Notes under the pieces: model-generated
What the model saw: the letters and a program-made list of their open reading frames with translations, nothing else
What the model was told of the DNA's origin: nothing
Database searches by the model: none
Position numbers and translations under genes: made by a program
Source: Deltaproteobacteria bacterium
Lineage (GTDB): Bacteria; Desulfobacterota; Desulfobaccia; Desulfobaccales; 0-14-0-80-60-11
Reading direction: 5' to 3'
DNA length: 64,000 nucleotides
Assembly: GCA_003599195.1 (NCBI GenBank)
Contig: QZIZ01000019.1
Location: 14,188 to 78,187 of the forward strand
Part shown: positions 1 to 64,000 of the stretch, piece after piece
How the letters are laid out: each line of letters opens with the position of its first letter
Position numbering within the stretch: the stretch's first letter is position 1

Positions 1-531
1 AAGAGCGAAACCGGCATCCACCGCCTGGTGCGCATCTCTCCTTTCGACGCCTCCGGCCGCCGCCACACCTCTTTTGCCGCAGTGCAGGTGCTGCCGGAAG
101 TGGACGACCGCATCGACGTCGACATCCAGGAAAAGGACCTGCGCATCGACACCTTCCGGGCCAGCGGCCCGGGGGGCCAGCACGTGAACAAGACCAGCTC
201 CGCGGTGCGTCTGACCCATATTCCCACGGGCATTGTGGTCTCATCCCAATCCGAGCGTTCCCAGCACCGCAACAAGGAACTGGCCATGAAGGTGCTCCGG
301 GCCCGGCTCTACAACCTGGAACAACGCAAGCGGGAGGAAAAAAAGCAGGAACTCCAGGAGTCCCAGAAAGAGATCGCCTGGGGCAGCCAGATCCGCTCCT
401 ATACCCTGCAGCCCTACCGCCTGGTGAAAGACCACCGCACCAAGCACGAGGCCGGCAACGTGGACGCGGTCCTGGACGGCGACCTGGACGGTTTTGTGGA
501 GGCCTTCCTCCTCAATCCGGAAGGAAATTAA
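1..531 (+). CDS. prfB: Peptide chain release factor 2, C-terminal part (5' end outside window)
   Basis: SPF stop-recognition motif (RISPFD), GGQ motif ([11 protein letters not shown]), WGSQIRSY. Confidence 0.95.
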
Positions 532-602
532 ATATTACTAAGTGGATGATTTCATCGACTGGGGGGAGAGGGGGTTTTTCCTGCACCCGCTAAGGTTATT
601 CC

Positions 603-1226
603 ATGCTCTATAATCGCTGCTCCGAAGTGGATGAGAATTTCTGGCGGGACCTGGCCCAGGCCGATCCGGAGGATATCCTCCAGCGCACTGGAGTTCGCCG
701 CAACCACAATGCCTTGCACATCCCTTATTTCAACCGGGAACTGGTGGTGGATCAGGAACAGCGGCGCATCTTTCTGGCGGACGCGCCCGCGGATGAACCG
801 GGCTTTCGCCGCTGCCTGATCACCCTTCTGTACCTGCTTCTGATAGATAAATCGGCTCTGGGACCGCCCGTCAGCCCCCTGGAATTGCCCGGGGCCACCA
901 TGTTCTTCCAACAGAGCGGGCCTCACGCGATTCCCAGCGCCCCTTTGGAAGAGCGGTTCGGCCGGGACTTACCTGGTTTTCTGGAAGTTGGCCGCCGCCT
1001 CGGGGCCGAGACCCGCGCTGGCGGCGACGCCGCCTTGGCCTTCCGGGTCTTTCCGGGGCTGACCGTGGAAGTGATTCTCTGGCTGGCCGACGATGAATTT
1101 CCGGCCCAGGTGTCTTTCACCGTGCCCGCGCAACTACACCGTTTTTGGCAACACGATGCGGTCTTGGGTCTTCTTGGGGTGGTGGTCAAGGAACTCTTGC
1201 AAGCAGACACGCCCGCGGCCAAGTAG
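603..1226 (+). CDS. DUF3786-like hypothetical protein
   Basis: 207 aa ORF; ELPGATMFF and LWLADDEFPA segments resemble DUF3786. Confidence 0.7.
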   Translation: MLYNRCSEVDENFWRDLAQADPEDILQRTGVRRNHNALHIPYFNRELVVDQEQRRIFLADAPADEPGFRRCLITLLYLLLIDKSALGPPVSPLELPGATMFFQQSGPHAIPSAPLEERFGRDLPGFLEVGRRLGAETRAGGDAALAFRVFPGLTVEVILWLADDEFPAQVSFTVPAQLHRFWQHDAVLGLLGVVVKELLQADTPAAK

Positions 1227-1343
1227 GCGGCAGCAGCATCCAGGCGGGCGGGACGCCCGCCCCACCGGCCCGCGCCCCCTAACCCTTACATTTGATCTCA
1301 GTAAGTCCCTATTGAAATTTATAACGTCATCAATTTTTTTCCC

Positions 1344-1387
1344 TTGACAGGCCTCTTACGTATAATTATATAAATAGATATTGATAT
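1344..1387 (+). promoter_or_regulatory. Sigma70 promoter of the trxB-selenoprotein operon with overlapping palindromic operator (probable ArsR site)
   Basis: TTGACA 1344-1349, 17 nt, TATATA 1367-1372; imperfect palindrome ATATaAATA-GA-TATTgATAT 1368-1387. Confidence 0.6.
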
Positions 1388-1416
1388 ATTAATTTTCTGA
1401 AGACCAGGAGTTTTCC

Positions 1417-2376
1417 GTGTCTGAAAATGTTTTCGATCTAATCATCGTGGGCGCCGGTCCCGGAGGGCTGACCGCCGGGATTTACGCCATGCGCGCGGCG
1501 CTGAAGACCGTCCTCATTGAAAAAGGGATTGCCGGCGGCCAGATCAACCTCACGGAATCGGTGGAGAACTATCCCGGATTCGAGAACATCAGCGGCTTCG
1601 ACCTGTCTCAGAAGTTCATGCAGCACGCCCAATCTTACGGTCTGGAAGTGGTCCAGCAGGAAGTGGCGGCCGTGGAGCCGGGGCTGGAGTTCCATGCCGT
1701 GCGTCTGGCCAACGGCGAGTTGCTCAAGACCCATGCCGTTATTTTGGCTACGGGCGGCAGCCCCAGGAAGCTCGGCGTCCCCGGGGAACTGGAATACTAC
1801 GGCAAGGGAGTCTCTTACTGCGCCACCTGCGACGGCTTTTTCTTCCGGGGTAAAAACGTCATCGTGGTGGGCGGCGGCGACAGCGCCCTGGAAGAGGCCC
1901 TTTATCTCGCCAAAATCACCTGCCGGGTTTACCTGGCCCACCGCCGGGACGCGTTCCGGGGCAGCCGGATTTTGCAGGAACGGGTCCTGGCTGATGAGAA
2001 AATCGAGGTCTTGTGGAACACCGTCGTCACCGAAGTGAAGGCCGATGGCCAGGGCGTCCACGCGGTGGCGCTTAAGGATACAAAGACCGGGGCCGCCCGG
2101 GAACTGGCCGTGGACGGCGTGTTCGTCTTCATCGGCTTCAGTCCCAATAACCGGTTGGTCCCCGCCGGAACCAGGATGGACCATGACGGCTACGTGATGG
2201 CCGACGAGAAGTGCGAGACCAATATCCCGGGAATCTTTGTCATCGGCGACTTGAGGCAAAAATACGCCAAACAGATCGTCACTGCGGCCGCGGACGGCTG
2301 CACCGCGGCCCTGGCCGCGGCTTTATGCGTGGAAATGAAAAAAGCGGGGCAGGCCTGCCCGGCCCACCGGGGATAA
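1417..2376 (+). CDS. trxB: Thioredoxin-disulfide reductase
   Basis: GAGPGG FAD motif, CATCDG active site, GGGDSA NADPH motif; GTG start after AGGAG. Confidence 0.95.
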   Translation: MSENVFDLIIVGAGPGGLTAGIYAMRAALKTVLIEKGIAGGQINLTESVENYPGFENISGFDLSQKFMQHAQSYGLEVVQQEVAAVEPGLEFHAVRLANGELLKTHAVILATGGSPRKLGVPGELEYYGKGVSYCATCDGFFFRGKNVIVVGGGDSALEEALYLAKITCRVYLAHRRDAFRGSRILQERVLADEKIEVLWNTVVTEVKADGQGVHAVALKDTKTGAARELAVDGVFVFIGFSPNNRLVPAGTRMDHDGYVMADEKCETNIPGIFVIGDLRQKYAKQIVTAAADGCTAALAAALCVEMKKAGQACPAHRG

Positions 2377-2442
2377 GACGGGCGGATGAAGACCCCGGCG
2401 CCGGAAAAGACCGCCCATACCACAGAGAACCGCGAGGAAGCA

Positions 2443-2751
2443 ATGCCCCTGGAAGATTATCTGCAGACGGTTGCTTTTGTAGCCAAGAGCATGTCGGATG
2501 AAAACCGGCTGCGGATTCTCTTGTGCGTCAATAACGGCAAGAAATCCGTCAACAGCATTGTGGAAGAACTGAGCCTGTCCCAGCCCCTGGTTTCCCATCA
2601 CCTGAAAGAACTGCGGCGTTCGCTGCTGGTGAAGGTGGAGCGCAGCGGCCCCTTCGTGTACTACGAGATTGCGGACCCCAGAATTCCCAAGATTCTGAAA
2701 GATTTGAAAGACCTGGCCACGGATTTGCTGGCCAGGAGAAAGACTTTTTAA
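2443..2751 (+). CDS. ArsR/SmtB family transcriptional regulator
   Basis: SDENRLRIL...LSQPLVSHHLKELR HTH; GAGGA RBS before ATG 2443 (alternative start 2386). Confidence 0.9.
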   Translation: MPLEDYLQTVAFVAKSMSDENRLRILLCVNNGKKSVNSIVEELSLSQPLVSHHLKELRRSLLVKVERSGPFVYYEIADPRIPKILKDLKDLATDLLARRKTF

Positions 2752-2772
2752 CCGGAGGAGGTGATTCATCAT

Positions 2773-3225
2773 ATGGCGGGAATTACCAAGATACTGGAGG
2801 GCATGGCCCCATCCCAAGCTTTGTCCGAAATCGGCGGGGCGCTGAAAAAAATTCTGCCTCTGGTCACCGAGGAAGATCGGCTGAACTTTGTCGTGCAGTT
2901 GCTCGGCGGCGCCGGCGACGACAAGGTGGCCAGTATGGTGCACCTCTGACTGGCGGAATGCCTGGACGAAGGTGTCGATCCAACGCATATGTGTCAAAAG
3001 CTGGTGGACCGGGTGTCGCAGTCCAAGCAGCTCATGGCCGTGGCCGATCCGGAGTTGCTGGCGCTGTTCGAGGACTGGCTGGATGAGCTGGAGGATGAAG
3101 TGATCGCCCTGGCCCGGGAGAAAGGGGGCCTCACCCCCGAAAACCTGGCCGCTAAATTCGGCCTCTCCCGGCGAGGGGCCACCTTTCTGATTACGAAATT
3201 AAAGAGAGAAGGAAAACTGTCTTAG
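2773..3225 (+). CDS. tsoA: Selenoprotein with LULAEC motif (TsoA-like), Sec at TGA 2947-2949, C-terminal HTH-like segment
   Basis: ORFs 2761-2949 and 2989-3225 are in one frame joined across TGA (H-L-U-L-A-E-C); downstream hairpin; family name recalled from NCBIfam, needs checking. Confidence 0.85.
2958..2988 (+). promoter_or_regulatory. Candidate bacterial SECIS element
   Basis: ATGC-c-TGGA-CGA-[AGGTG]-TCG-a-TCCA-ac-GCAT, loop GG at +22/23 from TGA. Confidence 0.7.
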
Positions 3226-3235
3226 AGGCATTAAG

Positions 3236-4978
3236 ATGATGACGGACAGAAAAAGAACCTTATTATTGGCTTTAATGGCTGCGGTCCTGACCCTGGGCGC
3301 GCTCTGGTATGTCCACCGCCCGGTGGCCGTCCAGGACGCCACCATGGAGGACGTCCGGGTCGAGGCCGCCAGGGGCGGCTATCGCCTGATTAATACCGAG
3401 GACTTGGCAAAGCTTTATCAACAGCCTCCCGCCAACCTGCTCATCGTGGACACCCGCCAGGATTGGGAGTACCGCAGCGGCCATATCAAAGGCGCGGTGG
3501 ATTTCCCCCTGGAACCCGGCTGGTGGTCCCGGTGGCGCTCCCAGGGCCGCCTGAAGGCCTTGCTGGGGCCGGACAAAGACCGGCTGGTAGTCTTTTACTG
3601 AGCGGGCCTGGCCTGAGTCCGCAGCGACTCCGCGGCCCGGGTGGCCGTCGACCTTGGCTATAAAAATGTTTATCGGGACCCCCTGGGTTTCCCGGAATGG
3701 CAGAAAGCCGGCCTGCCCGTGGCCGGCGATCCCTTGGGACTGTGTGATTACGCGCCGGAGGCTTACTCTCCCGGTGTCCTCTCCGGTTGGGCTTTAGTCT
3801 GGACCATGCTGGGCATCTTCTTCGGCGGTATGGCCCTCAACCTTACTCCTTGCGTCTATCCCATCATCCCCATCACCGTTTCGTACTTCGGCGGGCGCAG
3901 CGGCCAGGGCCGGGGACGCCTGGTGATCCACGGCCTCCTGTACGTGGCGGGCCTGGCCGTCACCAACTCCGCGTTGGGGGTAATTGCGGCTTTCACCGGC
4001 GGCCTCATGGGAGCCATACTGCAAAATCCCCTGGTGCTGCTGACGGTGGCCGCAGTCCTGGTCATCTTTGCCACCAGTCTTTTCGGGTTCTGGGAACTGC
4101 GCCTCCCCGGCAGCCTGACCCAGGCCGCGTCCAGGTCCTATGCCGGCTATGGCGGCAGCCTGTTCATGGGTCTGACTTTGGGAGTGGTGGCCGCGCCCTG
4201 CATCGGCCCGTTTGTGTTAGGACTCTTGACCTGGGTGGCCTCCATAGGCTCGCCCTGGCTGGGTTTCCTGGTGTTTTTCACATTGAGCCTGGGACTGGGA
4301 CTGCCCCTGTTTTTCCTGGCCATCTTCTCCGGCAGCCTGGAGAAACTGCCCCGGTCCGGGGAGTGGATGCTTTGGGTGCGGAAACTCATGGGCTGGGTGC
4401 TCATCGGCATGGCCGCCTATTTTCTGCGGCCGCTGCTTTCCGAGACCCTGAGCGTATTCCTGCTGGCCGCGGCGGCCCTGGCCGCGGCGGTGCACCTGGG
4501 ATGGCTGGACCGCACCACCGCGGCTTTCCGGAGTTTCCGGTGGCTCAAGACCGTCACCGCCTTGGCGGGAGTGGTAGCCGCCACCTTTCTGGTGGGGTCC
4601 TGGGCCTTCCGTGGTCCGGGGGTAACCTGGCAGCCTTATTCGGACCAGCTCTTAAGGACGGCGAAACATGAGAAAAAACCGGTAATTATCGACTTTTACG
4701 CCACCTGGTGCAGCCCCTGCCGGGAGCTGGAGGAAATCACCTTCCACCACCCGGAGGTGGTGAAACAGGCTGCCGCGGATTTCCTTGCGGTCAAGGTGGA
4801 CCTGACCCAGAAAGGCAACCCCTTGCACACCCGGCTGTTGGAGCAATACGGGGTCAAAGGAGTGCCCACTGTGGTTTTCCTGGATGGTCAGGGCAATGAA
4901 TGCCGGAACCTGCGCCTGGTGGATTATCTGCCGCCGGAGCAGTTCCTCTCCCGTATGGCCAAGGCCATGAAGAAATAA
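3236..4978 (+). CDS. tsoB: Rhodanese-DsbD(beta)-thioredoxin fusion selenoprotein (TsoB-like), Sec at TGA 3599-3601 and 3614-3616
   Basis: Reads VVFY-U-AGLA-U-VRSDSAARVAVDLGYKNV...GFPEWQKAGLP, completing the rhodanese fold; then LTPCVYP/APCIGP (DsbD transmembrane Cys pair) and WCSPC; 580 aa. Confidence 0.9.
3625..3650 (+). promoter_or_regulatory. Candidate SECIS downstream of the U-x4-U motif
   Basis: GCGGCC-[CGGGT]-GGCCGT stem-loop, loop at about +22 to +26 from the second TGA. Confidence 0.6.
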
Positions 4979-4997
4979 AAGCGGTTGGAGAATTGAT

Positions 4998-5279
4998 ATG
5001 CTTAAAATTAAAGCCTTGATGAACGATCCCTGCGGCCTGACCTGAAAGCGCCTCCACGAGATCATGCCCAGGTTGGGCAAGAAATACGAGTTGGAAGTGG
5101 AGGAGATTTCCCGGTCCAGGGAGGAATACCAGAGCGAAGCCTACCGGGCCGCGGGCCTGCCCCCGGCCCCCGCGGTGCTGGTGGAAGATGAAGTTGCAGG
5201 CCAGGGACCCGGCATTTCCGAAGAAGGCGTGGAAGCGGTGATCCGCCGGCATTTGGGACTGCCGCCCCTGAAGTCCTAA
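4998..5279 (+). CDS. tsoC: Thioredoxin-fold selenoprotein (TsoC-like paralog 1), NDPCGLTU motif, Sec16 at TGA 5043-5045
   Basis: GGAG RBS + ATG 4998, in frame with ORF 5064-5279; hairpin TGCCCA-GGT-TGGGCA 5065-5079; APA cis-Pro-like motif. Confidence 0.85.
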
Positions 5280-5311
5280 AAATCGCACAATCCAAAAATT
5301 GGAGGACAAGA

Positions 5312-5629
5312 ATGCTCAAAGTCAGATGCTTTTACAACGAGCCTAACGGCAAACCCTGAAAGCATTTCCAGGAAATGATGCCCAGGTTGGGCCAAAAATA
5401 TCCCATCGACATCAAAATTACTTCCAAACCCATTGCCGAATACCAAACGGATGAATATTTTGAGTTAGACCTCCCCGCGGCCCCGGCCATCATGGTGGGC
5501 GACGAGATCGTGGTGGAAGGCACGGATGTAGCCGAACTCAAATTGGAAACCGTCATCTGCCGGCATCTGGGGCTGCCCGAGCCGGAGCCGCCCAAGAAAG
5601 GCTTCCTGGGGCGGCTGTTTGGCAAATAG
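5312..5629 (+). CDS. tsoC: Thioredoxin-fold selenoprotein (TsoC-like paralog 2), NEPNGKPU motif, Sec16 at TGA 5357-5359
   Basis: GGAGG RBS + ATG 5312, in frame with ORF 5375-5629; TGA aligned with paralog; hairpin GCCCA-GGT-TGGGC 5380-5392. Confidence 0.88.
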
Positions 5630-5719
5630 ACCCGCAGGGGGTGAAGGCAGATTCGCCCCCCCAGGTTTGGAAAAGATAAGGCGCAGCGTCAGCAACCCGC
5701 TGCCGCCCAAGAGGTAGCC

Positions 5720-6418
5720 ATGCAGACGGAAAGATTCCGGCGGGGGGCCTTGATCAAGGCCGTGATCCTCATTCTGTTCGTGGCCGCCGCGGTGGTGACG
5801 GTCCGCACTCCCGCGGTCAAGGAGGCGCTGACCGCAGAAAAGCTGGGCGCCATGCTGGCGGCCGCGGGCGCCTGGGCCCCTGTGGCCTTTATTGTGTTTT
5901 ACGCCGTAGGGGTCTGCCTGTTCATCCCCGGGACTTTGCTCACCGCGCTGGGGGCCGCCATCTTCGGGGCCTATTGGGGGTTTGTCTACGTCTGGGTGGC
6001 CGCCATGCTGGGGGCCGCAGGGGCCTTTCTCATCGGCAGGTACCTGGGGCGGGAGTTCGCGGCTGCCCTCATCGGCGAGCGGCTGAAGAAGTATGACGAC
6101 GCCATCGAGCGCAACGGCTTCGCCACCGTGCTCTACTTACGGTTGGTTTATTTCCCCTTTACCCCCATGAACTTCGGCATGGGGCTGACCAAAGTGCGCT
6201 TTAAGGATTACCTCTGGGGCACGGGGCTGGGGATCTTGGCGGGCACCTTCATCTTCACCTTCTTTGTGGGCACCGTCAAGGAGGTCTGGGCCAGCGGCCA
6301 ATGGGCCAACCTCCTCACCTGGCAAGTATTTTTTTCCCTGGGACTCTTTGTTTTTTCCCTCTTTATTCCCAAGATCATCGATAAGCTGAAGGTCTGGAAA
6401 GGGATCAAGCCTGTTTAA
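5720..6418 (+). CDS. TVP38/TMEM64 (DedA superfamily) membrane protein
   Basis: PGTLLTALGAAIFG, F-x-IGRYLGR, LRLVYFPF...GLT motifs; hydrophobic. Confidence 0.9.
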   Translation: MQTERFRRGALIKAVILILFVAAAVVTVRTPAVKEALTAEKLGAMLAAAGAWAPVAFIVFYAVGVCLFIPGTLLTALGAAIFGAYWGFVYVWVAAMLGAAGAFLIGRYLGREFAAALIGERLKKYDDAIERNGFATVLYLRLVYFPFTPMNFGMGLTKVRFKDYLWGTGLGILAGTFIFTFFVGTVKEVWASGQWANLLTWQVFFSLGLFVFSLFIPKIIDKLKVWKGIKPV

Positions 6419-7041
6419 ACCTTTTCTCCGGCGATAACCACGAAAACCCCTTGGCCATGGCCGCTCTTCACCGGTTCCGGCGCCGTAATCGCCGCCGGGT
6501 CTTGAAAAATGGTCTGGCAAGTCTGAATGTTCAGATAATTCAGCTCAACCAGCCATTTCAGGACCCGGCCCACCGGCTGGAACCTCGCCTGGCGGTAAAA
6601 TTTACTCTTTTCCCGGTTGGCCTCATATAATTTCCCCAAAGGGCTCTCCGGATCGATCATGCCGATGATCAGCCGTCCTTGGGGTTTAAGGACCCGGGTC
6701 GCCTCTTCAAGAGCGCGGCCAGGGTCTTTCAGGAAGCACAGGACGGTGACCATCAGAATAAAATCAAAAGATTCATCTTTGAAAGGAAGTTCTTCCCCGT
6801 AAGCCTCGTGGACCTCGATCCCCCGTTTTCCGGCGATCTCGGCCATGGCCCGGGCGGGCTCCACCCCCACTTCGATCCCCAGGGCCGCGGCAAACCTGCC
6901 GGTCCCCACCCCGATTTCCAGCCCCCGGCCTGCTTGCGGCATAAAGGCTTTGATGGCCGCCAGTTCGGAGCGGAAGGCGATCTCATGGCGGACAAACCAA
7001 TCATCGTATTCCTGGGCCGCTTCTTCAAAAACATCGGTCAT
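6415..7041 (-). CDS. Class I SAM-dependent methyltransferase
   Basis: GLEIGVGTGRFA motif I, LPFKDESFD, RVLKPQG; start moved to 7041 (GGAGG upstream); 4-nt TTAA convergent overlap with TVP38 gene. Confidence 0.9.
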   Translation of the reverse strand: MTDVFEEAAQEYDDWFVRHEIAFRSELAAIKAFMPQAGRGLEIGVGTGRFAAALGIEVGVEPARAMAEIAGKRGIEVHEAYGEELPFKDESFDFILMVTVLCFLKDPGRALEEATRVLKPQGRLIIGMIDPESPLGKLYEANREKSKFYRQARFQPVGRVLKWLVELNYLNIQTCQTIFQDPAAITAPEPVKSGHGQGVFVVIAGEKV

Positions 7042-7073
7042 CGGAAAAACTCTCTCCTCCCTTATGAGAGCGG

Positions 7074-7580
7074 TTACTGTGACATTATAACTCCGGTAAC
7101 CAGCAATACCGCCAGCCCCAGAACTAAATTTACTTTTACCAGATTTAATGACAACTTTTGCAGCCCGGCGACCCGGGAGGATAAAGCAGGCGTCCCCTCG
7201 GCCTGGGCGGCCAATCTCCCGATTTTGGGAGCCAATAACCATCCCCGGTAAAAATGGATAACCACCATCACGAGTACCAGGAGGTGTTTCACGCCCATTA
7301 CGGGGGTCCAATGATTATAAAATTCCAGGGGATTGGCCATATCTTTGCCGTAATGGCCGAGGATCGGACCGGTGATAATCAATACTACGATACTGGCGTT
7401 AACCATGGGGGTCAAACGCCTGGTTATCTCTTTCATCAGTTTGCCGGTCAAAGGCGGTGATTCCAAAGAGGTCCTGGCCCCGGGCAGTATCACCAAAAGG
7501 ACCATAAAGATGCCGCCGATCCAGACCACGGTGGCCAATAAATGGAGAAAGTGGCTTAAACTCAAAATCAGCAAATTCAT
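7074..7580 (-). CDS. CopD/DUF4149-like four-helix membrane protein
   Basis: SHFLHLLATVVWIGG motif, 4 hydrophobic segments. Confidence 0.75.
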   Translation of the reverse strand: MNLLILSLSHFLHLLATVVWIGGIFMVLLVILPGARTSLESPPLTGKLMKEITRRLTPMVNASIVVLIITGPILGHYGKDMANPLEFYNHWTPVMGVKHLLVLVMVVIHFYRGWLLAPKIGRLAAQAEGTPALSSRVAGLQKLSLNLVKVNLVLGLAVLLVTGVIMSQ

Positions 7581-7628
7581 CGCGGGTCTCCCATACAAGG
7601 CGTCATAAGTAATTGCACATCCTGAATC

Positions 7629-7690
7629 CCTGCGCTCTCTGCTCTCTGCGTTAAAAAGATTCACCGCAGAGACGCAGAGGACGCAGAGAA
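7629..7690. repeat. Inverted CGCAGAGA-type short-repeat element
   Basis: CTCTGCTCTCTGCG ... CGCAGAGACGCAGAGGACGCAGAGA. Confidence 0.7.
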
Positions 7691-7742
7691 TAATTATGTC
7701 ACTCCGGATAAAAAAGATCCCGATTCAATTTCTCGGAACCAC

Positions 7743-7771
7743 CCGGAGGCAGAGGGTTTCCCTGCCTCCGG
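7743..7771. terminator. Strong hairpin downstream of the CGCGC peptide gene
   Basis: CCGGAGGCAG-N9-CTGCCTCCGG; no clear U tract. Confidence 0.5.
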
Positions 7772-7786
7772 CCCTGTTGGTTAAGC

Positions 7787-7900
7787 CTACTTCCCGGCCT
7801 TGGGGTCTTTAACCTCCGGCTTGCCTTTGGCGGCTTCAGCCTCGGGCTTCGCCGGCTTCGCCAAGCCGCAGCCACAACCGCACTTTTTCTGGTCTGCCAT
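7787..7900 (-). CDS. 37-aa Cys-rich peptide MADQKKCGCGCGLAKPAKPEAEAAKGKPEVKDPKAGK (absent from ORF track)
   Basis: Strong SD AAAGGAGGTGA before ATG 7900; TAG 7787-7789; follows the dsrE-like gene. Confidence 0.75.
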   Translation of the reverse strand: MADQKKCGCGCGLAKPAKPEAEAAKGKPEVKDPKAGK

Positions 7901-7940
7901 CTGGATCACCTCCTTTGCTTGTAATTTCGTTTCCGGGCTC

Positions 7941-8315
7941 TCAGAAAGTCATTACCGCGTCAGACTCAACGACCATGCTATTCAGGGTCGGAGCACAGAC
8001 TATTTTGGCCCCCTCTATGAAACCTTTTTCGAGATCGATTCCCAGCATGCGCGCGCTCTCCTCGCATACCAGAAACGAGACGCCCGCCTCCGCAGCCTGC
8101 ACGATCGCATCTTTCAGACATCCGAAAGGCTGCGGCAACGTAATCTTCTCGGCCTGCCCTTTTTGGAGAACCGTCACCCCCTTTATTCCAAAAAAAATGG
8201 AAGCGTCCATATCCATTGCCTTGGCCGTGGCGCCAAGGATAAAAGGAGCGTAGGTGCGCTCCGGGGTTTCCACACCGCTGGTTTGAATGTAGAGGACTTT
8301 CTTTCTTGCACTCAT
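7941..8315 (-). CDS. DsrE/DsrF-like sulfur-relay/peroxiredoxin family protein
   Basis: IFFGIKGVTVL, AGVSFLVCEES, DAVMTF C-terminus. Confidence 0.85.
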   Translation of the reverse strand: MSARKKVLYIQTSGVETPERTYAPFILGATAKAMDMDASIFFGIKGVTVLQKGQAEKITLPQPFGCLKDAIVQAAEAGVSFLVCEESARMLGIDLEKGFIEGAKIVCAPTLNSMVVESDAVMTF

Positions 8316-8371
8316 TTGGATTTAATCTCCTCCCTTCAGTCAGTCTCTGGGTTTGTTTAATTCGCAAGTTT

Positions 8372-8557
8372 TTACTTTCCCTGGAGTTTCCCCAGGTGCT
8401 CCTCCACCCCGGCCAGTTCTTTTTTCAGTTGTTCCCGGTAGTTCTCCAGGCACTCCAGTTCCTCGGGGGCTGAAAAGAACTTGCGGAAAGAAAGGCCGCA
8501 ACCGCAGTCGCACCCGCATACCGGTCCCGGATGCTGCGTTACTCTGGGCGTACACAT
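8372..8557 (-). CDS. Small Cys-rich coiled-coil protein (DUF5320-like)
   Basis: AAAGGAGGTG SD; CGCDCGCG followed by ELECLENYREQLKKELAGVEEHL. Confidence 0.75.
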   Translation of the reverse strand: MCTPRVTQHPGPVCGCDCGCGLSFRKFFSAPEELECLENYREQLKKELAGVEEHLGKLQGK

Positions 8558-8584
8558 ACTGATTCACCTCCTTTCTGGTATGGT

Positions 8585-8605
8585 AATTAATTAATTACTT
8601 AAATA
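8585..8605. promoter_or_regulatory. Probable ArsR operator, copy 2
   Basis: AATTAATTAATTACTTAAATA, 18/21 identical to 9059-9079. Confidence 0.6.
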
Positions 8606-8632
8606 GTAAAGCAAAAAAAATTCCAGATTTTT

Positions 8633-9037
8633 TTATTTGGATTTTTCCTTGATCCGCTGCCGCACCGCGTTCAGCTCCTCCTGGAGGTCCTTCTCATATT
8701 GTTTCAGGGCCTCCACGTCCGAACTCTCGAATTCCTGTTCCCGCCATTTCATGGTGCCCCGGCAGCCGCAACTGCAGACTTCCGTCAACTGGCGCCGGTA
8801 TTTCTCCAGGGCCTCCTCGTTAATGGAGTAGGGAATCCAGTACCCCTGCCTTTCGCTCCGCACCAGCCCGGCCTGCCGCAGGATCTTGAGATGCTGGGAG
8901 GCCGCGGCTGCGGTGATCCCCAACTGCCGGGCGATCTCCTTGGCCCCCAGGGGCCCCTGGGCCTTCATCAGATCAAGTATCCTGACCCGGGTCTCCACGG
9001 CCAGGACCTTGAACATTTCGGAGACTTCCAATTCCAT
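8633..9037 (-). CDS. ArsR family regulator with C-terminal CSCGC and coiled-coil extension
   Basis: FKVLAVETRVRIL...AASQHLKILRQAGLV HTH. Confidence 0.9.
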   Translation of the reverse strand: MELEVSEMFKVLAVETRVRILDLMKAQGPLGAKEIARQLGITAAAASQHLKILRQAGLVRSERQGYWIPYSINEEALEKYRRQLTEVCSCGCRGTMKWREQEFESSDVEALKQYEKDLQEELNAVRQRIKEKSK

Positions 9038-9058
9038 TTGTCGAGGTCCACATTTAGC

Positions 9059-9106
9059 AATTAAGTAGTTGCTTAAATAATTAAGCTTCTAAGGTTCGCT
9101 TGTCAA
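9059..9106 (-). promoter_or_regulatory. arsR promoter with palindromic operator, copy 1
   Basis: TTGACA on minus strand 9106-9101; palindrome TTAAGTA-GT-TGCTTAA 9061-9076. Confidence 0.6.
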
Positions 9107-9153
9107 GGTTTTTTTAGCGATTACCCAAAAAAAATTTTTAAGGGTAAATTCTG

Positions 9154-10368
9154 CTAATGCAGCAATAGAAAAAGAATTGGGGGTACCCGCGTGGGCTTGG
9201 GTTTGACGGGGGTTCTGTCGGCCCGGCCGGTATGCCGGGGGTCGTGGCGAAACATGGGCCAGGGGGTGGCCGCCGGGCCGGGGGAAGCGCTCTCCACGGC
9301 ATGGAGAATGCCATCCTGGGAAGCCACGTAAACCGTGCCGTCGGGGCCGATGACCGGCGAGGATTCGATGGCGTCCGCGACCTCAAAAGCCCATTTCAGG
9401 CTGCCGTCTTCCGGGTTGACCGCATAAAGAAATCCACCACTGCCCCCCACATAGATAATGCCGTCCGCGCCCACGGCCGGCGAGGAATAGATCGGCCCAC
9501 CTTCAGAAAGGGGAACCCCCCAATTCAGGATGCCGTTAGGATAGACCGCCAATAAATAACCCAGGTCTGTGCCCACATAGATGGTCCCGTACGCGTCGAT
9601 GGCCGGCGAGGAGCGGATGGGGAAAAAACTCTCAAAAAGGACCCATTTCCGGCTGCCATCCGGATTGACGGCGTAAAGCTTGGTGTCGCCCGAGCCTAGA
9701 TAGACGGTGCCGTCCGTCCCCACGGCCGGGGAAGAGTCGAGGGGACCCTCGGTGGTGAAGTACCACTTTATGTTGCCGTTCGAATCTATGGCGTATAGCT
9801 TGCCAATGATGGCGGTGGTGGCATCGATGGCGCCCACGTAAACGGTGCCGTCCAGGTCTAGGGCCGGAGAGGAACTCACCCAATTCCCCAGGGCAACGCG
9901 CCACTTCTCATTGCCGTCGGCATCGACCGCGTAGAGGTTGCCGTCATCGGACCCCACGTAGATGGTCCCGCCCGGGCCGATGGCCGGTGAGGACATGATT
10001 GCGGCTCCGGTCTCAAAAGCCCATTTCGGGCTGCCGTCAGCCGGGTTAAGGGCATAGAGCTTCCCGCCAACAGAACCCGCGTAAACGGTCCCATCTTCCC
10101 CCAGGGCCGGGGAAGAGTACATGAACATATCCTCCATGGCGGTATCAAAAACCCACTTCTGAGTGCCGTCCGGATTGACCGCGTGAAAGACCCCGAACAG
10201 GGTTCCGATATACAGCGTGCCGTCCGGGGCCAGGGCGGGGGAGGTGGTGACGATATCGTCGGTGGCATAGGCCCATTTGGCGTCGCCGGGGGCGGCCCGA
10301 GCCGCGCCGGTCAGAGCCAGGGCCAAAACGACGCACTGGAGGGATAAAACAAGGGCTTTCTTCCCCAT
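9154..10368 (-). CDS. Secreted PQQ-like (BamB-type) beta-propeller repeat protein
   Basis: Signal peptide; eight SSPA-x-G-x-DGT-x-YVG...KW type repeats; WPMFRHDPRHTG; hydrophobic C-terminal tail. Confidence 0.9.
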   Translation of the reverse strand: MGKKALVLSLQCVVLALALTGAARAAPGDAKWAYATDDIVTTSPALAPDGTLYIGTLFGVFHAVNPDGTQKWVFDTAMEDMFMYSSPALGEDGTVYAGSVGGKLYALNPADGSPKWAFETGAAIMSSPAIGPGGTIYVGSDDGNLYAVDADGNEKWRVALGNWVSSSPALDLDGTVYVGAIDATTAIIGKLYAIDSNGNIKWYFTTEGPLDSSPAVGTDGTVYLGSGDTKLYAVNPDGSRKWVLFESFFPIRSSPAIDAYGTIYVGTDLGYLLAVYPNGILNWGVPLSEGGPIYSSPAVGADGIIYVGGSGGFLYAVNPEDGSLKWAFEVADAIESSPVIGPDGTVYVASQDGILHAVESASPGPAATPWPMFRHDPRHTGRADRTPVKPKPTRVPPILFLLLH

Positions 10369-10557
10369 GAGCCGCTCCTCTCAAAGGCCTATGAGGACAC
10401 CAGTAAAACGAACCATTACTGCGGCAGGAAGTGGTTAGATGATAACACAAGATCCTGTAAAAATCAATTATTCGGGGTCTGCCGTACCTCCCCCGGAGCC
10501 GTCAAGCCCCGCATGGTGGTGCGAACCATGGGCCAAACCCGCCCGGCCCGGGCGGGA

Positions 10558-11412
10558 TTATTGCTTAGGCGCTCACGCTCCGCCCGGAGCGCACTCCACC
10601 ACTTTAGGCTCCTCCACTTGGACCGCCTGGGTGGCGATCATCGCCTGCGCCCGCGCATCCACCAGTTTTTCCCCGTAAAACATGGCCCCTTCGGTGTAGG
10701 GAGAGGTCTTGAAGCCGGTGTAGGCCCTCAGGCCCGCCCGGTGGAAGCCCGCTTTCAGCAGCAGCGCCAGGAAGTCCCTTCCCGGCAGGGCGCCGCCGAT
10801 TCACTGGTACCAGTTTTCAATCTTCCCCGCCTTATCCGGGGGGAGTTCCGCCACCAGCACCATGTCCGCCAACATGAGGCGGCCCCCGGGCTTCAGCACC
10901 CGGTGGGCCTCTAACAAAGCCTTTTCCTTGTCCAGGGTAAGGTTAAAGACGCCGTTGGAGATGACTGCGTCGAACTCGTTATCCGGGAAAGGCAGGGATT
11001 CGGCCTCCGCCAACTGAAAAGTGACATTTGTTAGGCCCAGGACAGAGAGGTTGGCTTTAGCCTTGTCTATCATGGCCTGGGTCACGTCAACGCCCGCCAC
11101 CCGGCCCTCCGGCCCCGCCATCTTCGCCGCCAGAAGCGAGTCCAGCCCCGCGCCGCAGCCGATGTCCAGGACTGCGTCCCCGGGGTGGATAGGCCCCAGG
11201 CTGAAGGGGTTGCCCACCCCGCAGAAGGAGTCGATAAGGGCGGCCGGAAAATCCCGGAGCAGGTCCAGGGGGTAACCCTGCTGCTTCAGCCCTTCCAGGC
11301 CGGTGGGGTACCTGAAGCATGAAGCCGCGCCCGCGGCCGCCACCTGGGAGTATTTGCTCTTGATGCTCTCCCGGATCAGGGTGATATCTTTTTCGGTCAG
11401 ATTAGATTCCAT
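10558..11412 (-). CDS. ArsM-like SAM methyltransferase selenoprotein; Sec204 at TGA 10803-10801; second TGA 10575-10573 is a stop or a second Sec
   Basis: SFCGVGNP, VLDIGCGAG, ISNGVFNL; read-through gives NWYQ-U-IGGALPGRDFLALLLKAGF, matching ArsM W-x-x-C-I-x-GAL; hairpin GCCGGGAAG-GGA-CTTCCTGGC with loop at +24. Confidence 0.85.
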
Positions 11413-11437
11413 AATATTTACCTAAAGTCGCGCCTTT

Positions 11438-11465
11438 CTTTGCGCCTTGGCGTCTTTGCGTGAGA
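11438..11465. repeat. CTTTGCGC/CTTGGCGT 8-mer repeat element (single arm)
   Basis: CTTTGCGCCTTGGCGTCTTTGCGTGAGA, same family as 25887-26008, 52435 and 53199. Confidence 0.75.
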
Positions 11466-11474
11466 ACTATCTTT

Positions 11475-12041
11475 TCACAGTTCCTTCCCGATGGAGAAGG
11501 CCTTGCCCAGATATTGGCCGATCCCGTGGTAGGTGCGGATTTCCGGGCCGAAGACAATGGGCTTCACCTTCTCGATGTCCGCCATGCCCTTCTCCCCCAG
11601 CACGCTGTCATCGGCCTTGACGTCCAGGACTTCGCCGATGAACTGGGTGTGCAGGCCGATTTCGATGGTGTGGATTACTTTGCATTCCAGGACCAGGGGA
11701 AATTCCTGCACATAGGGCGCGTCCACCAGGCCGCTTTTCACCGGCGTCAGCCCGGCCGCGGTGAACTTGTTCCCGGCCTTGCCGGAGGCGATGCCGCAAT
11801 AATCGGCTTCCTTGACGTAAGCTTCCGGGGGGATGCTGACGGTGAAGGCCTTTTTCAGCATCAGGTTGCCGTAAGTGTAGGTGGCTTTCCGCAGCGAGAC
11901 CCCGACGCAGGGCGGCTGGGAGCAGACGATCCCGGCCCAGGCCGCGGTCATGATATTGGGTGTGCCCGCCGCGTCATAAGTCCCCACCAGCCACACCGGG
12001 GTGGGGAAGGCCAGGGTCTTGGGACCCAGGGATTTTTTCAT
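11475..12041 (-). CDS. Flavoredoxin / flavin reductase family protein
   Basis: PTPVWLVGTYD...NIMTAAW, ADYCGIASG, LECKV, HTQFIGE. Confidence 0.9.
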   Translation of the reverse strand: MKKSLGPKTLAFPTPVWLVGTYDAAGTPNIMTAAWAGIVCSQPPCVGVSLRKATYTYGNLMLKKAFTVSIPPEAYVKEADYCGIASGKAGNKFTAAGLTPVKSGLVDAPYVQEFPLVLECKVIHTIEIGLHTQFIGEVLDVKADDSVLGEKGMADIEKVKPIVFGPEIRTYHGIGQYLGKAFSIGKEL

Positions 12042-12055
12042 GAACAGCTCCTCCT

Positions 12056-12116
12056 TCAGGGGTCAGGGGGTCAGGGGTCAGGGGTCAGTAATCAGTAATC
12101 AGTGGTCAGTGGTCAG
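12056..12116. repeat. Heptamer tandem repeats (TCAGGGG/TCAGTAA/TCAGTGG)
   Basis: Direct reading of about 8 units. Confidence 0.8.
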
Positions 12117-12245
12117 AATAGCAGTTATTTTCCAGATAATCATTTATTACAGGGCCTTTAGATAAAAAGGTAAGGCGGACGAGGGAAAATGCAACCTGGC
12201 GTCTTGAGTATATCTGCGGCGGGGTTTTTGTGCTATTTATAAAAT

Positions 12246-13430
12246 ATGGACCCTGAAATGGATAAGCGTTTACAGCTATTGCAACAATTGGCCTCCCGTC
12301 TGGCGCAGCGCCGGGCGGACCTGGTGGCCGCGGCCGGGGAGGATACCGGCGCGCCCAGCCGCATTGCCGGGATCGAAGTGGACCTGGCCGTGGAGCACCT
12401 CCGAACCATGGAAGTGGAGGTCCCCTATATCCAGGGCAAATCCCCTTACGGCACGGTGGCCGCCATCTTCCCCTACGACGCGGCGCCGGTGATGCTGGCC
12501 CGGGTGGGCGGAGCCGCGATTTTGGGGGGGAACCGCTTCCGGTTCAGTTTTTCCTCCGTCACTCCCTTGACGGCCCGGGTCATCTCCGAGGTGGTGGCCC
12601 CTTTTCCGGAATTTGAGGCGGTGGCGAGCCTGGACAACCGCGCCTTCGGGGAGCAGTGCGTCCGGGACCCATCCGTGCGGGTGCTCTTCATCTCCGGGGG
12701 CGGGGAGGTGGGCCAGGTTTACGCAGGCCAGGCCCAGGCCTTCGACAAGCTCTTTTTCGCGGGTCCCAGCGGCCTGCCCCCGGCCATCCTGTTCAAGGAC
12801 GCGCCCCTGGAGAAGGCCGTGCCTTTTGTGATTAAAAGGGCCTTCATCAACGGCGGGCAGTACTGCACCACCCTGAAGCGGGCTTACATCCACCGGGAAA
12901 TTTTTGCCGCAGCTAAAAAGCTGATCCTGGAACAGATGCAGGAAATCCGGGTGGGTAACCCTCAAGACCCCTTGACCTGGATCGGCCCCATCAAGGTGGC
13001 CCGCACCCGGGCCTTGCTGGAGCGGGCCCTGGCCGCGCTGGGGGAGCCCGAATTCCTGGTCCCCTGCCAACGCAACGGGGAATGGCAGGGTCCCTTCCTG
13101 GTGGAAACTACGGAGCCGCCGGATGTGGAATTATTCGGGCCCTTTCTGGCCCTGGTCCCGGTGGACAGCAATGAGGAAGCCGTCACCCGGGTTTTGGCCA
13201 GCCGCTACCCCTTCCTGGTGAGCTGGTTCGGCACTGCGCCGCCGGGGGCCAAAGAGGCTTTTGTCAAAACCTTCGGCATGGTCTACGACAACCCGGATTT
13301 CCTCTTCACCCCCATGCGCCTCCCCTTCGGCGGCAGAGGGGCCAGCGGCTGGATTCTGGAGAAGACCGGCGGCGAACTGGTGAAAAGGGACGGAGCGTTT
13401 ATCTACAGCGCGGAGTTGGTGCGCGGCTAA
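12246..13430 (+). CDS. Divergent aldehyde dehydrogenase-family protein
   Basis: AFINGGQYCTT catalytic Cys region, ELFGPFL, LPFGGRGASG. Confidence 0.8.
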   Translation: MDPEMDKRLQLLQQLASRLAQRRADLVAAAGEDTGAPSRIAGIEVDLAVEHLRTMEVEVPYIQGKSPYGTVAAIFPYDAAPVMLARVGGAAILGGNRFRFSFSSVTPLTARVISEVVAPFPEFEAVASLDNRAFGEQCVRDPSVRVLFISGGGEVGQVYAGQAQAFDKLFFAGPSGLPPAILFKDAPLEKAVPFVIKRAFINGGQYCTTLKRAYIHREIFAAAKKLILEQMQEIRVGNPQDPLTWIGPIKVARTRALLERALAALGEPEFLVPCQRNGEWQGPFLVETTEPPDVELFGPFLALVPVDSNEEAVTRVLASRYPFLVSWFGTAPPGAKEAFVKTFGMVYDNPDFLFTPMRLPFGGRGASGWILEKTGGELVKRDGAFIYSAELVRG

Positions 13431-13431
13431 G

Positions 13432-13551
13432 GTAGGGTGCGTTTTACGCACCAACAATTCAGATGCAGTGTCGCAGTAAAAGATAATAAACGCTGTCAGA
13501 AACCTTGCGTTCGCCCGGATGCAGATAGGCGAGCACAAGGTTCGCCCCTAC
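13432..13551. repeat. GTAG-type REP doublet
   Basis: GTAGGGTGCG-TTTTA-CGCACC ... GGCGAGCACAAGGTTCGCCCCTAC. Confidence 0.6.
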
Positions 13552-13559
13552 GCAAAATC

Positions 13560-14273
13560 ATGCTTTCCCAAGACTGGCCCCAAACTTATCAAGAAGCGGT
13601 GGCTCTTCAGGAAACCCTGCGCGGACAAGTCCGCCTCATCCCCCTGCCCCGCGCCCCCCGGTTCGTGGCCGGCGCGGACGCCATTGCTGACCGGGCGGAC
13701 CGCCGCATCTTCGGGGGCATCGCGGTTTATTCTTATCCGGAGCTGGAGTTGGTGGAAGAGGCGGGCGCGGCCGGGGTCTGCCCTTTCCCTTACCGCACGG
13801 GGCTTTTAAGCTTCCGGGAGGTCCCCATCCTGGCAGCGGCCTTTGAAAAACTTAAGCAGCGTCCGGACGTGATCCTGGTGGACGGCCAGGGCATCGCCCA
13901 CCCCCGGGGTTTGGGATTGGCCACGCATCTGGGTTTGGCGCTGGAGGTCCCCACCATCGGCGTGGCCAAAAGCCGCCTGGTGGGTGCAGGCGAGGAGCCG
14001 GGAACGGAAAGGGGCGCGGCCAGCCCCCTGATTTGGCAAGGCCAGGCGGTGGGACTGATCCTGCGGACGCAAACCGGGAAAAAGCCCTTCTATCTCTCCC
14101 CCGGGCACCTGATTACCTTGGCGGAAAGCCGGGAGATAGTGATGGGCTGTGTCCAGAGATACCGCAGCCCGGCGCCGCTGCGGCAGGCGGACGGCTTGAG
14201 CCGCCGCCTCAGGTCAGCAGAGTCGGACCCGGAAGAGACCCGGCGCGCAACGACGCCGGATAAGTGGAATTAA
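13560..14273 (+). CDS. nfi: Endonuclease V
   Basis: FPYRTGLLSFRE, VDGQGIAHPR, TIGVAKS, SPGH; start reassigned to 13560. Confidence 0.92.
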   Translation: MLSQDWPQTYQEAVALQETLRGQVRLIPLPRAPRFVAGADAIADRADRRIFGGIAVYSYPELELVEEAGAAGVCPFPYRTGLLSFREVPILAAAFEKLKQRPDVILVDGQGIAHPRGLGLATHLGLALEVPTIGVAKSRLVGAGEEPGTERGAASPLIWQGQAVGLILRTQTGKKPFYLSPGHLITLAESREIVMGCVQRYRSPAPLRQADGLSRRLRSAESDPEETRRATTPDKWN

Positions 14274-14512
14274 AAAGCCGCTCCCGGTACTGCGGGCAGA
14301 TTGGACTAGAACAATTGCGGCAATGCTCTTTTCCCGAATCCCACTCCCGCCACAGGCATTGGCGGCAGGCCCCCGTGATGTTGCTCTTTAAGCAGATGAT
14401 CCCCACATCCCCAAAGTCAACCATTGTTGTTGTACCTAGAAGAAATAATGTCTATGATTAAATAACGGCTATACCACCAATAAACTAAAATCAATTTTCT
14501 GTCAATTTATTT

Positions 14513-14971
14513 TCAGAAAAAATCTGTTTTCTGGAAGACCAGGGGCCTGGCCTCGGGTCGCAGAATTTTGGCCTCCACCACTTCCCCCACGAATAGCGTG
14601 TGATCCCCAGCGGCATGGGTGGATACAAGTTTCATATCCAGATAGGCGTAAGCCTGCCGTAAGATCGGGGCTCCGGTGGCGGCGGTGATCCATTCCAATC
14701 CCGCCAATTTATCCACTTTGCGGCCGCTTTTGTATCCGAACCGTTTCCCCAAGTCCACCTGTTCCGATGTCAAAACATTGACAGCAAAGATACCGCTTTC
14801 TTTGACGAGGTCGTGGGTATATCGGGGCGGGGCGATGGAAACTGTGACCAGGAGGGGGTGCAAAGACACCTGGGAGACCCAGGCCGCAGTCATGCCGTTG
14901 ACTTTTTCCCCCACTCGGGTGGTGACCACGTAGACCCCGTGCACCAGGGCGGCAAAGGCTACGTCCTGCAT
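14513..14971 (-). CDS. Flavin reductase family protein
   Basis: GVYVVTT, NGMTAAWVSQVS, AGDHTLFVGEV. Confidence 0.9.
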   Translation of the reverse strand: MQDVAFAALVHGVYVVTTRVGEKVNGMTAAWVSQVSLHPLLVTVSIAPPRYTHDLVKESGIFAVNVLTSEQVDLGKRFGYKSGRKVDKLAGLEWITAATGAPILRQAYAYLDMKLVSTHAAGDHTLFVGEVVEAKILRPEARPLVFQKTDFF

Positions 14972-15039
14972 ACACCCTCCAAAGAACGGTTTACGGTCTC
15001 CGGTTTTCGATAAAAAAGCCGGAAAGCAGCATGGTTGGG

Positions 15040-15234
15040 TTAACCGGACCGGCCCTCTTGAACATCATTCTCCGGGGGGTAACCGGGGTCGTCCGAGACC
15101 TCCAGCCATTCATCGCATACCCAGAACTGTCCGGCGCCCCGGTCGATGCGGGTGCAGGTGCCCTTGTGCTTGTCGGACCAGAAGCGGCAGGTGCGGCAGA
15201 CCTTCATGGCAGATTTCTTTTTTTTCGGATTCAT
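15040..15234 (-). CDS. Small four-Cys putative metal-binding protein
   Basis: CRTCRFW...C...CDEW; co-oriented with neighbours; start uncertain. Confidence 0.55.
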   Translation of the reverse strand: MNPKKKKSAMKVCRTCRFWSDKHKGTCTRIDRGAGQFWVCDEWLEVSDDPGYPPENDVQEGRSG

Positions 15235-15342
15235 GGAAAGGTAAAGTTTCGGGAGTGATAGTCCCCGCCCGCTTAAGGGCAGGGTGTGCCGGGAGGAGGC
15301 GCATAACCCGCCCCGGCTTGAGTTATCGTAGATTTATCCGCG

Positions 15343-16359
15343 TCAAAGGTCAAGGCGGAAATGGTCGAACCCTTCTCCGGCGATCTCTTTCTCCCCTTCC
15401 GGGGTGGCCAGCCAAACCCCGGTCCCGGGGATAATTTCTCCTAAAGAGAGAGGCCGCGGCAATCCGGCCCGGTCAAAGGCCTGGAAAAGGGCCCCGGTCT
15501 TCTCAGGTGGCGAGGTAAAGAGCAACTGATAATCTTCCCCTCCTTTCAGGGCTAGATCCAGGGGGTCCAGACCCAGCAAAGGGGCCGCAGCCCGCACCCG
15601 GGGCGAGACCGGCGCGCCCGCGGCCGGAATTTTCGCCCCCACGCCGCTGGCCCGGCAGACATGGCCCAGGTCCGTGGCCACGCCGTCGGAAAGATCAATG
15701 AGTGCGCTAGCCAATTTTTCCCCGGCCAGAATCCGGCCCGCCCGGAGTTGGGGCCGAGGGGCCAGGTGGCCTTGGGCCAGGGCCTCTTTAAGCTGCGGCT
15801 CCAGGGTCACACCCCGCTTTAGCATCTCCAGGCCTGCGGCCGCTTCTCCCAAAGGGCCGGTGACGTAGACGCGGTCTCCAACCTGCGCCCCCCGGCGTCG
15901 GAGCATTTCCATCTTGGGGACCCGGCCCAAAAGGGAAATAGTTACCATGACGCCTTTGGGGGAAGCCACGGTATCGCCGCCGATCACGGCCACCCCGTAT
16001 TCCCCGGCGGTCCGGGCCAACCCTTCTCCCAGGGCCAGGGCCCCCGCAGGGTCTTGGCCCTTGGGCCACCCCAGGGAGAGCAGGGCATAAAGGGGCTCTC
16101 CCCCCATGGCCGCGATATCGCTCAGGTTTACCGCCAGGGCCTTGTAACCCAACTGGGATAAAGAGAAATAAGCCAGATCGAAATGCACCCCCTCCAACAG
16201 GGTGTCCACGGTCCACAGGAGGTAGTCGGGTCCGGCCACGGCCAGGGCCGCGCAGTCGTCCCCGATCCCTACGGCCACTGCCGCCGGAGGCGGCCCGAAG
16301 ATGCGGCTTAAGGCATTGATGAGCGCCGGTTCCCCGGTTAAAGGCTTTTCGGGGGGCAT
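15343..16359 (-). CDS. thiL: Thiamine-monophosphate kinase
   Basis: GIGDDCA, VNLSDIAAMGG, IGGDT, DLSDG, GGEDYQL. Confidence 0.95.
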   Translation of the reverse strand: MPPEKPLTGEPALINALSRIFGPPPAAVAVGIGDDCAALAVAGPDYLLWTVDTLLEGVHFDLAYFSLSQLGYKALAVNLSDIAAMGGEPLYALLSLGWPKGQDPAGALALGEGLARTAGEYGVAVIGGDTVASPKGVMVTISLLGRVPKMEMLRRRGAQVGDRVYVTGPLGEAAAGLEMLKRGVTLEPQLKEALAQGHLAPRPQLRAGRILAGEKLASALIDLSDGVATDLGHVCRASGVGAKIPAAGAPVSPRVRAAAPLLGLDPLDLALKGGEDYQLLFTSPPEKTGALFQAFDRAGLPRPLSLGEIIPGTGVWLATPEGEKEIAGEGFDHFRLDL

Positions 16360-16593
16360 GGTGATTCCTTTTGGAATAAAGATTGCAATAGATTATGTCA
16401 GCATCTTCAGGGCCGCAAGCATTTTTTGGATACAAGTTTTATTAAAGAAAAATAGGCACTTCTGCCTATTGTATTTTATTTATTACGATCCATAATTTAG
16501 TCAAAGGAAACGATCCCCGCTTTTTCCATCAGGCCGGGGCAGTCAAGCCGGAAACCCGTTTTATTAACCAGAGTTTTTTTGGGAGGAACAGTC

Positions 16594-16698
16594 ATGGCCA
16601 TGATCGCTTTTTACGCCGGGCTCTTGATTGGCGGAGTCGCAGGAATGGTGGTTCTTTCCCTGTTATCCATGATCCGTCCCCAAGATCGGGCCCAGTAA
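16594..16698 (+). CDS. 34-aa single-TM membrane microprotein MAMIAFYAGLLIGGVAGMVVLSLLSMIRPQDRAQ
   Basis: GGGAGG SD, ATG 16594, TAA 16696; GxxxG-rich hydrophobic helix. Confidence 0.6.
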   Translation: MAMIAFYAGLLIGGVAGMVVLSLLSMIRPQDRAQ

Positions 16699-16773
16699 GG
16701 GGAACTCAAGCCACCTCAGCCCCTGGGGAAAATTTGGCAGGTAAGAGGAAAATAGTTCCCCTCCAGACGATTC

Positions 16774-17430
16774 TTAAGCAAAACCCGGCAAGATCTCCAG
16801 CAGGTCCCGATGATCCTGGAGATGGTATTGGGCTTCCAGCCCCGGGTTTTTGTAGGCTGCAAAAATAACTCCCGCTTGCCTGGAGACCAATAGGTCCACC
16901 GGCGCATCCCCGATGTACACGGCTTCCTCCGGCTCCACCCGGAAATGCTTCAGGATTTTCAGCAGGCATTCCGGGTGGGGCTTCGGTTGGGCCACGTCAT
17001 AACTGCTCACCGTCAGGTCGAAGAGATCTTCCAGCCCCAATTCCTTCAGCACCATGGGCAGGCTTTTGCCCCGGTTGGTGGCGATGGCGGTATGGTATTT
17101 AGGGCGCAAGGCCGCCAGGACCTCCCTGATGTGGGGCTCCAATCTGAGCAAGGACAAAAAGGGCCGGTTGTCTATGTTTAATTGATAGTCCTGGGCCGCC
17201 GCCACCCGGGGAGTGCCCTGGAAGAGAAAATCCACGGCTTCCCTGGCGGTGCAGGACTGGACAAAGTCCAGTTGGCGGGGGGTGATGGGGCCCAGCCCGA
17301 ATTTTTCCAGGAGGTGATTGTAAAACGCGGCATTGGCCCGGCGGGAATCGATCAAAACCCCGTCGCAATCGTAGATGACCACCTTGACGGCCGCCAGGCC
17401 GGCGCCAGTCCGGGGGGCGGAACTAACCAC
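16774..17430 (-). CDS. HAD-superfamily hydrolase (phosphoglycolate phosphatase-like)
   Basis: YDCDGVLIDS, ATNR, KPHPE, YIGDAPVD. Confidence 0.9.
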   Translation of the reverse strand: MVSSAPRTGAGLAAVKVVIYDCDGVLIDSRRANAAFYNHLLEKFGLGPITPRQLDFVQSCTAREAVDFLFQGTPRVAAAQDYQLNIDNRPFLSLLRLEPHIREVLAALRPKYHTAIATNRGKSLPMVLKELGLEDLFDLTVSSYDVAQPKPHPECLLKILKHFRVEPEEAVYIGDAPVDLLVSRQAGVIFAAYKNPGLEAQYHLQDHRDLLEILPGFA

Positions 17431-17484
17431 GAAGCGGCAGGCCTGCCCGGGCCTCTAGGGGCGAAATAGAGGAAAGCAAGGCGC

Positions 17485-18081
17485 TCAGGCCGCCGGCCCT
17501 CCCTCCGGGAGGCTGTTCTTCGGAGGCTGCTCCGGAGGTTTGGGGGCTTCCGCCTTTTTCGCCAAAGTGGCGCCGCAGCCGGGACAGAAGAGCAAATCGG
17601 CGTCCAGTTTCCGGGAGCACTGGGGGCAGGTGATCAGCTTAGGGGGCGGAACCGGTTCCCGGGAACGGTAATGGCTCACCCCCGCCACCCGCTGGTGGCC
17701 GCAGGCGGGGCAGAAGAGATGGTCGGGATCCAGATCCCGGTCGCATTGAGGGCAGACATACCAGATCGGCTCTTCATGATCCTCCAACGGCATCTCTTCT
17801 TCGTGGCGCTGGCCGCAATGGGGGCAAAAGGTGAACCTCTGCTCCATGGTGCGGGAGCAATGGGGGCAGGTGAATAACTCGGGCAGCGGCGGAGGCGTCA
17901 GCGCCGTCAACGGGGGATTCAGGGCCTTTTGGTACTGCTGGGTAAAATCGGTGCTGGCCTGGCGTAGCTTGGCCGTCCACTGGGCGATTTTTTGGGCTAT
18001 CTCCGGCAGTTTCTCCGGCCCGAAGAGGATCAGGGCCAGGACCAGAAGGAGAATCAGTTGCTCAAAAGAAATGCCGATCAC
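17485..18081 (-). CDS. tatB: TatB-like subunit with three C-terminal zinc ribbons
   Basis: GISFEQLILLLVLALILFGPEKLPEIA, then six CPxC motifs. Confidence 0.75.
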   Translation of the reverse strand: MIGISFEQLILLLVLALILFGPEKLPEIAQKIAQWTAKLRQASTDFTQQYQKALNPPLTALTPPPLPELFTCPHCSRTMEQRFTFCPHCGQRHEEEMPLEDHEEPIWYVCPQCDRDLDPDHLFCPACGHQRVAGVSHYRSREPVPPPKLITCPQCSRKLDADLLFCPGCGATLAKKAEAPKPPEQPPKNSLPEGGPAA

Positions 18082-18097
18082 ACGCCACCCGCAGCAA

Positions 18098-18376
18098 TCA
18101 GGCTTTTAAGCTCTGGCCGCAATGGGGACAGAAGGCAATATCCGGGGCGACTTCTTTACTGCACTTGGGGCAGGGTTTGGTCTGGGCGGCAGCGGTCGCG
18201 GCAGGAGAGGCTTTGGCTTCTTCCTTGGGCAGGACCTCGGGTTCATCATGGGCCTTCTTAAAGCTGCGGATGGCCTTGCCGATGCTGTCTCCCAACTCCG
18301 GCAACCGCCGGGGGCCGAAGAGCAGCAAAACGATGACCAGGATGATGATGATGGTTCCCAGATTGTAACCGAACAT
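18098..18376 (-). CDS. tatA: TatA/E subunit with C-terminal zinc ribbon
   Basis: LLLFGPRRLPELGDSIGKAIRSFKKA; CPKC...FCPHCG. Confidence 0.88.
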   Translation of the reverse strand: MFGYNLGTIIIILVIVLLLFGPRRLPELGDSIGKAIRSFKKAHDEPEVLPKEEAKASPAATAAAQTKPCPKCSKEVAPDIAFCPHCGQSLKA

Positions 18377-18452
18377 GGTATGCCTCTTGTATTTTTGTTA
18401 AAATATAACAATATTTACCCAAAAAACAAGGGGCGGTTCAGTGATTCAGTTA

Positions 18453-18523
18453 TCAGTAATCAGTGATCAGTGATCAGTGGTTTCTTTGACCACTGATTAC
18501 TGATTACTGATCACTGATTACTG
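18453..18523. repeat. Inverted heptamer arrays (TCAGTGA)n / (ACTGATY)n
   Basis: Direct reading; can fold into a long hairpin. Confidence 0.8.
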
Positions 18524-18549
18524 GTCTCTGCTAATGGCCACCGACCAAT

Positions 18550-19899
18550 ATGAATAAAACTTCTTCCCTCTTCGCGCCTCCCCAACCTCTGGCAGCCCGC
18601 ATGCGGCCCAAGGTATTGGACGAATTCGCGGGCCAGCAGCACCTGGTGGGGAAAGGAAGGCTGTTGTGGCGGGCGTTGCAGGCCCGGCGGCTTTTTTCCT
18701 CTATGATCTTCTGGGGTCCCCCGGGCTCCGGGAAGACCACCCTGGCCCGGGTCATCGCCCGGGTCCTGGACTGCCAGTTTGCCAGCCTGAGCGCGGTCAT
18801 GTCCGGGGTGGCGGATTTGCGCAAAGTGGTGGATGAGGCCCGGACCTGGCAGGCCCGGGGCCGCCGCACCGTGGTCCTCATCGACGAAATCCACCGCTTC
18901 AACAAGGCCCAGCAGGACGCGCTCCTGCCCCACGTGGAGGAGGGGCTACTGACCCTCATCGGCGCCACCACCGAAAATCCCTATTTTGAGATCATCGGCC
19001 CCTTGTTGTCCCGGGCCCGGATTTTTATCTTCGAACCCCTTGCCGAGGAAGAAATCCTGGTGATCTTACGCCGGGCCCTGGTGGACCGGGATCAGGGACT
19101 GGGGGGCATGCCTTTGGAGGTGACTGAAGAAGCACTGGGGCATTTTGCCCGGATGTCCGCGGGCGACGCCCGCCGGGCCTTGACCGCCCTGGAGTTGGCG
19201 GCCTTGAGCACCGCGGCGGATGAGAAGGGAATCATCCGCGTGGACCTGGCCGCGGCCAGGGAGTGCATGCCCCGGCGGGACCTCCTCTATGACAAGGAGG
19301 GCGACGCCCACTACGACACCGTGAGCGCCTTCATCAAGAGCGTGCGCGGTTCCGACCCGAACGCGGCCCTCTACTGGCTGGCCCGGATGCTGGAGGCCGG
19401 CGAAGACCCCCGGTTCATCATGCGCCGCCTCCTGATCCTGGCCTCGGAGGACATCGGCCTGGCCGACCCCCAGGCCCTGGTCCAGGTGGCTGCGGCCTCC
19501 CAGGCCCTTACCTGGGTGGGCCTGCCGGAGGGCCAATACCATCTGGCCCAGGCCACCCTTTACCTGGCCTTAGCTCCCAAAAGCAATTCCACCATGGCCT
19601 ACTTCCGAGCCCAGGCGCAGCTTAAGGAAAAAGGGGCCACCAAGGTGCCCGCGCCTTTTCAGGACGCCCACCGGGACCGGAAGGGTCTGGGACACGGGCA
19701 GGGCTACCTTTACCCCCATGATTACCCCGGCCATTTCGTGGAGCAGGATTATCTGCCGGAGGAATTGGCCGGGGCCCGCTTCTATGAGCCGGGCACAGAG
19801 GGCGCGGAGCCGGAGTTGGCGGCCCGCTGGCGGGCCTTTAGGGAAAAAGGCGGCAATCCCGGCAGCGGCGGTGAAAACCCGGGGGACGAATCTATTTGA
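18550..19899 (+). CDS. rarA: Replication-associated recombination protein A (MgsA)
   Basis: PLAARMRP, GPPGSGKT, DEIHRFNKAQQD, SAFIKSVRGSD, YPHDYP. Confidence 0.95.
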   Translation: MNKTSSLFAPPQPLAARMRPKVLDEFAGQQHLVGKGRLLWRALQARRLFSSMIFWGPPGSGKTTLARVIARVLDCQFASLSAVMSGVADLRKVVDEARTWQARGRRTVVLIDEIHRFNKAQQDALLPHVEEGLLTLIGATTENPYFEIIGPLLSRARIFIFEPLAEEEILVILRRALVDRDQGLGGMPLEVTEEALGHFARMSAGDARRALTALELAALSTAADEKGIIRVDLAAARECMPRRDLLYDKEGDAHYDTVSAFIKSVRGSDPNAALYWLARMLEAGEDPRFIMRRLLILASEDIGLADPQALVQVAAASQALTWVGLPEGQYHLAQATLYLALAPKSNSTMAYFRAQAQLKEKGATKVPAPFQDAHRDRKGLGHGQGYLYPHDYPGHFVEQDYLPEELAGARFYEPGTEGAEPELAARWRAFREKGGNPGSGGENPGDESI

Positions 19900-20087
19900 T
19901 ACTAATTTCCTGGGAAATATGGTATAAAGAAGAGAGTTAAGGGGCGGCGGCCCCAGGCCACCTGCGCTTTTCCATCCGCCCCAAAAATGCGGGGCAATGC
20001 CTCCCGGTCCCTGGACAAATGCTTCTGAAAGACTTATACTTTTAATGATAAAAGGGGGAGTACCGCTTCATGGAGGAGGTAAAAGCC

Positions 20088-20447
20088 ATGTCGAGGATAC
20101 TCTTTGCAGACAGTGAGCCTCATATCCGGCGGCTCTTCCTGGAGGAGCTCCGGGAGGAGGGCTATGAGGTGGTGGTGGCCGGCAACGGCGCCGGCGTGGT
20201 GCGCCTGATGGAAGCGTTCGAGCCGGACGTGGTCATCATGGAAGTCTTGCTGCCGGATATGTCCGGCGTGGAGACCGGGCGTATCGTCAAGGGTACCCGG
20301 AAGGATACCCGGGTGATCTTCCATTCCCACTGCATCCCGCCCCTGGACCTTGATTCTTTGGGCGCGGATGCGTTTGTGGTCAAGTCCCACGACCTTGGCC
20401 GTTTAAAGGAGGCCGTGCGCCGCCTCTTACCTTCCCAGGCCGCTTAG
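20088..20447 (+). CDS. Single-domain receiver protein, atypical (phospho-Asp replaced by Glu)
   Basis: RILFADSE...PDVVIMEVLLPDMSG...FVVKS; GGAGGAGG SD. Confidence 0.85.
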   Translation: MSRILFADSEPHIRRLFLEELREEGYEVVVAGNGAGVVRLMEAFEPDVVIMEVLLPDMSGVETGRIVKGTRKDTRVIFHSHCIPPLDLDSLGADAFVVKSHDLGRLKEAVRRLLPSQAA

Positions 20448-20477
20448 GGCGGCAGGCGCATTGCGGAGGAACCGGTC

Positions 20478-20777
20478 ATGGCCATCATGGAAATCAGCGT
20501 CACTCCCCTGGGATTAGGCCACCCGAGTGTGGGCGATTATATCGCCGAAGTGGTGAAATATCTGCGCCAGAAAAATATCACCCACCAACTCACCGACATG
20601 GGCACCCTGGTCCACGGAGAGGCCTCCCGCCTCCTCGAGGTGGCCCAGGCCCTGCATGAGCTGCCTTTCGCCAAGGGAGTGAAGCGGGTGGTCACCCACA
20701 TTACCATCGATGACCGCCGTGATAAGGAGGTTCGCCTGGGCGACAAAACCACCTCGGTTCAGGCCCGTCTCGCCTAA
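20478..20777 (+). CDS. MTH1187/DUF77 thiamine-binding family protein
   Basis: EISVTPLG...SV...MGT...HE.PF...RV...IDDRRDK. Confidence 0.9.
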   Translation: MAIMEISVTPLGLGHPSVGDYIAEVVKYLRQKNITHQLTDMGTLVHGEASRLLEVAQALHELPFAKGVKRVVTHITIDDRRDKEVRLGDKTTSVQARLA

Positions 20778-20783
20778 AAAGTT

Positions 20784-21935
20784 ATGGCCAATACCAGTCG
20801 CGATTACTACTCCATCCTGGGGGTGTCCCGGGATGCCACGCCCGAAGAAATCAAGAAGTCATACCGCCAGGTGGCCATGCAGTACCACCCGGATCGCAAT
20901 CCCGGTGACAAGGGAGCGGAAGAGCGGTTCAAGGAGGCCGCGGAGGCCTACGAGGTCCTCCATGACCCCGAAAAGCGCCGCCTCTACGACCGCTACGGCC
21001 ATGAGGGAGTCTCCTCCACCGGTTTCACCGGGTTCCGGGATTTTTCCGATATTTTTCATGCCTTCAGCGATATCTTCGGGGATGTCTTCGGTTTCGGGGG
21101 GCCTGCAGGACCGCAGCCCCAGGCGGGCAACGATCTCCGTTATGATCTCTCACTGGATTTCATGGACGCGGCCCTGGGCACGGAAGTGACCCTGGAAGTG
21201 CCCCGGGTGGCCAACTGCCGCACCTGCGGCGGCAACGGCGCCAAACCCGGAACCAGAAAGATTCCCTGCACCCAGTGCGGCGGCCGGGGGGTAATCTCCC
21301 GGACGCACGGCATCTTTCAGATCACCACCACCTGCCCCCGCTGCCAGGGGTTAAAAGAGTTCATCTCCGAACCCTGCCCCGCGTGCCGGGGTGAAGGCCG
21401 GGTCCGGGAAAAGAAGAAGCTTAAGGTAAAAATCCCCCCGGGCATGGACAGCGGCACTCATCTGGTCATGTCCAGCGAAGGCAACGACGGCGTCTTCGGA
21501 GGGCCCCCGGGGGATCTTTATATCATCCTCCAGGTGAAACCCCATGAACGCTTCCGGCGGGACGGCTATGATTTGCATCTCCAGGTGCCCGTCTCCTTTC
21601 CCCAGGCGGCCTTGGGCGCCCGGATCACCATTCCGCTGCTCTCCGCCTCCCGGGAGATTGTCATCCCTCCCGGGACTCAACCCGGGGAGATTATCCGCCT
21701 GAAGGGGGAAGGGGTCCCTTATCCCAAAGGCTCCCGCCGGGGTGATCTGCTGGTGGAAGTGCGGGTGGCCGTCCCCCGGCAATTGACGCCCAAGCAACAA
21801 GAGTTCTTGCAGGAGTGGCTCAAGGAGGAGGGGGGGGAGCAGGCCGCGGCCGGGGTCAAATCCCAGGCGGCAGCCAACCCCGGAGAAGAAAGTTTTCTCA
21901 AAAAAATTTGGCATACCTGGATAAATCCCAAATAG
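20784..21935 (+). CDS. dnaJ: Chaperone DnaJ
   Basis: HPD J-domain, four CxxCxGxG-like repeats, C-terminal domain. Confidence 0.95.
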   Translation: MANTSRDYYSILGVSRDATPEEIKKSYRQVAMQYHPDRNPGDKGAEERFKEAAEAYEVLHDPEKRRLYDRYGHEGVSSTGFTGFRDFSDIFHAFSDIFGDVFGFGGPAGPQPQAGNDLRYDLSLDFMDAALGTEVTLEVPRVANCRTCGGNGAKPGTRKIPCTQCGGRGVISRTHGIFQITTTCPRCQGLKEFISEPCPACRGEGRVREKKKLKVKIPPGMDSGTHLVMSSEGNDGVFGGPPGDLYIILQVKPHERFRRDGYDLHLQVPVSFPQAALGARITIPLLSASREIVIPPGTQPGEIIRLKGEGVPYPKGSRRGDLLVEVRVAVPRQLTPKQQEFLQEWLKEEGGEQAAAGVKSQAAANPGEESFLKKIWHTWINPK

Positions 21936-22076
21936 AGACCGGGAGAAACGCCAGGAAAACCTGTTAATGACCCCCCTTTTCCGGGGGGATATCCGCCTGC
22001 AACCGCCCACCGGGACGGCAGCTTTTCCGGGAGCCCTCCCCGGGCGGCCGCCCCTGCCGGCACCTGAAAAACCACC

Positions 22077-23084
22077 ATGATCAAGCGCGCCCTGTTCTTC
22101 GGGGGTTATTTTTTATTCTGTCTCGCCTGTTTTCTCCTGGCCTTCGAATTTATTTACCGCTATCAGCTCATCGATTTCTTCCAGCCGGAACTGCGGGCCA
22201 ACAACTCCCCCGGGGATTTGCGGGGCTCAAACCGCATAACTCTCCTGACCATGGGAGATTCCTTCTCCGCCGGGGATAATACCTGGGTGACCTATCTCAG
22301 GGAACAGTTACCCGACTTCAGGATTATCAATGCCGCGGTGTCGGCCACCGGGGTCTTCGAAGCCCAGTACATGGCCCCCCGGCGGTTTCGGGAATTCCGG
22401 CCCCAGGTGTTCATTTACCAGGTCTACGTGGGCAACGACATCCAGGATATCCGCCGGCCCCTGAATTGGCGGACCATGACACCGGTCCGCTATCTTTACG
22501 GCTTTGCCTGCAGCTACCTGGGTTTGCGTTCCCTGACCTTCGCCAATTACCGGCTAGCCCAATTAGTCAGAAGACCGGGGTACGAGAGGGTGCTGCCTCA
22601 GGATGAGCCTTTTTCCCCGGTCACCTATCCCTATAGCGTCATCGTATATACCCGGGCCGAGCCCGGCAATCTGGAAGATACGATCCTGGCCCGGGGCGCA
22701 CGGGGCCGGGACGTGGACACCCTGATTAAAGGCATAAAAACGCTGACGGGCTATGCCCCCCCGGAGTGCCGCAAATACGTGGTGGTGATCCCCGACGCCG
22801 CCCAGGTGAGCGATTTCTATTTGGACCATATGAAGCAATTGGGAGTCCGGGTGAGCCAACCCCAAAAATTCCAGCAGGATGATTATCCCATGCTCCATCG
22901 GTTGCAGGAGGGTTTACGGGACCGGGAAATCATAGTTTTGAACCCCTTGCCCCTGTTCAAGGGGCACGAACGGCAAGGCCGGAGACTTTATTACTCCAAT
23001 GATTCCCACCTGAAGCCCATGGGCCAGGAAATCCTGGGTGAATTCATCCTGGATCGGCTCACCGCCGACGGCCTCGCTTCTTAA
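22077..23084 (+). CDS. Membrane-anchored SGNH/AlgX-like hydrolase or acetyltransferase
   Basis: N-terminal TM, GDSF, GND, DSH motifs. Confidence 0.75.
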   Translation: MIKRALFFGGYFLFCLACFLLAFEFIYRYQLIDFFQPELRANNSPGDLRGSNRITLLTMGDSFSAGDNTWVTYLREQLPDFRIINAAVSATGVFEAQYMAPRRFREFRPQVFIYQVYVGNDIQDIRRPLNWRTMTPVRYLYGFACSYLGLRSLTFANYRLAQLVRRPGYERVLPQDEPFSPVTYPYSVIVYTRAEPGNLEDTILARGARGRDVDTLIKGIKTLTGYAPPECRKYVVVIPDAAQVSDFYLDHMKQLGVRVSQPQKFQQDDYPMLHRLQEGLRDREIIVLNPLPLFKGHERQGRRLYYSNDSHLKPMGQEILGEFILDRLTADGLAS

Positions 23085-23273
23085 AACCGTTTGCCGTTTT
23101 CTGTTTTCCGTTTTCTGTTAATAAATCATTAGATTACCAATAAGTTGCCTTGCAATTCGTTTTCAATCGAGAGGAAAATTGGTATAAGAGGGCTATGGAA
23201 TGTTTAGAAAAATAGATAGGATTGAACCTTGAAAATCTTGGACCCGTAAATTTATGCCATAGTTGAATTCGCC

Positions 23274-24185
23274 ATGCCATCCGACCCGAAAACCGAAAAC
23301 CGCTTCAAATGCGGCCGCGTGGCCCTCATCGGCCTGCCCAACGCGGGGAAGTCCACGCTGCTAAATCGCCTGGTGGGCGAGAAGCTTTCCATCACCTCAC
23401 CCAAACCCCAGACCACCCGCCACCGGCTCTTAGGCATCGTCAACCGCCCCGGGGCCCAGCTTTTATACCTGGACACTCCCGGGGTCCTGGAACCGAAAGG
23501 CCCCTTGAACCTGAGCCTGGTGGAGGCGGCATTAAGCGCACTGGCCGGAGCGGATGTGGTGGTCTGGCTGGTGGAGCCCCGGCCGCCCGATCCCCGGGAC
23601 CGGGTCTTGCTCCCCCACCTGCAGCAGCTCTCCCAACCCCTGGTGGTGGCCATCAATAAGATCGACCTGGTCTCCAAACCGAAACTCCTGCCCCTGATGG
23701 CGGCTTACCATCAGCTCTTTCCTGGAGGACCGGTTATTCCGGTGAGCGCCCTTTTAGGCGAAGGCCTCCCGGAGTTGGAGGGGGAAATTATCAAGTTGCT
23801 GCCGGCAGGTCCCCCCATCTACTCGGAAGACCAGGTCACGGAACAGACGGAACGCTTTCTGGTGGCCGAGCTGATCCGGGAACGGCTTCTGCACCACCTG
23901 GGGGAGGAGATTCCCTATGCGGTGGCCGTGGATATCGAGGAATTCGACGAGTCCCGGCGCCCCGAACTGGTGCGCGTCCGGGCGGTGATTTACGTGGAGC
24001 GGACGTCCCAGAAGGGCATCGTCATCGGCAAGAAAGGGCATCTCTTAAAGACCGTGGGCCAGGAGGCCCGTATCGAGATGGAGGACTTGCTGGGCTGCCG
24101 GGTCTTTTTAGACCTTTGGGTGAAGGTCTGGAAAAATTGGCGCAAGGACCCCCGGGCCTTGCGATTGTTGGGGTATCAGACTTAA
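23274..24185 (+). CDS. era: GTPase Era
   Basis: GLPNAGKST, PQTTR, DTPG, NKID, KH domain SQKGIVIGKKG. Confidence 0.96.
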   Translation: MPSDPKTENRFKCGRVALIGLPNAGKSTLLNRLVGEKLSITSPKPQTTRHRLLGIVNRPGAQLLYLDTPGVLEPKGPLNLSLVEAALSALAGADVVVWLVEPRPPDPRDRVLLPHLQQLSQPLVVAINKIDLVSKPKLLPLMAAYHQLFPGGPVIPVSALLGEGLPELEGEIIKLLPAGPPIYSEDQVTEQTERFLVAELIRERLLHHLGEEIPYAVAVDIEEFDESRRPELVRVRAVIYVERTSQKGIVIGKKGHLLKTVGQEARIEMEDLLGCRVFLDLWVKVWKNWRKDPRALRLLGYQT

Positions 24186-24245
24186 AAAACCTTCATTGAC
24201 AATCACCCCGCAGATGCCAATAATAGGTGCAAGAGGCGCACATCC

Positions 24246-24707
24246 ATGAAACGCGGCCTGGTTCAGATCTTTTCCGGGGTTTTGTTTCTCCTCCTCTTGT
24301 CTCCCGGCTATGCCTCGGCCCAGGGCTGGTTCCTGTGGGGCACGGAAGGCTCCTATATCCACCAGTTGGCGCACCTCCTCTTCTGCGGGGCCATGATTTT
24401 TTTTATCTACGAGATGCGCCAGGAGAAACTGCTGCGTTTCCGGGGCCTGCGTTCCCTGATGTGGGGCTGCGGCATCCTGGCTCTCTGGAATCTGGACGCG
24501 GTGGTGGGCCACACCCTGGAATGGGGCCGAGCCAACCGGGTATTCATAGGCCAGGGCTTTTTTCAGCGCCTGGTCATGGAGGATTGGGAATCCTGGTTTT
24601 ATTACCTTACCAAGATTGATCATTTTGCCTTGCTGATTCCCGCTTTTTATCTTTTTTACCGGGGGCTCAAAACTCTGGCCCTGGAGTCAAAATCCGAATC
24701 GCGATGA
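24246..24707 (+). CDS. Hypothetical membrane protein coupled to histidine kinase
   Basis: Hydrophobic helices with several His; ATGA overlap with next gene; TTGACA-17-AATAAT upstream (24196-24224). Confidence 0.75.
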   Translation: MKRGLVQIFSGVLFLLLLSPGYASAQGWFLWGTEGSYIHQLAHLLFCGAMIFFIYEMRQEKLLRFRGLRSLMWGCGILALWNLDAVVGHTLEWGRANRVFIGQGFFQRLVMEDWESWFYYLTKIDHFALLIPAFYLFYRGLKTLALESKSESR

Positions 24708-25861
24708 CCACCCTCCCTTTCTTTCCCATCTGGTTTTTCCAAGTCCTGGGCACCCTGGCGGTCATTGTCTTCTCCTTTCTTTCTCTAAGAATCACCCGCA
24801 GCCTGATGGCCCGGGAACCGGAAAACGCCTTATGGTTGTTTTTGGACTGGCTCACCCTGGGATTCGTCATTTTTTCCATCTCCCATGCCGTCTCCCACGT
24901 CACCCAAGAGATCATCAATTATTTCGGCGAAACCCCGCCCCTGTGGCGCCTCCGGAGAATCTTCGGGGGTTTTGACAGCATCATCTACGTGATGATCGCC
25001 GCCACCGTCCTTTTTTTTCACCGCATCCAGCGCCTGTACCGCCGCATGGAGGAGGACCACCATCACCTGGAGGAGACCAGCCATGAGATCCTGGCCCTCA
25101 ACCGGGAGATGGAAGCCCTGGTGATGGAGCGCACCATGTCGGAAATGGCCTTAGGGATGGCCCACGGGATCCGCAATCCGCTCCACGTCATCGGCGGCTT
25201 CAGCAATCGCCTCCTTAGGAAGACCGACCCGGACGATCCCACCCGGGCCTGGCTTTCCACCATTGCCGAAGAAGCCCGGCGCATCGAACAGATGGTGGCC
25301 CGCTTCGAATCCCTGGCCCAGAGGAAGGAGTCCTTCTTCAACCAGGAGGACCTCAACGATATCGTGGCGGACACCCTGGAATTGCTGCGGCCGGAGATCA
25401 AAAGCAAAAGTTTGACCCTGATCACCGCCCTCCACCCCCAGCCCCTGGTGGGGCGCCTCAACCGGCACCTGCTGAAAGTGGCCCTGTCCCACTTAGTGCG
25501 CAACGCGGTGGAAGCCACCCGGGCCTTTGGCAAGATCATCGTGCGCACCAAGGTGGAAAAGGATTACGCGGTGCTGACCCTCCAGGACACGGGCCGGGGC
25601 ATGCCCCCGGAGGTGGTGGACAAGGTCTTTGTGCCCTTTTACACCACCAAAATCGGGGGCACCGGCTTAGGCATGGTCTTTGTGAGGCAGATCGTGGATG
25701 AGCATCGAGGGGTCATCACCCTGGACAGCAAGGTGGGCCGGGGGACCACGGTGACCATCCGGCTGCCCCACCGGTTTATGGATAAAGCGGAACTGGAAGG
25801 CGAACCCGGGCCTCCACCCGGTCCCCAGACCCCGCCGGAGCCCGCCGGCGGGCAGGGGTAG
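24704..25861 (+). CDS. Membrane sensor histidine kinase
   Basis: AHGIRNPL H-box, RNAVEA, DTGRGM, PFYTTK, GTGLG. Confidence 0.93.
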   Translation: MTTLPFFPIWFFQVLGTLAVIVFSFLSLRITRSLMAREPENALWLFLDWLTLGFVIFSISHAVSHVTQEIINYFGETPPLWRLRRIFGGFDSIIYVMIAATVLFFHRIQRLYRRMEEDHHHLEETSHEILALNREMEALVMERTMSEMALGMAHGIRNPLHVIGGFSNRLLRKTDPDDPTRAWLSTIAEEARRIEQMVARFESLAQRKESFFNQEDLNDIVADTLELLRPEIKSKSLTLITALHPQPLVGRLNRHLLKVALSHLVRNAVEATRAFGKIIVRTKVEKDYAVLTLQDTGRGMPPEVVDKVFVPFYTTKIGGTGLGMVFVRQIVDEHRGVITLDSKVGRGTTVTIRLPHRFMDKAELEGEPGPPPGPQTPPEPAGGQG

Positions 25862-25886
25862 CGTCCTGGTCATAAAAAAAGATCGA

Positions 25887-26008
25887 TCTCACGCAAAGGC
25901 GCCAAGACGCAAAGAAAGACGCTAGCAAAATATTTAAGGGGCACGGTTCCGCCGTGCCCCTTAATAATTATATCTTGCGCCTTGGCGCCTTTGCGTCTTT
26001 GCGTGAGA
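25887..26008. repeat. Palindromic intergenic element: inverted 8-mer arrays around a 13-bp hairpin (probable bidirectional terminator)
   Basis: TCTCACGCAAAGGCGCCAAGACGCAAAG ... TTAAGGGGCACGG-TTCCG-CCGTGCCCCTTAA ... CTTTGCGTCTTTGCGTGAGA. Confidence 0.8.
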
Positions 26009-26019
26009 TAACTTTTGTC

Positions 26020-26913
26020 TCACTTCTTCCGGCTCTCGGCCCGGGACACCAGCCAGTAAATCGACCCCAGGATCAAAATACCGGCCAGGTACATGAGTTC
26101 CACTTGCAGGGATTCATGGGCCAGGGAGGCTACCAGCACTTTGCGGATGAAGGCCACCAGGGCCACCCCCACAAACAGGGACAATTGAAATTCCCCGCCC
26201 TGGAGCCGGTCGATCTCCGCGTCCAGCAACTCGATCATCAGCCACAGGATCAGCAGGGAACCCAAGGCCGACACCAGCCCCTTTTCCGGGTTGCCCCTGA
26301 AAATCAGGCTGACGTCATGGGCCAGGACCGCCACCACGCCCACGGACAGACTGATGAGGCCCAAAAGCAGCAGCATGTTGAGGCCGAAGGTAAAGCGGTG
26401 GGCGAAGCGGATCAGGGCGTTGTCCAGGCGGTAGGACAGAAAAACCCGGCGCATCTCTTCTTCGTGATAAGTCCGGGCGATCACGTCCAGGTTAAGGTCC
26501 AGGATTTTCTCCATGGCCAACTGGGACGACTCCCGAAGGCGCGGCTCCACCTCGGTCTCGATAATCTTATGCAGCTGGAGCCGCAGGAAGTTCATGCCCA
26601 CATAAACGAAATGGGCCGACAGGCCGATACGCACGTGGGTATGGCCGATGCGCTGCAGGCGCTGGTAGTAGCGGTCGTCAAAGGGCCCCTGGAACAGGGC
26701 CAGCAGCCAGTTGTGGTGCGCGTTGGTGAGCCGGGCCAGCCTGGCTTCATCCTGAAGAAACCGGGCCGCGTCCGGCATTTGTTGAAAAAGGTGGTAGAAG
26801 TCGCTTACCAGGCGGCCGGCGTGAGGCTCCACCAGGGGCAGGAGGCCCCGCAGGATCTCCATTTCCACGTCGGTCAGCCGGTAGTTGTCCTTAATTTCCT
26901 GGAATGTGCGCAT
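26020..26913 (-). CDS. Protoglobin / globin-coupled sensor domain fused to PsiE-like membrane domain
   Basis: FY...L...H..W...RIGHTHVRIGL globin; C-terminal four TM with VALVAFIRKVLV. Confidence 0.85.
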   Translation of the reverse strand: MRTFQEIKDNYRLTDVEMEILRGLLPLVEPHAGRLVSDFYHLFQQMPDAARFLQDEARLARLTNAHHNWLLALFQGPFDDRYYQRLQRIGHTHVRIGLSAHFVYVGMNFLRLQLHKIIETEVEPRLRESSQLAMEKILDLNLDVIARTYHEEEMRRVFLSYRLDNALIRFAHRFTFGLNMLLLLGLISLSVGVVAVLAHDVSLIFRGNPEKGLVSALGSLLILWLMIELLDAEIDRLQGGEFQLSLFVGVALVAFIRKVLVASLAHESLQVELMYLAGILILGSIYWLVSRAESRKK

Positions 26914-26934
26914 GCTTGCGCCTCCGCGAGAAGA

Positions 26935-27212
26935 AGTTCAAGGTTCGAGGTTCAAAGTTCAAGGTTCTTGTGCGCTTTGTGCGCTATTTAAGTTGCCCAC
27001 CCTTCATAATCTTCGGATGAGCCGCAGGCTCATGAGCGGTATAGCACAGGCTTTCCAGCCTGTGCGAATTACTGAAGCGGGCGAGACGCCTGTCCTACCT
27101 ATCCTTTAATTCCTTACGGGTGGGCCGCAGGCTCAGGTTTATCTATCTGAAAACATAAAAATTATCGGAAGTCGAAGCCAAACTTTGAACTTTGAACCTT
27201 GAACTCTGAACT
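26935..27212. repeat. Composite element: inverted (GTTCAAG)n arrays enclosing REP-like hairpins
   Basis: GTTCAAGGTTCGAGGTTCAAAGTTCAAG ... CTTTGAACTTTGAACCTTGAACTCTGAAC; internal ATGAGCC-GCA-GGCTCAT and GCACAGGC-TTTCCA-GCCTGTGC. Confidence 0.7.
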
Positions 27213-27261
27213 TGTGCAGTCAGCAAGCTTTCTCCGCTCACTGCTTATTGCTCACCGTTCA

Positions 27262-27645
27262 CTAGACCTTCCTCAGGGCAATGGCGTCGATCTCAACGGC
27301 CACGCCCCGGGCCAGAGCTGAGACCTGGACGGTTGTCCGGGCCGGCGCCGGGTCCGGAAAAAATTCGGCGTAGGTGCGGTTCATCTCCTTAAAATCCGCC
27401 ATGTCGGCCAGATAGACGGTGGTCTTGATCACGTCCTTGAGGGTGAGGTTGGCTGCGGCCAGGATGGCCTTCAGGTTCTGGATGGTCTGTACGGTTTGGA
27501 CCACGATGTCCCCTTCCACCTTATTGCCGGCGGCGTCCAGGGGAATCTGGCCGGAAACGAAGACGAAGGGGCCTGCGGCCAGGGCCTGGCTGTAAGGACC
27601 CACCGGGGCCGTGACTTGATCCGTGATGATCACTTTTTTTTTCAT
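27262..27645 (-). CDS. ridA: RidA/YjgF family enamine deaminase
   Basis: PVGPYSQA, VSGQIP, KTTVYL, PART, VEIDAIA. Confidence 0.92.
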   Translation of the reverse strand: MKKKVIITDQVTAPVGPYSQALAAGPFVFVSGQIPLDAAGNKVEGDIVVQTVQTIQNLKAILAAANLTLKDVIKTTVYLADMADFKEMNRTYAEFFPDPAPARTTVQVSALARGVAVEIDAIALRKV

Positions 27646-27781
27646 GACGGGTTCTTCCTTATCCATTGAATTTAAGGTTCTACCTCCGGAAATGGGGGCA
27701 GAGAGTGATTAATTGCAAGAAAAACCTTGAAGATTAGCCTGGGGTTTGTTAATTGTTACCAAAAACCCCCGGAGGATGGTA

Positions 27782-28045
27782 ATGGGGCTGTGGATGAAGT
27801 GCCCGAAATGCCAAACGCATAATCCCCTTTCTTTAAAGGTTTGCGACAATTGCGGATCTTTGCTGGATAATCTACCCAAAGAACAACGCATTTATGTGCT
27901 GACGCCCCCGGGCGCGGCGCAACCCGCGCGTCTTCTCAAAGCCACGCCGACTGCGGAATCTCCTCTGCCTGCCGCCGCTCCGGAGGCTCAAGCCGCCCCT
28001 CCCAAGGCCAAGGCTCAGAAAAAACCTCGGAAGAAGAAGAGTTAA
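27782..28045 (+). CDS. Zinc-ribbon protein with Pro/Ala/Lys-rich tail
   Basis: GGAGG SD; CPKC...CDNCG. Confidence 0.65.
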   Translation: MGLWMKCPKCQTHNPLSLKVCDNCGSLLDNLPKEQRIYVLTPPGAAQPARLLKATPTAESPLPAAAPEAQAAPPKAKAQKKPRKKKS

Positions 28046-28887
28046 GCCGGGGCTGCGGCGTGTTCCACAATCCCCAGGATTAATTGCACCAATCGGGGTT
28101 CGGCCCGGGCCACGGTGTCCACGATCTCTTCCAGAGAAGTGGGGGCCATGGCGTCCGGGAGATTAAGATTGCTGAGCACGGAGATGCCTAAGACTTGCAG
28201 ACTGGCGTGCACCGCGCAGATAGCCTCGGGCACGGTGGACATGCCCACCGCGTCCGCGCCGATCAACCGCAGAAAGCGAGTTTCCGCGGGGGTTTCCAAT
28301 TGGGGGCCTTTGACCGCCACGTAAACCCCCTGGCGCAATACCAACCCCCTGCGGCGGGCCACCTCCTCCGCCACCTGCATTAAGCGGCGGTCGTAGACCC
28401 GGCTTAAGTCGGGAAACCGCGGCCCCCAGGCGTCGATATTCTCTCCGGTGAGGGGGCTGTCTCCCAGGAAATTGAGGTGATCCCGGACGAGCATTAATTC
28501 ACCGGCTCTGAAGAAAGGATTGAGGGCCCCCGCGGCATTGGTCAGGATCAGGTTTTTAATGCCCACCGCGGCCATCACCCGCACCGGAAAGGTCACCTGG
28601 CGCAGAGAATACCCCTCATAAGCGTGCAGCCGCCCCTGGCAGAGGAGAACCCGGCTGCCGGCCAGAAGCCCCCAACTCAGGTGTCCCCGGTGGCTGGGAC
28701 TGGTGGCCCGGGGATAGTGGGGCAGCTTCTCGTAAGGGAGACTGCCTTCCTCTTCCAACTGTCCGGCTAAAAGCCCCATGCCGGTTCCCAGGACGATGCC
28801 CCATTCCGGAGCGGTTTGCCAATTCCGGCCCAGGAAGTCGGCGCACTCCTCTACCTGGGCATAATATTGCTGGGCGGTCACCATCAT
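28042..28887 (-). CDS. punA: Purine-nucleoside phosphorylase (trimeric type)
   Basis: IVLGTG, GRLHAYEG, TNAAGAL, GPQLETPAE, VGMSTVPE. Confidence 0.92.
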   Translation of the reverse strand: MMVTAQQYYAQVEECADFLGRNWQTAPEWGIVLGTGMGLLAGQLEEEGSLPYEKLPHYPRATSPSHRGHLSWGLLAGSRVLLCQGRLHAYEGYSLRQVTFPVRVMAAVGIKNLILTNAAGALNPFFRAGELMLVRDHLNFLGDSPLTGENIDAWGPRFPDLSRVYDRRLMQVAEEVARRRGLVLRQGVYVAVKGPQLETPAETRFLRLIGADAVGMSTVPEAICAVHASLQVLGISVLSNLNLPDAMAPTSLEEIVDTVARAEPRLVQLILGIVEHAAAPA

Positions 28888-29042
28888 CCCCCATTCCCGA
28901 AATAATGTTTTTCAAGATATGCTGCTTTCCGCCATTCGTCAATGCCTGGGCCGGAGGAAGGTCCATTTCCCGGTTTATCTCCTTGACAGAAGCAGGGTTC
29001 GGTTTTAAAAATAAGGACACAGCAGAATGGGGATCTTGCGTC

Positions 29043-29465
29043 ATGGCCAGACCGAAAAAATGCCGGTGGGTGAAAATGGAGCCGGGGGTGACCTTTTTCA
29101 AGCCCCAGGGTATCCCCCTCCGGTCCTTGGAGCACAACGTCATCACCATCGATGAAATGGAAGCCATGCGGCTGTCCGACTTTTTGGGATTGAACCAGGA
29201 ACAGGTGGCCAAAGAGATGCAGGTTTCCCGGCCCACGGTGACCCGCATTCTGGCCCGGGCACATAAGGCGGTGGCCGATGCCTTGGCCCACGGCAAGGCC
29301 ATTCGCATTGAGGGGGGAGATTACCGTCTGGCGGAGGAATTCCTGGTCTGCCGTTTCTGCGGCCATCAGGAACCCGCCCCGGCCCAAAAGGGAGGGGAGC
29401 CGCAGACCTGCTCAAAATGCCAGAGTCCCAACTCCGGCCAAATTGCGGCGGATAAAACCCGCTAA
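29043..29465 (+). CDS. DUF134 (UPF0251) HTH protein with C-terminal zinc ribbon
   Basis: MARPKKCRWV, FKPQGIP, EAMRLSD, M.VSRPT, GKAIRIEGG; CRFC...CSKC. Confidence 0.9.
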   Translation: MARPKKCRWVKMEPGVTFFKPQGIPLRSLEHNVITIDEMEAMRLSDFLGLNQEQVAKEMQVSRPTVTRILARAHKAVADALAHGKAIRIEGGDYRLAEEFLVCRFCGHQEPAPAQKGGEPQTCSKCQSPNSGQIAADKTR

Positions 29466-29595
29466 CCAGGACACAATTAATTAGGGGGTCGTGGAGTTAA
29501 CAGTAAATTATCTATAATTACAGATAGTTGTGGTGCGAAAAGCGCACCCTTTTCAAGCCAGCCCATCTTGAAGCCTGGGGGGGAGACTGAAGGGC

Positions 29596-30636
29596 ATGGA
29601 TGCCATAACCTACCGCGAATCCGGGGTTGATATCGATAAGGCCGAGTCCTTTATTCAAAAGATACGCCCCCTGGTCAAATCCACTTTCCGCACCGGCGTT
29701 CTGGGGGAGATCGGCGGCTATGCCGGTCTTTTCCATCTGAACGTCCAGCAATACCGCGATCCCGTATTGGTTTCCGCCACCGACGGGGTGGGCACCAAGA
29801 TCATGGTGGCCGTCCTCATGGACCGGCACCACACCATCGGCATCGATCTGGTGGCCATGTGTGTTAACGACATCATCACCCACGGGGCCGCCCCCTTATT
29901 TTTCCTGGATTATCTGGCCATGGGGAAGCTCTCCCCGCAAACCGGGACCCAGATCATAGAAGGCATCACCAACGGCTGCCTCCAGGCCCGCTGCTCTCTG
30001 ATCGGGGGGGAAACCGCGGAGATGCCGGGCTTATATAAAGAGGGGGATTACGATCTGGCCGGTTTTGTGGTGGGGGTGGTGGACCGGAGCCAGATCATCG
30101 ACGGCTCGGATATCGCCGTGGGCCACCGGCTCATCGGCATCGCCTCCAGCGGCCTGCACTCCAACGGCTTTTCCCTGGTGCGCAAGGTCCTCTTCGAGAA
30201 GCACGGCTATGGGGTGATGGACGAGATCCCGGAGTTGGGCGGCCCCTTGGGGGATGAGCTCCTTAAACCCACCAGGATCTACGTGGAAACGGTGCTCAAT
30301 CTCTTGCGGGATTTCTCCTTAAGCGGCATCGCCCATATCACCGGCGGCGGACTGACCAATAATCTGCCCCGCATCCTGCCCCGCTCCTGCCAGGCGGTGA
30401 TCCACCGCCAGGCCTGGACTCCGCCCCCTATTTTCAAGTTGCTCCAGGATAAGGGCAACATCCCGGAAGAGGAGATGTTCCGCACTTTTAATAACGGCGT
30501 GGGTTTGGTGATGGTGGTGGCCGAAGATCTGGTGGCCGACGTGCTGCTGCGCCTCCAAGGCCTCCAGGAACAGGCCTTTGTCATGGGGGAGATAATGGGC
30601 CGGAAAAATGACGACCCGCCGCTGGTCTACGTTTAA
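29596..30636 (+). CDS. purM: Phosphoribosylformylglycinamidine cyclo-ligase
   Basis: YRESGVDI, TDGVGTK, GGETAEMPG, SSGLHSNGFSL, HITGGG. Confidence 0.97.
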   Translation: MDAITYRESGVDIDKAESFIQKIRPLVKSTFRTGVLGEIGGYAGLFHLNVQQYRDPVLVSATDGVGTKIMVAVLMDRHHTIGIDLVAMCVNDIITHGAAPLFFLDYLAMGKLSPQTGTQIIEGITNGCLQARCSLIGGETAEMPGLYKEGDYDLAGFVVGVVDRSQIIDGSDIAVGHRLIGIASSGLHSNGFSLVRKVLFEKHGYGVMDEIPELGGPLGDELLKPTRIYVETVLNLLRDFSLSGIAHITGGGLTNNLPRILPRSCQAVIHRQAWTPPPIFKLLQDKGNIPEEEMFRTFNNGVGLVMVVAEDLVADVLLRLQGLQEQAFVMGEIMGRKNDDPPLVYV

Positions 30637-30678
30637 AGACGGTTTTTAGTTTTTAGTCTTCGGAAGATAATTAAATGA

Positions 30679-30708
30679 AAGGGGCAACAGGCTACTCTGT
30701 TGCCCCTT
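30679..30708. terminator. Hairpin between convergent genes, bracketed by inverted TTTTAGT arrays
   Basis: AAGGGGCAACAG-GCTACT-CTGTTGCCCCTT. Confidence 0.7.
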
Positions 30709-30764
30709 CCCTTTCCATTCTCCCATGATCTTTTAACTAAAAACTGAAAACTAAAAACCATCTT

Positions 30765-31790
30765 TCAGGTTTTGCCGATAAATTTAATAAAACTCATAAA
30801 GTAATTCAGATCAAAAATGTTCCTCTCCTGGAGAGCGGCCATCTCCTTCAGGGCTTCTTTAGAAGACTTGGGGCGCTTGTGGGAGTTGCCGCCGGTCAAG
30901 GTTTCATAGTGGTCCAGAATCCGCAGGACCCGGGCCCAGGGGTCGATGGCATTGATTTTTAGGCCCCCGGGGTGCCCGGAGCCGTCCCCGTTTTCATGGT
31001 GCTGCAGGGCCATGTATCTCACTTCCCGTCGGATTCCGGGCATGGCCGACAGCATTTTGTAACCCACCGCGGGATGGGAATCCGTGGTCTTGACCGCGGT
31101 CCTGGTGGTATCCTTCTGGACCAACTCGGGCTTTAACTGGATCAGGCCGATGTCATGCAACATGGCTCCCAGGCCGAAGTCCTGGGCTTTTTGGGCGTCC
31201 CAGCCCAGAAAACTGATAAAGGCCAGCCCCAAAAAGCAGACATTGAGGGAGTGGTTGTAGAGGACGTGGTCGTGCCGCCGGATTTCCAGGATGGACCGAT
31301 GGAAGTCTACTCCGCCTTTCATCAAATCGAACATGCCGTCGATCAGACGCAAGGCCCGGAACATCTGGGGGCTGGCGCCGATCTCCTCGGAGCAAAAGAA
31401 ATTGCGCACCGTAATCAGCGTCGTGTCATACAGAAGGGTGACCTTCTCCTCCGGTTTCCAGGTTTCATCCGGCAACACCTTCTCCAGGGAGCGGTCCAGG
31501 TACTCCAGGACCCGGTCCTCATCCTCCTGTTGATAATAAAGCCATTGAATCTCCAAAGATTTCAGTTTCTGAAACCATTCCTCTTTGAAGATCTCGTTTT
31601 TGGGACAGGCCAGGACAAAGCGCGGCTCCGGGTCCTTTTTGGCTTTGACCTTGAGATAGACGTCGAAGGTGACCACATCGCCCGGCGCCAGGTTGCGCAG
31701 CGGCAAAGGGATATACCCTCCCTTTTCTTCGCCGATGGCGGGGGCGACGATTTTACTGGTCTTTAACTCTAAATCCAGAATTTGTTTCAT
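30765..31790 (-). CDS. HD-GYP domain protein (GYP reads GHP)
   Basis: HSLNV, LHDIG, QHHENGDGSGHPGGL. Confidence 0.88.
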   Translation of the reverse strand: MKQILDLELKTSKIVAPAIGEEKGGYIPLPLRNLAPGDVVTFDVYLKVKAKKDPEPRFVLACPKNEIFKEEWFQKLKSLEIQWLYYQQEDEDRVLEYLDRSLEKVLPDETWKPEEKVTLLYDTTLITVRNFFCSEEIGASPQMFRALRLIDGMFDLMKGGVDFHRSILEIRRHDHVLYNHSLNVCFLGLAFISFLGWDAQKAQDFGLGAMLHDIGLIQLKPELVQKDTTRTAVKTTDSHPAVGYKMLSAMPGIRREVRYMALQHHENGDGSGHPGGLKINAIDPWARVLRILDHYETLTGGNSHKRPKSSKEALKEMAALQERNIFDLNYFMSFIKFIGKT

Positions 31791-31898
31791 AGATATGCAA
31801 AGGCGGCGCAAAGATATAGGGACAAGTAAACCTGTCATCCTTATCATCGGAACCCGGACATCATTTATAAAATATTAATTTCTGCAAGCTGACCGCGG

Positions 31899-32486
31899 TC
31901 AGCTATTAATCCGCCGCCAGAGCCGGATGCCGGGGGGCGGAGCAGGCTCCGTCTCCGGGGGGGCTTGCAGGGAAGCAAAGACCGCCTGGGCCAGGGCCCA
32001 ACCCTTGTGCTCCTGGGCCTCCTGCCACTCTCCATAGGTCAGGGCCCCCACCTTACAGGCCTCAACGCATGCGGGTTTCCGGCCCACGGCTTCCCTCTCC
32101 GGACATTGGTCGCACTTCAGGGCGACCGCCCGCTTGTCCGGGGCCAGATAGAGGGGGGCGTAGGTGAGCACCCCGAAGGGGCAAGCCATGGCGCACATGG
32201 CGCAATTGATGCACTTGGCCGGGTCGATGTCCACCGTGGACCGGGGGGTGCGGCTGATGGCCCCAGCAATGCACACCTGCTGGCAGGGGGCGGGCTCGCA
32301 GTGGCGGCACTTGTTGGGAAAGGCCAGGTGCTGCCTGCCCGGATAAATCCTTAGCCTAGGCCGGGGCGTCACTTGCTCCGAAATGGCCCCGGCCAGATTC
32401 TTGGTCCGGGAATGCTCCACCGCACAGGCCAAACGGCACTGCAAACAGCCCACGCAACGCTCGGGGCGGACGATGACGGTTTTCAT
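31899..32486 (-). CDS. 4Fe-4S dicluster electron-transfer protein (CooF-like)
   Basis: CVGCLQCRLAC, CRHCEPAPCQQVC, CINCAMCAMACP, KCDQC...ACVEAC. Confidence 0.9.
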   Translation of the reverse strand: MKTVIVRPERCVGCLQCRLACAVEHSRTKNLAGAISEQVTPRPRLRIYPGRQHLAFPNKCRHCEPAPCQQVCIAGAISRTPRSTVDIDPAKCINCAMCAMACPFGVLTYAPLYLAPDKRAVALKCDQCPEREAVGRKPACVEACKVGALTYGEWQEAQEHKGWALAQAVFASLQAPPETEPAPPPGIRLWRRINS

Positions 32487-32526
32487 AAACTATCCTTTTG
32501 GGGAGATATCCCCGCTAAGATTGCTC

Positions 32527-33732
32527 TCATCCCCACAACCTCCCCGGTGTCACCGGCTCCGCGGCGGGCAACTGTTGGGACATGAGGTGAAAGTAAATCC
32601 CTGCGTCCGCCACTGCGCCCACCAGGGTCAAACCCACCAGGCGGCCCTCCCGGTAGGCCAGGCGGCGGTAATGGCCGCGGCGCCGGTCGAGTTCGCTGAC
32701 TATCTCGACATCCTCGGCCTCCGGCTGCACTAACCCCCCGGTGATGATCTTGAAGCCCCGCAACGAAATGCTGTTTTGGGGCAGCAGGCCGGGGTAGCGC
32801 CGGTTTGCCCCGGCCATGTTGGCCCCGGCGATCTTCCCTTGCTCCACGGCCGCGGGCCAGATGGGGACATAAGCCGGTTGGCCGGTGAGGAGGTTAACTC
32901 CCTGAACACAGTCCCCCGCGGCATAAATCTCCGGCAGCCCGGTATTAAGCCGGGCGTCCACCGGCACGCCGCCGGCCGCGGCCAGGCCGCTGTCCGCCAG
33001 AAATTCCGTATTCGGCGTCACGCCGATGGCGAACAGCACGGCCTGAGCGGGCAGTTCCCGGCCGTCCGCCAGGGCCAGGGCCCGGACCCGGCCCTTGTAC
33101 CCCGCCAAACCAATGGGCTTGGTGTCGCAATAAACTTCAATGCCCCATTCTAATAGGGCGTTACCCAACATCGCCGCGGCCTGAGTATCCACCAGCCGGG
33201 GCAATACCTGGGACTCCAGCTCCGCCAGGGCCACCCGGCAGCCTCGCCGGGCCAGGGCTTCAGCGGCCTTGAGGCCCACCGGCCCGGCTCCTGCAACCAC
33301 CACCTCTGCGCCCTCGGGCAGGGCCGCGTCCAGGCGCCGCCAGTCCGCCAGGGTGCGCAGGGTAAAGACGCCCTCCAGGTCTTCCCCGGGGATGCCCGGC
33401 AGCCGGGGCCGGGCCCCGGAGGCGATGAGCAGCCGGTCGTAGGGACAGGCCCGTCCGGAGCGCAGGCGCACTTCCCGCTCCTCCGGGGCCACCTGGACCA
33501 CCTGCTCCCCCAAGAGGGCTTCAAACCCCCATTCCTGGAAATAATCCGCGGCCTTAAGCCAGATCTTCTCCAGGCTTACCTCGCCGCTCAACAGATAGGT
33601 GAGCAGAGGCCTGCTGTAAGGAGGATGAGGCTCATCGCTGACCACGGTGACGGCGCCCCGGGGGTCCCACTGCCTGATGGTTTCCGCGGCGGCCAGCCCC
33701 GCGGCGCTGGCGCCGATGATTAGATAGCGCAT
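32527..33732 (-). CDS. FAD/NAD(P)-dependent oxidoreductase (NirB N-terminal / CODH-associated type)
   Basis: IIGASAAG, YSRPLL, GAGPVG, YAAGDC. Confidence 0.88.
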   Translation of the reverse strand: MRYLIIGASAAGLAAAETIRQWDPRGAVTVVSDEPHPPYSRPLLTYLLSGEVSLEKIWLKAADYFQEWGFEALLGEQVVQVAPEEREVRLRSGRACPYDRLLIASGARPRLPGIPGEDLEGVFTLRTLADWRRLDAALPEGAEVVVAGAGPVGLKAAEALARRGCRVALAELESQVLPRLVDTQAAAMLGNALLEWGIEVYCDTKPIGLAGYKGRVRALALADGRELPAQAVLFAIGVTPNTEFLADSGLAAAGGVPVDARLNTGLPEIYAAGDCVQGVNLLTGQPAYVPIWPAAVEQGKIAGANMAGANRRYPGLLPQNSISLRGFKIITGGLVQPEAEDVEIVSELDRRRGHYRRLAYREGRLVGLTLVGAVADAGIYFHLMSQQLPAAEPVTPGRLWG

Positions 33733-33785
33733 AATGTTATTTTACCGCGAAGCTGAGGCCCCAGGGAAGAAAAATAGCTGCTTAT

Positions 33786-33888
33786 GGAAGGGCGAAAAGG
33801 GGAAGAGGGAAAAAGGGGAAAGGGGAAAAAATTTATTATGCCTCCAACCCTTCCCTTTTCGCCTTTTAACCTTTTCCCCTTTTCCCCC
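33786..33888. repeat. Inverted purine/pyrimidine 8-mer arrays (AAAGGGGA)n / (TTCCCCTT)n
   Basis: Direct reading, between divergent genes. Confidence 0.7.
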
Positions 33889-34011
33889 AGATATTTCCCA
33901 TCTTGCATAACTTTCACTCCTGTAGTAGTGTCCTCTCCAGCCGGACCCGGCTTCGAAGGGCCAGCTTTCCGGTTCGCATTTCCCCATTTCCGAAGATTGC
34001 GGAGGCAGATG

Positions 34012-34614
34012 ATGAAACCCATATCCCGGGCCTTGATAAGCGTTACCGACAAAGGCGGTTTGCTGGAGTTTGCCCAATTTCTAGCCAAGTATCAGGTGGA
34101 GATCCTGTCCACCGGCGGCACCGCCAAGATGCTCAGGGACGGCGGCGTGAAGGTGGTGGAAGTCTCCGATTACACCGGCTTTCCGGAAATGTTGGACGGC
34201 CGGGTGAAGACCCTGCACCCCAAAATCCACGGGGGCATTCTGGGCCGCCGGGACCTCCCCGCCCACCTGGAACAGATGGCCGCCCAAAAAATCCAACCCA
34301 TCGACCTGGTGGTGGTCAACCTCTATCAGTTCGAAAAAGCGGTGGCCAAGCCCGGCTGCACCCTGGAAGACGCCATTGAAAACATCGATATCGGCGGGCC
34401 CACCCTGCTTCGGGCCGCGGCCAAGAATTACCAGGCGGTCACCGTGGTAGTGGACCCCGGGGATTACCACCGCCTCATGGACGAGATGAAGCTTAATAAG
34501 GGCGCGACCAGCCTGAGCACCCGCTTCAAACTGGCGAAAAAGGTCTTCAAGCTTACCAGCGAGTACGATACCGCCATTTACCATTATCTGGTGGACAAGG
34601 CTCCGGCCTGCTGA
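34012..34614 (+). CDS. purH: Stand-alone IMP cyclohydrolase (PurH N-terminal domain only)
   Basis: [31 protein letters not shown]; ends at about 200 aa. Confidence 0.9.
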
Positions 34615-34979
34615 TGGGTGCGCCTGCCTCGATTACCATGAGCCGGGGCCGGGTCCTGGACCTCACCGGCCCCTATTACTACCAGGACCTGCTCACCGGC
34701 ATCGCCCAGGAGATCCTCGCCGAGCTGGCCGAAATCGAGAAAGTGGACCTCCCCTCCCTGGCGGAGGAGGATTTCGAACAGGTGGTGAGCGTCACCCAGA
34801 TCCGCCTGCTCAACGAACTTTATTACTGCCTGGGGCAACTCCGGGCCGCGGGTGTGGAACTGGAGGTGAAACGGGCCATCCAGGACCTCCGGGATATCTG
34901 GAACCGTTACATCGACCAGACCCAGCGGCCCGCAGCCCTGAAATTTCAGGTGGAGCCGGGAGAAGACCAGGTGCAATGA
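34614..34979 (+). CDS. Hypothetical protein coupled to purH-N
   Basis: TGATG overlap; GC3-rich codon usage. Confidence 0.7.
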   Translation: MGAPASITMSRGRVLDLTGPYYYQDLLTGIAQEILAELAEIEKVDLPSLAEEDFEQVVSVTQIRLLNELYYCLGQLRAAGVELEVKRAIQDLRDIWNRYIDQTQRPAALKFQVEPGEDQVQ

Positions 34980-35086
34980 GAGGGAGAGGAACAATCTTTC
35001 CAGCAGGTGACTGTCTCTGGACGATCAGGACCTCATAAGATTTAACCCTAAACATTCCGCCAATCTTTCTATCAGATAACCTACAT

Positions 35087-35134
35087 AAAATTACCTAACA
35101 TAAATAAAATAACTAGGCAAAAATAGGTAATTTT
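35087..35134. promoter_or_regulatory. Inverted repeat AAAATTACCTA-N26-TAGGTAATTTT
   Basis: Perfect 11-bp arms in AT-rich region upstream of the EPS locus. Confidence 0.5.
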
Positions 35135-35340
35135 ACCAGCTTTTTCCTAACCTAAATTTTCTTAAAATAATACTAAACTGAAATTTTGGCGAGGGCTGGG
35201 AAGTTAAGCCCACCGTTTCCGGATTTTTACGGCAGGTGTGCGGATCGAAGTGGACATGAATTTCTACTGCCTCCTGAGGTTGATTTTCCAAACGTGAAAG
35301 ATCTTTCGATTGAGCGTGATGGCGAAGCGTGGGGAGAATT

Positions 35341-36477
35341 ATGAAAAGTTACTATGGCGATAAAACCGTCTTGATTACCGGATCAGCCGGCACCGTGGGC
35401 ACGGAAATCGTCCGCCAGTTGGTGGCGCTCGCACCCAAGGAACTCCGGATTCTGGATAATAATGAATCCGCTTTGTTTTTTCAGGGCAATGAATACCGGC
35501 ATGCCGGCCGGGTGATCCCTTACCTGGGCGACGTCAGGGACGACCAGAAACTGGCCAACGTCACCAGGGGAGTGGACATTATCTTTCATCTGGCCGCGTT
35601 TAAGCACGTGGGTTTCGCAGAATACAATCCCTTCGAGGCGGTGCAAACCAATATTCTCGGAGTGAAACATGTGGCTCAGGCCGCCCAGATCAATCACGTC
35701 TCCCGGGTGATCTTCGCCAGTTCCGATAAGGCCGTCAACCCCACCAACGTCATGGGCACCTCCAAACTCATGGGGGAGCGCATCTTCACTGCAGCCAACA
35801 TTTTTCACAACAACGGCAGCCAGATATTCTCCAGCGTCCGCTTCGGCAACGTCCTGGGCTCCCGGGGTTCGGTGGTTCCCATTTTTGCCAAACAGATCCT
35901 GTCCGGCGCCACGGTGACCGTCACCGACGCCCGCATGACCAGGTTCGTGATGACCGTGCAGGAGGCCGCCAACCTGCTGCTGGAAGCGCCTTTCATCGCT
36001 TGCGGGGGTGAGGTTTTGGTCACCAAGATGTTGGCCATGCGCATCATCGATCTGGCCCACGCCATGATCGAACTGCTGACCGCCAGAACCGGCATGGACC
36101 CGGGGTCCATTCCCATCAAATTCGTGGGCGCCATGCCCGGCGAGAAGCTCTATGAGGAATTGATGACCGAGGAGGAAGTGGGCCGCACCAAGGAACTCCC
36201 CACGATGTTCGCCATCCTCCCGGCTCTGCGGGGTTATTACCAAAAGATTGAATATAACTATCAAAATTTGCTGCCGGAGGTGGAAAACCGGCGCCCCTAC
36301 ATCTCCAACCTGGAGATTCCCATGACCATTGAGGAGATCAAGGCCTACCTGGAAGACTACGGTATTCTGGATGAATTCCTGCCGCCGGGAAAGCCTTATG
36401 ATCTGCTGTATCCCGCTCCCGACCTGGACCTGGAAACGGCAACGCAGAAATCTCCGCGGCCGGTCAAACTGCAATGA
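35341..36477 (+). CDS. UDP-GlcNAc 4,6-dehydratase-like polysaccharide biosynthesis protein (CapD/PseB family), copy 1
   Basis: TGSAGTVG, AAFKHV, SSDKAVNPTNVMG, RFGNVLGSRGSV, GEKLYEEL. Confidence 0.92.
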   Translation: MKSYYGDKTVLITGSAGTVGTEIVRQLVALAPKELRILDNNESALFFQGNEYRHAGRVIPYLGDVRDDQKLANVTRGVDIIFHLAAFKHVGFAEYNPFEAVQTNILGVKHVAQAAQINHVSRVIFASSDKAVNPTNVMGTSKLMGERIFTAANIFHNNGSQIFSSVRFGNVLGSRGSVVPIFAKQILSGATVTVTDARMTRFVMTVQEAANLLLEAPFIACGGEVLVTKMLAMRIIDLAHAMIELLTARTGMDPGSIPIKFVGAMPGEKLYEELMTEEEVGRTKELPTMFAILPALRGYYQKIEYNYQNLLPEVENRRPYISNLEIPMTIEEIKAYLEDYGILDEFLPPGKPYDLLYPAPDLDLETATQKSPRPVKLQ

Positions 36478-36924
36478 GGATGCTTCTCTGGGATTGAGCC
36501 GAAGGCGCACCCGGGGGTCTTCCCCACCCGGGGGCGGACATATGGGGCCTTGCCGGCAAATTCATCTGTCTACCGCGGCGTAAGCAAAGCGCAGATCTTT
36601 CCCATTCAAAATTTTCTACAAAATTCCCTTAGTTATCCCCAGCAGAGAGCAACAACCGGAAGCCCAGGCAAAGGGAACACTATCCCTTTTGTTTAGCGGG
36701 CTCGTCCCTGGAGGATTAATTGCGGATATATACAACGATTTTTCCATACATTAAATAGGTAATTATGCCTATTGATTATAGGCCAGCTAAAAATCAAACT
36801 ATACTTAGGCTTTTTGGCAACACCTATATTTTGTCGAAGGGGCCGGACCAGCGCAAGTTCATAAAATATTGACCTTCAAACTTCGATAATGCCCCTGGAG
36901 AACAACAAAAAGGAGGAGCGGAAT

Positions 36925-38985
36925 ATGAAACGATTTCATCGACAAGGAAAAATCATCCTTGCCGCGGTCCTGGGGCTGGCCTTGCTCCCCGGACCGGTCT
37001 GGGGACAATCCCTGAAAACCGTCCAGGTGCCGGAACCCCCCACCCTTTCCAGTTTTGTGAGAGATAAAGCCGCGGCCATTCAGTTGGGGAAGGCCCTCTT
37101 CTGGGATATGCAGGTGGGCAGCGACGGGGTCACGGCCTGCGCCAGTTGCCATTTCCACGCCGGGGCTGACAGCCGCACCCGGGCCCAACTCAACCCGGAC
37201 ACCCTGGGAGGGGATGCCACTTTCCAGGCCGGGGGGCGCAACACCAATTTGGGCCGGAGCAAATTCCCCTTTGTCAAGTTTGTCAATCCCGACGATCCCA
37301 GTGCCGGGGTCCTTAGGGATTGGAACGACGTGGTTTCCTCCCAGGGGGTGCGCCTCACCCTGTTCACGGATATCGTGCCCGGCAACGCCGTGGATGCCGG
37401 GGTCTCCCAGCGGGATCCGGTTTTCCGGTTCCAGCGGCGGGTGGAGCCCCGCAATACTCCCACCATGATCAATGCGGTCTTTAACTTCGCCAATTTTTGG
37501 GACGGCCGGGCCAATAACGTCTTCAACGGCGCCAATCCCTTCGGGGCCATGGATACGGACGCGGCCGGAAATCCCAATAAAAGGATCGTGAAAAATGTCG
37601 CCGGAGTCCTGACCCCGGTGCTCATCCGCATCCGCAACGCCAGCCTGGCTTCCCAGGCCACGGGTCCGCCTCTGAGCGACTTCGAGATGTCCTGGAGGGG
37701 CCGCACCTGGCCCAAGGTTGGCAAGAAGATGCTCAGCCTGGCCCCCTTGGCCCAGCAGGTGGTGCATCCCCAGGACAGCGTCCTGGGCCTGCTCGCCAAC
37801 TCCACCCTGGTCAACGGCGTGCCCTCCAATGTTCCCGGGATCAACACCACCTATGAGGCTCTGATCAAGAAAGCCTTTTTCGGTTCGTATTGGGGCAATA
37901 CCACCCAAATAGTGACTTTTAACGCCGAGGGGCTGCCCACGGTCCTGCCCCACCCCGGCAGGCCCTTGACCACTGACGAATACACGCAGATGGAGGCCAA
38001 CTTCAGCCTTTTCTTCGGTCTGGCCGTGCAGCTCTACGAGGCGACCTTGATCGCGGACGACACCCCCTTCGACCGGTTCCAGGATGGTTTTCCCAATTCC
38101 CTTACCCCCGAGCAGGTGTTCGGCATGCAGATTTTCGATTTTGCCCAATGCTCGGTGTGCCATGCAGGCGCAGAAATGACTGCCGCGTCCGTGGCCAATC
38201 TTCTCCTGAACCCAAATCCCCCGCCTCCGGGGCAGATCAATGTGCCCGACCCCACCAAAAATCCCCTGAACGCCATCGAACAGATGCCGTTCACGGTGGG
38301 GGAAGGCCTTTATGACGTGGATTTCGTCCATATCAGCGTGGTGCGCCAGTCCAACGACCCGGGCCGGGGGGGGACCGCGCCCTTTATCAACCCCCGCACC
38401 GCGGCCGAATATCCCCTTTCCTGGTCGGTTCTGGGCCAGTTGAAAAGGGACGGGCTGCTGCCGCCCTCGGTGGCCGCGTTTACCCCCAACCTGCCGGTGG
38501 GCTTCCAGGCGAATTTCACCCGGCCTTTCCCGGACCGGGCGGTCAATAGCGGGGCCATGAAAGTCCCCCAACTGCGCAACATTGACCTGACCGGCCCCTA
38601 TTTCCACAACGGTGGAGCCGCCACCCTGATGCAGGTGGTGGACTTTTATACCCGGGGCGGGAACTTTCGCTTCGGGAATTTTCCCGACATAACTGAAGCA
38701 ATGGACGGCGACGTTCCTGCTGAGGTTGCCCCAGTCGGCTTTTTGATCGGCAATACCGCCGCTCAAAGGGCCCTGGTGGCCTTCCTCCAGGCCCTCACCG
38801 ACCCCCGGGTCAAAGAAGAGCAAGCTCCCTTTGATCATCCTCAACTCTTCGTGCCCCAGGGCATCGATCCCGTCACCAGAATCGAAGTTATTAACGAGAT
38901 TCCGCCGGTGGGCGCGGGCGGCCGCATACCTGCCGGATTGCTGCCCCTGCAGCCCTTCCTGAACGTGAACCAATTCTCGCCGTAA
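36925..38985 (+). CDS. Large secreted di-heme cytochrome c peroxidase/MauG-family protein
   Basis: AGGAGG SD, signal peptide, LGKALFWD, CASCH, RNTPT, FWDGRA, CSVCH, KVPQLRN..LTGPYFHNG. Confidence 0.92.
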   Translation: MKRFHRQGKIILAAVLGLALLPGPVWGQSLKTVQVPEPPTLSSFVRDKAAAIQLGKALFWDMQVGSDGVTACASCHFHAGADSRTRAQLNPDTLGGDATFQAGGRNTNLGRSKFPFVKFVNPDDPSAGVLRDWNDVVSSQGVRLTLFTDIVPGNAVDAGVSQRDPVFRFQRRVEPRNTPTMINAVFNFANFWDGRANNVFNGANPFGAMDTDAAGNPNKRIVKNVAGVLTPVLIRIRNASLASQATGPPLSDFEMSWRGRTWPKVGKKMLSLAPLAQQVVHPQDSVLGLLANSTLVNGVPSNVPGINTTYEALIKKAFFGSYWGNTTQIVTFNAEGLPTVLPHPGRPLTTDEYTQMEANFSLFFGLAVQLYEATLIADDTPFDRFQDGFPNSLTPEQVFGMQIFDFAQCSVCHAGAEMTAASVANLLLNPNPPPPGQINVPDPTKNPLNAIEQMPFTVGEGLYDVDFVHISVVRQSNDPGRGGTAPFINPRTAAEYPLSWSVLGQLKRDGLLPPSVAAFTPNLPVGFQANFTRPFPDRAVNSGAMKVPQLRNIDLTGPYFHNGGAATLMQVVDFYTRGGNFRFGNFPDITEAMDGDVPAEVAPVGFLIGNTAAQRALVAFLQALTDPRVKEEQAPFDHPQLFVPQGIDPVTRIEVINEIPPVGAGGRIPAGLLPLQPFLNVNQFSP

Positions 38986-39013
38986 AGGACGGAGCAGCAC
39001 CACCTGAAGGACA

Positions 39014-39051
39014 AAACGGCCGGGTAATACCCGGCCGTTTCTTTTTCTTTT
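39014..39051 (+). terminator. Rho-independent terminator
   Basis: AAACGGCCGGG-TAATA-CCCGGCCGTTT followed by T-rich tail. Confidence 0.85.
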
Positions 39052-39241
39052 ACCAAGGGGACGATTCGGGGAGAGCCCGGCCCATCCGCACCCCACGGAC
39101 TGGAGCCGGTAGCGGCGGCCCGTAGCAATAATTACCTAGATAAATCTTATTGTAATAGTATTATTTACTAGAGTAGATTATCAAAAGTTAGATACCCTTA
39201 CCGGCCTTTATGCCTATACAAAAATAGGTACAGGGAGCTAC

Positions 39242-39269
39242 TTGACATTTTTTTCTGTGTAAGTATAAT
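39242..39269 (+). promoter_or_regulatory. Consensus sigma70 promoter of the wza-wzc operon
   Basis: TTGACA-16 nt-TATAAT. Confidence 0.75.
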
Positions 39270-39454
39270 TTATTTCAACAATATTTGCCTCTAACGGCAG
39301 ATAATTTTGACATATTCATTAAATCTTAATGACAAATTTTTGAGAGAACTTAACATTAAGAAATAAACAACTTCAGACTCCCCAAAGTCTTATCAAAAAG
39401 GAACAGGGGAATTCGTCTGTCCCTCCCAAAATATTGGCGGATGAGGATTTGCCG

Positions 39455-40510
39455 ATGAATTCAGGAAAATTTTGGATGCTGCTTCTAATTATCTGTTTGG
39501 GGCTGGTGGGCTGCGGCGGCCCTGGAGCTCACCAGATGGCGCCCCAGCAGATCGCGGCCCAGGTGGACTCCAAGAGCAAGCAAAGCCAGCAGCTTCAGGA
39601 GCAGTTGTTGAAACAGATGGCCATGACCGCTGCGATCAGGGATTATCGAGACTATAAAGTGGGCTCGGAGGACATGTTGGCAATCACTTGCCTGGGCACG
39701 GATAAGCTGAATACCGAGGCCCGGGTCAATGGCCAGGGCGAGATCAGCCTGATGCTGGTGGGGCCGGTCAAGGTGGAGGGCTTAACCGCCACTGAGATCG
39801 AGAAGAAGCTGGCCCAGCTCTATCAGGAAGGGGATTACCTGCGAAATCCGCAAATAACGGTGGCCGTCAAGGAATTCCGCCATCAGAAAGTGGCCGTCAC
39901 CGGCGCGGTCAACAAACCGGATACTTACACCCTCATCGGCCCCCGCACCCTGCTGGAGGTGCTGGGGATGGCCGGCGGACTCACGAATAATGCCGGCGAG
40001 GTGGCCCATGTGGTCCGCCCCTACAAAGGCAAGGAGACCTCCAAAGAGGGTATGACCCGGCAGTCTTTCACCCCGGGCACGGAGACCATCATGGTGGATC
40101 TGAACCGGGCTTTGATCAAGGGAGACCCGGGGGTAAATATTGCCATCCGTAGCGGGGATGTGGTCCATGTCCCCTTTGCCCATCTCGCCTATGTCCTGGG
40201 TGCGGTTGCCAGACCCGGGGAGGTCCCCATCAAGAATAATATGACGGTGACCAAGGCCGTGGCCCAGGCCGGGGGCCAGCACATCATCCTCAGCTCCAAC
40301 AACGCCTCCATTTTACGGATGGATGAGAACGGCCAACGCCAGACCATTCCGGTAAACCTTGCCTCCATCACTAAGGGCACTGAACCGGACATCCCCTTGA
40401 AGGAAAATGACATCGTCTTCGTCCAAGAGAGCGGGGCGCGGCGGTTCTTCTTTGATTTCAAATTCTTTATGCCCGGCAATGTCGGCATGGGCATCCCGGG
40501 CCTGATCTAG
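39455..40510 (+). CDS. wza: Polysaccharide export lipoprotein (Wza/OPX, SLBB domains)
   Basis: Lipobox LVGC; DYKVGSED, G.ISL.LVG.V.V.GLT, two SLBB repeats. Confidence 0.88.
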   Translation: MNSGKFWMLLLIICLGLVGCGGPGAHQMAPQQIAAQVDSKSKQSQQLQEQLLKQMAMTAAIRDYRDYKVGSEDMLAITCLGTDKLNTEARVNGQGEISLMLVGPVKVEGLTATEIEKKLAQLYQEGDYLRNPQITVAVKEFRHQKVAVTGAVNKPDTYTLIGPRTLLEVLGMAGGLTNNAGEVAHVVRPYKGKETSKEGMTRQSFTPGTETIMVDLNRALIKGDPGVNIAIRSGDVVHVPFAHLAYVLGAVARPGEVPIKNNMTVTKAVAQAGGQHIILSSNNASILRMDENGQRQTIPVNLASITKGTEPDIPLKENDIVFVQESGARRFFFDFKFFMPGNVGMGIPGLI

Positions 40511-40653
40511 GCGTCAAGCCGACCAAGGTCCTGCGGGCCTACCGCCCCGGGAACCTTGGCGGCGGCGGCGCTAAGATAAGGTTAACGGCCAATAAAAAAG
40601 GACTCTGAGATCAAGGGTCTGAATTTCAGGATCAGTTTTTAAGGATCTATCCT

Positions 40654-42948
40654 ATGCAAAATGAAACCCCGAACTACATGCTTGTACCTTCTTCTCCCTC
40701 CATGCCCCCCGCCCTGGACAGCTATTACAAAGGCGAGACTGAAGAGGTCTCACACCTGCGGGATTACTGGCACATCCTCTTGAAGCGCAAGTGGTGGTTC
40801 CTCGGCGTGTTATTGGGGACGGTGGGCCTGACCTTGTCGGTCAGCGGTTTGATGTCCCCCATTTATAAGGTCACCACCACCATCCAGATCCTCCAGGATA
40901 ATCCTTCGGCCTTGGTGGGCGGACAAAACACCGATCCCCTGGGAGCCTTAACCGGTTCCAGTTCCGTGGATAAATTTTACGAAACCCAGTACAACATCCT
41001 CAAAAGCCCCACCATTGCCAAGGGCCTCATCGACACCCTGAACCTGAAGGAGCATCCATCTTACAAAAAGGTGGAAAGAGACTATCCCAAGGACTCTCCC
41101 GAAGCTATCAAAGACAGATATGCCTGGGCCCTGCTGGATAGTCTGAAAGTGGACCCGGTCAAGAACTCGTTTTTAGTGGATGTCTCCTTTAAGTCCACGG
41201 ACAAGAATATGGCCTGGAAGATCACGGAGGCCATACCCAAAGAATATTTGAAATTGTCCATGAGCACCCGGGAGCAGTCCTATACCACCCTGCGGGAATG
41301 GCTGGATAAGGAGCTGGTCCGTCTGGGCCAGAAGCTGCAAGACTCCGAACGGACTCTGTACGCTCATGGCCAGAAACAGGACTTTCTGTCCATGGAAGAG
41401 CCCGAAGTGAACGTCGTGGTCAAAAAATATGTGGCGGTGAGCCAGGCATTGACCGCGGCCCAGGCCGACAAGGCCAATAAGGAAGCCCAGTATAAACAGA
41501 TCAAGGAACAGGGCGCGGATGCGCCGCTGATCACCAACCATCCCCTGGTTACGGCGTTGCGCCAGTCATTGATCGATCTCGAGGGCCAGGTTTCCGGACA
41601 AAGCAAGATCTTCGGACCTAATTTCCCCGAGCAGGCGTCCATCAGCGCCAGGATGAGGGAAGTGCGCCAGCGTCTCAACCAGGAGGTCAGGCGCCTGGAG
41701 GCCAGCATTAAGGCGGATTATGAAGCCGCTACCAAGTCGGAAGCCTTACTGCAAAAGGAATTCGATCTCCAACGCTCCAAGATGGTGGACCTGCAAAACG
41801 ATCTGGTCCATCATCACGTCTTGAAACGGGACCTGCAGACCAACCAGACCCTTTATGAAGGCCTGCTGGCCCGTATGAAAGAAGCCAGCGTGGCCAGCAC
41901 CATGGTGGCCAGCAACGTGTCGGTCATCACCCCGGCTCTTGATCCTTACGAGCCCTGGTTGCCCAAGTATCTGCTATTCACGGTCCTGGCGGTGGTCCTC
42001 GGCTCCATGTTCGGCATGGGAACCTCCTTCTTCGTCGAATACATGGATGACTCCATCAAGACCATGGAAGAAATGGAGAAGATCTGCCATATCTCCTCCC
42101 TGGGAGTCATTCCCATGATGAAGGAAGATTCCTGGAAATTACCCATGGTCGGCCGGGAATCCCGGATGCTTACCGGCCCCGGCGCCGATACCCAGGGGCC
42201 GGCGGAGGCTCCTTCCCCCGTGGAACTCCTGTCTTACAACAATCCCATGTCCATGCTCGGGGAGGCCATCCAGCACATCCGCACTTCGCTGCTGCTCTCA
42301 ACCTCGGAGGCGCCGCCCAAGGTCATCGTCATCACCAGCGGCAATCCCGGGGAGGGCAAAACCACGGTCTCCGTGAATCTGGCAGCCGCGTTGGCCGGTC
42401 CCGACCGCCGCTGCGTTATTTTGGACTGCGACCTTAGAAAAGCCAGGGTTCATCAGGTCTTCCGGCAGCCCGTGCAACCCGGCCTCACCAATTACCTTAC
42501 CGGCGCCTCGGCCTTGGAAGACGTCCTCCGCACCACCTCGGTGCCCAATCTCTATTTCCTGCCGGCCGGCCCGACGCCGCCCAATCCCAACGAGCTTTTC
42601 AGTTCCTCGGCTTTCACCAACCTCATCAATCACCTCCGGGGCGAATTCGATCACATTATCCTGGATTCGCCTCCCATCATCGGCTTTGCCGACGGGCGGA
42701 CCATTTCCACCATCGCCGATGGAGTGCTGCTGGTGATCAGACACCACTTCACCACCCGGGAAGCCGGGCAACTGGCCATGCAATTGCTGTCCCAGAACAA
42801 TGCCCGTATCCTGGGCGGGATCCTGACCATGACCAAAAAAGAGCGCATGGGATATGGCGGCTACTACGGCTACTTCAAGAATTATCACAAATATTATGGC
42901 GGTTATAATAAGCAGGATACTGGGGAGGGAAAGCAGACTCAACATTAA
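40654..42948 (+). CDS. wzc: Polysaccharide co-polymerase / BY-kinase
   Basis: Two TM helices, coiled coil, GEGKTT, DCDLRK, LDSPP, Tyr-rich tail. Confidence 0.93.
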   Translation: MQNETPNYMLVPSSPSMPPALDSYYKGETEEVSHLRDYWHILLKRKWWFLGVLLGTVGLTLSVSGLMSPIYKVTTTIQILQDNPSALVGGQNTDPLGALTGSSSVDKFYETQYNILKSPTIAKGLIDTLNLKEHPSYKKVERDYPKDSPEAIKDRYAWALLDSLKVDPVKNSFLVDVSFKSTDKNMAWKITEAIPKEYLKLSMSTREQSYTTLREWLDKELVRLGQKLQDSERTLYAHGQKQDFLSMEEPEVNVVVKKYVAVSQALTAAQADKANKEAQYKQIKEQGADAPLITNHPLVTALRQSLIDLEGQVSGQSKIFGPNFPEQASISARMREVRQRLNQEVRRLEASIKADYEAATKSEALLQKEFDLQRSKMVDLQNDLVHHHVLKRDLQTNQTLYEGLLARMKEASVASTMVASNVSVITPALDPYEPWLPKYLLFTVLAVVLGSMFGMGTSFFVEYMDDSIKTMEEMEKICHISSLGVIPMMKEDSWKLPMVGRESRMLTGPGADTQGPAEAPSPVELLSYNNPMSMLGEAIQHIRTSLLLSTSEAPPKVIVITSGNPGEGKTTVSVNLAAALAGPDRRCVILDCDLRKARVHQVFRQPVQPGLTNYLTGASALEDVLRTTSVPNLYFLPAGPTPPNPNELFSSSAFTNLINHLRGEFDHIILDSPPIIGFADGRTISTIADGVLLVIRHHFTTREAGQLAMQLLSQNNARILGGILTMTKKERMGYGGYYGYFKNYHKYYGGYNKQDTGEGKQTQH

Positions 42949-43055
42949 GGCGGCGGCAGGAAAGACGCCTGCCAATCTCTACTGAAACCGGAACTTACTC
43001 AGGGTGGAGCCACAGGGATTGCGGCCTGAGGAATAATGATAAAAGAGAAGAGTCG

Positions 43056-44195
43056 ATGAGTGATTTTTTCCGCGATAAAGTCATCTTGATTACCGGAGCC
43101 GCGGGCACCATAGGGAAGGAAATCGTCCGCCAATTGCTGGCGACGGAAGCCCGGGAAATCCGGTTAATAGATAATAATGAATCGGAATTATTCTACCTGG
43201 GAAATAAATACCGCCATCACGGGCCCGTCACCTTATATCTGGGCGATGTGCGCGACGAAAAGAAACTGCTCAATGTCACCCAAGGGGTGGATCTCATCTT
43301 CCATCTGGCCGCGTTAAAACACGTGGGCCTCTCGGAGTACAATCCTTTCGAAGCGGTGCAAACCAATATCAACGGCGTCAAGCACCTGGTGCAAGCCGCG
43401 ATGTCCAATAATGTCCCCCGGGTGATTTACACCAGCTCCGACAAGGCGGTCAATCCCACCAACGTCATGGGCACCTCCAAGCTCATGGGCGAACGCATCA
43501 TCACCGCCGCCAATATCGTCAATTCCAACGGCAGGCAGATCTTTTCCAGTGTCCGCTTCGGAAATGTTTTAGGCTCCAGGGGCTCAGTGGTGCCGATTTT
43601 CGCACAGCAGATCATCAACGGCAAAAAAATCACCATTACCGACGCCCGCATGACCCGGTTCGTCATGACCATCCAGGAGGCAGCCCAACTGGTCCTGGAG
43701 GCCGCCACGCTGGTCTGCGGGGGGGAGGTCCTGGTTACCAAGATGCCGGTGATGCGCATCGTTGATTTAGCCCGGGCCATGGCCTGCCTGCTGGCTCCTC
43801 AAATCGGCCGCGATCCCGAGAAGATCACCTGCAAATATGTGGGAGCCACTCCCGGCGAAAAGCTGTATGAAGAGCTGATGACCATAGAGGAAGTGGGCCG
43901 CCTGAAAGAGCTGCCCTCCATGTTTGCCATTCTGCCGGGTCTGGAGGCGTTTTACCACAAGATAAGCTACTCCTATCCGGACGAACTGCCGCAAACGAAT
44001 AAGCAGCCCTATATTTCCTCGTTGCAGACTCCCATGTCCGTGGCGGAAATCAAAGACTACCTGAAGCGCTACGGTATCTTGGACGAATTTCTCCCCCCCG
44101 GAGATTCCTGGCATCCAGGTTATGGACCCCTGCCGGTGGAACGGGAGCCCGCCCCCCCTGCAGCCAACAACAACTATAAATACCAAAGCGGGTAA
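43056..44195 (+). CDS. CapD/PseB-family dehydratase, copy 2
   Basis: Same motifs as 35341-36477. Confidence 0.92.
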   Translation: MSDFFRDKVILITGAAGTIGKEIVRQLLATEAREIRLIDNNESELFYLGNKYRHHGPVTLYLGDVRDEKKLLNVTQGVDLIFHLAALKHVGLSEYNPFEAVQTNINGVKHLVQAAMSNNVPRVIYTSSDKAVNPTNVMGTSKLMGERIITAANIVNSNGRQIFSSVRFGNVLGSRGSVVPIFAQQIINGKKITITDARMTRFVMTIQEAAQLVLEAATLVCGGEVLVTKMPVMRIVDLARAMACLLAPQIGRDPEKITCKYVGATPGEKLYEELMTIEEVGRLKELPSMFAILPGLEAFYHKISYSYPDELPQTNKQPYISSLQTPMSVAEIKDYLKRYGILDEFLPPGDSWHPGYGPLPVEREPAPPAANNNYKYQSG

Positions 44196-44204
44196 GAGGT
44201 TCGT

Positions 44205-44816
44205 ATGAGCTTTACCTTATGGTTTACCGGTCTTTCCGCGTCCGGGAAGACCACCCTGTCACGCCGCATCTACTTTGATTTAAAATCCCGGGGCCTCAAA
44301 GTGGAGCTTCTGGATGGGGACTTGGTGCGGGCGGCCCTCAACCAGGATCTGGGGTTCAGCCGGCGGGACCGGGATATACAGGTGCGCCGCCTCGGCTTTA
44401 TTTCCCACCTGTTAAATAAGAATGACGTTATCTCCATCGTGGGGGCGATTTCCCCTTACGCCGGCACCAGGGCCAAAAACCGCCAGCTGATTGAACAATA
44501 TATCGAGATTTTTTGCTCCTGCCCCTTGGAGGTGGTCGAGGGCCGGGACCCGAAAGGGTTATATGCCAAGGCGCGTAGAGGGGAAATCTTGCATTTTACC
44601 GGAATTTCCGATCCTTATGAGGCTCCCGAGGCCCCCGAAATTATTGCCCATACCGACCAGGAAAGTGAGGAGGCAAGCACGGCCAAGATCATAAATTTCT
44701 TGGAAGAATGCGATTATATTCCCCGCAGGGATTGCTGCCCCATTATCGATTACTCCGAGAGCGACGAGCGGCAGTGGCGTCAAAGATTGGCCAACCTGGG
44801 GTTTATCAAGAGTTAG
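44205..44816 (+). CDS. cysC: Adenylyl-sulfate kinase
   Basis: WFTGLSASGKTT, LLDGD, RDPKGLY, FTGISDPYEAP. Confidence 0.95.
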   Translation: MSFTLWFTGLSASGKTTLSRRIYFDLKSRGLKVELLDGDLVRAALNQDLGFSRRDRDIQVRRLGFISHLLNKNDVISIVGAISPYAGTRAKNRQLIEQYIEIFCSCPLEVVEGRDPKGLYAKARRGEILHFTGISDPYEAPEAPEIIAHTDQESEEASTAKIINFLEECDYIPRRDCCPIIDYSESDERQWRQRLANLGFIKS

Positions 44817-44847
44817 CCCGGCGGAAATTCAAAAGGCCTCGAAATTT

Positions 44848-45735
44848 ATGAAAACTGATGATGGTAAATGGTCTCCTGATTTTATCGGCGTCGGCGTGGA
44901 ACGAAGCGCCACCAGCTGGCTTTGGACCTGCCTCGACGAGCATCCCCAGATCTGCATGAGCCATCCGAAAGAGATTCATTATTTCAACAGAAATTATGAC
45001 CAGGGTGAAAAATGGTACCGCCAACATTTTGCGCCCGACGCCCACACCAGGATTTTCGGGGAAATCAACCCGGTTTATATGGATGATCCCCTGGCTTGCG
45101 AACGCATCGCCAGAGACTACCCGAATGCCAAGATATTGGTGATCCTGCGGAATCCTTTTGAAAGAGCCTTGTCGCATTTATCAGTGATCTTGAGAAACGA
45201 GCAGGGAGTCGTCGATAATCAGGATCTCGGTTTAGCCAGGGAAACCGTAGCCCTGGACGATAAATATTTGCGCCGCAGCTTATACTACCGGGGACTGAAG
45301 CCCTATTTGCGCGCCTTTCCCCGGGAGCGGATCATTATTCTGTTTTATGAAGATATGAAATTGGATCCTCAGGCTTTTCTGCATTCATTATTTTTTCAAC
45401 TGGGCGTGGATGCGGATTTCCTGCCGGCGTCCTTAGAAAAAATTATTAACCGGACTTCGAATTACCGCTTTCCTCTAATCTTTTGGGGGCTGGTTAAGCT
45501 GAGACAAATCCTTAAGACCCTGCCCGTCACTGAACGGCTAGTGGAAAGATTTATCAAAAAATCAAATCTCTGGTCCTGGTCTTCAAGGATTTTTGAATCC
45601 GACCACGCCAAAAAAAATGGGTCTAAACTGGAGTTCGAAGAGGTGTTCGGCGCCGAGGGACGGGATATCATCACGGCGGACCTGGAACTCCTGGTCAAGG
45701 ACCTGCACTTAAAAGTCCCGGCCGGCTGGAATTAA
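44848..45735 (+). CDS. PAPS-dependent sulfotransferase
   Basis: PDFIGVGVERSATSWL, KEIHYF, LRNPFERALS. Confidence 0.9.
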   Translation: MKTDDGKWSPDFIGVGVERSATSWLWTCLDEHPQICMSHPKEIHYFNRNYDQGEKWYRQHFAPDAHTRIFGEINPVYMDDPLACERIARDYPNAKILVILRNPFERALSHLSVILRNEQGVVDNQDLGLARETVALDDKYLRRSLYYRGLKPYLRAFPRERIIILFYEDMKLDPQAFLHSLFFQLGVDADFLPASLEKIINRTSNYRFPLIFWGLVKLRQILKTLPVTERLVERFIKKSNLWSWSSRIFESDHAKKNGSKLEFEEVFGAEGRDIITADLELLVKDLHLKVPAGWN

Positions 45736-45751
45736 CCGATGTGATTATGGT

Positions 45752-47080
45752 ATGAATGGGCTCTTATCCTCTTCCATTAAGGCCATCCTGCCTCGTAAGG
45801 GCAACTTCACCGCCAATGTGATGACCCTGGCGGGCGGCAGCACCCTGTCCCACCTGATTCTCATCGCCGCCAGCCCCATTCTCACGAGGTTATATAGTCC
45901 GGCGGACTTCGGACTTTGGGCCCTGTTTATCTCGCTTACCAACATCATGGGAGGCATCGCCGCCTGGCGTTACGAATTTGCCATCATGCTGGCCCAGGAG
46001 GACGGGGACGCGGCCAATATCCTGGGGCTATGCCTGTTGATCCTGGCTTTAATGTGCGGCCTCTTTTACTCAATGGTGGCCCTCTTCGGCAGAACCATCG
46101 CCCATCTGCTTAAGAGCCCGGAGATCTCCATCTGGCTGTGGTTGGCCCCTTTAACCATCCTGCTCACCGGGCTTTTCAATTCGCTCAACTATTGGAGCAC
46201 CAGAAAAAAGAAATTCCAGTCGGTGGCCGTTTCCAAAGTGAGCGCCTCCATGGGCATCGCCGGCACCCAAATAAGCGCCGGGGCCATCCACTCCCCCGTT
46301 CCGGGAGGGCTCATCGCCGGCCAGGTCCTCGGCCAGGCGGTGGGCACCGGGATTTTAGCCCGGCAGGTCTGGAAAGCGGACGGCAGGGCCATCTGCGCCG
46401 CCCTTTCCACCACCGGCATTATCGACCAGGCCCGGCGGCACCACAAATTTCCCCTGCTGTTCATGTGGTCCACCCTGGCCAACAATCTGGCCCGCCAAGT
46501 CCCGGTTTGGTTCATCGCCCTGAGTTTCGGCACCCAGGATACGGGCTTTTTCTCCCTTGCTTACCGCACCATCTTTCTGCCCATAACTCTCATCGCCCAG
46601 GCGGTTTCCCAAGTGTTCTACCAGCGGGCCACGGAACTGAAAAACCTCACGGGCGATTCCTATTCCTTTGCCAAAAGGCTGACCTTGTCCTTGATCCTGA
46701 TTCCTGCCATCCCCTTTATCGCCCTGATGCTCTGGGGGCCGGAGCTCTTTGCCCTGGTGTTTGGCGGGAACTGGGTGACCGCAGGCAGATATGCCGCCAT
46801 TCTCTGCCCCCTGGCCTGGGCCAGTTTTGTGGTGGGACCGCTGACCATGATTAATGCAGTCTACGAATACCAGGAAATGCACCTCTTTTGGCAGCTCGGC
46901 CTGCTCTCCATTGCGTCCATCGTGTTTTATGCAACCATACAATATCAGATGCCCCTGGAACAAATATTGTATTATTATTCCTCTATCGTAGTACTCTGGT
47001 ATCTGGTGAATTTGTTCATACTTCTTCGCATCTCCCAGGGAGAACCTTTGTTTTACCGGCGCCGCCGGACCAAGGCATAA
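45752..47080 (+). CDS. wzx: Oligosaccharide flippase (Wzx)
   Basis: PILTRLYSPADFG, multiple TM helices. Confidence 0.85.
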   Translation: MNGLLSSSIKAILPRKGNFTANVMTLAGGSTLSHLILIAASPILTRLYSPADFGLWALFISLTNIMGGIAAWRYEFAIMLAQEDGDAANILGLCLLILALMCGLFYSMVALFGRTIAHLLKSPEISIWLWLAPLTILLTGLFNSLNYWSTRKKKFQSVAVSKVSASMGIAGTQISAGAIHSPVPGGLIAGQVLGQAVGTGILARQVWKADGRAICAALSTTGIIDQARRHHKFPLLFMWSTLANNLARQVPVWFIALSFGTQDTGFFSLAYRTIFLPITLIAQAVSQVFYQRATELKNLTGDSYSFAKRLTLSLILIPAIPFIALMLWGPELFALVFGGNWVTAGRYAAILCPLAWASFVVGPLTMINAVYEYQEMHLFWQLGLLSIASIVFYATIQYQMPLEQILYYYSSIVVLWYLVNLFILLRISQGEPLFYRRRRTKA

Positions 47081-47104
47081 TAAACAGGATGACGGTTGAT
47101 CCGC

Positions 47105-48433
47105 ATGGCTAAATATCATACCAGCAGAATCTTCTTATTTTACTTCGCTCTCCTTCTTTTCTCCCAGGTTTTATATTCGGAAAAACCCAAAGAGATCGAC
47201 TTTATTCTTTTGTTCCATGTCGGCTCCCTGGCCCTTTTTTTGTATTACGGTTTGTTAAAAACCATGATGCATCCGGATCGATTCGATATAGAACCGATAC
47301 AAGTAATTACCCTGGTCTTCCTTATCTATTTCTACACGGTGGGAGTTTTTCTTTCCAGGTCGAACAATGTGCCCTGGATCGGCGCCATAGAGTTTCCCTA
47401 CCGGATCGCCAACTTGTTTATGATTCTGTTCATTCCGTTGTTCATCCGGAAGGAAGAGGACTTAAGGCGGGTCTTCGTCATGATGCTGGTGATGATGGCC
47501 ACACAGATTCTCTACGATATCTTCCTGGGAGAAGACACCTTATTGGAGAGCCGCCTCTGGGGCAAAGATTTCGCCTCCATTATGTTTCTCGCCAGCCTCC
47601 CCTTCGCGTTCGGGGCGCTGCTCCTTTTTTGGAATTCCAAAACCTGGCGGGGAACCAAACGCCTCCTTCTGCTGGGCCTCAGTTTCCTGGTGATGCTCAA
47701 GGTATTTCTGACCTTTTCCAGGACCGTCTGGCTGGTGATGTTCCCCTTGAACGTCGTAGGATTGGTGTACCTGATCCAATACAAGTCCCGCACCAAGAAA
47801 AAAGTACGGGGGTGGTATAACAAGGTCACCATGCTGATCTGCGCCGTGGTGGTTGCCGGCGCGGTGGGGGCGTTTGGGATAGTGCTGTTTAACCCGCCCA
47901 CTGCGGATTTAATTCTCTCCCGGGCCGACAAAACGGACTCACAGGCCTGGAACCGCACCACCGAAATTCAAATGGCCTATGAGGAATGGCTTAACCGGCC
48001 CATCCTGGGCTCCGGGTTCGCCTACCAGATGCCGATCTTTAAAGGCACCCGTTTCCGGCAACAAGACTGGGTGCATAATTTTATTATGCAATTCCTGGTA
48101 TCAAGCGGCATAATAGGGCTGGCGATGCTTATAACTCTTCTCGGAGCAACGGCTTTGCTGTTGCGGAAATTGTTCAAACGATCGCGCTCCTCGCTTCAGA
48201 ACGCGGTGATGATTTCCTGTATTCTCGCGCTCTTCAACGTGGTGTTGATTGGCATGGTGCAGACGGTGCTCCATAAAGAAGATACCTACTTCATCCTGGC
48301 CATGATTATCTCCTTCATCGTGGCCATTAAGCGATTTCAAGCCGAGGAGAAGCGAGCCTTGCGGCTCCAGGAAGCCCCCATTCACCAGTGGGGCATACCC
48401 GTCAAATTGGGCCAGCCATTGAGGGCAAGGTAG
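47105..48433 (+). CDS. O-antigen ligase/polymerase (Wzy/WaaL family)
   Basis: TFSRT, PILGSG, HNFIMQ; many TM helices. Confidence 0.8.
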   Translation: MAKYHTSRIFLFYFALLLFSQVLYSEKPKEIDFILLFHVGSLALFLYYGLLKTMMHPDRFDIEPIQVITLVFLIYFYTVGVFLSRSNNVPWIGAIEFPYRIANLFMILFIPLFIRKEEDLRRVFVMMLVMMATQILYDIFLGEDTLLESRLWGKDFASIMFLASLPFAFGALLLFWNSKTWRGTKRLLLLGLSFLVMLKVFLTFSRTVWLVMFPLNVVGLVYLIQYKSRTKKKVRGWYNKVTMLICAVVVAGAVGAFGIVLFNPPTADLILSRADKTDSQAWNRTTEIQMAYEEWLNRPILGSGFAYQMPIFKGTRFRQQDWVHNFIMQFLVSSGIIGLAMLITLLGATALLLRKLFKRSRSSLQNAVMISCILALFNVVLIGMVQTVLHKEDTYFILAMIISFIVAIKRFQAEEKRALRLQEAPIHQWGIPVKLGQPLRAR

Positions 48434-48496
48434 GCCGGCCCGCCTTTGGTTCCGCTAAATTCGCACATACCCTCGCTGAGGTTAAGGATAAGTTGA

Positions 48497-49666
48497 ATGA
48501 ACATCCTCCTTCTTACGCATTACGAAACCGTCGGCGGCCGCCGGCAATTGGAAATCAACACCCTGCGCCAGGCGGGGCACTCGGTGCAGGTGGTGGCCTG
48601 GAACAGCAGCGGCAAAGAATACCAGTATGACTTTCCGGTTACCTATATCCACAACCGGAGCCGGGTTTATTTTTCCCAGAGTTTGCTTAAAAAAGGGTTG
48701 TTGGCCACCCTGTGGACCATCGGCGGCCTTTATCCCCGGACCCTGAAGATGATCCTGGCCACTCGCTGGGACGTGTTGCATTGCTGCAATCTGGCGCTGC
48801 TCCCCCTGGCGGTGCTGGGGAAGTGGCTGAAGGGCGGTAAGATTATCTTCGATTCCTATGAAATGCCCATCCTAAAAGTCCCTTTACGCATCAAGAACCG
48901 GGGGCTGGCCGCCATTACCCGCCTGGTCCTGGAAAATACCGAAAGATTCCTGGTTTCCCAGGTGGACGGGGTCCTGACCATCCCTGCCGTGGGCGGCCAC
49001 GAAAAGAAGAAATTTGCCCGGTATTGCAATAACGTCGAGGTCTTGATGAACGTCCCCGACCTGCAGGGCATTGTTTCCCACAAGGACTATCCCCAGCCGC
49101 CCACCGCCATTTTTTTCGGCGGCCTCAACCGGGAAAAAGGACTCTTTGCCATGCTGGAGGCCGCGGCCCTATTGGTCAAACCCTATCCCAATTTTCGCCT
49201 GATCCTCATCGGCTACATGTTCGAGAACCCCGCCGCGGTGCAGGAAACCATAGACCGCCTGGGAATCCGAGACCATGTGGTCCTGCATTCCTGGGTGCCC
49301 ACCGACAAATTGGGGGAATACCTGGCGCACGCCTGGGTCGGCCTCTGGCCCAGCCAGCCCTGCGGCCACTATACCCAGGTGACCACCGGGAACAGCCGGA
49401 AGGGTTTTCAATACATGAAGTACGGGCTTCCCATCGTGGGCACCACCTTTGGCGAAATCGCCACCCATGTGGCCGAGGAGGGCGCCGGCCTCCTGGTGGA
49501 CTGCACCAGGCCGGAAGCCCTGGCCGCGGCTATGGCGGAGATCTTTGAACATCCGGAATTACGCGAGAAAATGTCCGCCAACGGCCTGGCCGCGGTGCGC
49601 ACCAAATATAATTGGGAAAGCGAATCCAAAAAATTATTGAAGGTTTATCGAGCCCTGGAAGGATAA
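48497..49666 (+). CDS. Glycosyltransferase family 4
   Basis: GGLNREKG, YMKYGLPIV, GLLVD...LAAAM. Confidence 0.9.
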   Translation: MNILLLTHYETVGGRRQLEINTLRQAGHSVQVVAWNSSGKEYQYDFPVTYIHNRSRVYFSQSLLKKGLLATLWTIGGLYPRTLKMILATRWDVLHCCNLALLPLAVLGKWLKGGKIIFDSYEMPILKVPLRIKNRGLAAITRLVLENTERFLVSQVDGVLTIPAVGGHEKKKFARYCNNVEVLMNVPDLQGIVSHKDYPQPPTAIFFGGLNREKGLFAMLEAAALLVKPYPNFRLILIGYMFENPAAVQETIDRLGIRDHVVLHSWVPTDKLGEYLAHAWVGLWPSQPCGHYTQVTTGNSRKGFQYMKYGLPIVGTTFGEIATHVAEEGAGLLVDCTRPEALAAAMAEIFEHPELREKMSANGLAAVRTKYNWESESKKLLKVYRALEG

Positions 49667-49669
49667 CCA

Positions 49670-50833
49670 TTGAAAACCAAGACCTTAAAGAGAAAAGATT
49701 TAAACCCGAAGGTGGCGGTATTATTGGGGACCCGCCCCGGACTGATCATGTTCAGTCCGGTAATCCGGGCGCTGATCAAGGGTCGGGTCGACTTTTTCAT
49801 GATCCATTCCGGCCAGCATTATTCCTATAACATGGATGAAATATTATTCGAGGAGTTGGAAATTCCCAAGCCTTCCCATTACTTAACCGGGGTAGCGGAA
49901 AAAAAGCTGCACGGCGCCCAAACCGCGGTGATGCTGGAAGGCATTGAACGGGTATTGATCCAGGAAAGGCCGGCCATCCTCCTGGTGGGCGGGGACACCA
50001 ACACCAACCTGGCCGGCGCGCTCGCGGCCAGAAAGCTCCATATCGCCATCGGCCACATCGAATCCGGGGAAAGAAGCTACGATTGGCGCATCCCCGAAGA
50101 GCATAACCGGCGCATGATCGACCATATCAGCGAGTACCTGTTCGTCACCAACGAAAAAGGGAATAATCAACTATTAAAAGAAAATGTCATGGGAAGGACC
50201 TTTATTGTCGGCAACACTATTGTCGACGCCGCGTTCCAGAATATTGAACTTGCCAAAAAGAAATCGGCGATTCTTGAGAAACACGGATTACAAGAAAAAA
50301 AATACATCGTCTTGACCGCGCATCGGGAAGAAAATGTCGATCACGAAGAAACCCTTGCTAATATTCTCAATGCTTTGGAATTGATGCATCAGCGGACGGG
50401 CCTCCCCATTTTCTTTTCCGCCCACCCCCGGACCTTGAACCGCTTGAAAATCTTCCAGCTGACCGAACGGGCCGGGAGGATTCCGGGCCTGATCATCAGC
50501 GAAGCCCTCGGATATCTCGATTTTCTGCGGCTGTTGTCCGGGGCCCGGCTGGCTTTGACCGATTCGGGAGGAGTGCAGCAGGAGGCCTGCATTTTCCAGG
50601 TCCCTTGTGTGACTTTACGGGAAGTTACCGAATGGACGGAAACCCTGGAAATCGGGGCCAATATCCTGGCAGGCGTGGCGCCGGAGAAAATCGTCGCCGC
50701 CGGCCTGGAGATGCTGCAGAGAGACGGCGGTTGGCCCATACCCTTCGGCGACGGCGCCGCGGCCCAACGGATCGTTGCGGTGGTCAAAGAAGAGCTGGGC
50801 CGGCTTGCGGGGAAACCGGCCTCCGCCGCCTGA
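49670..50833 (+). CDS. wecB: UDP-N-acetylglucosamine 2-epimerase (non-hydrolysing)
   Basis: GTRP, HSGQHY, GDTNT, PEEHNR, TDSGGVQQEA. Confidence 0.92.
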   Translation: MKTKTLKRKDLNPKVAVLLGTRPGLIMFSPVIRALIKGRVDFFMIHSGQHYSYNMDEILFEELEIPKPSHYLTGVAEKKLHGAQTAVMLEGIERVLIQERPAILLVGGDTNTNLAGALAARKLHIAIGHIESGERSYDWRIPEEHNRRMIDHISEYLFVTNEKGNNQLLKENVMGRTFIVGNTIVDAAFQNIELAKKKSAILEKHGLQEKKYIVLTAHREENVDHEETLANILNALELMHQRTGLPIFFSAHPRTLNRLKIFQLTERAGRIPGLIISEALGYLDFLRLLSGARLALTDSGGVQQEACIFQVPCVTLREVTEWTETLEIGANILAGVAPEKIVAAGLEMLQRDGGWPIPFGDGAAAQRIVAVVKEELGRLAGKPASAA

Positions 50834-50856
50834 CTCCCGCCGCTGGTGTGAAACCC

Positions 50857-51639
50857 ATGAACAACGCCTGGAACGAACATTTCCATTACGATTACTTCCG
50901 GGAATTATTAACGGTTGCCAAGGATAAGTTCGTTCTCCATTTACTGAAAGAAGCCCCCTTAGTCCTGGCAGCCGGGGCGGGGCCGGCGCTGCTGCTGCGC
51001 CACGATGTGGATGTTTCCTTGAAGCGGGCTTATGCTATGGCGGAGATTGAACACCGCCTGGGAGTGGCAGCCACCTATATGGTCCTGGCGGATTCGCCCC
51101 TTTACCGCCTCGCCACCCCGGAGTCCCGGGGCATCATCCGCGATCTCCAGGCCATGGGCCATGAAGTGGCCCTGCATTTTGCGGCGCCCGCGGACCCTGG
51201 CGAGGATGAAGGCAGATGGCAGGAGCTGGAGAGCCGGGTCCTGGGGGCCAAGGCCCTGTTGGAAGATATCCTCCAAGCCGAGGTGGCGTCCATTTCCTTT
51301 CACAAGCCCATCACCCGGCTGCTTCGGGGTCCCCTCAAGATTTTCAACCTGGTCAACGCCTATTCCCGGGAATTGATGGACTGGTACCTGTCCGACTCCC
51401 GGGGCCGCTGGCGGGAGGGCGAACCTTTGCCGAAGCTGCGGCAGCCGGCGAAGCCGTTGTTACAACTATTAATCCATCCCATCTGGTGGGGAGAGACGCA
51501 TTTGGGGGCCATGGAAAGGATGGAAGACTTTTTTCATTCCGAATCCCGGGGCTACTCAACGGCCGAACGCAAGATCCTGGGCCGGGAATTGACCGACACC
51601 CTGGGGATTCCCCACGCCGGGCTCACCTCCGGGTGTTGA
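50857..51639 (+). CDS. Polysaccharide deacetylase-like protein
   Basis: LRHDVD, GHEVALH, SFH.P, YLSDS.G.W, LIHP.WW. Confidence 0.75.
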   Translation: MNNAWNEHFHYDYFRELLTVAKDKFVLHLLKEAPLVLAAGAGPALLLRHDVDVSLKRAYAMAEIEHRLGVAATYMVLADSPLYRLATPESRGIIRDLQAMGHEVALHFAAPADPGEDEGRWQELESRVLGAKALLEDILQAEVASISFHKPITRLLRGPLKIFNLVNAYSRELMDWYLSDSRGRWREGEPLPKLRQPAKPLLQLLIHPIWWGETHLGAMERMEDFFHSESRGYSTAERKILGRELTDTLGIPHAGLTSGC

Positions 51640-51658
51640 AAGAGGAACGTAACCGATA

Positions 51659-52432
51659 ATGAAGATCGGCGAATTTGATCGAGATACCGGAGCCTTGCAG
51701 AAACGGCTGGAAGCCCATAGCCGCTTCGGCTCCCGGGACCTGAATACCTGGATCTTTGAGCACCTGGACCTTACCCCCGGACTCTCCATCCTGGACTTGG
51801 GCTGCGGCACCGGCAAGCAGACCCTGCCCCTGGCCCAGGCCGTGGGTCCAAAGGGAAAGGTCTTGGCCGTGGATATTTCTCAAGCAGCCCTGGATGATTT
51901 GCAGCGCCAGGCACGGGAACAGGGATTGGCGGAGCGCATCGCCACCCGCTGCCTGGGTCTGGACGCCATGGAAGGGCAGCTGGAACCCGCCGGCCTGGAC
52001 CGGGTGGTGTCCAGCTATGCCGTATATTACGTGGAGGACCCCCGCCGCCTGTTCAGGGCGCTGCACCAGGCCCTGAAGGACGGGGGCATTTTCTTCGCCT
52101 GCGGCCCGGCTCTGGACAACAACGCCGATTTTCTCTCTTTTTACTACAACCTGGTAAAGCAGTCTCCGCCCCCCCTTAACAAAACCGGGGAGTTCATGGA
52201 GAAGACCGCGCCGGGGCTGCTCCGGGAAATCTTCGGCGGTGTGGACATCTTTCGGTTTGAGAATCCCATGCGCTTCGACTCCGCGGACGCCCTGCTGGCG
52301 TACTGGAGTTCCCACAATCTCTATGACCGGCAGGTGGAGGCCGCATTCCGGGACGCGGCCGGGCGGCACTTCCGTGGGCATCCGGAATTTGTCATCACCA
52401 AAAGGGCCGTGGGGCTGCGGGCAAAAAAATAG
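51659..52432 (+). CDS. Class I SAM-dependent methyltransferase
   Basis: ILDLGCGTG, AVDIS. Confidence 0.88.
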   Translation: MKIGEFDRDTGALQKRLEAHSRFGSRDLNTWIFEHLDLTPGLSILDLGCGTGKQTLPLAQAVGPKGKVLAVDISQAALDDLQRQAREQGLAERIATRCLGLDAMEGQLEPAGLDRVVSSYAVYYVEDPRRLFRALHQALKDGGIFFACGPALDNNADFLSFYYNLVKQSPPPLNKTGEFMEKTAPGLLREIFGGVDIFRFENPMRFDSADALLAYWSSHNLYDRQVEAAFRDAAGRHFRGHPEFVITKRAVGLRAKK

Positions 52433-52434
52433 GC

Positions 52435-52473
52435 CTCACGCAAAGACGCAAAGACGCAAAGTAAGACGCAAAA
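52435..52473 (+). repeat. Left 8-mer array (ACGCAAAG)n
   Basis: CTCACGCAAAGACGCAAAGACGCAAAGTAAGACGC. Confidence 0.75.
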
Positions 52474-52522
52474 AAATAAAAATTAACCGAGGTTGTTATT
52501 AAACCTTTGCCGGGGAGCTTCG

Positions 52523-53143
52523 ATGCAAGAGGGATTATTTGAGGCGGGAGAAGACTGCCGGATTCAGACCGGCTGCATTGTGGGCCTGAAGTACCGGGAC
52601 GATTGCCGGCCGGCCGTTCTGGGCAAAGGAGCCCGCATCCGGGCCGGGACCATCATTTATGCCGACGTGGTCATCGGTGACGATTTCCAGACTGGCCATC
52701 ACGTCATGATCCGGGAAAAAACCGCGATCGGCCATCACGTGGTGGTGGGCACCAACACGGTGATCGACGGCCAGGTGAGCATCGGGGATTTTGTCAAAAT
52801 CGAATCCAACTGCTACATCCCCACCAACGTGACCGTGGGCAGCCGCATCTTTCTGGGGCCCAACGTCACCTTGACCAACGACCGCTACCCCTTGAAGATG
52901 CGGGATCAATACCGTCCGGAGGGGCCGGTTCTGGAAGACGGGGTCACCCTGGGCGCGGGGGTGATCGTCTGCCCGGGGGTGCGCATCGGTGAGGGTTCTT
53001 TCGTGGCCGCAGGTGCGGTGGTCACCAAGGACGTGCCGCCCCGGACCATGGTCAAGGGGGTGCCGGGCCGGTTCAGCCCGCTGCCGGAAAAATTGCGGGA
53101 GCTGAATATCGCCCTGTCGTGGATGAAGTACCTTAAAGCCTGA
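52523..53143 (+). CDS. Hexapeptide-repeat (left-handed beta-helix) N-acetyltransferase, WbpD-like
   Basis: Hexapeptide repeats, LTNDRYP, AGAVVTKDVP...GVPG. Confidence 0.9.
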   Translation: MQEGLFEAGEDCRIQTGCIVGLKYRDDCRPAVLGKGARIRAGTIIYADVVIGDDFQTGHHVMIREKTAIGHHVVVGTNTVIDGQVSIGDFVKIESNCYIPTNVTVGSRIFLGPNVTLTNDRYPLKMRDQYRPEGPVLEDGVTLGAGVIVCPGVRIGEGSFVAAGAVVTKDVPPRTMVKGVPGRFSPLPEKLRELNIALSWMKYLKA

Positions 53144-53198
53144 GAAGAAGGAGCCGCCGCTTCCATTTGCGTCCTTATCATGAGTCACCACCCCTTAT

Positions 53199-53241
53199 CT
53201 TGCGCCTTTGCGCCTTTGCGCCTTGGCGTCTTGGCGTGAGA
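53199..53241 (-). repeat. Right 8-mer array (CTTTGCGC)n, inverted relative to 52435
   Basis: CTTGCGCCTTTGCGCCTTTGCGCCTTGGCGTCTTGGCGTGAGA. Confidence 0.75.
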
Positions 53242-53267
53242 ATATCTTTTCCATAAGGAATCTAACA

Positions 53268-53819
53268 TTGAATTTCGCTGACTACCCCCCGGAAGTGATA
53301 GAACGAGCCAAAGGCATCCGCCTGCTGATCCTGGACGTGGACGGGGTGCTCACCAACGGCAGCCTCTATTTCGGGCCGCAGGGCGAGGCCCTGAAGGTTT
53401 TTCACGTGCGGGACGGCCACGGCCTCAAGATGCTGCAAAAGGCCGGCATCGAAGTGGCCTTTCTCTCCGGCCGGCGTTCGGACGCGGCCTATCACCGGGC
53501 CCAGGAGTTGGGGGTCAGCCGCTTTCACGAGGGGTTGCGGGATAAAGTGGCGGTCATGGAGGAAATCATGGCCTCCATGGGGATTGAGGCCGGGGCGGTG
53601 GCCGCGGTGGGGGACGACCTGGTGGACCTGCCCCACCTGCGCCGGTCGGGGCTGGCGGTGGCCGTGGCCGACGCGGCGCCGGAAGTGAAGGACGCGGCCC
53701 ATTGGGTCACTGCTTTGCCCGGCGGCAGAGGCGCGGTCAGGGAGGTCTGCGATTTGCTGCTCAAGGCCCAGGGGAAGTGGGAGGGGGTTGTGAGGCCTTG
53801 GTTTGGCAGTTTGGAATAG
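53268..53819 (+). CDS. kdsC: KDO 8-phosphate phosphatase
   Basis: LDVDGVLTNG, F.VRDG.G, GDDLVD, GGRGAVRE; TTG start after AAGGA. Confidence 0.92.
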   Translation: MNFADYPPEVIERAKGIRLLILDVDGVLTNGSLYFGPQGEALKVFHVRDGHGLKMLQKAGIEVAFLSGRRSDAAYHRAQELGVSRFHEGLRDKVAVMEEIMASMGIEAGAVAAVGDDLVDLPHLRRSGLAVAVADAAPEVKDAAHWVTALPGGRGAVREVCDLLLKAQGKWEGVVRPWFGSLE

Positions 53820-53878
53820 TAACATATTAATTAATAGGGCTTATAACCTGCTTCATTCATTTTAAATGATGTTAATTT

Positions 53879-54577
53879 ATGAAATTATACAAATATAGAC
53901 CAATAAATGAATATGTCGAACCTATTCTTACAAGCAATAAAATATGGTTTCCAAAGAGAAAAACATTAAATGATCCAGAAGATTTATTGATAGAGATTGA
54001 AAATGATATAACAGTAGAAACTTATAGAGAGTTTTTAATTAACAAATCGCTGGAAGCTCAGCGACCTAAAAAATTCCTAAGAGCTAATTTTAAACAAGCC
54101 TTTGATCGGAACGGATTGACACATGCCGCCAAACGAAAGATAAACTTGGCATTAAAAAAAATGCAGGCAAATTTTGATAGGTTAGGGATTTTATCCTTAT
54201 CGGAAAATGCTGACGACGAAATCTTATGGGATGAATATGCTGAAAAAAAGAAAGGGGTATGTTTAGAATTCGAACTACCTCATAGTGAATATTTATTAAA
54301 AGTATTATACGTAGAAACACGTCCTAAATTAAAACTAAGTGAATTATTATTCGACAATGATTCCGAAAAAATGCTTATAGAAGTTCTAAGGACAAAGACG
54401 ATGAAATGGAGCCACGAAAATGAATGGAGATATTTTATAAAACAAGGGAATGTGGAATTCTCTTTTATGGGTAGCATCACAGGAATAAGATTCGGAATAA
54501 TGACAGAATTAAAAAATAAGCAAAAGATTATTACGTTAATTGATTCATGCGAAAGCAAAATCAAAATATATGGTTAG
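53879..54577 (+). CDS. DUF2971-like protein, AT-rich foreign gene
   Basis: LYKYR, LNDP, LWDEYA...GVCLEF, TKTMKWSHENEWR. Confidence 0.8.
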   Translation: MKLYKYRPINEYVEPILTSNKIWFPKRKTLNDPEDLLIEIENDITVETYREFLINKSLEAQRPKKFLRANFKQAFDRNGLTHAAKRKINLALKKMQANFDRLGILSLSENADDEILWDEYAEKKKGVCLEFELPHSEYLLKVLYVETRPKLKLSELLFDNDSEKMLIEVLRTKTMKWSHENEWRYFIKQGNVEFSFMGSITGIRFGIMTELKNKQKIITLIDSCESKIKIYG

Positions 54578-54622
54578 GGTTTTTATCCAGAAATCTGAAA
54601 TTTAAGAACGATTTTTCTTCTG

Positions 54623-54750
54623 GTTCCCAAGCACAGCTTGGGAACGAGCAGGGAAAATCGAGATTCGCAACGAAGCTGCGCTCCGTTTAGAATGACAGAC
54701 TCTCATTTCCCGGTTTTTGCTGCAAGCTGGCCGCTGCAAGCTGACAGCTA
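54623..54750. repeat. Cluster of REP-like remnants
   Basis: GTTCCCAAGC-ACA-GCTTGGGAAC palindrome; GCTCCGTTTAGAATGACA matches the arm inside the 62914 MITE; GCTGCAAGCTG twice. Confidence 0.6.
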
Positions 54751-54833
54751 TTTCCCCGAAGTCTGAGTTTTGGTCACGGCCAACTTTCTTCCTTTTCGCT
54801 CCCTCCGTCTCCCCCCTTTGCGCCAGATAAGCC

Positions 54834-54861
54834 TTTACACTTTTTTTCAGGGTTATATAAT
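54834..54861 (+). promoter_or_regulatory. Sigma70 promoter upstream of lptC
   Basis: TTTACA-16 nt-TATAAT. Confidence 0.55.
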
Positions 54862-54888
54862 TCTCTCAGCAAATATCGGCTAATTGGC

Positions 54889-55485
54889 ATGGAAAATTTT
54901 CCTCACAAGCCCCCGAAGGGGTGGCGGCGGTTTTGGGGCTGGAAAGGGCTGGCGGGCCTGATCCTGCTGGCGGGCTTAGGCTGGGGCCTGTATGAATGGA
55001 GCAGCCCGGCGCCGCCGCCCCCGCCGCCCCCGGCGCCTTTGGAGACCAAGGCCCGCATGGAGAGCCTGGCCTTAAGCGAAATCCAGGAGGGCAACAAGCG
55101 CTGGACCCTGGAGGCCCAATCCGCGGATTTTTCCAAGGAGAAGCTGGAGGTCAAGATCACCGGGGTCAAGGTGGAATTTTTCGGGGGGCCGGATGAGGTC
55201 ATCAGAGTAAAGGCCCAGGAAGGTCTGATTAACACCAAGACCCGGGTCCTGACTCTCAAGGGCCAGGTGGAAATGGTAAGCGGTAATTTGCGCATCACCA
55301 CCGACCGGGTGATCTACCAACCCGGGGAGCGGCTGCTGTCGGCCCCGGAGGAAGTCACCCTGGAGGAGCCCCGCCTGAAGGTCCAGGGCCGGGATTTGCA
55401 GGTGAAACTGGCGGAGAAAAAGCTGGTCCTGGCCCAACATCGCCTCACCCAGGTCAACGTCCCGAATTTGGAGCTGAAACCGTGA
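54889..55485 (+). CDS. lptC: LPS export protein LptC
   Basis: N-terminal TM, W.L.A..A, beta-jellyroll pattern; synteny. Confidence 0.85.
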   Translation: MENFPHKPPKGWRRFWGWKGLAGLILLAGLGWGLYEWSSPAPPPPPPPAPLETKARMESLALSEIQEGNKRWTLEAQSADFSKEKLEVKITGVKVEFFGGPDEVIRVKAQEGLINTKTRVLTLKGQVEMVSGNLRITTDRVIYQPGERLLSAPEEVTLEEPRLKVQGRDLQVKLAEKKLVLAQHRLTQVNVPNLELKP

Positions 55486-56123
55486 AACCAAAGATCTCCC
55501 GGTGTATCACCGCCGGTGTTCTCTGTCTGCTGTTGGCGCTCTTGGTCTGGAGCCTGCCGGAAACCGGACAGGCCCAGGGGAAGAAAGGGGTCCAGAAGGA
55601 CATCCCCCTGCACATCACCGCGGCCCGCCTGGAAGCGGACCAGAAGGAGCGGGTCATCACCTTCAGCGGCCAGGTGAAGGCCGCGTACGGCGACAACCTG
55701 TTATATTGCGAGCAATTAAGGGTCTATTACGAGCCGCCAAAATCCGGGCCGAAGCCCGCCGCGGCTCCTCCCCAAGAAAAGAAAGACGCTTCGCCCCTGG
55801 GGGAGTTGGGCGGGGAGAAGATCGACCGCATCGTGGCCGCGGGGGGAGTGCGGTTCGTCCAGGGGGACAAGGTGGCCACCGGCAAGGAAGCCACCTATTA
55901 CCGGAGCCGGGAAGAGCTGGTGCTGGCGGGCAATCCCCAGGTATGGAGCGCGGAAAATACCCTGAAGGGCGAGCGCATCGTCTTTAATTTGCGCACCAAC
56001 CGGGTGACGGTGGAGAGTTCCCCCAAAAAACGGGTGGAAGCCCACCTTTATCCCTCCGGCAAAGGGCTGCCCGAGGCCGCCAAAGGCCTGCCCCTGGGGC
56101 CGGAAGGCCGGAAACAACGGTAA
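55482..56123 (+). CDS. lptA: LPS transport periplasmic protein LptA
   Basis: Signal peptide, P..ITAARLE, A.GGV, L.GNP, GERI. Confidence 0.88.
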   Translation: MKPKISRCITAGVLCLLLALLVWSLPETGQAQGKKGVQKDIPLHITAARLEADQKERVITFSGQVKAAYGDNLLYCEQLRVYYEPPKSGPKPAAAPPQEKKDASPLGELGGEKIDRIVAAGGVRFVQGDKVATGKEATYYRSREELVLAGNPQVWSAENTLKGERIVFNLRTNRVTVESSPKKRVEAHLYPSGKGLPEAAKGLPLGPEGRKQR

Positions 56124-56854
56124 TGCAACAGATGCACCGCCTGACCCTCAGCCATCTGGTAAAAAGTTACGACGGCCGCACCGTCGTGGACGACGTCAAT
56201 CTGGAGGTGCACAGCGGCGAGGTGGTGGGCCTGCTGGGTCCCAACGGCGCGGGCAAGACCACCACTTTCTTCATGGTCCTGGGGCTGCTCCATCCCGACC
56301 GGGGCCAGATCTTTCTGGACGGGGAGGACATCTCCACCCTGCCCATCTTTCAACGGGCCAGGCTGGGCGTGCAGTACCTGCCCCAGGAGCCTTCGGTGTT
56401 CCGCAAGCTCACGGTGGCGGAAAACGTCCTGGCCATTCTGGAGACCCTGGAGCCGGACCCCCAGGCGCGCCAGGAACGGCTGCAGCAATTGCTGGCGGAA
56501 CTGCGCATTACGCATCTGGCCCACCAGAAGGCCTCCGCCCTTTCCGGAGGGGAGCGGCGCCGGGTGGAGATTACCCGGGCCCTGGTCACTTCGCCCCATT
56601 TCATCATCCTGGATGAGCCTTTTGCCGGCATCGACCCCCTGGCGGTCACCGATATCCAGAATATCATCCGCCAGTTGAAGGACAGGCAATTGGGGGTCCT
56701 CATCTCCGACCATAACGTGCGGGAGGCCCTGGGGGTCTGCGACCGGGCTTATATCCTCAATGAGGGAGTGGTCCTGGAGGAAGGGACCCCGGAGGTTTTG
56801 GTGGCCAGCGAAGTAGCTAAAAGGATTTACTTGGGGGAAACCTTTAAGTTATAA
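56123..56854 (+). CDS. lptB: LPS export ABC ATPase
   Basis: GPNGAGKTT, YLPQEPSVFRKL, LSGGERRR, DEPFAGIDP. Confidence 0.96.
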   Translation: MQQMHRLTLSHLVKSYDGRTVVDDVNLEVHSGEVVGLLGPNGAGKTTTFFMVLGLLHPDRGQIFLDGEDISTLPIFQRARLGVQYLPQEPSVFRKLTVAENVLAILETLEPDPQARQERLQQLLAELRITHLAHQKASALSGGERRRVEITRALVTSPHFIILDEPFAGIDPLAVTDIQNIIRQLKDRQLGVLISDHNVREALGVCDRAYILNEGVVLEEGTPEVLVASEVAKRIYLGETFKL

Positions 56855-56918
56855 TGAATTCAGAAGCGGTGGCAGACCGGCGCCGATTTCCAGGAAATTA
56901 ATCGTAAAGTTAAGAAAT

Positions 56919-58406
56919 ATGGCCCTAGAGATTCGACAGAACCTGAAGCTTACCCAGACGCTCATCATGACCCAGAAGTTGCAGCAGGCCATCAAGCTGC
57001 TGCAGCTCTCCCGGCTGGAGCTCCTGGGGGAGATTCATCAAGTCCTGGAGACCAACCCGGTTCTGGAGGAGTCTCAGATCGAAGATAAAGGGGAGATGGG
57101 TCCGGAGGCGGAGAGCCTCTCCTTGTCCAAGGACGGTGAGCCCCTGGAGAGCGAGGCCAGTAACGGCACCGAGGCCAAATCAGCGGCCGAGGAATGGGAC
57201 TGGGACGGCTATTTGCAGGACCGGCTGATGCCTACCCCCACTGCCGGGGAATTCGAGGAGCGGGAAGCGGCTCCCTTTGAGAACCTGAACGCCCAGAAAA
57301 CCACCCTGAAATCCCACCTCATCTGGCAGCTGCGCATGGCCGAGTTGGACGAGGAAGCCGAGGCTATCGGCGCCATGATCATCGGCAATCTGGACCGGAA
57401 CGGCTATCTGCGGGCCACCGTCGAGGAAATCGCCGGAGAGATGAATGTCACCCCGGAACGGGTGGGGGAAGTTCTGGCGGTTATCCAGAGCCTGGATCCG
57501 CCGGGGGTGGCGGCCAGGGACCTCAAGGAATGCCTCCTTCTGCAACTCAAAGCCTCCGGCCAGCAAGACCCCGTGGTCACCGCCGTCGTCGAGCATCATC
57601 TCCATAACCTGGGGAACAAGAATTACCAGGCCATTGCCCGGGACTTGAAGGTGTCCATGGAGAAGATCTTCCAGACCAGCGAGATCATCTTCAAGCTGGA
57701 CCCCAAACCGGGCCGGGAGTTCGACTCCGAAGACGCGGACTATATCAATCCGGACGTCCACGTGCAAAAAGTGGGCAATGAATATATCATCAGCCTGAAT
57801 GAAGACGGCCTGCCCAAGCTCAAGGTGAACACCTTTTACCTGGAGGCCCTGCGCAACCCCGAGAGTCTGCCGGATAACGTCAAGAGCTACATCCAAAAAC
57901 ATCTGGACAACGCCCTGTGGTTTATCCGCAGTATTCATCAGCGCCAGAAGACTCTGTACAAGGTGACCGAAAGCATTATCCGGTTTCAGAAGGATTTTCT
58001 GGACCAGGGCCTGGCCCATCTGAGGCCTCTGACTCTGCGCCAGGTCGCGGAAGACGTGCAGATGCACGAATCCACCATCAGCCGGGTCACCACCAACAAA
58101 TATATTCACACCCCCCAGGGCGTGTTCGACCTGAAATATTTTTTTAACAGCGGCATCAATCAGATCCTGGGAGACCAGATCGCTTCGGAAAGTGTGAAGG
58201 AGAAGATCCGTCAGCTCGTGCAGGGCGAAAACCCCGAAAACCCGCTGAGCGACCAGGAGATTGCCGACCTGCTGCGGCGGGACAACGTGATCATCGCCCG
58301 GAGAACGGTGGCCAAATACCGGGGTATGCTGGGAGTGCTCCCATCCAGCAAGCGCAAGCGGCCCGGATACCGGCGCAAGAACCTGCCAGAGACTTCTCCC
58401 TCTTGA
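56919..58406 (+). CDS. rpoN: RNA polymerase sigma-54 factor
   Basis: LQQAIKLLQL, HESTISR, RpoN box ARRTVAKYR. Confidence 0.97.
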   Translation: MALEIRQNLKLTQTLIMTQKLQQAIKLLQLSRLELLGEIHQVLETNPVLEESQIEDKGEMGPEAESLSLSKDGEPLESEASNGTEAKSAAEEWDWDGYLQDRLMPTPTAGEFEEREAAPFENLNAQKTTLKSHLIWQLRMAELDEEAEAIGAMIIGNLDRNGYLRATVEEIAGEMNVTPERVGEVLAVIQSLDPPGVAARDLKECLLLQLKASGQQDPVVTAVVEHHLHNLGNKNYQAIARDLKVSMEKIFQTSEIIFKLDPKPGREFDSEDADYINPDVHVQKVGNEYIISLNEDGLPKLKVNTFYLEALRNPESLPDNVKSYIQKHLDNALWFIRSIHQRQKTLYKVTESIIRFQKDFLDQGLAHLRPLTLRQVAEDVQMHESTISRVTTNKYIHTPQGVFDLKYFFNSGINQILGDQIASESVKEKIRQLVQGENPENPLSDQEIADLLRRDNVIIARRTVAKYRGMLGVLPSSKRKRPGYRRKNLPETSPS

Positions 58407-58446
58407 TCTCCCATTATCCCTCAGGATCTACCTTTAGGAGGATAAC

Positions 58447-58968
58447 ATGCAGATTTCCGTAACTTTCAGACAACTCGAGCCTTCCGAGGCTTTGAAAAAC
58501 TATGTGACCGACCGCCTCAATAAATTCAAGCGCTATCTCGATGGCCCCGTGGAGGCCCACGTGGTACTGGGATTGGAGAAATTCCGCCATCTGGCCGACG
58601 TGACCATTGACAGCAACGGCCGGATTATCAAAGGCCGGGAAGAGAATGCCGACATGTACGCGGCCATCGATCTGGTGATGGATAAGATCGATATGCAGCT
58701 TAAAAAGCTACGGGAAAGGATGCGGGAGAAAGGCGACCGCAGCCGGCCCGCGGCCCCCGTGACGGCTGCGGAAGAGGGACCGGCTACGCCCGCGGTCAAG
58801 CGGAAAAGGGTGGAAGTGCCGGCCCTGGAACTTGCCGACGCCGTGGAAATGATGCAGCGCGGCAATGATAACCTCCTGGTCTTCACCAATGTGGCCAATG
58901 GGGCTTTAGGCATCCTCCATCGGCGGCAGGACGGGCAATTTGTGCTGGTGGAGCCGGACCTGAGTTAA
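58447..58968 (+). CDS. hpf: Ribosome hibernation promoting factor (long HPF/RaiA)
   Basis: MQISVTFRQ...DMYAAID; synteny. Confidence 0.92.
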   Translation: MQISVTFRQLEPSEALKNYVTDRLNKFKRYLDGPVEAHVVLGLEKFRHLADVTIDSNGRIIKGREENADMYAAIDLVMDKIDMQLKKLRERMREKGDRSRPAAPVTAAEEGPATPAVKRKRVEVPALELADAVEMMQRGNDNLLVFTNVANGALGILHRRQDGQFVLVEPDLS

Positions 58969-58983
58969 ATGACCTCAAATTCC

Positions 58984-59445
58984 ATGAAAATCATCGATCT
59001 TCTGGACCCCAAGCGCGTTGTGCCAAGCATGCAGGCTGCCAATAAACGGGGGGTATTGGAGGAAATGGCCGCGGTCCTGGTGAGCGGCCATCAAGAGGTA
59101 ACCCAAGCGAACGTGGTGGAGGTATTGCTGGACCGGGAGCGCCTGGGGTCCACGGGGATCGGCGACAATATCGCCATCCCCCACGGCAAGGTCCCCCAGC
59201 TTTCCAGGATGCTGCTGGCCTTCGGCCGCAGTGTTAAAGGTGTCGACTTCGACTCCATGGACGGCAAACCCTCCCATCTCTTTTTTGTGCTGCTGGCCCC
59301 GGTGAACTCCACAGGACTGCATCTCAAGGCCCTGGCCAAGATCTCCCGGATGCTCATGAGCCAGGTTTTCCGGGACAGCCTGATGAAGTCCGGGGGGCCG
59401 GAAGATATTTTAAGGCTGATTTCGGAAAAGGACGCCGAATTCTGA
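58984..59445 (+). CDS. ptsN: PTS EIIA(Ntr)
   Basis: RERLGSTGIG...AIPH, FDSMDGKP. Confidence 0.92.
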   Translation: MKIIDLLDPKRVVPSMQAANKRGVLEEMAAVLVSGHQEVTQANVVEVLLDRERLGSTGIGDNIAIPHGKVPQLSRMLLAFGRSVKGVDFDSMDGKPSHLFFVLLAPVNSTGLHLKALAKISRMLMSQVFRDSLMKSGGPEDILRLISEKDAEF

Positions 59446-59513
59446 GTTAAACGCGAACTAACAGCCATGGCCCTTTGGCGGGATCACCCCAGCCGCATGA
59501 TAAATTCTCAGCA

Positions 59514-60437
59514 ATGAGTCCGGATTCTGTGGTAAATCAAGCGCCTTCCTCCTCCTTGCCTGAATCCCTGCCTGTCCTGATCATTACCGGGGTTTCCGGT
59601 TCCGGGAAAAGCACGGTGCTCAAGGCCTTGGAGGACATCGGCTATTTCTGCGTGGACAACCTGCCCCTGCGCCTGCTGCCGCCGTTTTTGCGGGAGCAGT
59701 CCAAATCGTACCGGGAGGGCCGTAAAATCGCCCTGGTGATGGACGTCCGCACCGAGGGGTTCCTGCAGAATTACGCCCGGGTCTTTCGCCGCTTGAAGAA
59801 GCAGGGCTACCAGTTGCATCTGATTTTCCTGGAAGCCGACGAAGGGACCTTGATCCGGCGTTTCAGCCAGACCCGGCGGCAACACCCCCTGGCGGACCGG
59901 GAAAGCATCTCCCACGCCTTGCAGGAGGAACGCCGTTCCCTGGCGGGGCTCAGGCGTCTGGCCCACCGCATCATCGACAGTTCCTTCTACAGCCCCCATC
60001 AACTCCGGGAGATGATCCAGGTGGAATATTCGGAGTTGCCATCCCGGCAACGCCTGGCCCTGCACCTGATCTCGTTTTCCTATAAAAACGGGATTCCCCC
60101 GGAGGCCGACTTGGTGCTGGACGTCCGGTTTCTTCCCAATCCCTTTTTTGTGGAAGAATTAAAACCCTTCACCGGCAACGACCCCCGGGTCCGGGACTAT
60201 GTGCTGGGACAGGAGGAAACCCAGGTTTTCCTGAGGCATCTATTCGAATTTCTCGATTACCTGCTGCCTCAGTTTATTCAAGAAGGCAAAACCCATCTCA
60301 CTCTGGCCATCGGCTGCACCGGGGGGCAACACCGGTCTGTGGTCATCGCCAACGTCCTGGCGGGACACCTGACCCAAGGAAATTTACCCTTTACCCTCCA
60401 TCATCGAGAGGTGACGCCTAAGGAGAGCTATTCATGA
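59514..60437 (+). CDS. rapZ: RNase adapter RapZ
   Basis: GVSGSGKS, VDNLP, DVRFLPNP, GCTGGQHRSV. Confidence 0.95.
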   Translation: MSPDSVVNQAPSSSLPESLPVLIITGVSGSGKSTVLKALEDIGYFCVDNLPLRLLPPFLREQSKSYREGRKIALVMDVRTEGFLQNYARVFRRLKKQGYQLHLIFLEADEGTLIRRFSQTRRQHPLADRESISHALQEERRSLAGLRRLAHRIIDSSFYSPHQLREMIQVEYSELPSRQRLALHLISFSYKNGIPPEADLVLDVRFLPNPFFVEELKPFTGNDPRVRDYVLGQEETQVFLRHLFEFLDYLLPQFIQEGKTHLTLAIGCTGGQHRSVVIANVLAGHLTQGNLPFTLHHREVTPKESYS

Positions 60438-60835
60438 TCGGTATTTTACTCGTTACCCACAAGGAACTGGCCGAAGCCCTGATGTCGGTCTGCAATCTGA
60501 TCCTGGGCCGCCAGGACGCGGTTCAGGCCATTTCGCTGGATCCCCATGCCTCTCCGGAGGAGTGCCGGCAAAAGATCCAAAAGGGTTTGGCCAAGGTGAA
60601 CAACGGTAACGGCGTAATCATCCTCACGGATATGCTGGGAGGCACCCCCTCCAACCTCACCCTCACCTTTTTGCAGGAAGGCAAAGTGGAGGTGGTCACC
60701 GGCGTTAATCTCCCCATGCTGATGAAGCTGTCCCAACTCCGCGAGGAAAAAGACCTGGCCCAGGTGGCCCTGACCTTGAAGCAATACGGCCAGAAGGGCA
60801 TTACGGTGGCCAGCGAGGTTCTCCGCCATAAATGA
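60434..60835 (+). CDS. PTS mannose/fructose-type EIIA
   Basis: IGILLVTH, TDMLGGTPSN, TGVNLPML. Confidence 0.92.
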   Translation: MIGILLVTHKELAEALMSVCNLILGRQDAVQAISLDPHASPEECRQKIQKGLAKVNNGNGVIILTDMLGGTPSNLTLTFLQEGKVEVVTGVNLPMLMKLSQLREEKDLAQVALTLKQYGQKGITVASEVLRHK

Positions 60836-61313
60836 CCCGGAACCGCTGATCCGCCCTGCCGGTCTGACGGACCTCAACGGCATCTGGGCCATTGAGAAGT
60901 TATCCTTTCCCTCCCCCTGGCCCCGGTTCTCTTTTCTGGCGGAACTGGGGCACTCCCTGAGCCACACCCTGGTGGCCGCCCCCCCGCGGCCGCGGCCCCG
61001 GCAGATCTGGGGCTACCTCGTTTTCTGGGTGGTGGCCGACGAAATGCACATCCTTAATCTGGCCGTCCACCCCCAACAACGCCGCCGGGGCCTGGCCCGC
61101 CGCCTCCTGAGCGAGGGGATGGGCCACGCCCGGAGCTTGGGCGCGCGGGTAGCCTGGCTGGAAGTGCGGCCTTCCAACGATCCGGCCCGGGCGCTGTACC
61201 ATTCCTTCGGCTTCCAGGAAGTGGGCCGCCGCCCCCGTTATTACGACGATACCCAGGAAGACGCCCTGCTGTTGGCTTATTATTGGGAGGAAGAGAGAGA
61301 TAGTGATCAGTGA
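60828..61313 (+). CDS. rimI: Ribosomal-protein-alanine N-acetyltransferase; start anomalous
   Basis: Frame open from 60774: IRPAGLTDL..I..IE..SFP.PW, E.HILNLAVHP..RRRG, LEVR.SN, YY...EDA; no in-frame ATG/GTG/TTG before 60972. Confidence 0.88.
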   Translation: MNDPEPLIRPAGLTDLNGIWAIEKLSFPSPWPRFSFLAELGHSLSHTLVAAPPRPRPRQIWGYLVFWVVADEMHILNLAVHPQQRRRGLARRLLSEGMGHARSLGARVAWLEVRPSNDPARALYHSFGFQEVGRRPRYYDDTQEDALLLAYYWEEERDSDQ

Positions 61314-61366
61314 TCAGTGATCAGTGAAAAACCCACTGATTACCGACCACTGATCACTGATCACTG
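61302..61366. repeat. Inverted heptamer arrays (TCAGTGA)n / (TCACTGA)n between convergent genes
   Basis: Same family as 18453-18523. Confidence 0.8.
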
Positions 61367-61370
61367 GAAC

Positions 61371-62615
61371 TCACGGCGCGGCGCATTGGCGCGGGGGTGC
61401 GGGGTGCTCCTTCAGGAAATTCTGCACCAGCTCTTCCGGGCTGCTGTTGGGCAGGCCCGGAAAGACCTCGATGCCTTTATGCTGGATCAGGCCCTGGGCT
61501 TTCTCCCCCAGGCCCGCGGCGATGAGGTGGGTGACCCCCAGGTCCTCCAGGATTTCGGGGATGCCTCCGGGCTCATGCGCAGGGGTGGCGATGGTCTCCT
61601 GATCGACGATGGCCCCGTCTTTGACGGTCAGCAAGGCAAAATGTTGGGCCTGGTTGAACTTGGCGGCCAACTTGCCGTCCTCCAGGGGCAGGGCGAACTT
61701 CCAGACCCCCGGCTCCCGCCGGGACGCGGTGGGGGAGAGGACCTCCGTCAGGTAATCGACAATGGGGTGCAGAGCCTGGAAGAAGGGGCTTTCGGCTTCC
61801 GGCAGTTGGATGAGTTCGCCTTGGTCCGCGGCCTCCACCACCTTGGGGTCGAAGGGCAGCGCGCCCAGGAAGGGCACCTTGGCGGCCTGCGCGGTCTTTC
61901 CGGCGCCGCCGCTTTTGAACAAAGGCACCGCTTCGCCGCAGTGGGGGCAGCGGTAGCCGCTCATGTTTTCCACCAGCCCCAGCATATCCATGTTGATCTT
62001 CTGGCAGAAATTGATGGATTTGCGCACGTCCGCCAGGGAGATTTCCTGGGGGGTGGTGACGATCAAGGCGTGGGCCTCGGGGATGGTTTGGGCCACGCTC
62101 ATGGGTTCGTCGCCGGTGCCGGGAGGCGCGTCGATCACCAGGTAATCGAGAGGCCCCCAGACCACCTCGGTCAAGAACTGGCGGATAAGCTGGTGTTTCA
62201 GGGGCCCCCGCCAGATCACCGCCATTTCCCGGTTTTTCATCAGCATCTCGATGGACACCACCCGCAGGTTGTCGAAGAGGTCCGGGGGCAGTTGAAACTG
62301 GGCGTGCATCAGGTCCAGGGGGTCTTTCAGGCCCAGCATCCTGAGCACGTTGGGGCCGTGGAGGTCCACGTCCATCAGGCCCACCCGGTAACCCCGGCGG
62401 GCCAGGGCCAGGGCCAGGCTTACGGCCACGCTGCTTTTGCCCACGCCGCCTTTGCCGCTCATCACCAGGATTTTGTGGCGGATCTGCTTCAGGGTGCGGT
62501 TGAGTTCTTTATCATCGGATTCTCCGGGGTGCTGCTGCCCGGGGGCGCAGCCGGAACAGGACTTGGGGTCGGCGCCGCAGCTCTTGGGATCGGCGCCGGA
62601 AGGACAGTCGGTCAT
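61371..62615 (-). CDS. Mrp/NBP35 (ApbC) Fe-S carrier ATPase fused to NifB/NifX-like domain
   Basis: SGKGGVGKS, DVDLHGP, DAPPGTGDE, ENMS...CPHC; C-terminal FeMo-cofactor-binding-like domain. Confidence 0.92.
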   Translation of the reverse strand: MTDCPSGADPKSCGADPKSCSGCAPGQQHPGESDDKELNRTLKQIRHKILVMSGKGGVGKSSVAVSLALALARRGYRVGLMDVDLHGPNVLRMLGLKDPLDLMHAQFQLPPDLFDNLRVVSIEMLMKNREMAVIWRGPLKHQLIRQFLTEVVWGPLDYLVIDAPPGTGDEPMSVAQTIPEAHALIVTTPQEISLADVRKSINFCQKINMDMLGLVENMSGYRCPHCGEAVPLFKSGGAGKTAQAAKVPFLGALPFDPKVVEAADQGELIQLPEAESPFFQALHPIVDYLTEVLSPTASRREPGVWKFALPLEDGKLAAKFNQAQHFALLTVKDGAIVDQETIATPAHEPGGIPEILEDLGVTHLIAAGLGEKAQGLIQHKGIEVFPGLPNSSPEELVQNFLKEHPAPPRQCAAP

Positions 62616-62913
62616 AACTTAATATCTCCTCGAAAAAATAATCGTTTGGAAACCTGGAAAGATTAATGAACCAATGATCATTAAACCCTATCTATATATT
62701 TAATACCTAAAAATTAATTCCCGCAAGGGTTTTGGGAAAAACCTGAGGCGGGGGAGGCGGGAATGGGCATGGACGTTGGGGGAGCGGCCTGAACCGGCGT
62801 TAATCGGCGATAACATATCTATCCGCCGATTGACGGCCCGCCTACGAAAAATGTCGTTTGATTGAGAGTTGGCATTAATCGATTTGAACCGACTGCAATT
62901 ATTACCCTAACCC

Positions 62914-63113
62914 CAATGCTGTTCACTTTAGCAACTTTTGGAGGCAATGGCATTGTCCATCATACGTTTTTGTCATTCTGAACGGAGCGAAGCGGAGTGA
63001 AGAATCTCTGTTTTCACGCGAAGTTAGAGATTCTTCGGTCGCCTACGGCTCCCTCAGAATGACAAGAAAAAAAGAATATCGCCTTACCTCAGGGGCTTAA
63101 GTGAACAGCATTG
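62914..63113. mobile_element. 200-bp MITE
   Basis: Perfect 15-bp TIR CAATGCTGTTCACTT / AAGTGAACAGCATTG, ACCC directly on both flanks, internal TGTCATTCTGA...TCAGAATGACA palindrome, no ORF. Confidence 0.75.
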
Positions 63114-63137
63114 ACCCAGATCCCTGACCCCTGATCC

Positions 63138-64000
63138 CTAACTAGGCCGCCGGTAGCGGATGTCGAACTCGAAATTGGGGAAGCGCCGGGGCAGGCGCAT
63201 GAGGTTGAAAACCATGACGCCCACGGCCATCCGGTCCCACCAGGAAGACATGGGCCAGCCCAGGTGGACGAGCACCTTCCGGTCCGGGAACTCGTACTCC
63301 ACCACCTTCAACAGGCTGACAATGCGTTGGTAGAGGCTGATTTTGGTGAGAGGAAAACGGAAGTGGTTGGCCGCGGTCTTGGGGGGGATGCCCGCCCGGG
63401 GAGAGTAGAAGGTGATATAGGCCTCATTTCTCCGGTCTGCAGTCAGACCCGGCTCTTCGGAGCGCCGGAAAAAGAGGTGAATCTCCGGGGCCTCGCTTTC
63501 CGCCAGATATAGGATCATCTCCATTTCCGAGTCCGCCTGGGCGATCTGTTTCAGCTCCGGGGCCCGCTTTCTGGCCACCAGGAATCCCAGCAGCAGCAGC
63601 AGGGCGGTAACTGTGCCCCAAAGCATGGTGGCGTAATGTTTTTCATAAGCCAGGAAGATAAAGGAACTGGCGAGAATGATCCACAAAACCAGGGTCCCCA
63701 GGCGGCTGGTGTAATATTTGACGTCCTTGGTACCCACGAAATAGCGGTAGATGATGAGAGCGCCGGTGTTGATGGCGAAACTGGCCACAATCCCCAGGGC
63801 GTACATATCCGCCAGCAGGGATTGGCTGCCTGCGGTGAGAAGGATGATGCCGGAGAAAAAGGTGGCGTTCAGGATGTGGATGCGATAGAGGGACTGGCGG
63901 CGGTTGGTGGCGATAAGCCAGAAGAAGCCGTAGCGGTGGGCCACCCGCTCCATCAGTTCGCTGGAGGCCACGAACGCGGTGTTGATGGCCATGGCCAGGG
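63138..64000 (-). CDS. APC-family permease, C-terminal part (5' end outside window)
   Basis: AINTAFVAS, LADMYALG, several TM helices plus soluble C-terminal domain. Confidence 0.75.
   Translation of the reverse strand, partial: LAMAINTAFVASSELMERVAHRYGFFWLIATNRRQSLYRIHILNATFFSGIILLTAGSQSLLADMYALGIVASFAINTGALIIYRYFVGTKDVKYYTSRLGTLVLWIILASSFIFLAYEKHYATMLWGTVTALLLLLGFLVARKRAPELKQIAQADSEMEMILYLAESEAPEIHLFFRRSEEPGLTADRRNEAYITFYSPRAGIPPKTAANHFRFPLTKISLYQRIVSLLKVVEYEFPDRKVLVHLGWPMSSWWDRMAVGVMVFNLMRLPRRFPNFEFDIRYRRPS

What the first reader, a model, noticed from the sequence alone, without database searches (positions are those of the whole stretch)
1344..6418. Hidden four-selenoprotein operon encoding a candidate NADPH-to-periplasm redox relay
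Seen: one promoter/operator, then trxB, arsR, four genes split by five in-frame TGAs (2947, 3599, 3614, 5043, 5357) and a TVP38 gene, all tightly spaced. Reading TGA as Sec joins the ORF-track fragments and extends them to RBS-supported starts. Established: TrxB reduces thioredoxin-fold proteins, and DsbD passes electrons from its beta domain through gamma to an N-terminal domain. Inference: NADPH to TrxB to the two Sec thioredoxin-like proteins to DsbD-beta to WCSPC to a periplasmic Sec-rhodanese, induced by a metalloid or sulfane sulfur via ArsR. From memory these resemble computationally named TsoA/B/C families; I know of no characterised function.
Basis: partly seen in the sequence, partly recalled or inferred. 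Interest (0 to 1): 0.92.

Follow-up and report, generated by a model that had tools for sequence, protein, structure and literature searches.

The report
Tso selenoprotein operon with own TrxB
This is a real but already catalogued "three selenoprotein operon" (Tso) of a sulfate-reducer relative: four genes read five UGA codons as selenocysteine, and they probably carry reducing power across the membrane to a selenium-bearing enzyme domain whose substrate is still unknown.

Summary
All five in-frame TGAs sit at the stated coordinates, and the seven genes are tightly spaced on one strand.

The four split genes are members of published, computationally defined families. NCBIfam TsoA, TsoB, TsoC (two copies) and the regulator TsoR all score above their curated cut-offs. 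These families come from Haft & Tolstoy 2025, which I could not read.

Selenocysteine decoding is well supported:
- TGA is kept at every aligned site in 25/25 TsoA, 29/29 TsoB and 28/28 TsoC homologues.
- Hairpins follow each UGA, two of them with compensatory changes, and synonymous sites there are frozen.
- The genome has selB, a Sec-containing selD and RF2.
- selA and tRNA-Sec are missing from this 81%-complete MAG.

Details that appear in none of the text I could read:
- An 8-4-8 palindromic operator, exact at 1368-1387, places trxB under Tso control.
- A distinct TrxB paralogue sits inside Tso operons in two different positions in 14 of 80 loci, with decayed remnants in others.
- TsoR has no conserved Cys.
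- TsoR-TsoA pairs also front other cargo genes, some read here with in-frame TGA: ArsM-like, TsoX, SelD, a weakly SQR-like oxidoreductase.

The proposed NADPH-to-periplasm relay is plausible for TsoB. It is unproven for TrxB to TsoC to TsoB.

The parts
1344..1349 (+). -35-like TTGACA of the operon promoter
   Evidence: Read. A TTGACA stands at the same place, about 17-25 nt before the operator, upstream of tsoR in the homologous loci printed. No canonical -10 was called by the scan.
1368..1387 (.). Candidate TsoR operator, an 8-4-8 palindrome ATATAAAT-AGAT-ATTGATAT
   Evidence: Exact match to the consensus ATAT[AC]AAT-N4-ATT[TG]ATAT that I derived from the upstream regions of tsoR homologues. 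It is the only hit with 2 or fewer mismatches in the window and the only 0-mismatch hit in the 3.92 Mb genome, which has 5 further hits with 2 mismatches. It is present (2 or fewer mismatches) in 20 of the 29 TsoB loci (by my reading, 23 of those 29 carry tsoR) and in 68 of 80 TsoA loci. Binding by TsoR is inferred.
1417..2376 (+). trxB, Tso-associated thioredoxin-disulfide reductase paralogue (CATC active site)
   Evidence: TIGR01292 scores 375.3 bits against a cut-off of 343.45. It is one of three TrxB genes in the genome. The in-genome paralogues are 51% identical, while Tso-linked TrxBs of other genomes are 66-84% identical.
2386..2751 (+). tsoR, ArsR/SmtB-type regulator
   Evidence: NF045707 scores 164.1 bits against a cut-off of 115. 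No conserved Cys: C47 is present in 60 of 89 homologues.
2761..3225 (+). tsoA, LULAxC selenoprotein. Sec codon at 2947-2949 (U63 from the GTG at 2761; the start is more likely the ATG at 2773)
   Evidence: NF045695 scores 221.5 bits against a cut-off of 170. U63, C67 and C78 are invariant in 25 sequences. The AF2 model is all-helical with pLDDT 70.7. The C-terminal ~45 residues superpose on winged-HTH domains, but no Foldseek E-value is below 0.3.
2964..2981 (+). SECIS-like hairpin of tsoA, apical loop AGGUG 23-27 nt after the UGA
   Evidence: pair 20-33 is AU in 14, GC in 11 and GU in 1 of 26 sequences (compensatory). Synonymous sites in the stem are frozen.
3236..4978 (+). tsoB, rhodanese/DsbD-fusion selenoprotein. 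Sec codons at 3599-3601 (U122) and 3614-3616 (U127)
   Evidence: NF045694 scores 1014.2 bits against a cut-off of 805. Pfam domains: Rhodanese 55-157, DsbD_TM 189-400, thioredoxin-like 464-572. Invariant residues: U122, U127, C206, C322, C492, C495. Hydropathy shows an N-terminal helix 8-26 plus an 8-helix core.
3615..3630 (+). Hairpin 1 after UGA-1 of tsoB (GAGUC-CGCAGC-GACUC). Its stem includes the G and A of UGA-2
   Evidence: 4 of the 5 pairs are invariant in 30 sequences and the fifth is kept in 28 of 30. Third-codon positions in the stem (V128, D131) have zero entropy, while those in the loop vary. Its role as the SECIS for U122 is inferred from spacing (loop at +21 to +26).
3632..3648 (+). 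Hairpin 2 of tsoB (GCGGCC-CGGGU-GGCCGU), loop 24-28 nt after UGA-2
   Evidence: pair 36-48 is GC 21, AU 6, CG 3; pair 39-45 is CG 29, UA 1 (compensatory).
4998..5279 (+). tsoC-1, paralogue with NDPCGLTU (CxxxU) and no C-terminal tail. Sec codon at 5043-5045
   Evidence: NF045708 scores 112.9 bits against a cut-off of 45. This type was seen only in L047, L049, L052, L057 and L067, all of the window's own family f1.
5066..5078 (+). SECIS-like hairpin of tsoC-1 (GCCCA-GGU-UGGGC)
   Evidence: The single-sequence fold has z = -2.07.
5312..5629 (+). tsoC-2, canonical NEPxGxxU selenoprotein with a thioredoxin fold and a basic amphipathic tail. Sec codon at 5357-5359
   Evidence: NF045708 scores 147.9 bits against a cut-off of 45. 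The AF2 model has pLDDT 91.7. Foldseek top hits are thioredoxins: 7 hits at E <= 0.001, TM about 0.53.
5380..5392 (+). SECIS-like hairpin of tsoC-2 (GCCCA-GGU-UGGGC), loop 28-30 nt after the UGA
   Evidence: 5 pairs kept in 27-30 of 30 sequences, with no compensatory change. Third-codon positions of P24, R25 and L26 have zero entropy.
5720..6418 (+). VTT/TVP38 (DedA-superfamily) membrane protein, last gene of the operon
   Evidence: PF09335 scores 85 bits. A close homologue lies downstream of tsoC or tsoB in 15 of 29 TsoB loci, plus 2 weak matches, and in 30 of 80 TsoA loci.
6415..7041 (-). Class I SAM methyltransferase, convergent neighbour and possibly associated
   Evidence: Matches in 9 of 29 Tso loci; close homologues (over 40% identity across most of the protein) in L045, L047, L052, L060 and L066. 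In L045 it lies on the operon strand between tsoC and VTT. Only weak matches to DVU_1556 and ArsM models.

Best explanation
The region is a Tso ('three selenoprotein operon') locus of an uncultured Desulfobaccales-like bacterium. Five UGA codons are decoded as selenocysteine in TsoA (U-x3-C plus a third Cys), TsoB (U-x4-U) and two TsoC copies.

The operon starts at a TTGACA-plus-palindrome control region that TsoR probably represses. A dedicated TrxB paralogue has been placed between that operator and tsoR.

Most likely mechanism, with my odds for each step:
1. TsoB works like DsbD. Electrons cross the membrane through the C206/C322 pair of the 8-helix core to the periplasmic WCxPC thioredoxin domain. 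They then pass to the periplasmic rhodanese domain, which stands where DsbD-alpha stands. Its U122/U127 diselenol captures or reduces a soft chalcogen or metalloid species (about 0.7 for the path; substrate unknown).
2. On the cytoplasmic side the electrons come from NADPH through the Tso-linked TrxB, and where that gene is absent through a housekeeping reductase (about 0.5).
3. The thioredoxin-fold TsoC, held at the membrane by its basic amphipathic tail, is the carrier that meets TsoB (about 0.35).
4. TsoA, with its U63/C67/C78 triad and helix-turn-helix-like tail, is the effector-binding partner of the Cys-less TsoR, or a chaperone for the same ligand (about 0.3).

The identity as Tso selenoproteins is shown. 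The steps above are inferred.
For: Family membership: all four families score above their curated cut-offs.

Sec decoding:
- TGA is kept at the aligned site in 25/25 TsoA, 29/29 TsoB (both sites) and 28/28 TsoC copies from genomes of about ten families of the phylum. Protein similarity continues past the TGA in every case.
- Hairpins sit 21-30 nt after each UGA, with compensatory pairs in tsoA and in tsoB hairpin 2.
- Among codons of conserved residues, third positions are invariant in 9 of 33 within 17 codons after a UGA, against 1 of 245 elsewhere.
- A Cys paralogue (FYCGFVKCTRS) lies beside a Sec paralogue (FYUAGFAUVRS) on contig C91.
- The genome has selB at 363 bits.
- Its selD carries a TGA at the GUxxK site.
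- RF2 is at the window start.

Relay:
- Domain order and hydropathy.
- U122, U127, C206, C322, C492 and C495 are invariant.
- TsoC has a thioredoxin fold, pLDDT 91.7.

trxB:
- The exact operator lies upstream of it.
- 14 of 80 TsoA loci hold a full-length trxB on the operon strand, in two different positions: before tsoR in 9 and after tsoC in 5.
- Internally deleted remnants lie between operator and tsoR in L049, L053, L086 and L135.
- The Tso-linked copies form a distinct orthologue group.

TsoR/TsoA:
- They are adjacent in 79 of 80 loci.
- TsoR lacks a conserved Cys.
- TsoR-TsoA pairs without tsoB are followed by ArsM-type methyltransferase genes, TsoX, SelD or an oxidoreductase with a weak SQR-like match.
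Against: - selA gave no match and no tRNA-Sec was found. The MAG is 81% complete and also lacks tRNAs for Asn, Ile, Trp and Tyr, so this is weak evidence.
- No Cys-form orthologue of TsoA, TsoC or full-length TsoB was seen, so the classical Cys/Sec pairing test is met only for the rhodanese domain.
- Single-sequence folds after the UGAs are not significant for three of four sites (z = -0.57, -0.91 and 0.03). The tsoC hairpin shows no compensatory change.
- TsoC of the universal type has one conserved redox residue only, which does not fit a two-electron thioredoxin-type donor.
- trxB is absent from most loci, including the same-genus genome (L052).
- Topology rests on a crude hydropathy script.
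- The TsoA model is of low confidence around the Sec motif.
- There are no expression or protein data.
Confidence: 0.6

Rival explanations
1. Metalloid handling. The Sec and Cys sites are ligand-binding sites for a soft metalloid such as As(III), Sb(III) or Hg(II), not only electron carriers. TsoA (U/C/C triad) is a selenium-based chaperone or sensor. The periplasmic diselenol of TsoB sequesters or reduces the metalloid. The neighbouring methyltransferase and VTT protein modify and move it. This overlaps with the best explanation and differs mainly in what the Sec residues do.
For: - TsoR is an ArsR/SmtB-family regulator.
- TsoA has three invariant chalcogen residues, U63, C67 and C78, the number that As(III) sites use (established knowledge for ArsR, ArsD and ArsM).
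- TsoR-TsoA pairs are directly followed by ArsM-type methyltransferase genes, read with one in-frame TGA, in L149 and L153. An ArsM-like gene lies about 3.4 kb downstream in L132.
- The window's minus-strand neighbours are a methyltransferase, a CopD-like protein, Cys-rich peptides and a second ArsR with a CSCGC tail.
- That block recurs beside the Tso locus L047, except for the DsrE-like gene.
Against: - TsoR has none of the conserved Cys or His metal sites of ArsR/SmtB sensors.
- No ars, mer or efflux genes lie within the operon.
- The window's methyltransferase has only two Cys and matches ArsM models only weakly.
- No binding data exist.
Confidence: 0.3
2. Chalcogen trafficking. The system takes up or mobilises sulfur or selenium in zero-valent or polysulfide/polyselenide form. 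The periplasmic rhodanese carries a persulfide or perselenide that is released reductively through the DsbD path. TsoC and TsoA pass the chalcogen on in the cytoplasm, for example towards SelD.
For: - The rhodanese fold is that of sulfane-sulfur carriers (Pfam PF00581).
- Recalled, not checked here: rhodanese can carry selenium to SelD in vitro (Ogasawara, Lacourciere & Stadtman 2001), and a DedA protein was linked to selenite uptake (Ledgham et al. 2005).
- A TsoR-TsoA pair is followed about 1 kb downstream by selD and a membrane-protein gene in L118. Others are followed by DsrE-like genes (named from their sequence; no NCBIfam hit) or by an oxidoreductase with a weak SQR-like match, 89 bits against a cut-off of 525.
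- A DsrE-like gene lies at window 7941-8315.
Against: - A selenium-supply path that itself needs five Sec residues is circular.
- The active-site loop U-x4-U-x-R is longer than the usual rhodanese loop (read).
- No sulfur-oxidation or reduction genes lie inside the operon.
- The SelD linkage was seen in one locus only.
Confidence: 0.2
3. General envelope redox repair. TsoB is simply a DsbD/ScsB-type reductase variant that keeps periplasmic proteins reduced under oxidative or copper stress. Sec gives faster kinetics, and the other genes are accessory.
For: TsoB matches DsbD over residues 187-577 (NF001419, 250.9 bits). It has a thioredoxin-like C-terminal domain. A CopD-like gene lies nearby.
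Against: - The score is below the DsbD cut-off of 330.
- The alpha domain is replaced by a rhodanese.
- The genomes also carry ordinary DsbD/CcdA genes without TGA (many sub-cut-off rows).
- The tight link with TsoR, TsoA and TsoC and with other cargo genes read with in-frame TGA argues for a specialised chemistry.
Confidence: 0.12
4. The TGAs are true stops. The genes are split or decaying, or the reading frames are chance.
For: selA and tRNA-Sec were not found in the assembly. Gene callers would split these ORFs.
Against: - The TGA is kept in all 82 homologous gene copies examined, with conserved coding sequence on both sides.
- RNA-level constraint follows each UGA.
- selB and a Sec-type selD are present.
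- The curated selenoprotein models are matched end to end.
Confidence: 0.03

Closest known systems
Tso (three selenoprotein operon) families TsoR/TsoA/TsoB/TsoC of NCBIfam (NF045707, NF045695, NF045694, NF045708). Haft & Tolstoy 2025, mSystems 10:e0141724, as listed in the review PMC13188914.
   Same: Same four families, motifs (LULAxC, UxxxxU, NEPxGxxU) and gene order. All scores are above the curated cut-offs. The review's table and operon section describe the same system.
   Different: This locus adds trxB between the operator and tsoR, and a second TsoC paralogue with CxxxU. I could not read the primary paper. I therefore cannot say whether it already describes trxB, the operator, the VTT gene or the TsoR-TsoA module. 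No function is given in the text I could read.
DsbD (E. coli-type thiol:disulfide interchange protein; alpha, beta and gamma domains)
   Same: An 8-helix membrane core with one Cys in each of two helices, and a C-terminal periplasmic thioredoxin-like domain with CxxC. Both outer domains are on the same side. It probably works alike as a transmembrane electron relay.
   Different: The N-terminal immunoglobulin-like alpha domain is replaced by a rhodanese domain with two Sec. The score, 250.9 bits, is below the DsbD cut-off of 330. The cytoplasmic donor is unknown.
Rhodanese / periplasmic sulfurtransferases (PspE, GlpE; Sud recalled from memory)
   Same: Rhodanese fold, with the catalytic residue directly after the beta strand (..VVFYU).
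   Different: Sec stands in place of Cys. A second Sec lies five residues on, and the loop before the Arg is longer. The domain is fused to its own reductase. A Cys version, CxxxxC, exists as a stand-alone paralogue on contig C91.
Thioredoxin / small thioredoxin-fold redox proteins
   Same: TsoC has the beta-alpha-beta-alpha-beta-beta-alpha fold, with the reactive residue in the first turn of helix 1.
   Different: No CxxC and no Pfam thioredoxin match. It has a single Sec, or C-x3-U in the paralogue. Its C-terminal tail KKGFLGRLFGK resembles, from memory, the MinD membrane-targeting helix.
SAO (Sec-assisted organometallic) operon, Haft & Gwadz 2023
   Same: Another multi-selenoprotein operon found by the same approach (review text).
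   Different: Different protein families. No SAO model matched here.

Membership tests
TsoA (NF045695) | HMM score above the curated cut-off, and the LULAxC motif with Sec | tested here: met
   221.5 bits against 170, aligned over the whole model. The sequence reads HLULAEC, with U encoded by the TGA at 2947.
TsoB (NF045694) | HMM score above the cut-off, and a rhodanese/DsbD fusion with UxxxxU | tested here: met
   1014.2 bits against 805. The motif reads YUAGLAUVRS.
TsoC (NF045708) | HMM score above the cut-off, and the NEPxGxxU motif | tested here: met
   TsoC-2: 147.9 bits against 45, motif NEPNGKPU. TsoC-1: 112.9 bits, motif NDPCGLTU, so it departs at E to D and carries Cys at x.
TsoR (NF045707) | HMM score above the cut-off, and a position next to tsoA | tested here: met
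   164.1 bits against 115. Adjacent to tsoA here and in 79 of 80 loci.
Bacterial selenoprotein (any) | Sec machinery (selA, selB, selC, selD) in the genome | tested here: inconclusive
   selB and selD are present. selA and tRNA-Sec were not found in a MAG that is 81% complete.
Bacterial selenoprotein (any) | SECIS stem-loop shortly after the UGA | tested here: met
   Hairpins have loops 21-30 nt after each UGA. Compensatory pairs occur in tsoA and in tsoB hairpin 2. Synonymous sites are frozen. No dedicated bSECIS program was available.
Bacterial selenoprotein (any) | Cys in the place of Sec in homologues | tested here: inconclusive
   Met for the rhodanese domain, where a CxxxxC paralogue exists. 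No Cys forms of TsoA, TsoC or full-length TsoB were seen among the loci examined.
Bacterial selenoprotein (any) | Selenium shown in the protein | not testable with these tools
   Needs 75Se labelling or mass spectrometry.
DsbD (NF001419) | Score above the cut-off and an alpha domain with its Cys pair | tested here: not met
   250.9 bits against 330. The N-terminal domain is a rhodanese. TsoB works like DsbD but is not filed as DsbD.
DsbD (NF001419) | Beta-domain Cys pair and gamma-domain CxxC | tested here: met
   C206, C322, C492 and C495 are invariant in 29 sequences.
Thioredoxin (for TsoC) | Thioredoxin fold | tested here: met
   Foldseek: thioredoxins at E of 2.8e-4 and above, TM about 0.53, on a model of pLDDT 91.7.
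Thioredoxin (for TsoC) | CxxC active site and a sequence-profile match | tested here: not met
   No Pfam family matched at E <= 0.01. The motif is NGKPU or CGLTU.
ArsR/SmtB metal sensors (for TsoR) | Conserved metal- or persulfide-binding Cys/His site | tested here: not met
   The only Cys column is occupied by Cys in 60 of 89 homologues. No conserved C-terminal His is present. The HTH profile itself is matched (NF033788, 73 bits against 55).
Thioredoxin-disulfide reductase TrxB (TIGR01292) | Score above the cut-off and a CxxC redox centre | tested here: met
   375.3 bits against 343.45. CATC is present in the translation.

The most novel reading that the evidence does not exclude
Tso is a selenium-dependent pathway for one soft chalcogen or metalloid, built from two separable modules.

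(1) A sensor pair. The Cys-less repressor TsoR is controlled by the selenoprotein TsoA, whose U/C/C triad binds the effector. This would be the first Sec-based transcriptional sensor. The pair is reused in front of different cargo genes, several of them read with in-frame TGA (ArsM-like, TsoX, SelD).

(2) A DsbD-type relay whose terminal acceptor is a periplasmic diselenol rhodanese. It is fed by its own TrxB paralogue through a membrane-tethered mono-Sec thioredoxin-fold carrier.
Probability: 0.2. Interest if true: 0.75.

Novelty: new member of a known kind. Interest (0 to 1): 0.4.

Why it matters
The Tso system is one of very few operons that spend five selenocysteine codons on one pathway, and nobody has shown what it does.

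This locus gives concrete handles for experiments:
- a defined operator to test with TsoR and TsoA
- a dedicated TrxB paralogue that points to the electron source
- a DsbD-like protein whose end station is a two-Sec rhodanese
- cultured carriers in which to test all of this

If the relay or the Sec-based sensor is confirmed, it would extend what DsbD-type proteins and ArsR-type regulators are known to do. It would also help explain why Desulfobacterota keep such large selenoproteomes.

For genome annotation, it is a reminder that these genes are split by ordinary gene callers.

Tried and rejected
Literature
- The primary paper (Haft & Tolstoy 2025) is not held under its PMC id, DOI or PubMed id. 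What I know of it comes from passages of the review PMC13188914 and a reference-list entry in PMC13326102. Supplements were not opened.
- Searches for TsoA/TsoB/selenoprotein, for the paper's title and the motif words, and for Dbac_1935 to Dbac_1939 found no experimental work. One search found 0 papers. This covers the held library only.

Expression
- The look-up of sequencing runs listed no run, so no RNA holder is listed.

Binding and look-alike searches
- Complex prediction could not be run, so nothing can be said about a TsoC-TsoB contact.

Single-sequence folds and promoter scan
- Folds after the UGAs were mostly not better than shuffles. The case for SECIS rests on the alignments instead.
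- The sigma-70 scan did not call the + strand promoter, and no convincing terminator follows the VTT gene.

Other in-frame TGAs
- I looked for further selenoprotein genes at 9000-20000. The ORFs with one in-frame TGA were printed without a Sec in the error output. By eye they looked like ordinary genes (beta-propeller repeat, ThiL, RarA), but no family search was run on them.

Ideas considered and dropped
- An ArsC/Spx-like reading of the TsoC N-terminus. There was no profile match, and Foldseek ranks thioredoxins first.
- TGA reassignment to another residue. RF2 and SelB are present.

Correction
- A notebook entry says the operator is in 21 of 29 loci. Recounting one search gives 20.

Full report
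**What is there**

Reading the window confirms seven + strand genes between 1417 and 6418, with gaps of 9, 9, 10, 19, 32 and 90 nt. The five in-frame TGAs are at 2947, 3599, 3614, 5043 and 5357.

With TGA read as U, the split ORFs join into four proteins:
- a protein of 154 residues containing HLULAEC
- a protein of 580 residues with YUAGLAUVRS in a rhodanese domain, followed by a DsbD membrane core and a WCSPC thioredoxin domain
- two small proteins with U at residue 16

**Identity**

NCBIfam places all of them above the curated cut-offs:

| Family | Model | Bits | Cut-off |
|---|---|---|---|
| TsoA | NF045695 | 221.5 | 170 |
| TsoB | NF045694 | 1014.2 | 805 |
| TsoC-1 | NF045708 | 112.9 | 45 |
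| TsoC-2 | NF045708 | 147.9 | 45 |
| TsoR | NF045707 | 164.1 | 115 |
| TrxB | TIGR01292 | 375.3 | 343.45 |

The last gene has a VTT (TVP38/DedA) domain.

The review PMC13188914 (passages read) lists these families. [quoted passage not shown] That paper is not in the library. The text I could read gives it no function.

**Is UGA read as Sec?**

In a sample of 401 genomes of the phylum, 26 carry a TsoB match above the cut-off, and every listed row above the cut-off has two TGAs inside.

I fetched 29 such loci and compared them with the window's proteins. The aligned codon is TGA in 25 of 25 TsoA copies, in 29 of 29 TsoB copies at both sites, and in 28 of 28 TsoC copies. Similarity continues on both sides of the TGA.

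Alignments of the RNA after each UGA give hairpins whose loops lie 21-30 nt downstream:
- In tsoA one stem pair is AU in 14, GC in 11 and GU in 1 of 26 sequences.
- In tsoB there are two successive hairpins. The first contains the second UGA in its stem and is nearly invariant. The second has pairs GC 21/AU 6/CG 3 and CG 29/UA 1. Each is spaced correctly for one of the two UGAs. That each serves its own UGA is my inference.
- The tsoC hairpin (GCCCA-GGU-UGGGC) is conserved without compensatory change.

Among codons of amino acids that are at least 90% conserved, the third base is invariant in 9 of 33 codons within 17 codons after a UGA. Elsewhere in the three genes it is invariant in 1 of 245 (the sequences are related, so this is indicative only).

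The genome provides further support:
- a full-length selB
- a selD with a TGA at its known Sec/Cys site
- RF2 at the window start
- on contig C91, a Cys rhodanese (FYCGFVKCTRS) next to a Sec rhodanese (FYUAGFAUVRS)

Three points count against:
- selA and tRNA-Sec were not found. The MAG is 81% complete and also lacks four other tRNA specificities.
- No Cys forms of TsoA or TsoC were seen.
- Single-sequence folds are mostly not significant.

I put Sec decoding at about 0.93.

**Control region**

Upstream of tsoR in the homologous loci there is a TTGACA followed by an 8-4-8 palindrome. I summarised the palindrome as ATAT[AC]AAT-N4-ATT[TG]ATAT.

The window has an exact copy at 1368-1387, after the TTGACA at 1344-1349. 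It is the only copy with 2 or fewer mismatches in the window and the only exact one in the 3.92 Mb genome. The motif occurs in 20 of the 29 TsoB loci, of which 23 carry tsoR by my reading. It also occurs in 68 of 80 TsoA loci. The own genome gives 6 hits per 3.9 Mb, so chance would give well under one hit in those loci.

In the window the motif lies upstream of trxB, not of tsoR. trxB therefore sits inside the regulated unit. That TsoR binds the motif is inferred. The sigma-70 scan did not call the promoter.

**trxB**

The same-genus genome has the upstream neighbour gene, the operator and tsoR, but no trxB (L052). Among the 29 TsoB loci, only L047 has a trxB nearby.

A scan of one genome per species with the TsoA alignment found 389 stretches that encode relatives. 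The best 80 are nearly all named as Desulfobacterota or deltaproteobacterial lineages (two carry only broader Proteobacteria/Pseudomonadota names), with Desulfobaccales closest. Some of these 80 loci come from the same genomes as the 29.

Of the 80 loci, 14 hold a full-length trxB, always on the operon strand:
- 9 lie between the operator and tsoR, as in the window.
- 5 lie after tsoC and before VTT.

Internally deleted trxB remnants lie between operator and tsoR in L049, L053, L086 and L135.

The window's genome has three TrxB genes. The other two are 51% identical to this one, while Tso-linked TrxBs of other families are 66-84% identical. A distinct TrxB paralogue is therefore a recurrent, dispensable accessory of Tso.

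**TsoB**

Hydropathy gives an N-terminal helix preceded by basic residues, then the rhodanese domain. Next come eight helices, with a basic loop after the first, and finally the thioredoxin domain. This is the DsbD arrangement with the rhodanese in the place of DsbD-alpha.

U122, U127, C206, C322, C492 and C495 are invariant in 29 sequences. The DsbD model matches residues 187-577 but scores below its cut-off. I file TsoB as working like DsbD, not as a DsbD. What the diselenol does is unknown.

**TsoC**

The AF2 model (pLDDT 91.7) has a thioredoxin fold, and the best Foldseek matches are thioredoxins.

The universal type has only U16 as a conserved redox residue, with Asn at -4. It ends in KKGFLGRLFGK, which from memory resembles the MinD membrane-targeting helix.

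The CxxxU paralogue lacks the tail. It occurs only in the window's own family.

A mono-Sec protein cannot by itself deliver two electrons as thioredoxin does. The step TsoC to TsoB is therefore the weakest link.

**TsoA and TsoR**

TsoA has invariant U63, C67 and C78. Its model is helical and of modest confidence. Its C-terminal 45 residues superpose on winged-HTH domains without a significant overall match (Pfam HTH_24 E = 0.0025, below threshold).

TsoR has no conserved Cys or His site.

TsoR and TsoA are adjacent in 79 of 80 loci. Where no tsoB follows, the next genes are one of the following:
- ArsM-type methyltransferase genes (L149, L153)
- TsoX (L143)
- selD (L118)
- an oxidoreductase with a weak SQR-like match (L154)

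This suggests a sensor or chaperone pair that serves varied chalcogen or metalloid cargo. That reading is inference.

**Neighbours**

A VTT gene follows in 15 of 29 loci (plus 2 weak matches) and in 30 of 80 loci. The methyltransferase at 6415-7041 recurs beside Tso loci, and in L045 it lies inside the operon.

**Verdict**

The kind is known.

The locus is a new member with a documented variant, trxB under the Tso operator plus a second TsoC. The function remains open but is now testable. No earlier-findings look-up was possible.

Noticed in passing
window 6415-9037, minus strand: A block of metal- or sulfur-flavoured genes lies convergent to the operon. It holds a SAM methyltransferase, a CopD-like membrane protein (7074-7664), a 40-aa peptide with CGCGCG (7787-7909), a DsrE-like protein (7941-8315), a 61-aa Cys-rich peptide (8372-8557) and a second ArsR with a CSCGC tail (8633-9037). 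All of these except the DsrE-like gene recur together beside the Tso locus L047.
   Followed up: partly
L073 (own genome contig C91) 1679-3513: A DoxX-like membrane protein is followed by a secreted Cys rhodanese with CxxxxC. After that comes a membrane-anchored stand-alone Sec rhodanese with UxxxxU, 55% identical to the TsoB N-terminal domain. Similar stand-alone Sec rhodaneses appear in four other genomes of the family.
   Followed up: partly
L049 6656-6773 and L053 3858-4006; also L086, L135: Internally deleted trxB remnants, with the N-terminal ~20 residues joined to the C-terminal ~35, sit between the Tso operator and tsoR. They show repeated loss of the Tso-linked trxB.
   Followed up: yes
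L118 7516-9425: A TsoR-TsoA pair is followed, after about 1 kb, by a Sec-type selD (346.6 bits) and a membrane-protein gene instead of tsoB.
   Followed up: partly
L071, L104, L119 (tsoB): In these loci the TsoB match is broken into overlapping pieces in different frames. This suggests frameshifts or assembly errors in some copies.
   Followed up: no
L046 and L047: Two TsoR-TsoA pairs occur in one locus. In L047 the second pair has its own operator and an intact trxB upstream of that operator.
   Followed up: partly
window 1-531: The 3' part of prfB (release factor 2) is here. It shows that UGA is an ordinary stop in this organism.
   Followed up: yes
window 2761 vs 2773: The TsoA model aligns from residue 8, and homologues begin MAGI... 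The ATG at 2773 is therefore a more likely start than the GTG at 2761, which stands directly after the GGAGGAG ribosome-binding site.
   Followed up: partly

Follow-up and report, generated by a model that had tools for sequence, protein, structure and literature searches.

A tsoB gene of a Desulfobacterota-type genome, encoding a predicted double-selenocysteine rhodanese/DsbD fusion, and two conserved hairpins just past its UGA codons

The open reading frame at 3236-4978 (+ strand) of the window, the 64,000-nucleotide stretch of DNA analysed here, is tsoB as judged from its sequence, and belongs to the curated NF045694 family of rhodanese/DsbD-fusion double selenoproteins. The reading that best explains the data as a whole, to which we assign a probability of roughly 0.85, is that this tsoB lies in a tso operon, that both of its in-frame UGAs would be sense codons, that a hairpin downstream of them (hairpin B) would serve as the SECIS, and that the DsbD and thioredoxin (Trx) domains would form a redox relay. 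The gene as such is not new, as TsoB has already been catalogued as a membrane protein of sulfate-reducer-type bacteria. Since the family has been curated by NCBI and tabulated in a 2026 review, the present gene is only one more member; the available text of that review (PMC13188914) lists TsoB NF045694 with the motif UxxxxU and 2 Sec, names the Tso operon and cites Haft & Tolstoy 2025 for TsoB. The new contribution of the analysis is instead the RNA, namely two conserved hairpins (A and B) just past the TGAs, which probably guide Sec insertion.

With TGA read through, a single frame of 580 codons extends from ATG 3236 to TAA 4976-4978. Its only in-frame TGAs are codon 122 (3599-3601, UGA1) and codon 127 (3614-3616, UGA2), both predicted to encode Sec, and the sequence around them reads VVFY-U-AGLA-U-VRSDSAARVAVDLGYKNV...FPEW..AGLP. 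The protein scored 1014.2 bits against NF045694 (seleno_TsoB; curated whole-protein cut-off 805), with residues 8-577 matching profile positions 2-571, and the same profile scored 1001.9 bits against the DNA. The UxxxxU motif, with two in-frame TGAs in the rhodanese loop, was found, and a single chain unites the rhodanese with the DsbD membrane core and the thioredoxin domain. What a preliminary description made from the sequence alone had called a DsbD-like protein with a double-Sec rhodanese loop therefore equals the curated family TsoB, with its Sec residues predicted. The present copy shares with that family the UxxxxU motif with 2 Sec, the domain order, the tsoR, tsoA and tsoC neighbours and the full-length match above cut-off, and nothing that distinguishes it was found; the adjacent trxB is unusual and is not a conserved neighbour, being present at 4 of the 77 loci having enough upstream DNA.

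The gene belongs to an operon ordered tsoR-tsoA-tsoB-tsoC-tsoC, all members of which lie on the + strand, in a genome of Desulfobacterota type. It is preceded by tsoR, coding for an ArsR/SmtB-type regulator (2386-2751; NF045707, 164 bits, cut-off 115), and by tsoA, coding for an LULAxC selenoprotein with a TGA at 2947-2949 (2761-3225; NF045695, 221.5 bits, cut-off 170), and is followed by two copies of tsoC (NF045708, cut-off 45), at 4998-5279 (TGA 5043-5045, 112.9 bits) and 5312-5629 (TGA 5357-5359, 147.9 bits). At the other fusion loci with room for neighbours, TsoA was present in 65/94, TsoR in 68/94 and TsoC in 79/94. Close to tsoB there is also a second ArsR-like gene, along with genes for a CopD-like membrane protein and for a double selenoprotein that resembles arsenite methyltransferases. 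Of the genes needed for Sec incorporation, selB and selD, the latter containing a TGA, were found in the same genome; a search for selA and tRNA-Sec in this assembly, which is 81% complete, detected neither, and both are present in a genome of the same genus (G300) as well as in two genomes of the same family.

Three Pfam domains follow one another in the predicted protein, a rhodanese (residues 55-157, 3398-3706; PF00581, E 1.4e-13), a DsbD membrane core (DsbD_TM, residues 189-400; PF02683, E 1e-41), which spans 3800-4435 and contains Cys206 (3851-3853) and Cys322 (4199-4201), and a thioredoxin-like domain (residues 464-572, 4625-4951) with the motif W-C492-S-P-C495 (4709-4720). Ahead of the rhodanese lies a hydrophobic segment, the putative signal anchor (residues 8-26, 3257-3313; hydropathy peak 2.11, three K/R in front of it), and eight further hydrophobic segments come after the rhodanese, with a positive-inside pattern that holds in the later loops. 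The hydropathy and charge patterns demonstrate a predicted topology of one anchor helix and eight membrane helices, in which both the rhodanese and the thioredoxin domain face outward. In alignments to four solved rhodaneses (6mxv, 2hhg, 3d1p and 1qxn), U122 falls on the catalytic Cys (FY-C), a position that carries TGA in 26/26 orthologs, while the alignments to these structures and to the orthologs place Sec127 in an active-site loop that is two residues longer (U-AGLA-U-VRS versus CAG--GLRS). The short C-x4-R loop of the solved members is accordingly absent, and Sec122 at the catalytic position is followed by the spacing U-x6-R. Rhodaneses fall into classes according to the length of this loop. 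The assignment of the first TGA to the rhodanese catalytic Cys, and the proposal that an anchored rhodanese replaces the usual alpha domain of DsbD, both suggested in the preliminary description, are thus borne out, and the topology prediction that it had called for gives the rhodanese an extracytoplasmic location. TsoB has three invariant redox pairs, U122/U127, C206/C322 (both Cys in 26/26 orthologs) and C492/C495 (CxxC in 26/26). TsoB shares with DsbD (PRK00293) the membrane core with its two conserved Cys in P-C motifs and the C-terminal CxxC thioredoxin domain, but has the anchored rhodanese in place of the alpha domain and a Sec-x4-Sec as its third redox pair; the PRK00293 profile matched only positions 168-572, with 250.9 bits against a cut-off of 330, and no N-terminal alpha domain with a Cys pair of its own was found.

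Comparison with related sequences demonstrates that both UGAs, with Sec as their predicted meaning, are conserved as sense codons beyond chance. A search of 401 genomes from the phylum gave 30 matches to NF045694 above the cut-off, spread over 26 of these genomes, and every match (30/30) contained exactly two TGAs. The motif FY-U-AG[L/F]x-U-VRSD is found in the 26 orthologs and in one paralog of the same genome, and the UxxxxU loop motif is common to 134 unique loci, in all of which the TGA at UGA1 was forced by the search pattern (134/134). Across the orthologs and the 134 loci, codons 123-138 are almost invariant as protein, with synonymous variation in codons 123-126, so that the absence of protein-level conservation over 3602-3640, which had been named as grounds for abandoning the reading, is not what was observed. 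The proposed alignment to Cys homologs likewise yielded forms with Cys at both TGA positions: a paralog in the same genome (L002:792-1298), which reads VFY-C-GFVK-C-TRS and aligns without gaps in the loop (40% identical, E 2e-25), and two full-length proteins (P0003 and P0004), whose C-x4-C has the same spacing as U-x4-U. A sequencing error or a pseudogene was ruled out because both TGAs are conserved in every match above the cut-off and in the 134 loci. A general reassignment of TGA was rejected as well, since many orthologs and the paralog of the same genome terminate in TGA; the window itself opens with a gene for a release factor that carries SPF and GGQ motifs and is probably RF2.

Taking the TGAs as true stops would instead split the locus into two separate genes, one for an anchored fragment of 121 residues and one for an independent DsbD/CcdA-like protein of 445 residues starting at GTG 3641. 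Translation table 11 indeed yields the corresponding ORFs, 3236-3601 and 3641-4978, and 115 of the 120 database clusters among those listed are truncated to 350-453 aa and bear the names DsbD or CcdA in their sources, the GTG being the start that gene callers choose. Such a split would, however, break the rhodanese fold at its catalytic loop, and is at odds with the protein-level conservation between and after the TGAs in the face of synonymous variation, with both TGAs being in frame in 30/30 matches above the cut-off, and with the existence of full-length Cys/Cys forms. Moreover, a covarying SECIS-type hairpin lies downstream and GTG 3641 sits within it, its G and T in the loop and its last G being the first base of the 3' arm. 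We therefore regard two separate genes as extremely improbable and a continuous tsoB frame as the proper reading, which implies that most public gene calls for the TsoB family are wrong, consisting of 445-residue 'DsbD/CcdA' proteins that begin inside the SECIS loop.

Hairpin B (3632-3648, + strand), the predicted canonical bacterial SECIS, has the form GCGGCC / loop CG[G/U]GU / GGCCGU, with a stem of 6 bp, an energy of -9.5 kcal/mol and, in the present gene, the loop CGGGU, 21 nt downstream of UGA2 and 36 nt downstream of UGA1. Its existence as an RNA structure is indicated by compensatory changes at two pairs. Over the 134 loci, pair 35-47 is GC in 90, AU in 30, CG in 7, UA in 1 and GU in 4, with mismatches in 2, and pair 38-44 is CG in 124 and UA in 10; on a tree of 105 loci built with the hairpin columns excluded, the former pair changed independently at least 15 times and the latter at least 4 times. 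The third position of R135 is only ever G or T, in line with the G[G|U] rule that the published model of bacterial SECIS elements sets for the loop. In its available text this model specifies a distance to the loop of 16-37 nt, a G among the first two loop positions and an energy limit of -7.5 kcal/mol. In stem, loop, energy and distances hairpin B agrees with this model for both UGAs, and that one SECIS may serve both TGAs is compatible with it. Five other G[G/U]-loop hairpins that follow Sec codons in the window start 13-20 nt past their UGA. This survey agrees with the preliminary description in assigning a GG-loop hairpin at the usual distance to the second TGA alone, and the folding and covariation analysis it had suggested for the region gave the compensatory changes reported above.

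Hairpin A (3615-3630, + strand; GAGUC / loop CGNAGY / GACUC) includes the G and A of UGA2, spans the stretch from there to hairpin B and, folded alone, reaches -4.8 kcal/mol. In the 134-locus alignment its stem is completely paired in 127 loci, the A-U pair being broken in the remaining 7. The synonymous stem positions are nearly frozen (V128 is GTC in 130 and GTT in 4, D131 is GAC in 132 and GAT in 2), while the loop is variable, its third position accepting any base (C 90, A 18, G 15, T 11). No compensatory change was found in the hairpin A stem among the 134 loci, its pairs being either invariant or changed to wobble pairs. The synonymous-site entropy has its minimum for the whole gene at codons 127-137 (0.56-0.67 versus a median of 1.31), and in the hairpin alignment 99.3% of the cells are paired, with a covariation score that was reached by 0/500 shuffles. 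Both hairpins exist as first named, although the overlap between them that had been proposed does not stand: they are separated by a 1-nt linker and can form together.

RNAalifold found both hairpins on 27 sequences and did not recover hairpin A on 134, and in ribosome-masked single-sequence MFE folds hairpin A appeared in 74/134 and hairpin B in only 48/134 (UGA1 state) or 65/134 (UGA2 state). The two hairpins are not singled out by thermodynamics alone, which we counted against the reading. A search of Rfam with 2700-5700 gave no match at E up to 1. Two larger structures were dropped, namely a closing helix around both hairpins (RNAalifold, 27 sequences), in which the second pair is unpaired in 42/134 and whose 5' arm would fall within the ribosome during UGA1 decoding, and a long MFE fold of the present sequence pairing GGGCC with GGCCC, which depends on the freely varying codons 123-126. 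Cys-form genes were considered as a control for relaxed hairpin constraint. A metagenome scan for the Cys pattern returned five stretches, of which four were chance matches and one (L163) a real Cys/Cys gene; the latter retains hairpin B (6/6) and most of hairpin A (4/5), its upstream part is broken by stops, and it reads as a recent conversion from the Sec to the Cys form, so this sole real case could not be used as a control.

A possible explanation for the two hairpins, which we put forward only tentatively, is that hairpin A acts as a collapsible spacer, so that a single SECIS serves both UGAs. SelB bound to hairpin B would decode both codons. With UGA1 in the A site, hairpin A would stay folded and the path to hairpin B would amount to 13 nt + 1 nt; during UGA2 decoding hairpin A would be melted and the path would be 15 nt, and one SelB-binding hairpin would thereby be offered at the same working distance to two UGAs 15 nt apart. 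No description of such a device was found in the literature searched, to which the primary TsoB paper and its supplements did not belong. Alternatively, hairpin A could itself be a second, non-canonical SECIS for UGA1, leaving hairpin B for UGA2 only. Its stem is conserved at synonymous sites and starts 13 nt after UGA1, as the five other hairpins of the window start at 13-20 nt, and its loop (C-G-N-A-G-Y), 18 nt after UGA1, falls within the 16-37 nt given in the available text of the SECIS model, which asks for a G among the first two loop positions. Yet the third loop position is free and the G[G|U] dinucleotide is therefore missing in 108/134, the energy of hairpin A alone is weaker than the model limit, and compensatory changes are lacking; such a tandem arrangement appears unlikely to us. 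Still less probable, in our judgement, is that hairpin B alone serves both UGAs and that hairpin A has no positioning role, in which case its role may lie in slowing the ribosome, in protecting the mRNA or in masking UGA2. Both distances to the loop of hairpin B lie within the range of the model, and SelL, according to the available text of PMC4989117, offers a precedent in which a single SECIS serves a pair of UGAs two codons apart; on the other hand, the 30 nt from UGA1 to the start of the stem lie outside the range of the five other hairpins, and the near-match of the size of hairpin A (16 nt) to the 15-nt offset of the UGAs would be left without a reason. The TsoB family, with more than 100 sequenced variants, is a clean natural example of a pair of Sec codons spaced 15 nt apart, so that the rules for decoding closely spaced bacterial UGAs can be read from synonymous sites.

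With respect to the chemistry of the Sec pair, electrons would pass from cytoplasmic thioredoxin to C206/C322, then through the CxxC of the thioredoxin domain on the outer side and finally to the Sec pair, whose substrate would be extracytoplasmic and contain sulfur, selenium or a metalloid. The two Sec may form a diselenide recycled by the fused DsbD/Trx domains, as the preliminary description had envisaged. According to the available text of PMC2397514, the redox potentials of diselenides are very low and their reduction is difficult, which makes it questionable that a thioredoxin-type CxxC would recycle a plain diselenide. This difficulty lends some weight to the possibility, itself doubtful, that the pair is a two-selenolate site with a single atom (S, Se, As, Hg or the like) held between the Sec residues, for detoxification or trafficking, and not a diselenide/diselenol couple. 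The ArsR/SmtB-type metalloregulator of the operon, the nearby arsenite-methyltransferase-like, second ArsR-like and CopD-like genes, and a loop longer by two residues than in sulfurtransferases point in the same direction, whereas the lack of a fused metal-binding domain or transporter, and the invariant C206/C322 and CxxC pairs, which suggest an electron delivery that a pure chelator would not need, argue against it. TsoB constitutes a defined system for asking if a DsbD-type relay can service an extracytoplasmic Sec-Sec site, a question that bears on how cells reduce diselenides.

Close parallels exist in two other groups of selenoproteins. SelL, attributed to Shchedrina 2007 in the available text of PMC4989117 and PMC2397514, likewise has two close Sec in one redox motif, with one SECIS for two nearby UGAs according to the former. 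As described there, it is a Prx-like protein of thioredoxin fold with a UxxU diselenide motif and UGAs two codons apart, whereas TsoB has a rhodanese fold, a U-x4-U motif and four codons between its UGAs, and carries no UxxU in a thioredoxin-fold redox box; the available text of the two sources mentions no bridging hairpin in SelL. Rhodanese-related selenoproteins (forms 1-4 in the available text of PMC13188914; NF041203 rhodanese_LYCAU, CxU) share with TsoB the rhodanese fold and a Sec in or beside the catalytic loop, but are described with one Sec and no DsbD fusion, in contrast to the two Sec and the DsbD fusion of TsoB, which scored 34.6 against NF041203 (cut-off 115).

The tsoB gene (3236-4978, forward strand) forms a single frame of 580 codons, interrupted solely by TGA triplets at 3599-3601 (codon 122, UGA1) and 3614-3616 (codon 127, UGA2); translation table 11 yields two ORFs from it (3236-3601 and 3641-4978). 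Reading through both TGAs gave the loop VVFY-U-AGLA-U-VRSDSAARVAVDLGYKNV, just as a preliminary description of this DNA had claimed. Pfam domains of the product are Rhodanese (residues 55-157), DsbD_TM (189-400) and a thioredoxin-like domain (464-572). In alignments with four solved rhodanese structures, a check which that description had proposed, U122 fell on the catalytic Cys, while a two-residue insertion lengthens the TsoB loop and thereby places U127 opposite a Gly of the solved rhodaneses. The DsbD profile score lay below the DsbD cut-off and the match started only at profile position 168, which bears out the earlier suggestion that the rhodanese stands in place of the DsbD alpha domain.

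Hydropathy gave one N-terminal hydrophobic segment (8-26) followed by eight more. Lys/Arg residues are concentrated in loops 212-233, 285-312, 364-383 and 423-436 as well as at the N-terminus, and are absent from the alternate loops. Owing to this alternation, a simple hydropathy and charge rule, used in place of a dedicated predictor, assigns the N-terminus to the inner side and predicts that both the rhodanese and the thioredoxin domain lie outside. U122, U127, C206, C322, C492 and C495 were invariant in 26 of 26 orthologs, among which conservation of C170 and C556 was not found. The three-pair layout is common to TsoB and DsbD, whereas TsoB carries a Sec pair on a rhodanese where DsbD has its alpha domain. 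The DsbD family is an established electron relay and serves here as an analogy: cytoplasmic thioredoxin would supply reducing power that C206/C322 carries across the membrane, to be passed to the outer CxxC and then to the Sec pair. The oxidised Sec pair may be a diselenide, a bond described as hard to reduce (PMC2397514). It is possible, and we propose it tentatively, that TsoB instead has a Se-X-Se site holding a sulfur, selenium or metalloid atom; a regulator of ArsR type and metalloid-type genes in the vicinity leave room for this.

A family-model search of 401 genomes of the same phylum returned 30 TsoB matches above the cut-off, spread over 26 genomes; all 30 contained exactly two internal TGAs. 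The remaining strong matches covered the DsbD part only and lacked stops, except for a broken copy and another that has a single TGA. The motif FY-U-AG[L/F]x-U-VRSD was present in all 26 extracted orthologs and in the stand-alone paralog of the window's own genome. Scanning one genome per species for the double-UGA loop gave at least 118 stretches, nearly all from Desulfobacterota-type MAGs or isolates (e.g. Desulfacinum infernum, Desulforhopalus) and one labelled Rokubacteria. Together with earlier loci these made 136 unique 126-nt sequences, of which 134 were counted, two being left out because they diverged directly after the loop. Cys counterparts are known at both Sec positions; a secreted rhodanese of the own genome (L002:792-1301), adjoining the stand-alone paralog, reads VFY-C-GFVK-C-TRS and aligns at 40% identity (E 2e-25), ungapped across the loop. 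Judged from sequence conservation, both TGAs of tsoB are sense codons.

Downstream of UGA1 (its U, window 3599, being position 0), two hairpins are separated by a one-base linker. Hairpin A (3615-3630; pairs 16-20 with 27-31) has a six-base loop, CGNAGY, and the last two bases of UGA2 (GA) form the start of its 5' arm; hairpin B (3632-3648; pairs 33-38 with 44-49) has the loop CGGGU. Fold energies in the window's sequence were -4.8 kcal/mol for A alone, -9.5 for B alone and -15.4 for both. Across the 26 orthologs, synonymous-site entropy reached its gene-wide minimum at codons 127-137 (0.56), or at 128-137 (0.67) when TGA codons were excluded, against a median of 1.31. With 27 sequences, 99.3% of cells in the two hairpins were paired, compared with 23-63% for slid partners; two hairpin B pairs varied on both sides, the covariation score was reached by none of 500 shuffles, and RNAalifold predicted both hairpins. 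With 134 sequences, pair 35-47 was GC in 90, AU in 30, CG in 7, UA in 1, GU in 4 and mismatched in 2, and pair 38-44 was CG in 124 and UA in 10. On a tree of 105 loci, built from flanking sequence with hairpin columns excluded, one of these pairs changed at least 15 times and the other at least 4 times, so that the covariation is more than one inherited event. The covariation analysis suggested at the outset has come out in favour of hairpin B.

Codon choice in the same 134 sequences was restricted in the stem of hairpin A (Val128: GTC 130, GTT 4; Asp131: GAC 132, GAT 2), the variants being pair-keeping ones only, while all synonyms are in use at nearby Val and Asp codons. The loop codon Arg129 varied freely (CGC 90, CGA 17, CGG 15, CGT 11, AGA 1); in loop B, the Arg135 codon ended only in G (84) or T (50). 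RNAalifold on the 134 sequences retained hairpin B and did not recover hairpin A, of which the A-U pair was broken in 7. Single-sequence MFE folds without the ribosome-covered 5' part contained hairpin A in 74 of 134, and hairpin B in only 48 (UGA1 state) and 65 (UGA2 state). A search of 2700-5700 against Rfam gave no match at E up to 1.

Hairpin B fits the published bacterial SECIS model for both UGAs, at 21 nt and 36 nt, and could act alone on both, as reported for SelL, in which one SECIS serves two UGAs two codons apart (PMC4989117). Elsewhere in the window, five hairpins with a G[G/U] loop follow Sec codons and start 13-20 nt past the UGA; hairpin B lies 15 nt from UGA2 and 30 nt from UGA1, the latter outside that range, and we consider its acting alone unlikely. 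Hairpin A might itself be a second, non-canonical SECIS, since its spacing fits; however, it is weak and 108 of 134 loops lack G[G/U], which leaves this proposal doubtful. Hairpin A spans 16 nt: folded, with UGA1 in the A site, it would leave a path of 13 + 1 nt to hairpin B, and melted, at UGA2 decoding, one of 15 nt. On account of this geometry and the pattern of a frozen stem with a free loop, our preferred but tentative reading, with a probability of roughly 0.3, is one SECIS (hairpin B) with hairpin A as a collapsible spacer.

The tsoB gene belongs to a curated family that is already known (NF045694), which its product matches at 1014.2 bits against a cut-off of 805. Its protein kind and double Sec are already in print, since a 2026 review (PMC13188914) tabulates TsoB with a UxxxxU motif and two Sec and covers Tso, naming it the 'three selenoprotein operon' and citing Haft & Tolstoy 2025. 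The arrangement of two hairpins and the proposed spacer role are possibly novel; no description of either was found in the literature searched, the primary TsoB paper and all supplements lying outside its scope.

Among the matches listed from a search of 5.8 billion proteins, four were full-length fusion forms: two with C-x4-C (P0003, P0004), one with Gly and Arg at the Sec positions and one without the loop (P0005 and P0006). Truncated calls of 350-453 aa, named DsbD or CcdA at source, made up 115 of the 120 clusters among the matches listed. The typical public call is a 445-residue 'DsbD/CcdA/thioredoxin family' protein (P0007-P0121), and the truncated calls begin at a GTG inside the SECIS loop. 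In a Cys/Cys gene on a metagenome contig (L163), hairpin B is intact (6/6 pairs) and the upstream part is broken by stops. The 143 loci with a double-UGA loop comprised 117 fusions, 4 rhodanese-only cases and 22 that are truncated where the locus ends. In the own genome, L002 (contig C91) is a three-gene row of a membrane protein that weakly matches the BT_3928 family (179-748), the Cys rhodanese (792-1301) and an anchored stand-alone U-x4-U rhodanese (1471-1974) without the DsbD part, in which hairpins A and B recur; about 3-4 further rhodanese-only loci are similar (L106, L109, L119, L143).

The own genome contains selB, and selD (contig C48:14800-15714, L161) is probably a selenoprotein too, given its one in-frame TGA. 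Neither selA nor tRNA-Sec was detected in this 81% complete assembly; both were found in a same-genus genome (99% complete) and in two genomes of the family.

Also over their curated cut-offs were TsoR, an ArsR/SmtB regulator (2386-2751), TsoA, a LULAxC selenoprotein, here LULAEC (2761-3225, TGA 2947-2949), and two copies of the NEPxGxxU selenoprotein TsoC (4998-5279, TGA 5043-5045; 5312-5629, TGA 5357-5359), which share an identical hairpin, GCCCA-GGU-UGGGC, 19-20 nt past the TGA. Companions of the fusion gene in 94 loci with room were TsoA (65), TsoR (68) and TsoC (79). A thioredoxin reductase gene, trxB (1417-2376), lies upstream; it was present in 4 of 77 loci with room and is not a conserved neighbour; a VTT/DedA-type membrane protein (5720-6418) lies downstream. 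The operon is flanked by a DUF3786 protein (603-1226, forward), a class I methyltransferase (6415-7311, reverse) and a CopD/DUF4149-like membrane protein (7074-7664, reverse), with a second ArsR-like regulator, assigned from translation only, nearby (8633-9037, reverse). In the gene at 10558-11412 (reverse), the second TGA sits four codons ahead of the stop and a strong GC hairpin occurs in the 3' untranslated part. At 1-531 (forward) lies the 3' portion of a gene for a peptide chain release factor, putatively RF2, whose product carries SPF and GGQ motifs.

Follow-up and report, generated by a model that had tools for sequence, protein, structure and literature searches.

A tandem pair of predicted TsoC selenoproteins and a conserved Cys-bearing clade of upstream paralogs in the tso operon

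Two adjacent genes of the 64,000-nucleotide stretch of DNA analysed here (the window) are, taken as a whole, probably best explained as a selenocysteine-decoded pair of thioredoxin-fold TsoC proteins in a tso operon, the upstream copy belonging to a separate, Cys-bearing clade. Both reading frames begin with MLK and have TGA as codon 16, as the original prediction had stated and as translation confirms (Table 1): with TGA translated as U, the N-terminus is MLKIKALMNDPCGLTU in tsoC1 and MLKVRCFYNEPNGKPU in tsoC2, and the motifs given for the two, C-G-L-T-U and N-G-K-P-U, were found as described. The tsoC1 gene starts 19 nt after the stop codon of the upstream gene, and tsoC2 follows it after a further 32 nt.

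Table 1. Positions of the tsoC pair, its translation signals and its neighbours in the window
Feature	Position	Strand	Description
Thioredoxin-disulfide reductase gene	1417-2376	+	5' of tsoR; TIGR01292, 375 bits
tsoR	2386-2751	+	ArsR/SmtB-type regulator; NF045707, 164.1 bits (cut-off 115)
tsoA	2761-3225	+	LULAXC-motif selenoprotein, one TGA; NF045695, 221.5 bits (cut-off 170)
tsoB	3236-4978	+	NF045694, 1014 bits (cut-off 805)
Shine-Dalgarno GGAG	4987-4990	+	7 nt 5' of the tsoC1 ATG; read from the sequence
tsoC1	4998-5279	+	93 codons; TsoC paralog; motif N-D-P-C-G-L-T-U; without C-terminal tail
TGA, codon 16 of tsoC1, read as selenocysteine	5043-5045	+	Codons 1-15 under purifying selection
SECIS core hairpin of tsoC1 (putative)	5066-5078	+	GCCCA / GGU / UGGGC; encodes P24-R25-L26-G27
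Shine-Dalgarno GGAGG	5301-5305	+	6 nt 5' of the tsoC2 ATG; read from the sequence
tsoC2	5312-5629	+	105 codons; canonical TsoC; motif N-E-P-N-G-K-P-U; C-terminal KKGFLGRLFGK tail
TGA, codon 16 of tsoC2, read as selenocysteine	5357-5359	+	Codons 1-15 under purifying selection
SECIS core hairpin of tsoC2 (putative)	5380-5392	+	Sequence identical to the tsoC1 hairpin
VTT-domain (DedA/TVP38-like) membrane protein	5720-6418	+	3' of tsoC2; PF09335, 85 bits
CopD-like membrane protein	7074-7664	-	Downstream of the tso operon
DsrE-like protein	7941-8315	-	Downstream of the tso operon
Second ArsR-family regulator	8633-9037	-	C-terminal C-x-C-G-C motif
Arsenite-methyltransferase-like gene	10558-11412	-	NF047649, 530.5 bits (cut-off 460)

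Both products match the NCBIfam model NF045708 ("NEPxGxxU motif selenoprotein TsoC"; cut-off 45 bits), tsoC1 with 112.9 and tsoC2 with 147.9 bits, and the six-frame search of the genome with the same model yielded 104.9 and 140.6 bits. The NEPxGxxU motif takes the form NEPNGKPU in tsoC2, and tsoC1 with NDPCGLTU keeps G-x-x-U but replaces Glu by Asp; a sister form, NEPCGKPU (genomes G051, G418, G420 and G425), bridges the two. The TsoC family and the Tso operon have already been named: TsoA, TsoB, TsoC, TsoX and TsoY appear as "Tso (three selenoprotein operon)", credited to Haft and Tolstoy 2025 (mSystems 10:e0141724, as cited and tabulated in PMC13188914). The original description of the genes as Sec16 thioredoxin-like paralogs thus stands as regards Sec16 and the fold, but it missed their membership of this named family and operon. 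Pfam contains no family for tsoC1 or tsoC2, no thioredoxin model (PF00085 and relatives) matches them at E up to 1, and the thioredoxin models of NCBIfam do not match TsoC either. Apart from scoring above the cut-off, both genes share with TsoC a single Sec in G-x-x-U, the length class, the place after tsoB and the same hairpin; tsoC1 differs from it in having Asp for Glu and an added Cys, in forming a clade of its own and in lacking Cys83 and the KKGxLGRLFGK tail.

Judging by gene order and model matches, tsoC1 and tsoC2 close a canonical tsoR-tsoA-tsoB-tsoC operon, and this order is kept in 13 of 16 longer loci. The domains of TsoB are a signal anchor, a rhodanese, a DsbD membrane domain and a thioredoxin domain (WCSPC), and two in-frame TGA codons lie five residues apart in its rhodanese active-site loop (VVFY-U-AGLA-U-VRS; Y-U-A-G-L-A-U). 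Of 35 short loci, 27 have TsoB upstream of tsoC and 20 have the VTT gene downstream of it, three of the latter at merely 31-35% identity. Coupling to TrxB, suggested earlier, has become weak, as the thioredoxin reductase gene adjoins the operon here but does so in just one of 16 other loci. Some genomes of the host's bacterial family contain two complete tso operons (G051, at loci L040 and L097; G420, at L058), and in G420 the short and the long Cys-bearing forms of TsoC occur in side-by-side operons.

AlphaFold2 models, built from alignments of 38 and 48 rows, reached pLDDT of 92.5 for tsoC2 and 92.8 for tsoC1, and show a minimal thioredoxin fold in both proteins, which are predicted to be cytoplasmic. 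The secondary structure is the same in the two models (strands at 2-10, 32-40, 59-62 and 65-69, helices at 14-29 and 75-86, and short helices that follow the strand at 32-40), giving the topology beta-alpha-beta-alpha-beta-beta-alpha; the conserved Pro before strand 3 (P58) is invariant. The tail of tsoC2 (residues ~88-105) is modelled with low confidence and contains a short helix at 99-103. In the structure search (Foldseek and VIA-align), thioredoxins were returned with Z up to 9.7 over 81 residues (rmsd 2.6), in agreement with the thioredoxin-like character that had been proposed and for which structure prediction had been recommended. SelW-related proteins were also returned, with Z of 8.7-9.1, including 2obk, a "putative Se binding protein" (Z 8.9). 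The sequence search of solved structures gave a ribosomal protein as its best match, at E 0.054.

In the models helix 1 has Sec16 as its third residue, in the first turn, and Cys12 of tsoC1 lies in the loop just before this helix. In the alignment with PDI A4 (E 0.5) the two Cys of CxxC fall opposite Gly13 and Sec16, in this order, and the same register was obtained with the thioredoxin domain of TsoB (hhalign probability 0.4%). As both alignments are statistically poor, the assignment of Sec to the second-Cys position of CxxC is likely, not secure; it implies a single-selenol site, GxxU, as the canonical motif. With thioredoxins and glutaredoxins TsoC shares the order of strands and helices, the active residue where helix 1 begins and the Pro before strand 3, but the first Cys of their CxxC is Gly in TsoC, and the CxxxU of tsoC1 is one residue longer than CxxC. 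PDB entry 1tho, whose title describes a thioredoxin carrying an inserted active-site residue, was matched with Z 8.8. The bacterial SelW/Rdx-like proteins (2p0g, 2fa8, 2obk; Z 8.7-9.1), characterized by a CxxU motif, have a minimal thioredoxin-like fold of ~85 residues, and their Sec or Cys, as in TsoC, lies where helix 1 begins; they differ from it in that no sequence model connects them and that TsoC has the longer loop ahead of the helix.

A dithiol-like as opposed to a single-selenol reading of the two copies is plausible. The canonical TsoC would be a monothiol redoxin or a carrier whose selenol becomes linked to a partner through a mixed Se-S (or Se-metalloid) bond and is freed by an outside thiol, and the C-G-x-T-U copy would resolve the mixed bond itself via an internal selenenylsulfide, as a dithiol redoxin does. 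The likeliest partners would be the cytoplasmic face of the DsbD-type membrane domain of TsoB, or TsoA. The split of glutaredoxins into dithiol (CPYC) and monothiol (CGFS) forms is a functional analogy for such a pair. In most other bacterial families the operon contains only the single-selenol copy, so its core function does not depend on an internal resolving Cys. We propose this division between a monothiol-like canonical copy and a self-resolving one tentatively, as a possibility with slightly less than even chances.

Given the ArsR-type regulators and the metalloid-gene neighbours, a role in metal or metalloid handling fits equally well as a redox one. In the corresponding explanation, both TsoC copies would bind or carry a soft metal, metalloid or chalcogen (As, Hg, Te, Se or persulfide) and not electrons: the selenol of TsoC2 would hold the ligand by one bond, TsoC1 would chelate it by two, through C12 and U16, and the ligand would be passed between TsoA, TsoB and the VTT membrane protein. 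The operon is indeed headed by an ArsR/SmtB metalloregulator, and a second ArsR, that with the C-x-C-G-C motif in Table 1, has counterparts between the tsoC copies in 14 genomes. Consistent with the same explanation are the CopD-like and DsrE-like neighbours and the arsenite-methyltransferase-like gene, itself a "methyltransferase/UXPK-star double selenoprotein" with two in-frame TGA (WYQ-U-IGG, GGA-U-APKQ), as well as the rhodanese of TsoB, a sulfur/selenium transfer domain, and the retrieval of 2obk and the SelW-related proteins by the structure search. However, no metal-binding family model of Pfam or NCBIfam matches TsoC, its fold and Sec position are those of redox-active thioredoxin-fold proteins, and an ArsR regulator is no proof of a metal; regulators of this family also sense persulfide or sulfite. 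We therefore regard a carrier function of both copies as somewhat unlikely.

The arrangement of genes in relatives bears on how the work might be shared. Homologs of the second ArsR, 69-86% identical to it, separate the two tsoC copies in 14 of 29 pairs (loci L012, L046, L048, L049, L051, L052, L054, L055, L058, L061-L063, L065 and L066); they lie on the opposite strand and so divide the pair into two transcription units. In these 14 split genomes the Cys-bearing copy ends the tsoA-tsoB unit; the canonical copy is the first gene of a separate unit, in which the VTT gene usually comes next. The copies could also be non-redundant as specialised selenoproteins of two modules: TsoC1 (C-G-x-T-U, tailless) would form a selenenylsulfide and resolve itself as a partner of the TsoA/TsoB relay, and TsoC2 (G-x-x-U), with its basic amphipathic tail, would operate at the membrane together with the VTT/DedA-like protein, regulated by an ArsR of its own. 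We consider this specific partition unlikely. In G454 a CopD-like gene is also located between the two tsoC copies. In one of the 29 pairs (G446, L064:290-925, minus strand) tsoC1 continues in frame into tsoC2, uninterrupted by a stop codon; the product is possibly a 210-residue fusion with two Sec, or the arrangement may be an accident of assembly or mutation. The in-frame read-through hints that the two copies may act as a pair.

The occurrence of the Cys-bearing copy was followed through 69 genomes of the host's bacterial family, of which 46 have TsoC, the motifs being read at every two-match locus and at most single-copy loci. An intact close pair is present in 28 of the 46 (29 pairs, since G420 has two), a pair with a broken upstream copy in three (G434, G435, G445), two copies on different contigs in two, and one copy in 13 (one of them broken). 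Wherever the two copies form a pair, the Cys-bearing one is always 5' of the canonical one. The upstream copy is mostly short (87-95 residues) and tailless, with the motif N-[DE]-P-C-G-[LM]-T-U (24 of 29 pairs); four pairs have a long, tailed form of 106 residues with N-E-P-C-G-K-P-U, and the remaining one (G437) has N-E-P-G-G-N-R-U, also in 106 residues and with no Cys. Thus, the difference in redox motifs between the paralogs, for which a survey of homologs had been suggested, proved to be stable, Cys at position U-4 being kept in 28 of the 29 intact pairs, with Gly in G437 as the exception. No comparable pair was seen in other families of the phylum sample, most of which have a single TsoC of the single-selenol form. 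In G199 and G258 a second, different copy (N-E-P-N-G-K-S-U) is found on another contig.

In the maximum-likelihood tree of 38 proteins (the broken copy of G161 was left out, and the bootstrap was not fully settled), all Cys-bearing copies fall into one clade (bootstrap/aLRT 99/97), within which the long form is sister to the short CG[L/M]TU forms (100/100); the stem branch of the latter has length 0.73 and is followed by short branches. Most members of the clade have replaced K-P by L/M-T and Cys83 by Arg and have lost the basic amphipathic tail. These data fit a history of one duplication, followed by the acquisition of Cys at U-4, the loss of Cys83 (to Arg) and of the tail, and then conservation. 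Pairwise dN/dS ranges over 0.09-0.33 in the Cys-bearing clade and over 0.06-0.22 in the canonical copies of the same genomes. Tree and substitution rates together show the upstream copy as a monophyletic clade, with estimates indicating purifying selection, that among the genomes searched is confined to the host's family. A conserved Cys-bearing TsoC paralog of this kind may be new as a variant, albeit a modest one.

The cysteines of the canonical copies behave differently. Cys residues elsewhere in the second paralog had been pointed out, and tsoC2 does contain C6 and C83, but they are not conserved: canonical copies may have C6, C83, both, C56 (G148), or no Cys at all (G412, G439). C6 and C83 were rejected as candidates for a resolving cysteine, as they vary between lineages and are missing from some intact canonical copies.

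The upstream copy could also be a redundant duplicate with no separate function, Cys at U-4 being a neutral lineage marker. Most families of the phylum manage with a single copy, the upstream copy is broken in the three genomes named above, and the intact one of G437 has no Cys, all as expected under redundancy. Nevertheless, redundancy is improbable, since the low dN/dS of the clade extends across genera, the motif is retained in nearly all intact pairs, the clade is monophyletic with a long stem and short branches, the tsoC1 model is confident, and each copy has its own Shine-Dalgarno sequence, TGA and SECIS.

The reading of UGA-16 as a Sec codon is based on several comparisons. A survey of 401 genomes of the phylum gave 42 TsoC matches above the cut-off, spread over 31 genomes. 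A single in-frame TGA is present in 40 of these matches, and the remaining two are pieces of one broken, TGT-bearing copy. The stretch upstream of the TGA, whose conservation the original prediction had singled out as decisive, is conserved: in six genomes with both copies, mean pN of codons 1-15 is 0.146 against pS of 0.473 in the upstream copies and 0.066 against 0.528 in the canonical ones, pN being far below pS in both, and N9, P11 and G13 are invariant. A profile search of 1.84 billion representatives yielded 217 relatives, and about 70 of the 150 listed (counted by eye) begin at profile position 21-23, that is, they are genes called from Met22/23. Nineteen representatives that cover the N-terminus were fetched. 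Residue 16 is Cys in eight of these and Trp in four, the latter probably a TGA read as Trp by the source; four have C-x-x-S (Cys 13, Ser 16), and three look broken. The relatives with Cys for Sec are full length, and the CxxS relatives show positions 12-13 to be part of the predicted active site. The latter (P0002, P0008, P0014, P0016), in which C-x-x-S replaces G-x-x-U, have a long basic C-terminal extension, and P0008 is fused behind a methyltransferase-like domain.

Components of the Sec machinery were sought in the host genome, an 81% complete metagenome-assembled genome (MAG), and SelB (363 bits) and SelD (373 bits) were found. SelA was not found, and the best match to tRNA-Sec in the same MAG scored 42.9 bits, below the gathering score of 47 bits; at such completeness neither result is evidence of absence. 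The selD gene (contig C48:14800-15714, locus L010) has one in-frame TGA itself, and the selenophosphate synthetase of the host would thus be a selenoprotein. Taken with the hairpin described below, these comparisons show, as far as sequences can, that UGA-16 of both genes is recoded as selenocysteine with the aid of a hairpin inside the coding sequence.

This hairpin lies in the longest run of identity between the two genes, a shared 15-mer, ATGCCCAGGTTGGGC, at 5064-5078 in tsoC1 and 5378-5392 in tsoC2. Its arms are GCCCA/TGGGC, and in either gene the GGT loop begins 26 nt past the final base of the TGA; this common stem, the loop at +26 and the diverged flanks had been predicted correctly in every detail, the DNA of the two genes being 58% identical (177 of 303 aligned columns). 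When match and mismatch columns were shuffled, a run at least as long as the 15-mer appeared in 3,103 of 100,000 trials (p ~0.03), and the 15-base identity, judged from the pair alone, is only suggestive.

More can be learned from the 60 nt following TGA, taken with the TGA itself from 38 tsoC genes of 29 genomes (a very distant copy of G170 and two N-terminally incomplete matches were left out). The core G-C-C-C-A / G-G-Y / U-G-G-G-C occupies the same columns in nearly all 38 genes, and 92.8% of the cells pair; with the 3' partner shifted by 1-3 columns this falls to 30-51%. Because the same hairpin stands at the same distance in these genes, its identity within the tandem pair is a property of the whole TsoC family and not a trait of the pair. 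Gene conversion between the copies was considered as the source of the 15-mer and rejected, since single-copy genes across the phylum share the same bases.

The synonymous sites are the most telling, and bear out the earlier remark that the hairpin is kept even there. The Arg25 codon is AGG in 37 of 37 tsoC genes, although AGG accounts for 10.4% of the 1,045 Arg codons of the window (a rough reference set of 53 unfiltered window ORFs of at least 250 codons); for Arg5 in the same tsoC genes all six codons are used. Similarly, Pro24 is encoded by CCC in 34 of 37 genes, compared with 14 of 28 for Pro15. The invariant AGG implies selection beyond the protein level. Covariation is thin: one C-G pair is replaced by U-A, in two related genes, and a few pairs have become G-U. 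Single-sequence folds are no better than shuffles (z of -1.85 and +0.12), RNAalifold retained three pairs at -0.92 kcal/mol, and Rfam gave no matches at E up to 1 in the region 2300-6500 of the window. The synonymous sites are strong evidence for a SECIS, and the thermodynamic support is weak.

The bacterial SECIS of Zhang and Gladyshev is reportedly a hairpin that directly follows the UGA, its apical loop beginning with G residues and lying within ~16-37 nt of the UGA. As in the case of the E. coli fdhF-type SECIS, the tsoC hairpin is inside the coding sequence after the UGA, its loop starts with G, and SelB is present; it differs in being very short (a stem of merely 5-6 bp and a loop of 3 nt), with no conserved lower stem. 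Hairpins with G-rich loops also lie ~20-35 nt 3' of the other TGA codons of the window, those of TsoA, TsoB and the methyltransferase-like gene. We read the tsoC hairpin as a candidate short, SelB-binding SECIS that is family-wide. As the hairpin also spells the P-R-L-G of helix 1, RNA and protein constrain the same 13 bases.

It is extremely improbable that the TGA codons are true stops, with products starting at Met22/23 (5064, 5375) and the hairpin kept merely for the need of P-R-L-G: such starts agree with those ~70 of the 150 listed representatives, as public gene calls treat the genes, but codons 1-15 are under purifying selection with three invariant residues, a Shine-Dalgarno sequence precedes the upstream ATG alone (inspection found none in front of the internal ATGs), a start at Met22/23 would delete strand 1 and the active-site loop, AGG at Arg25 is invariant beyond any selection on the protein, and full-length relatives have Cys for Sec.

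In annotation, ordinary gene callers shorten both selenoproteins by 21-22 codons. The locus is moreover a clear case of a 13-base stretch that serves both as a SECIS and as a conserved peptide motif. Finally, the Tso system has so far been described by computation alone, and here nature provides a near-identical pair, differing mainly in one Cys near Sec and in the C-terminal tail, that amounts to a ready-made experiment: comparing tsoC1 with tsoC2 should separate a mixed Se-S bond released by an outside thiol from an internal selenenylsulfide.
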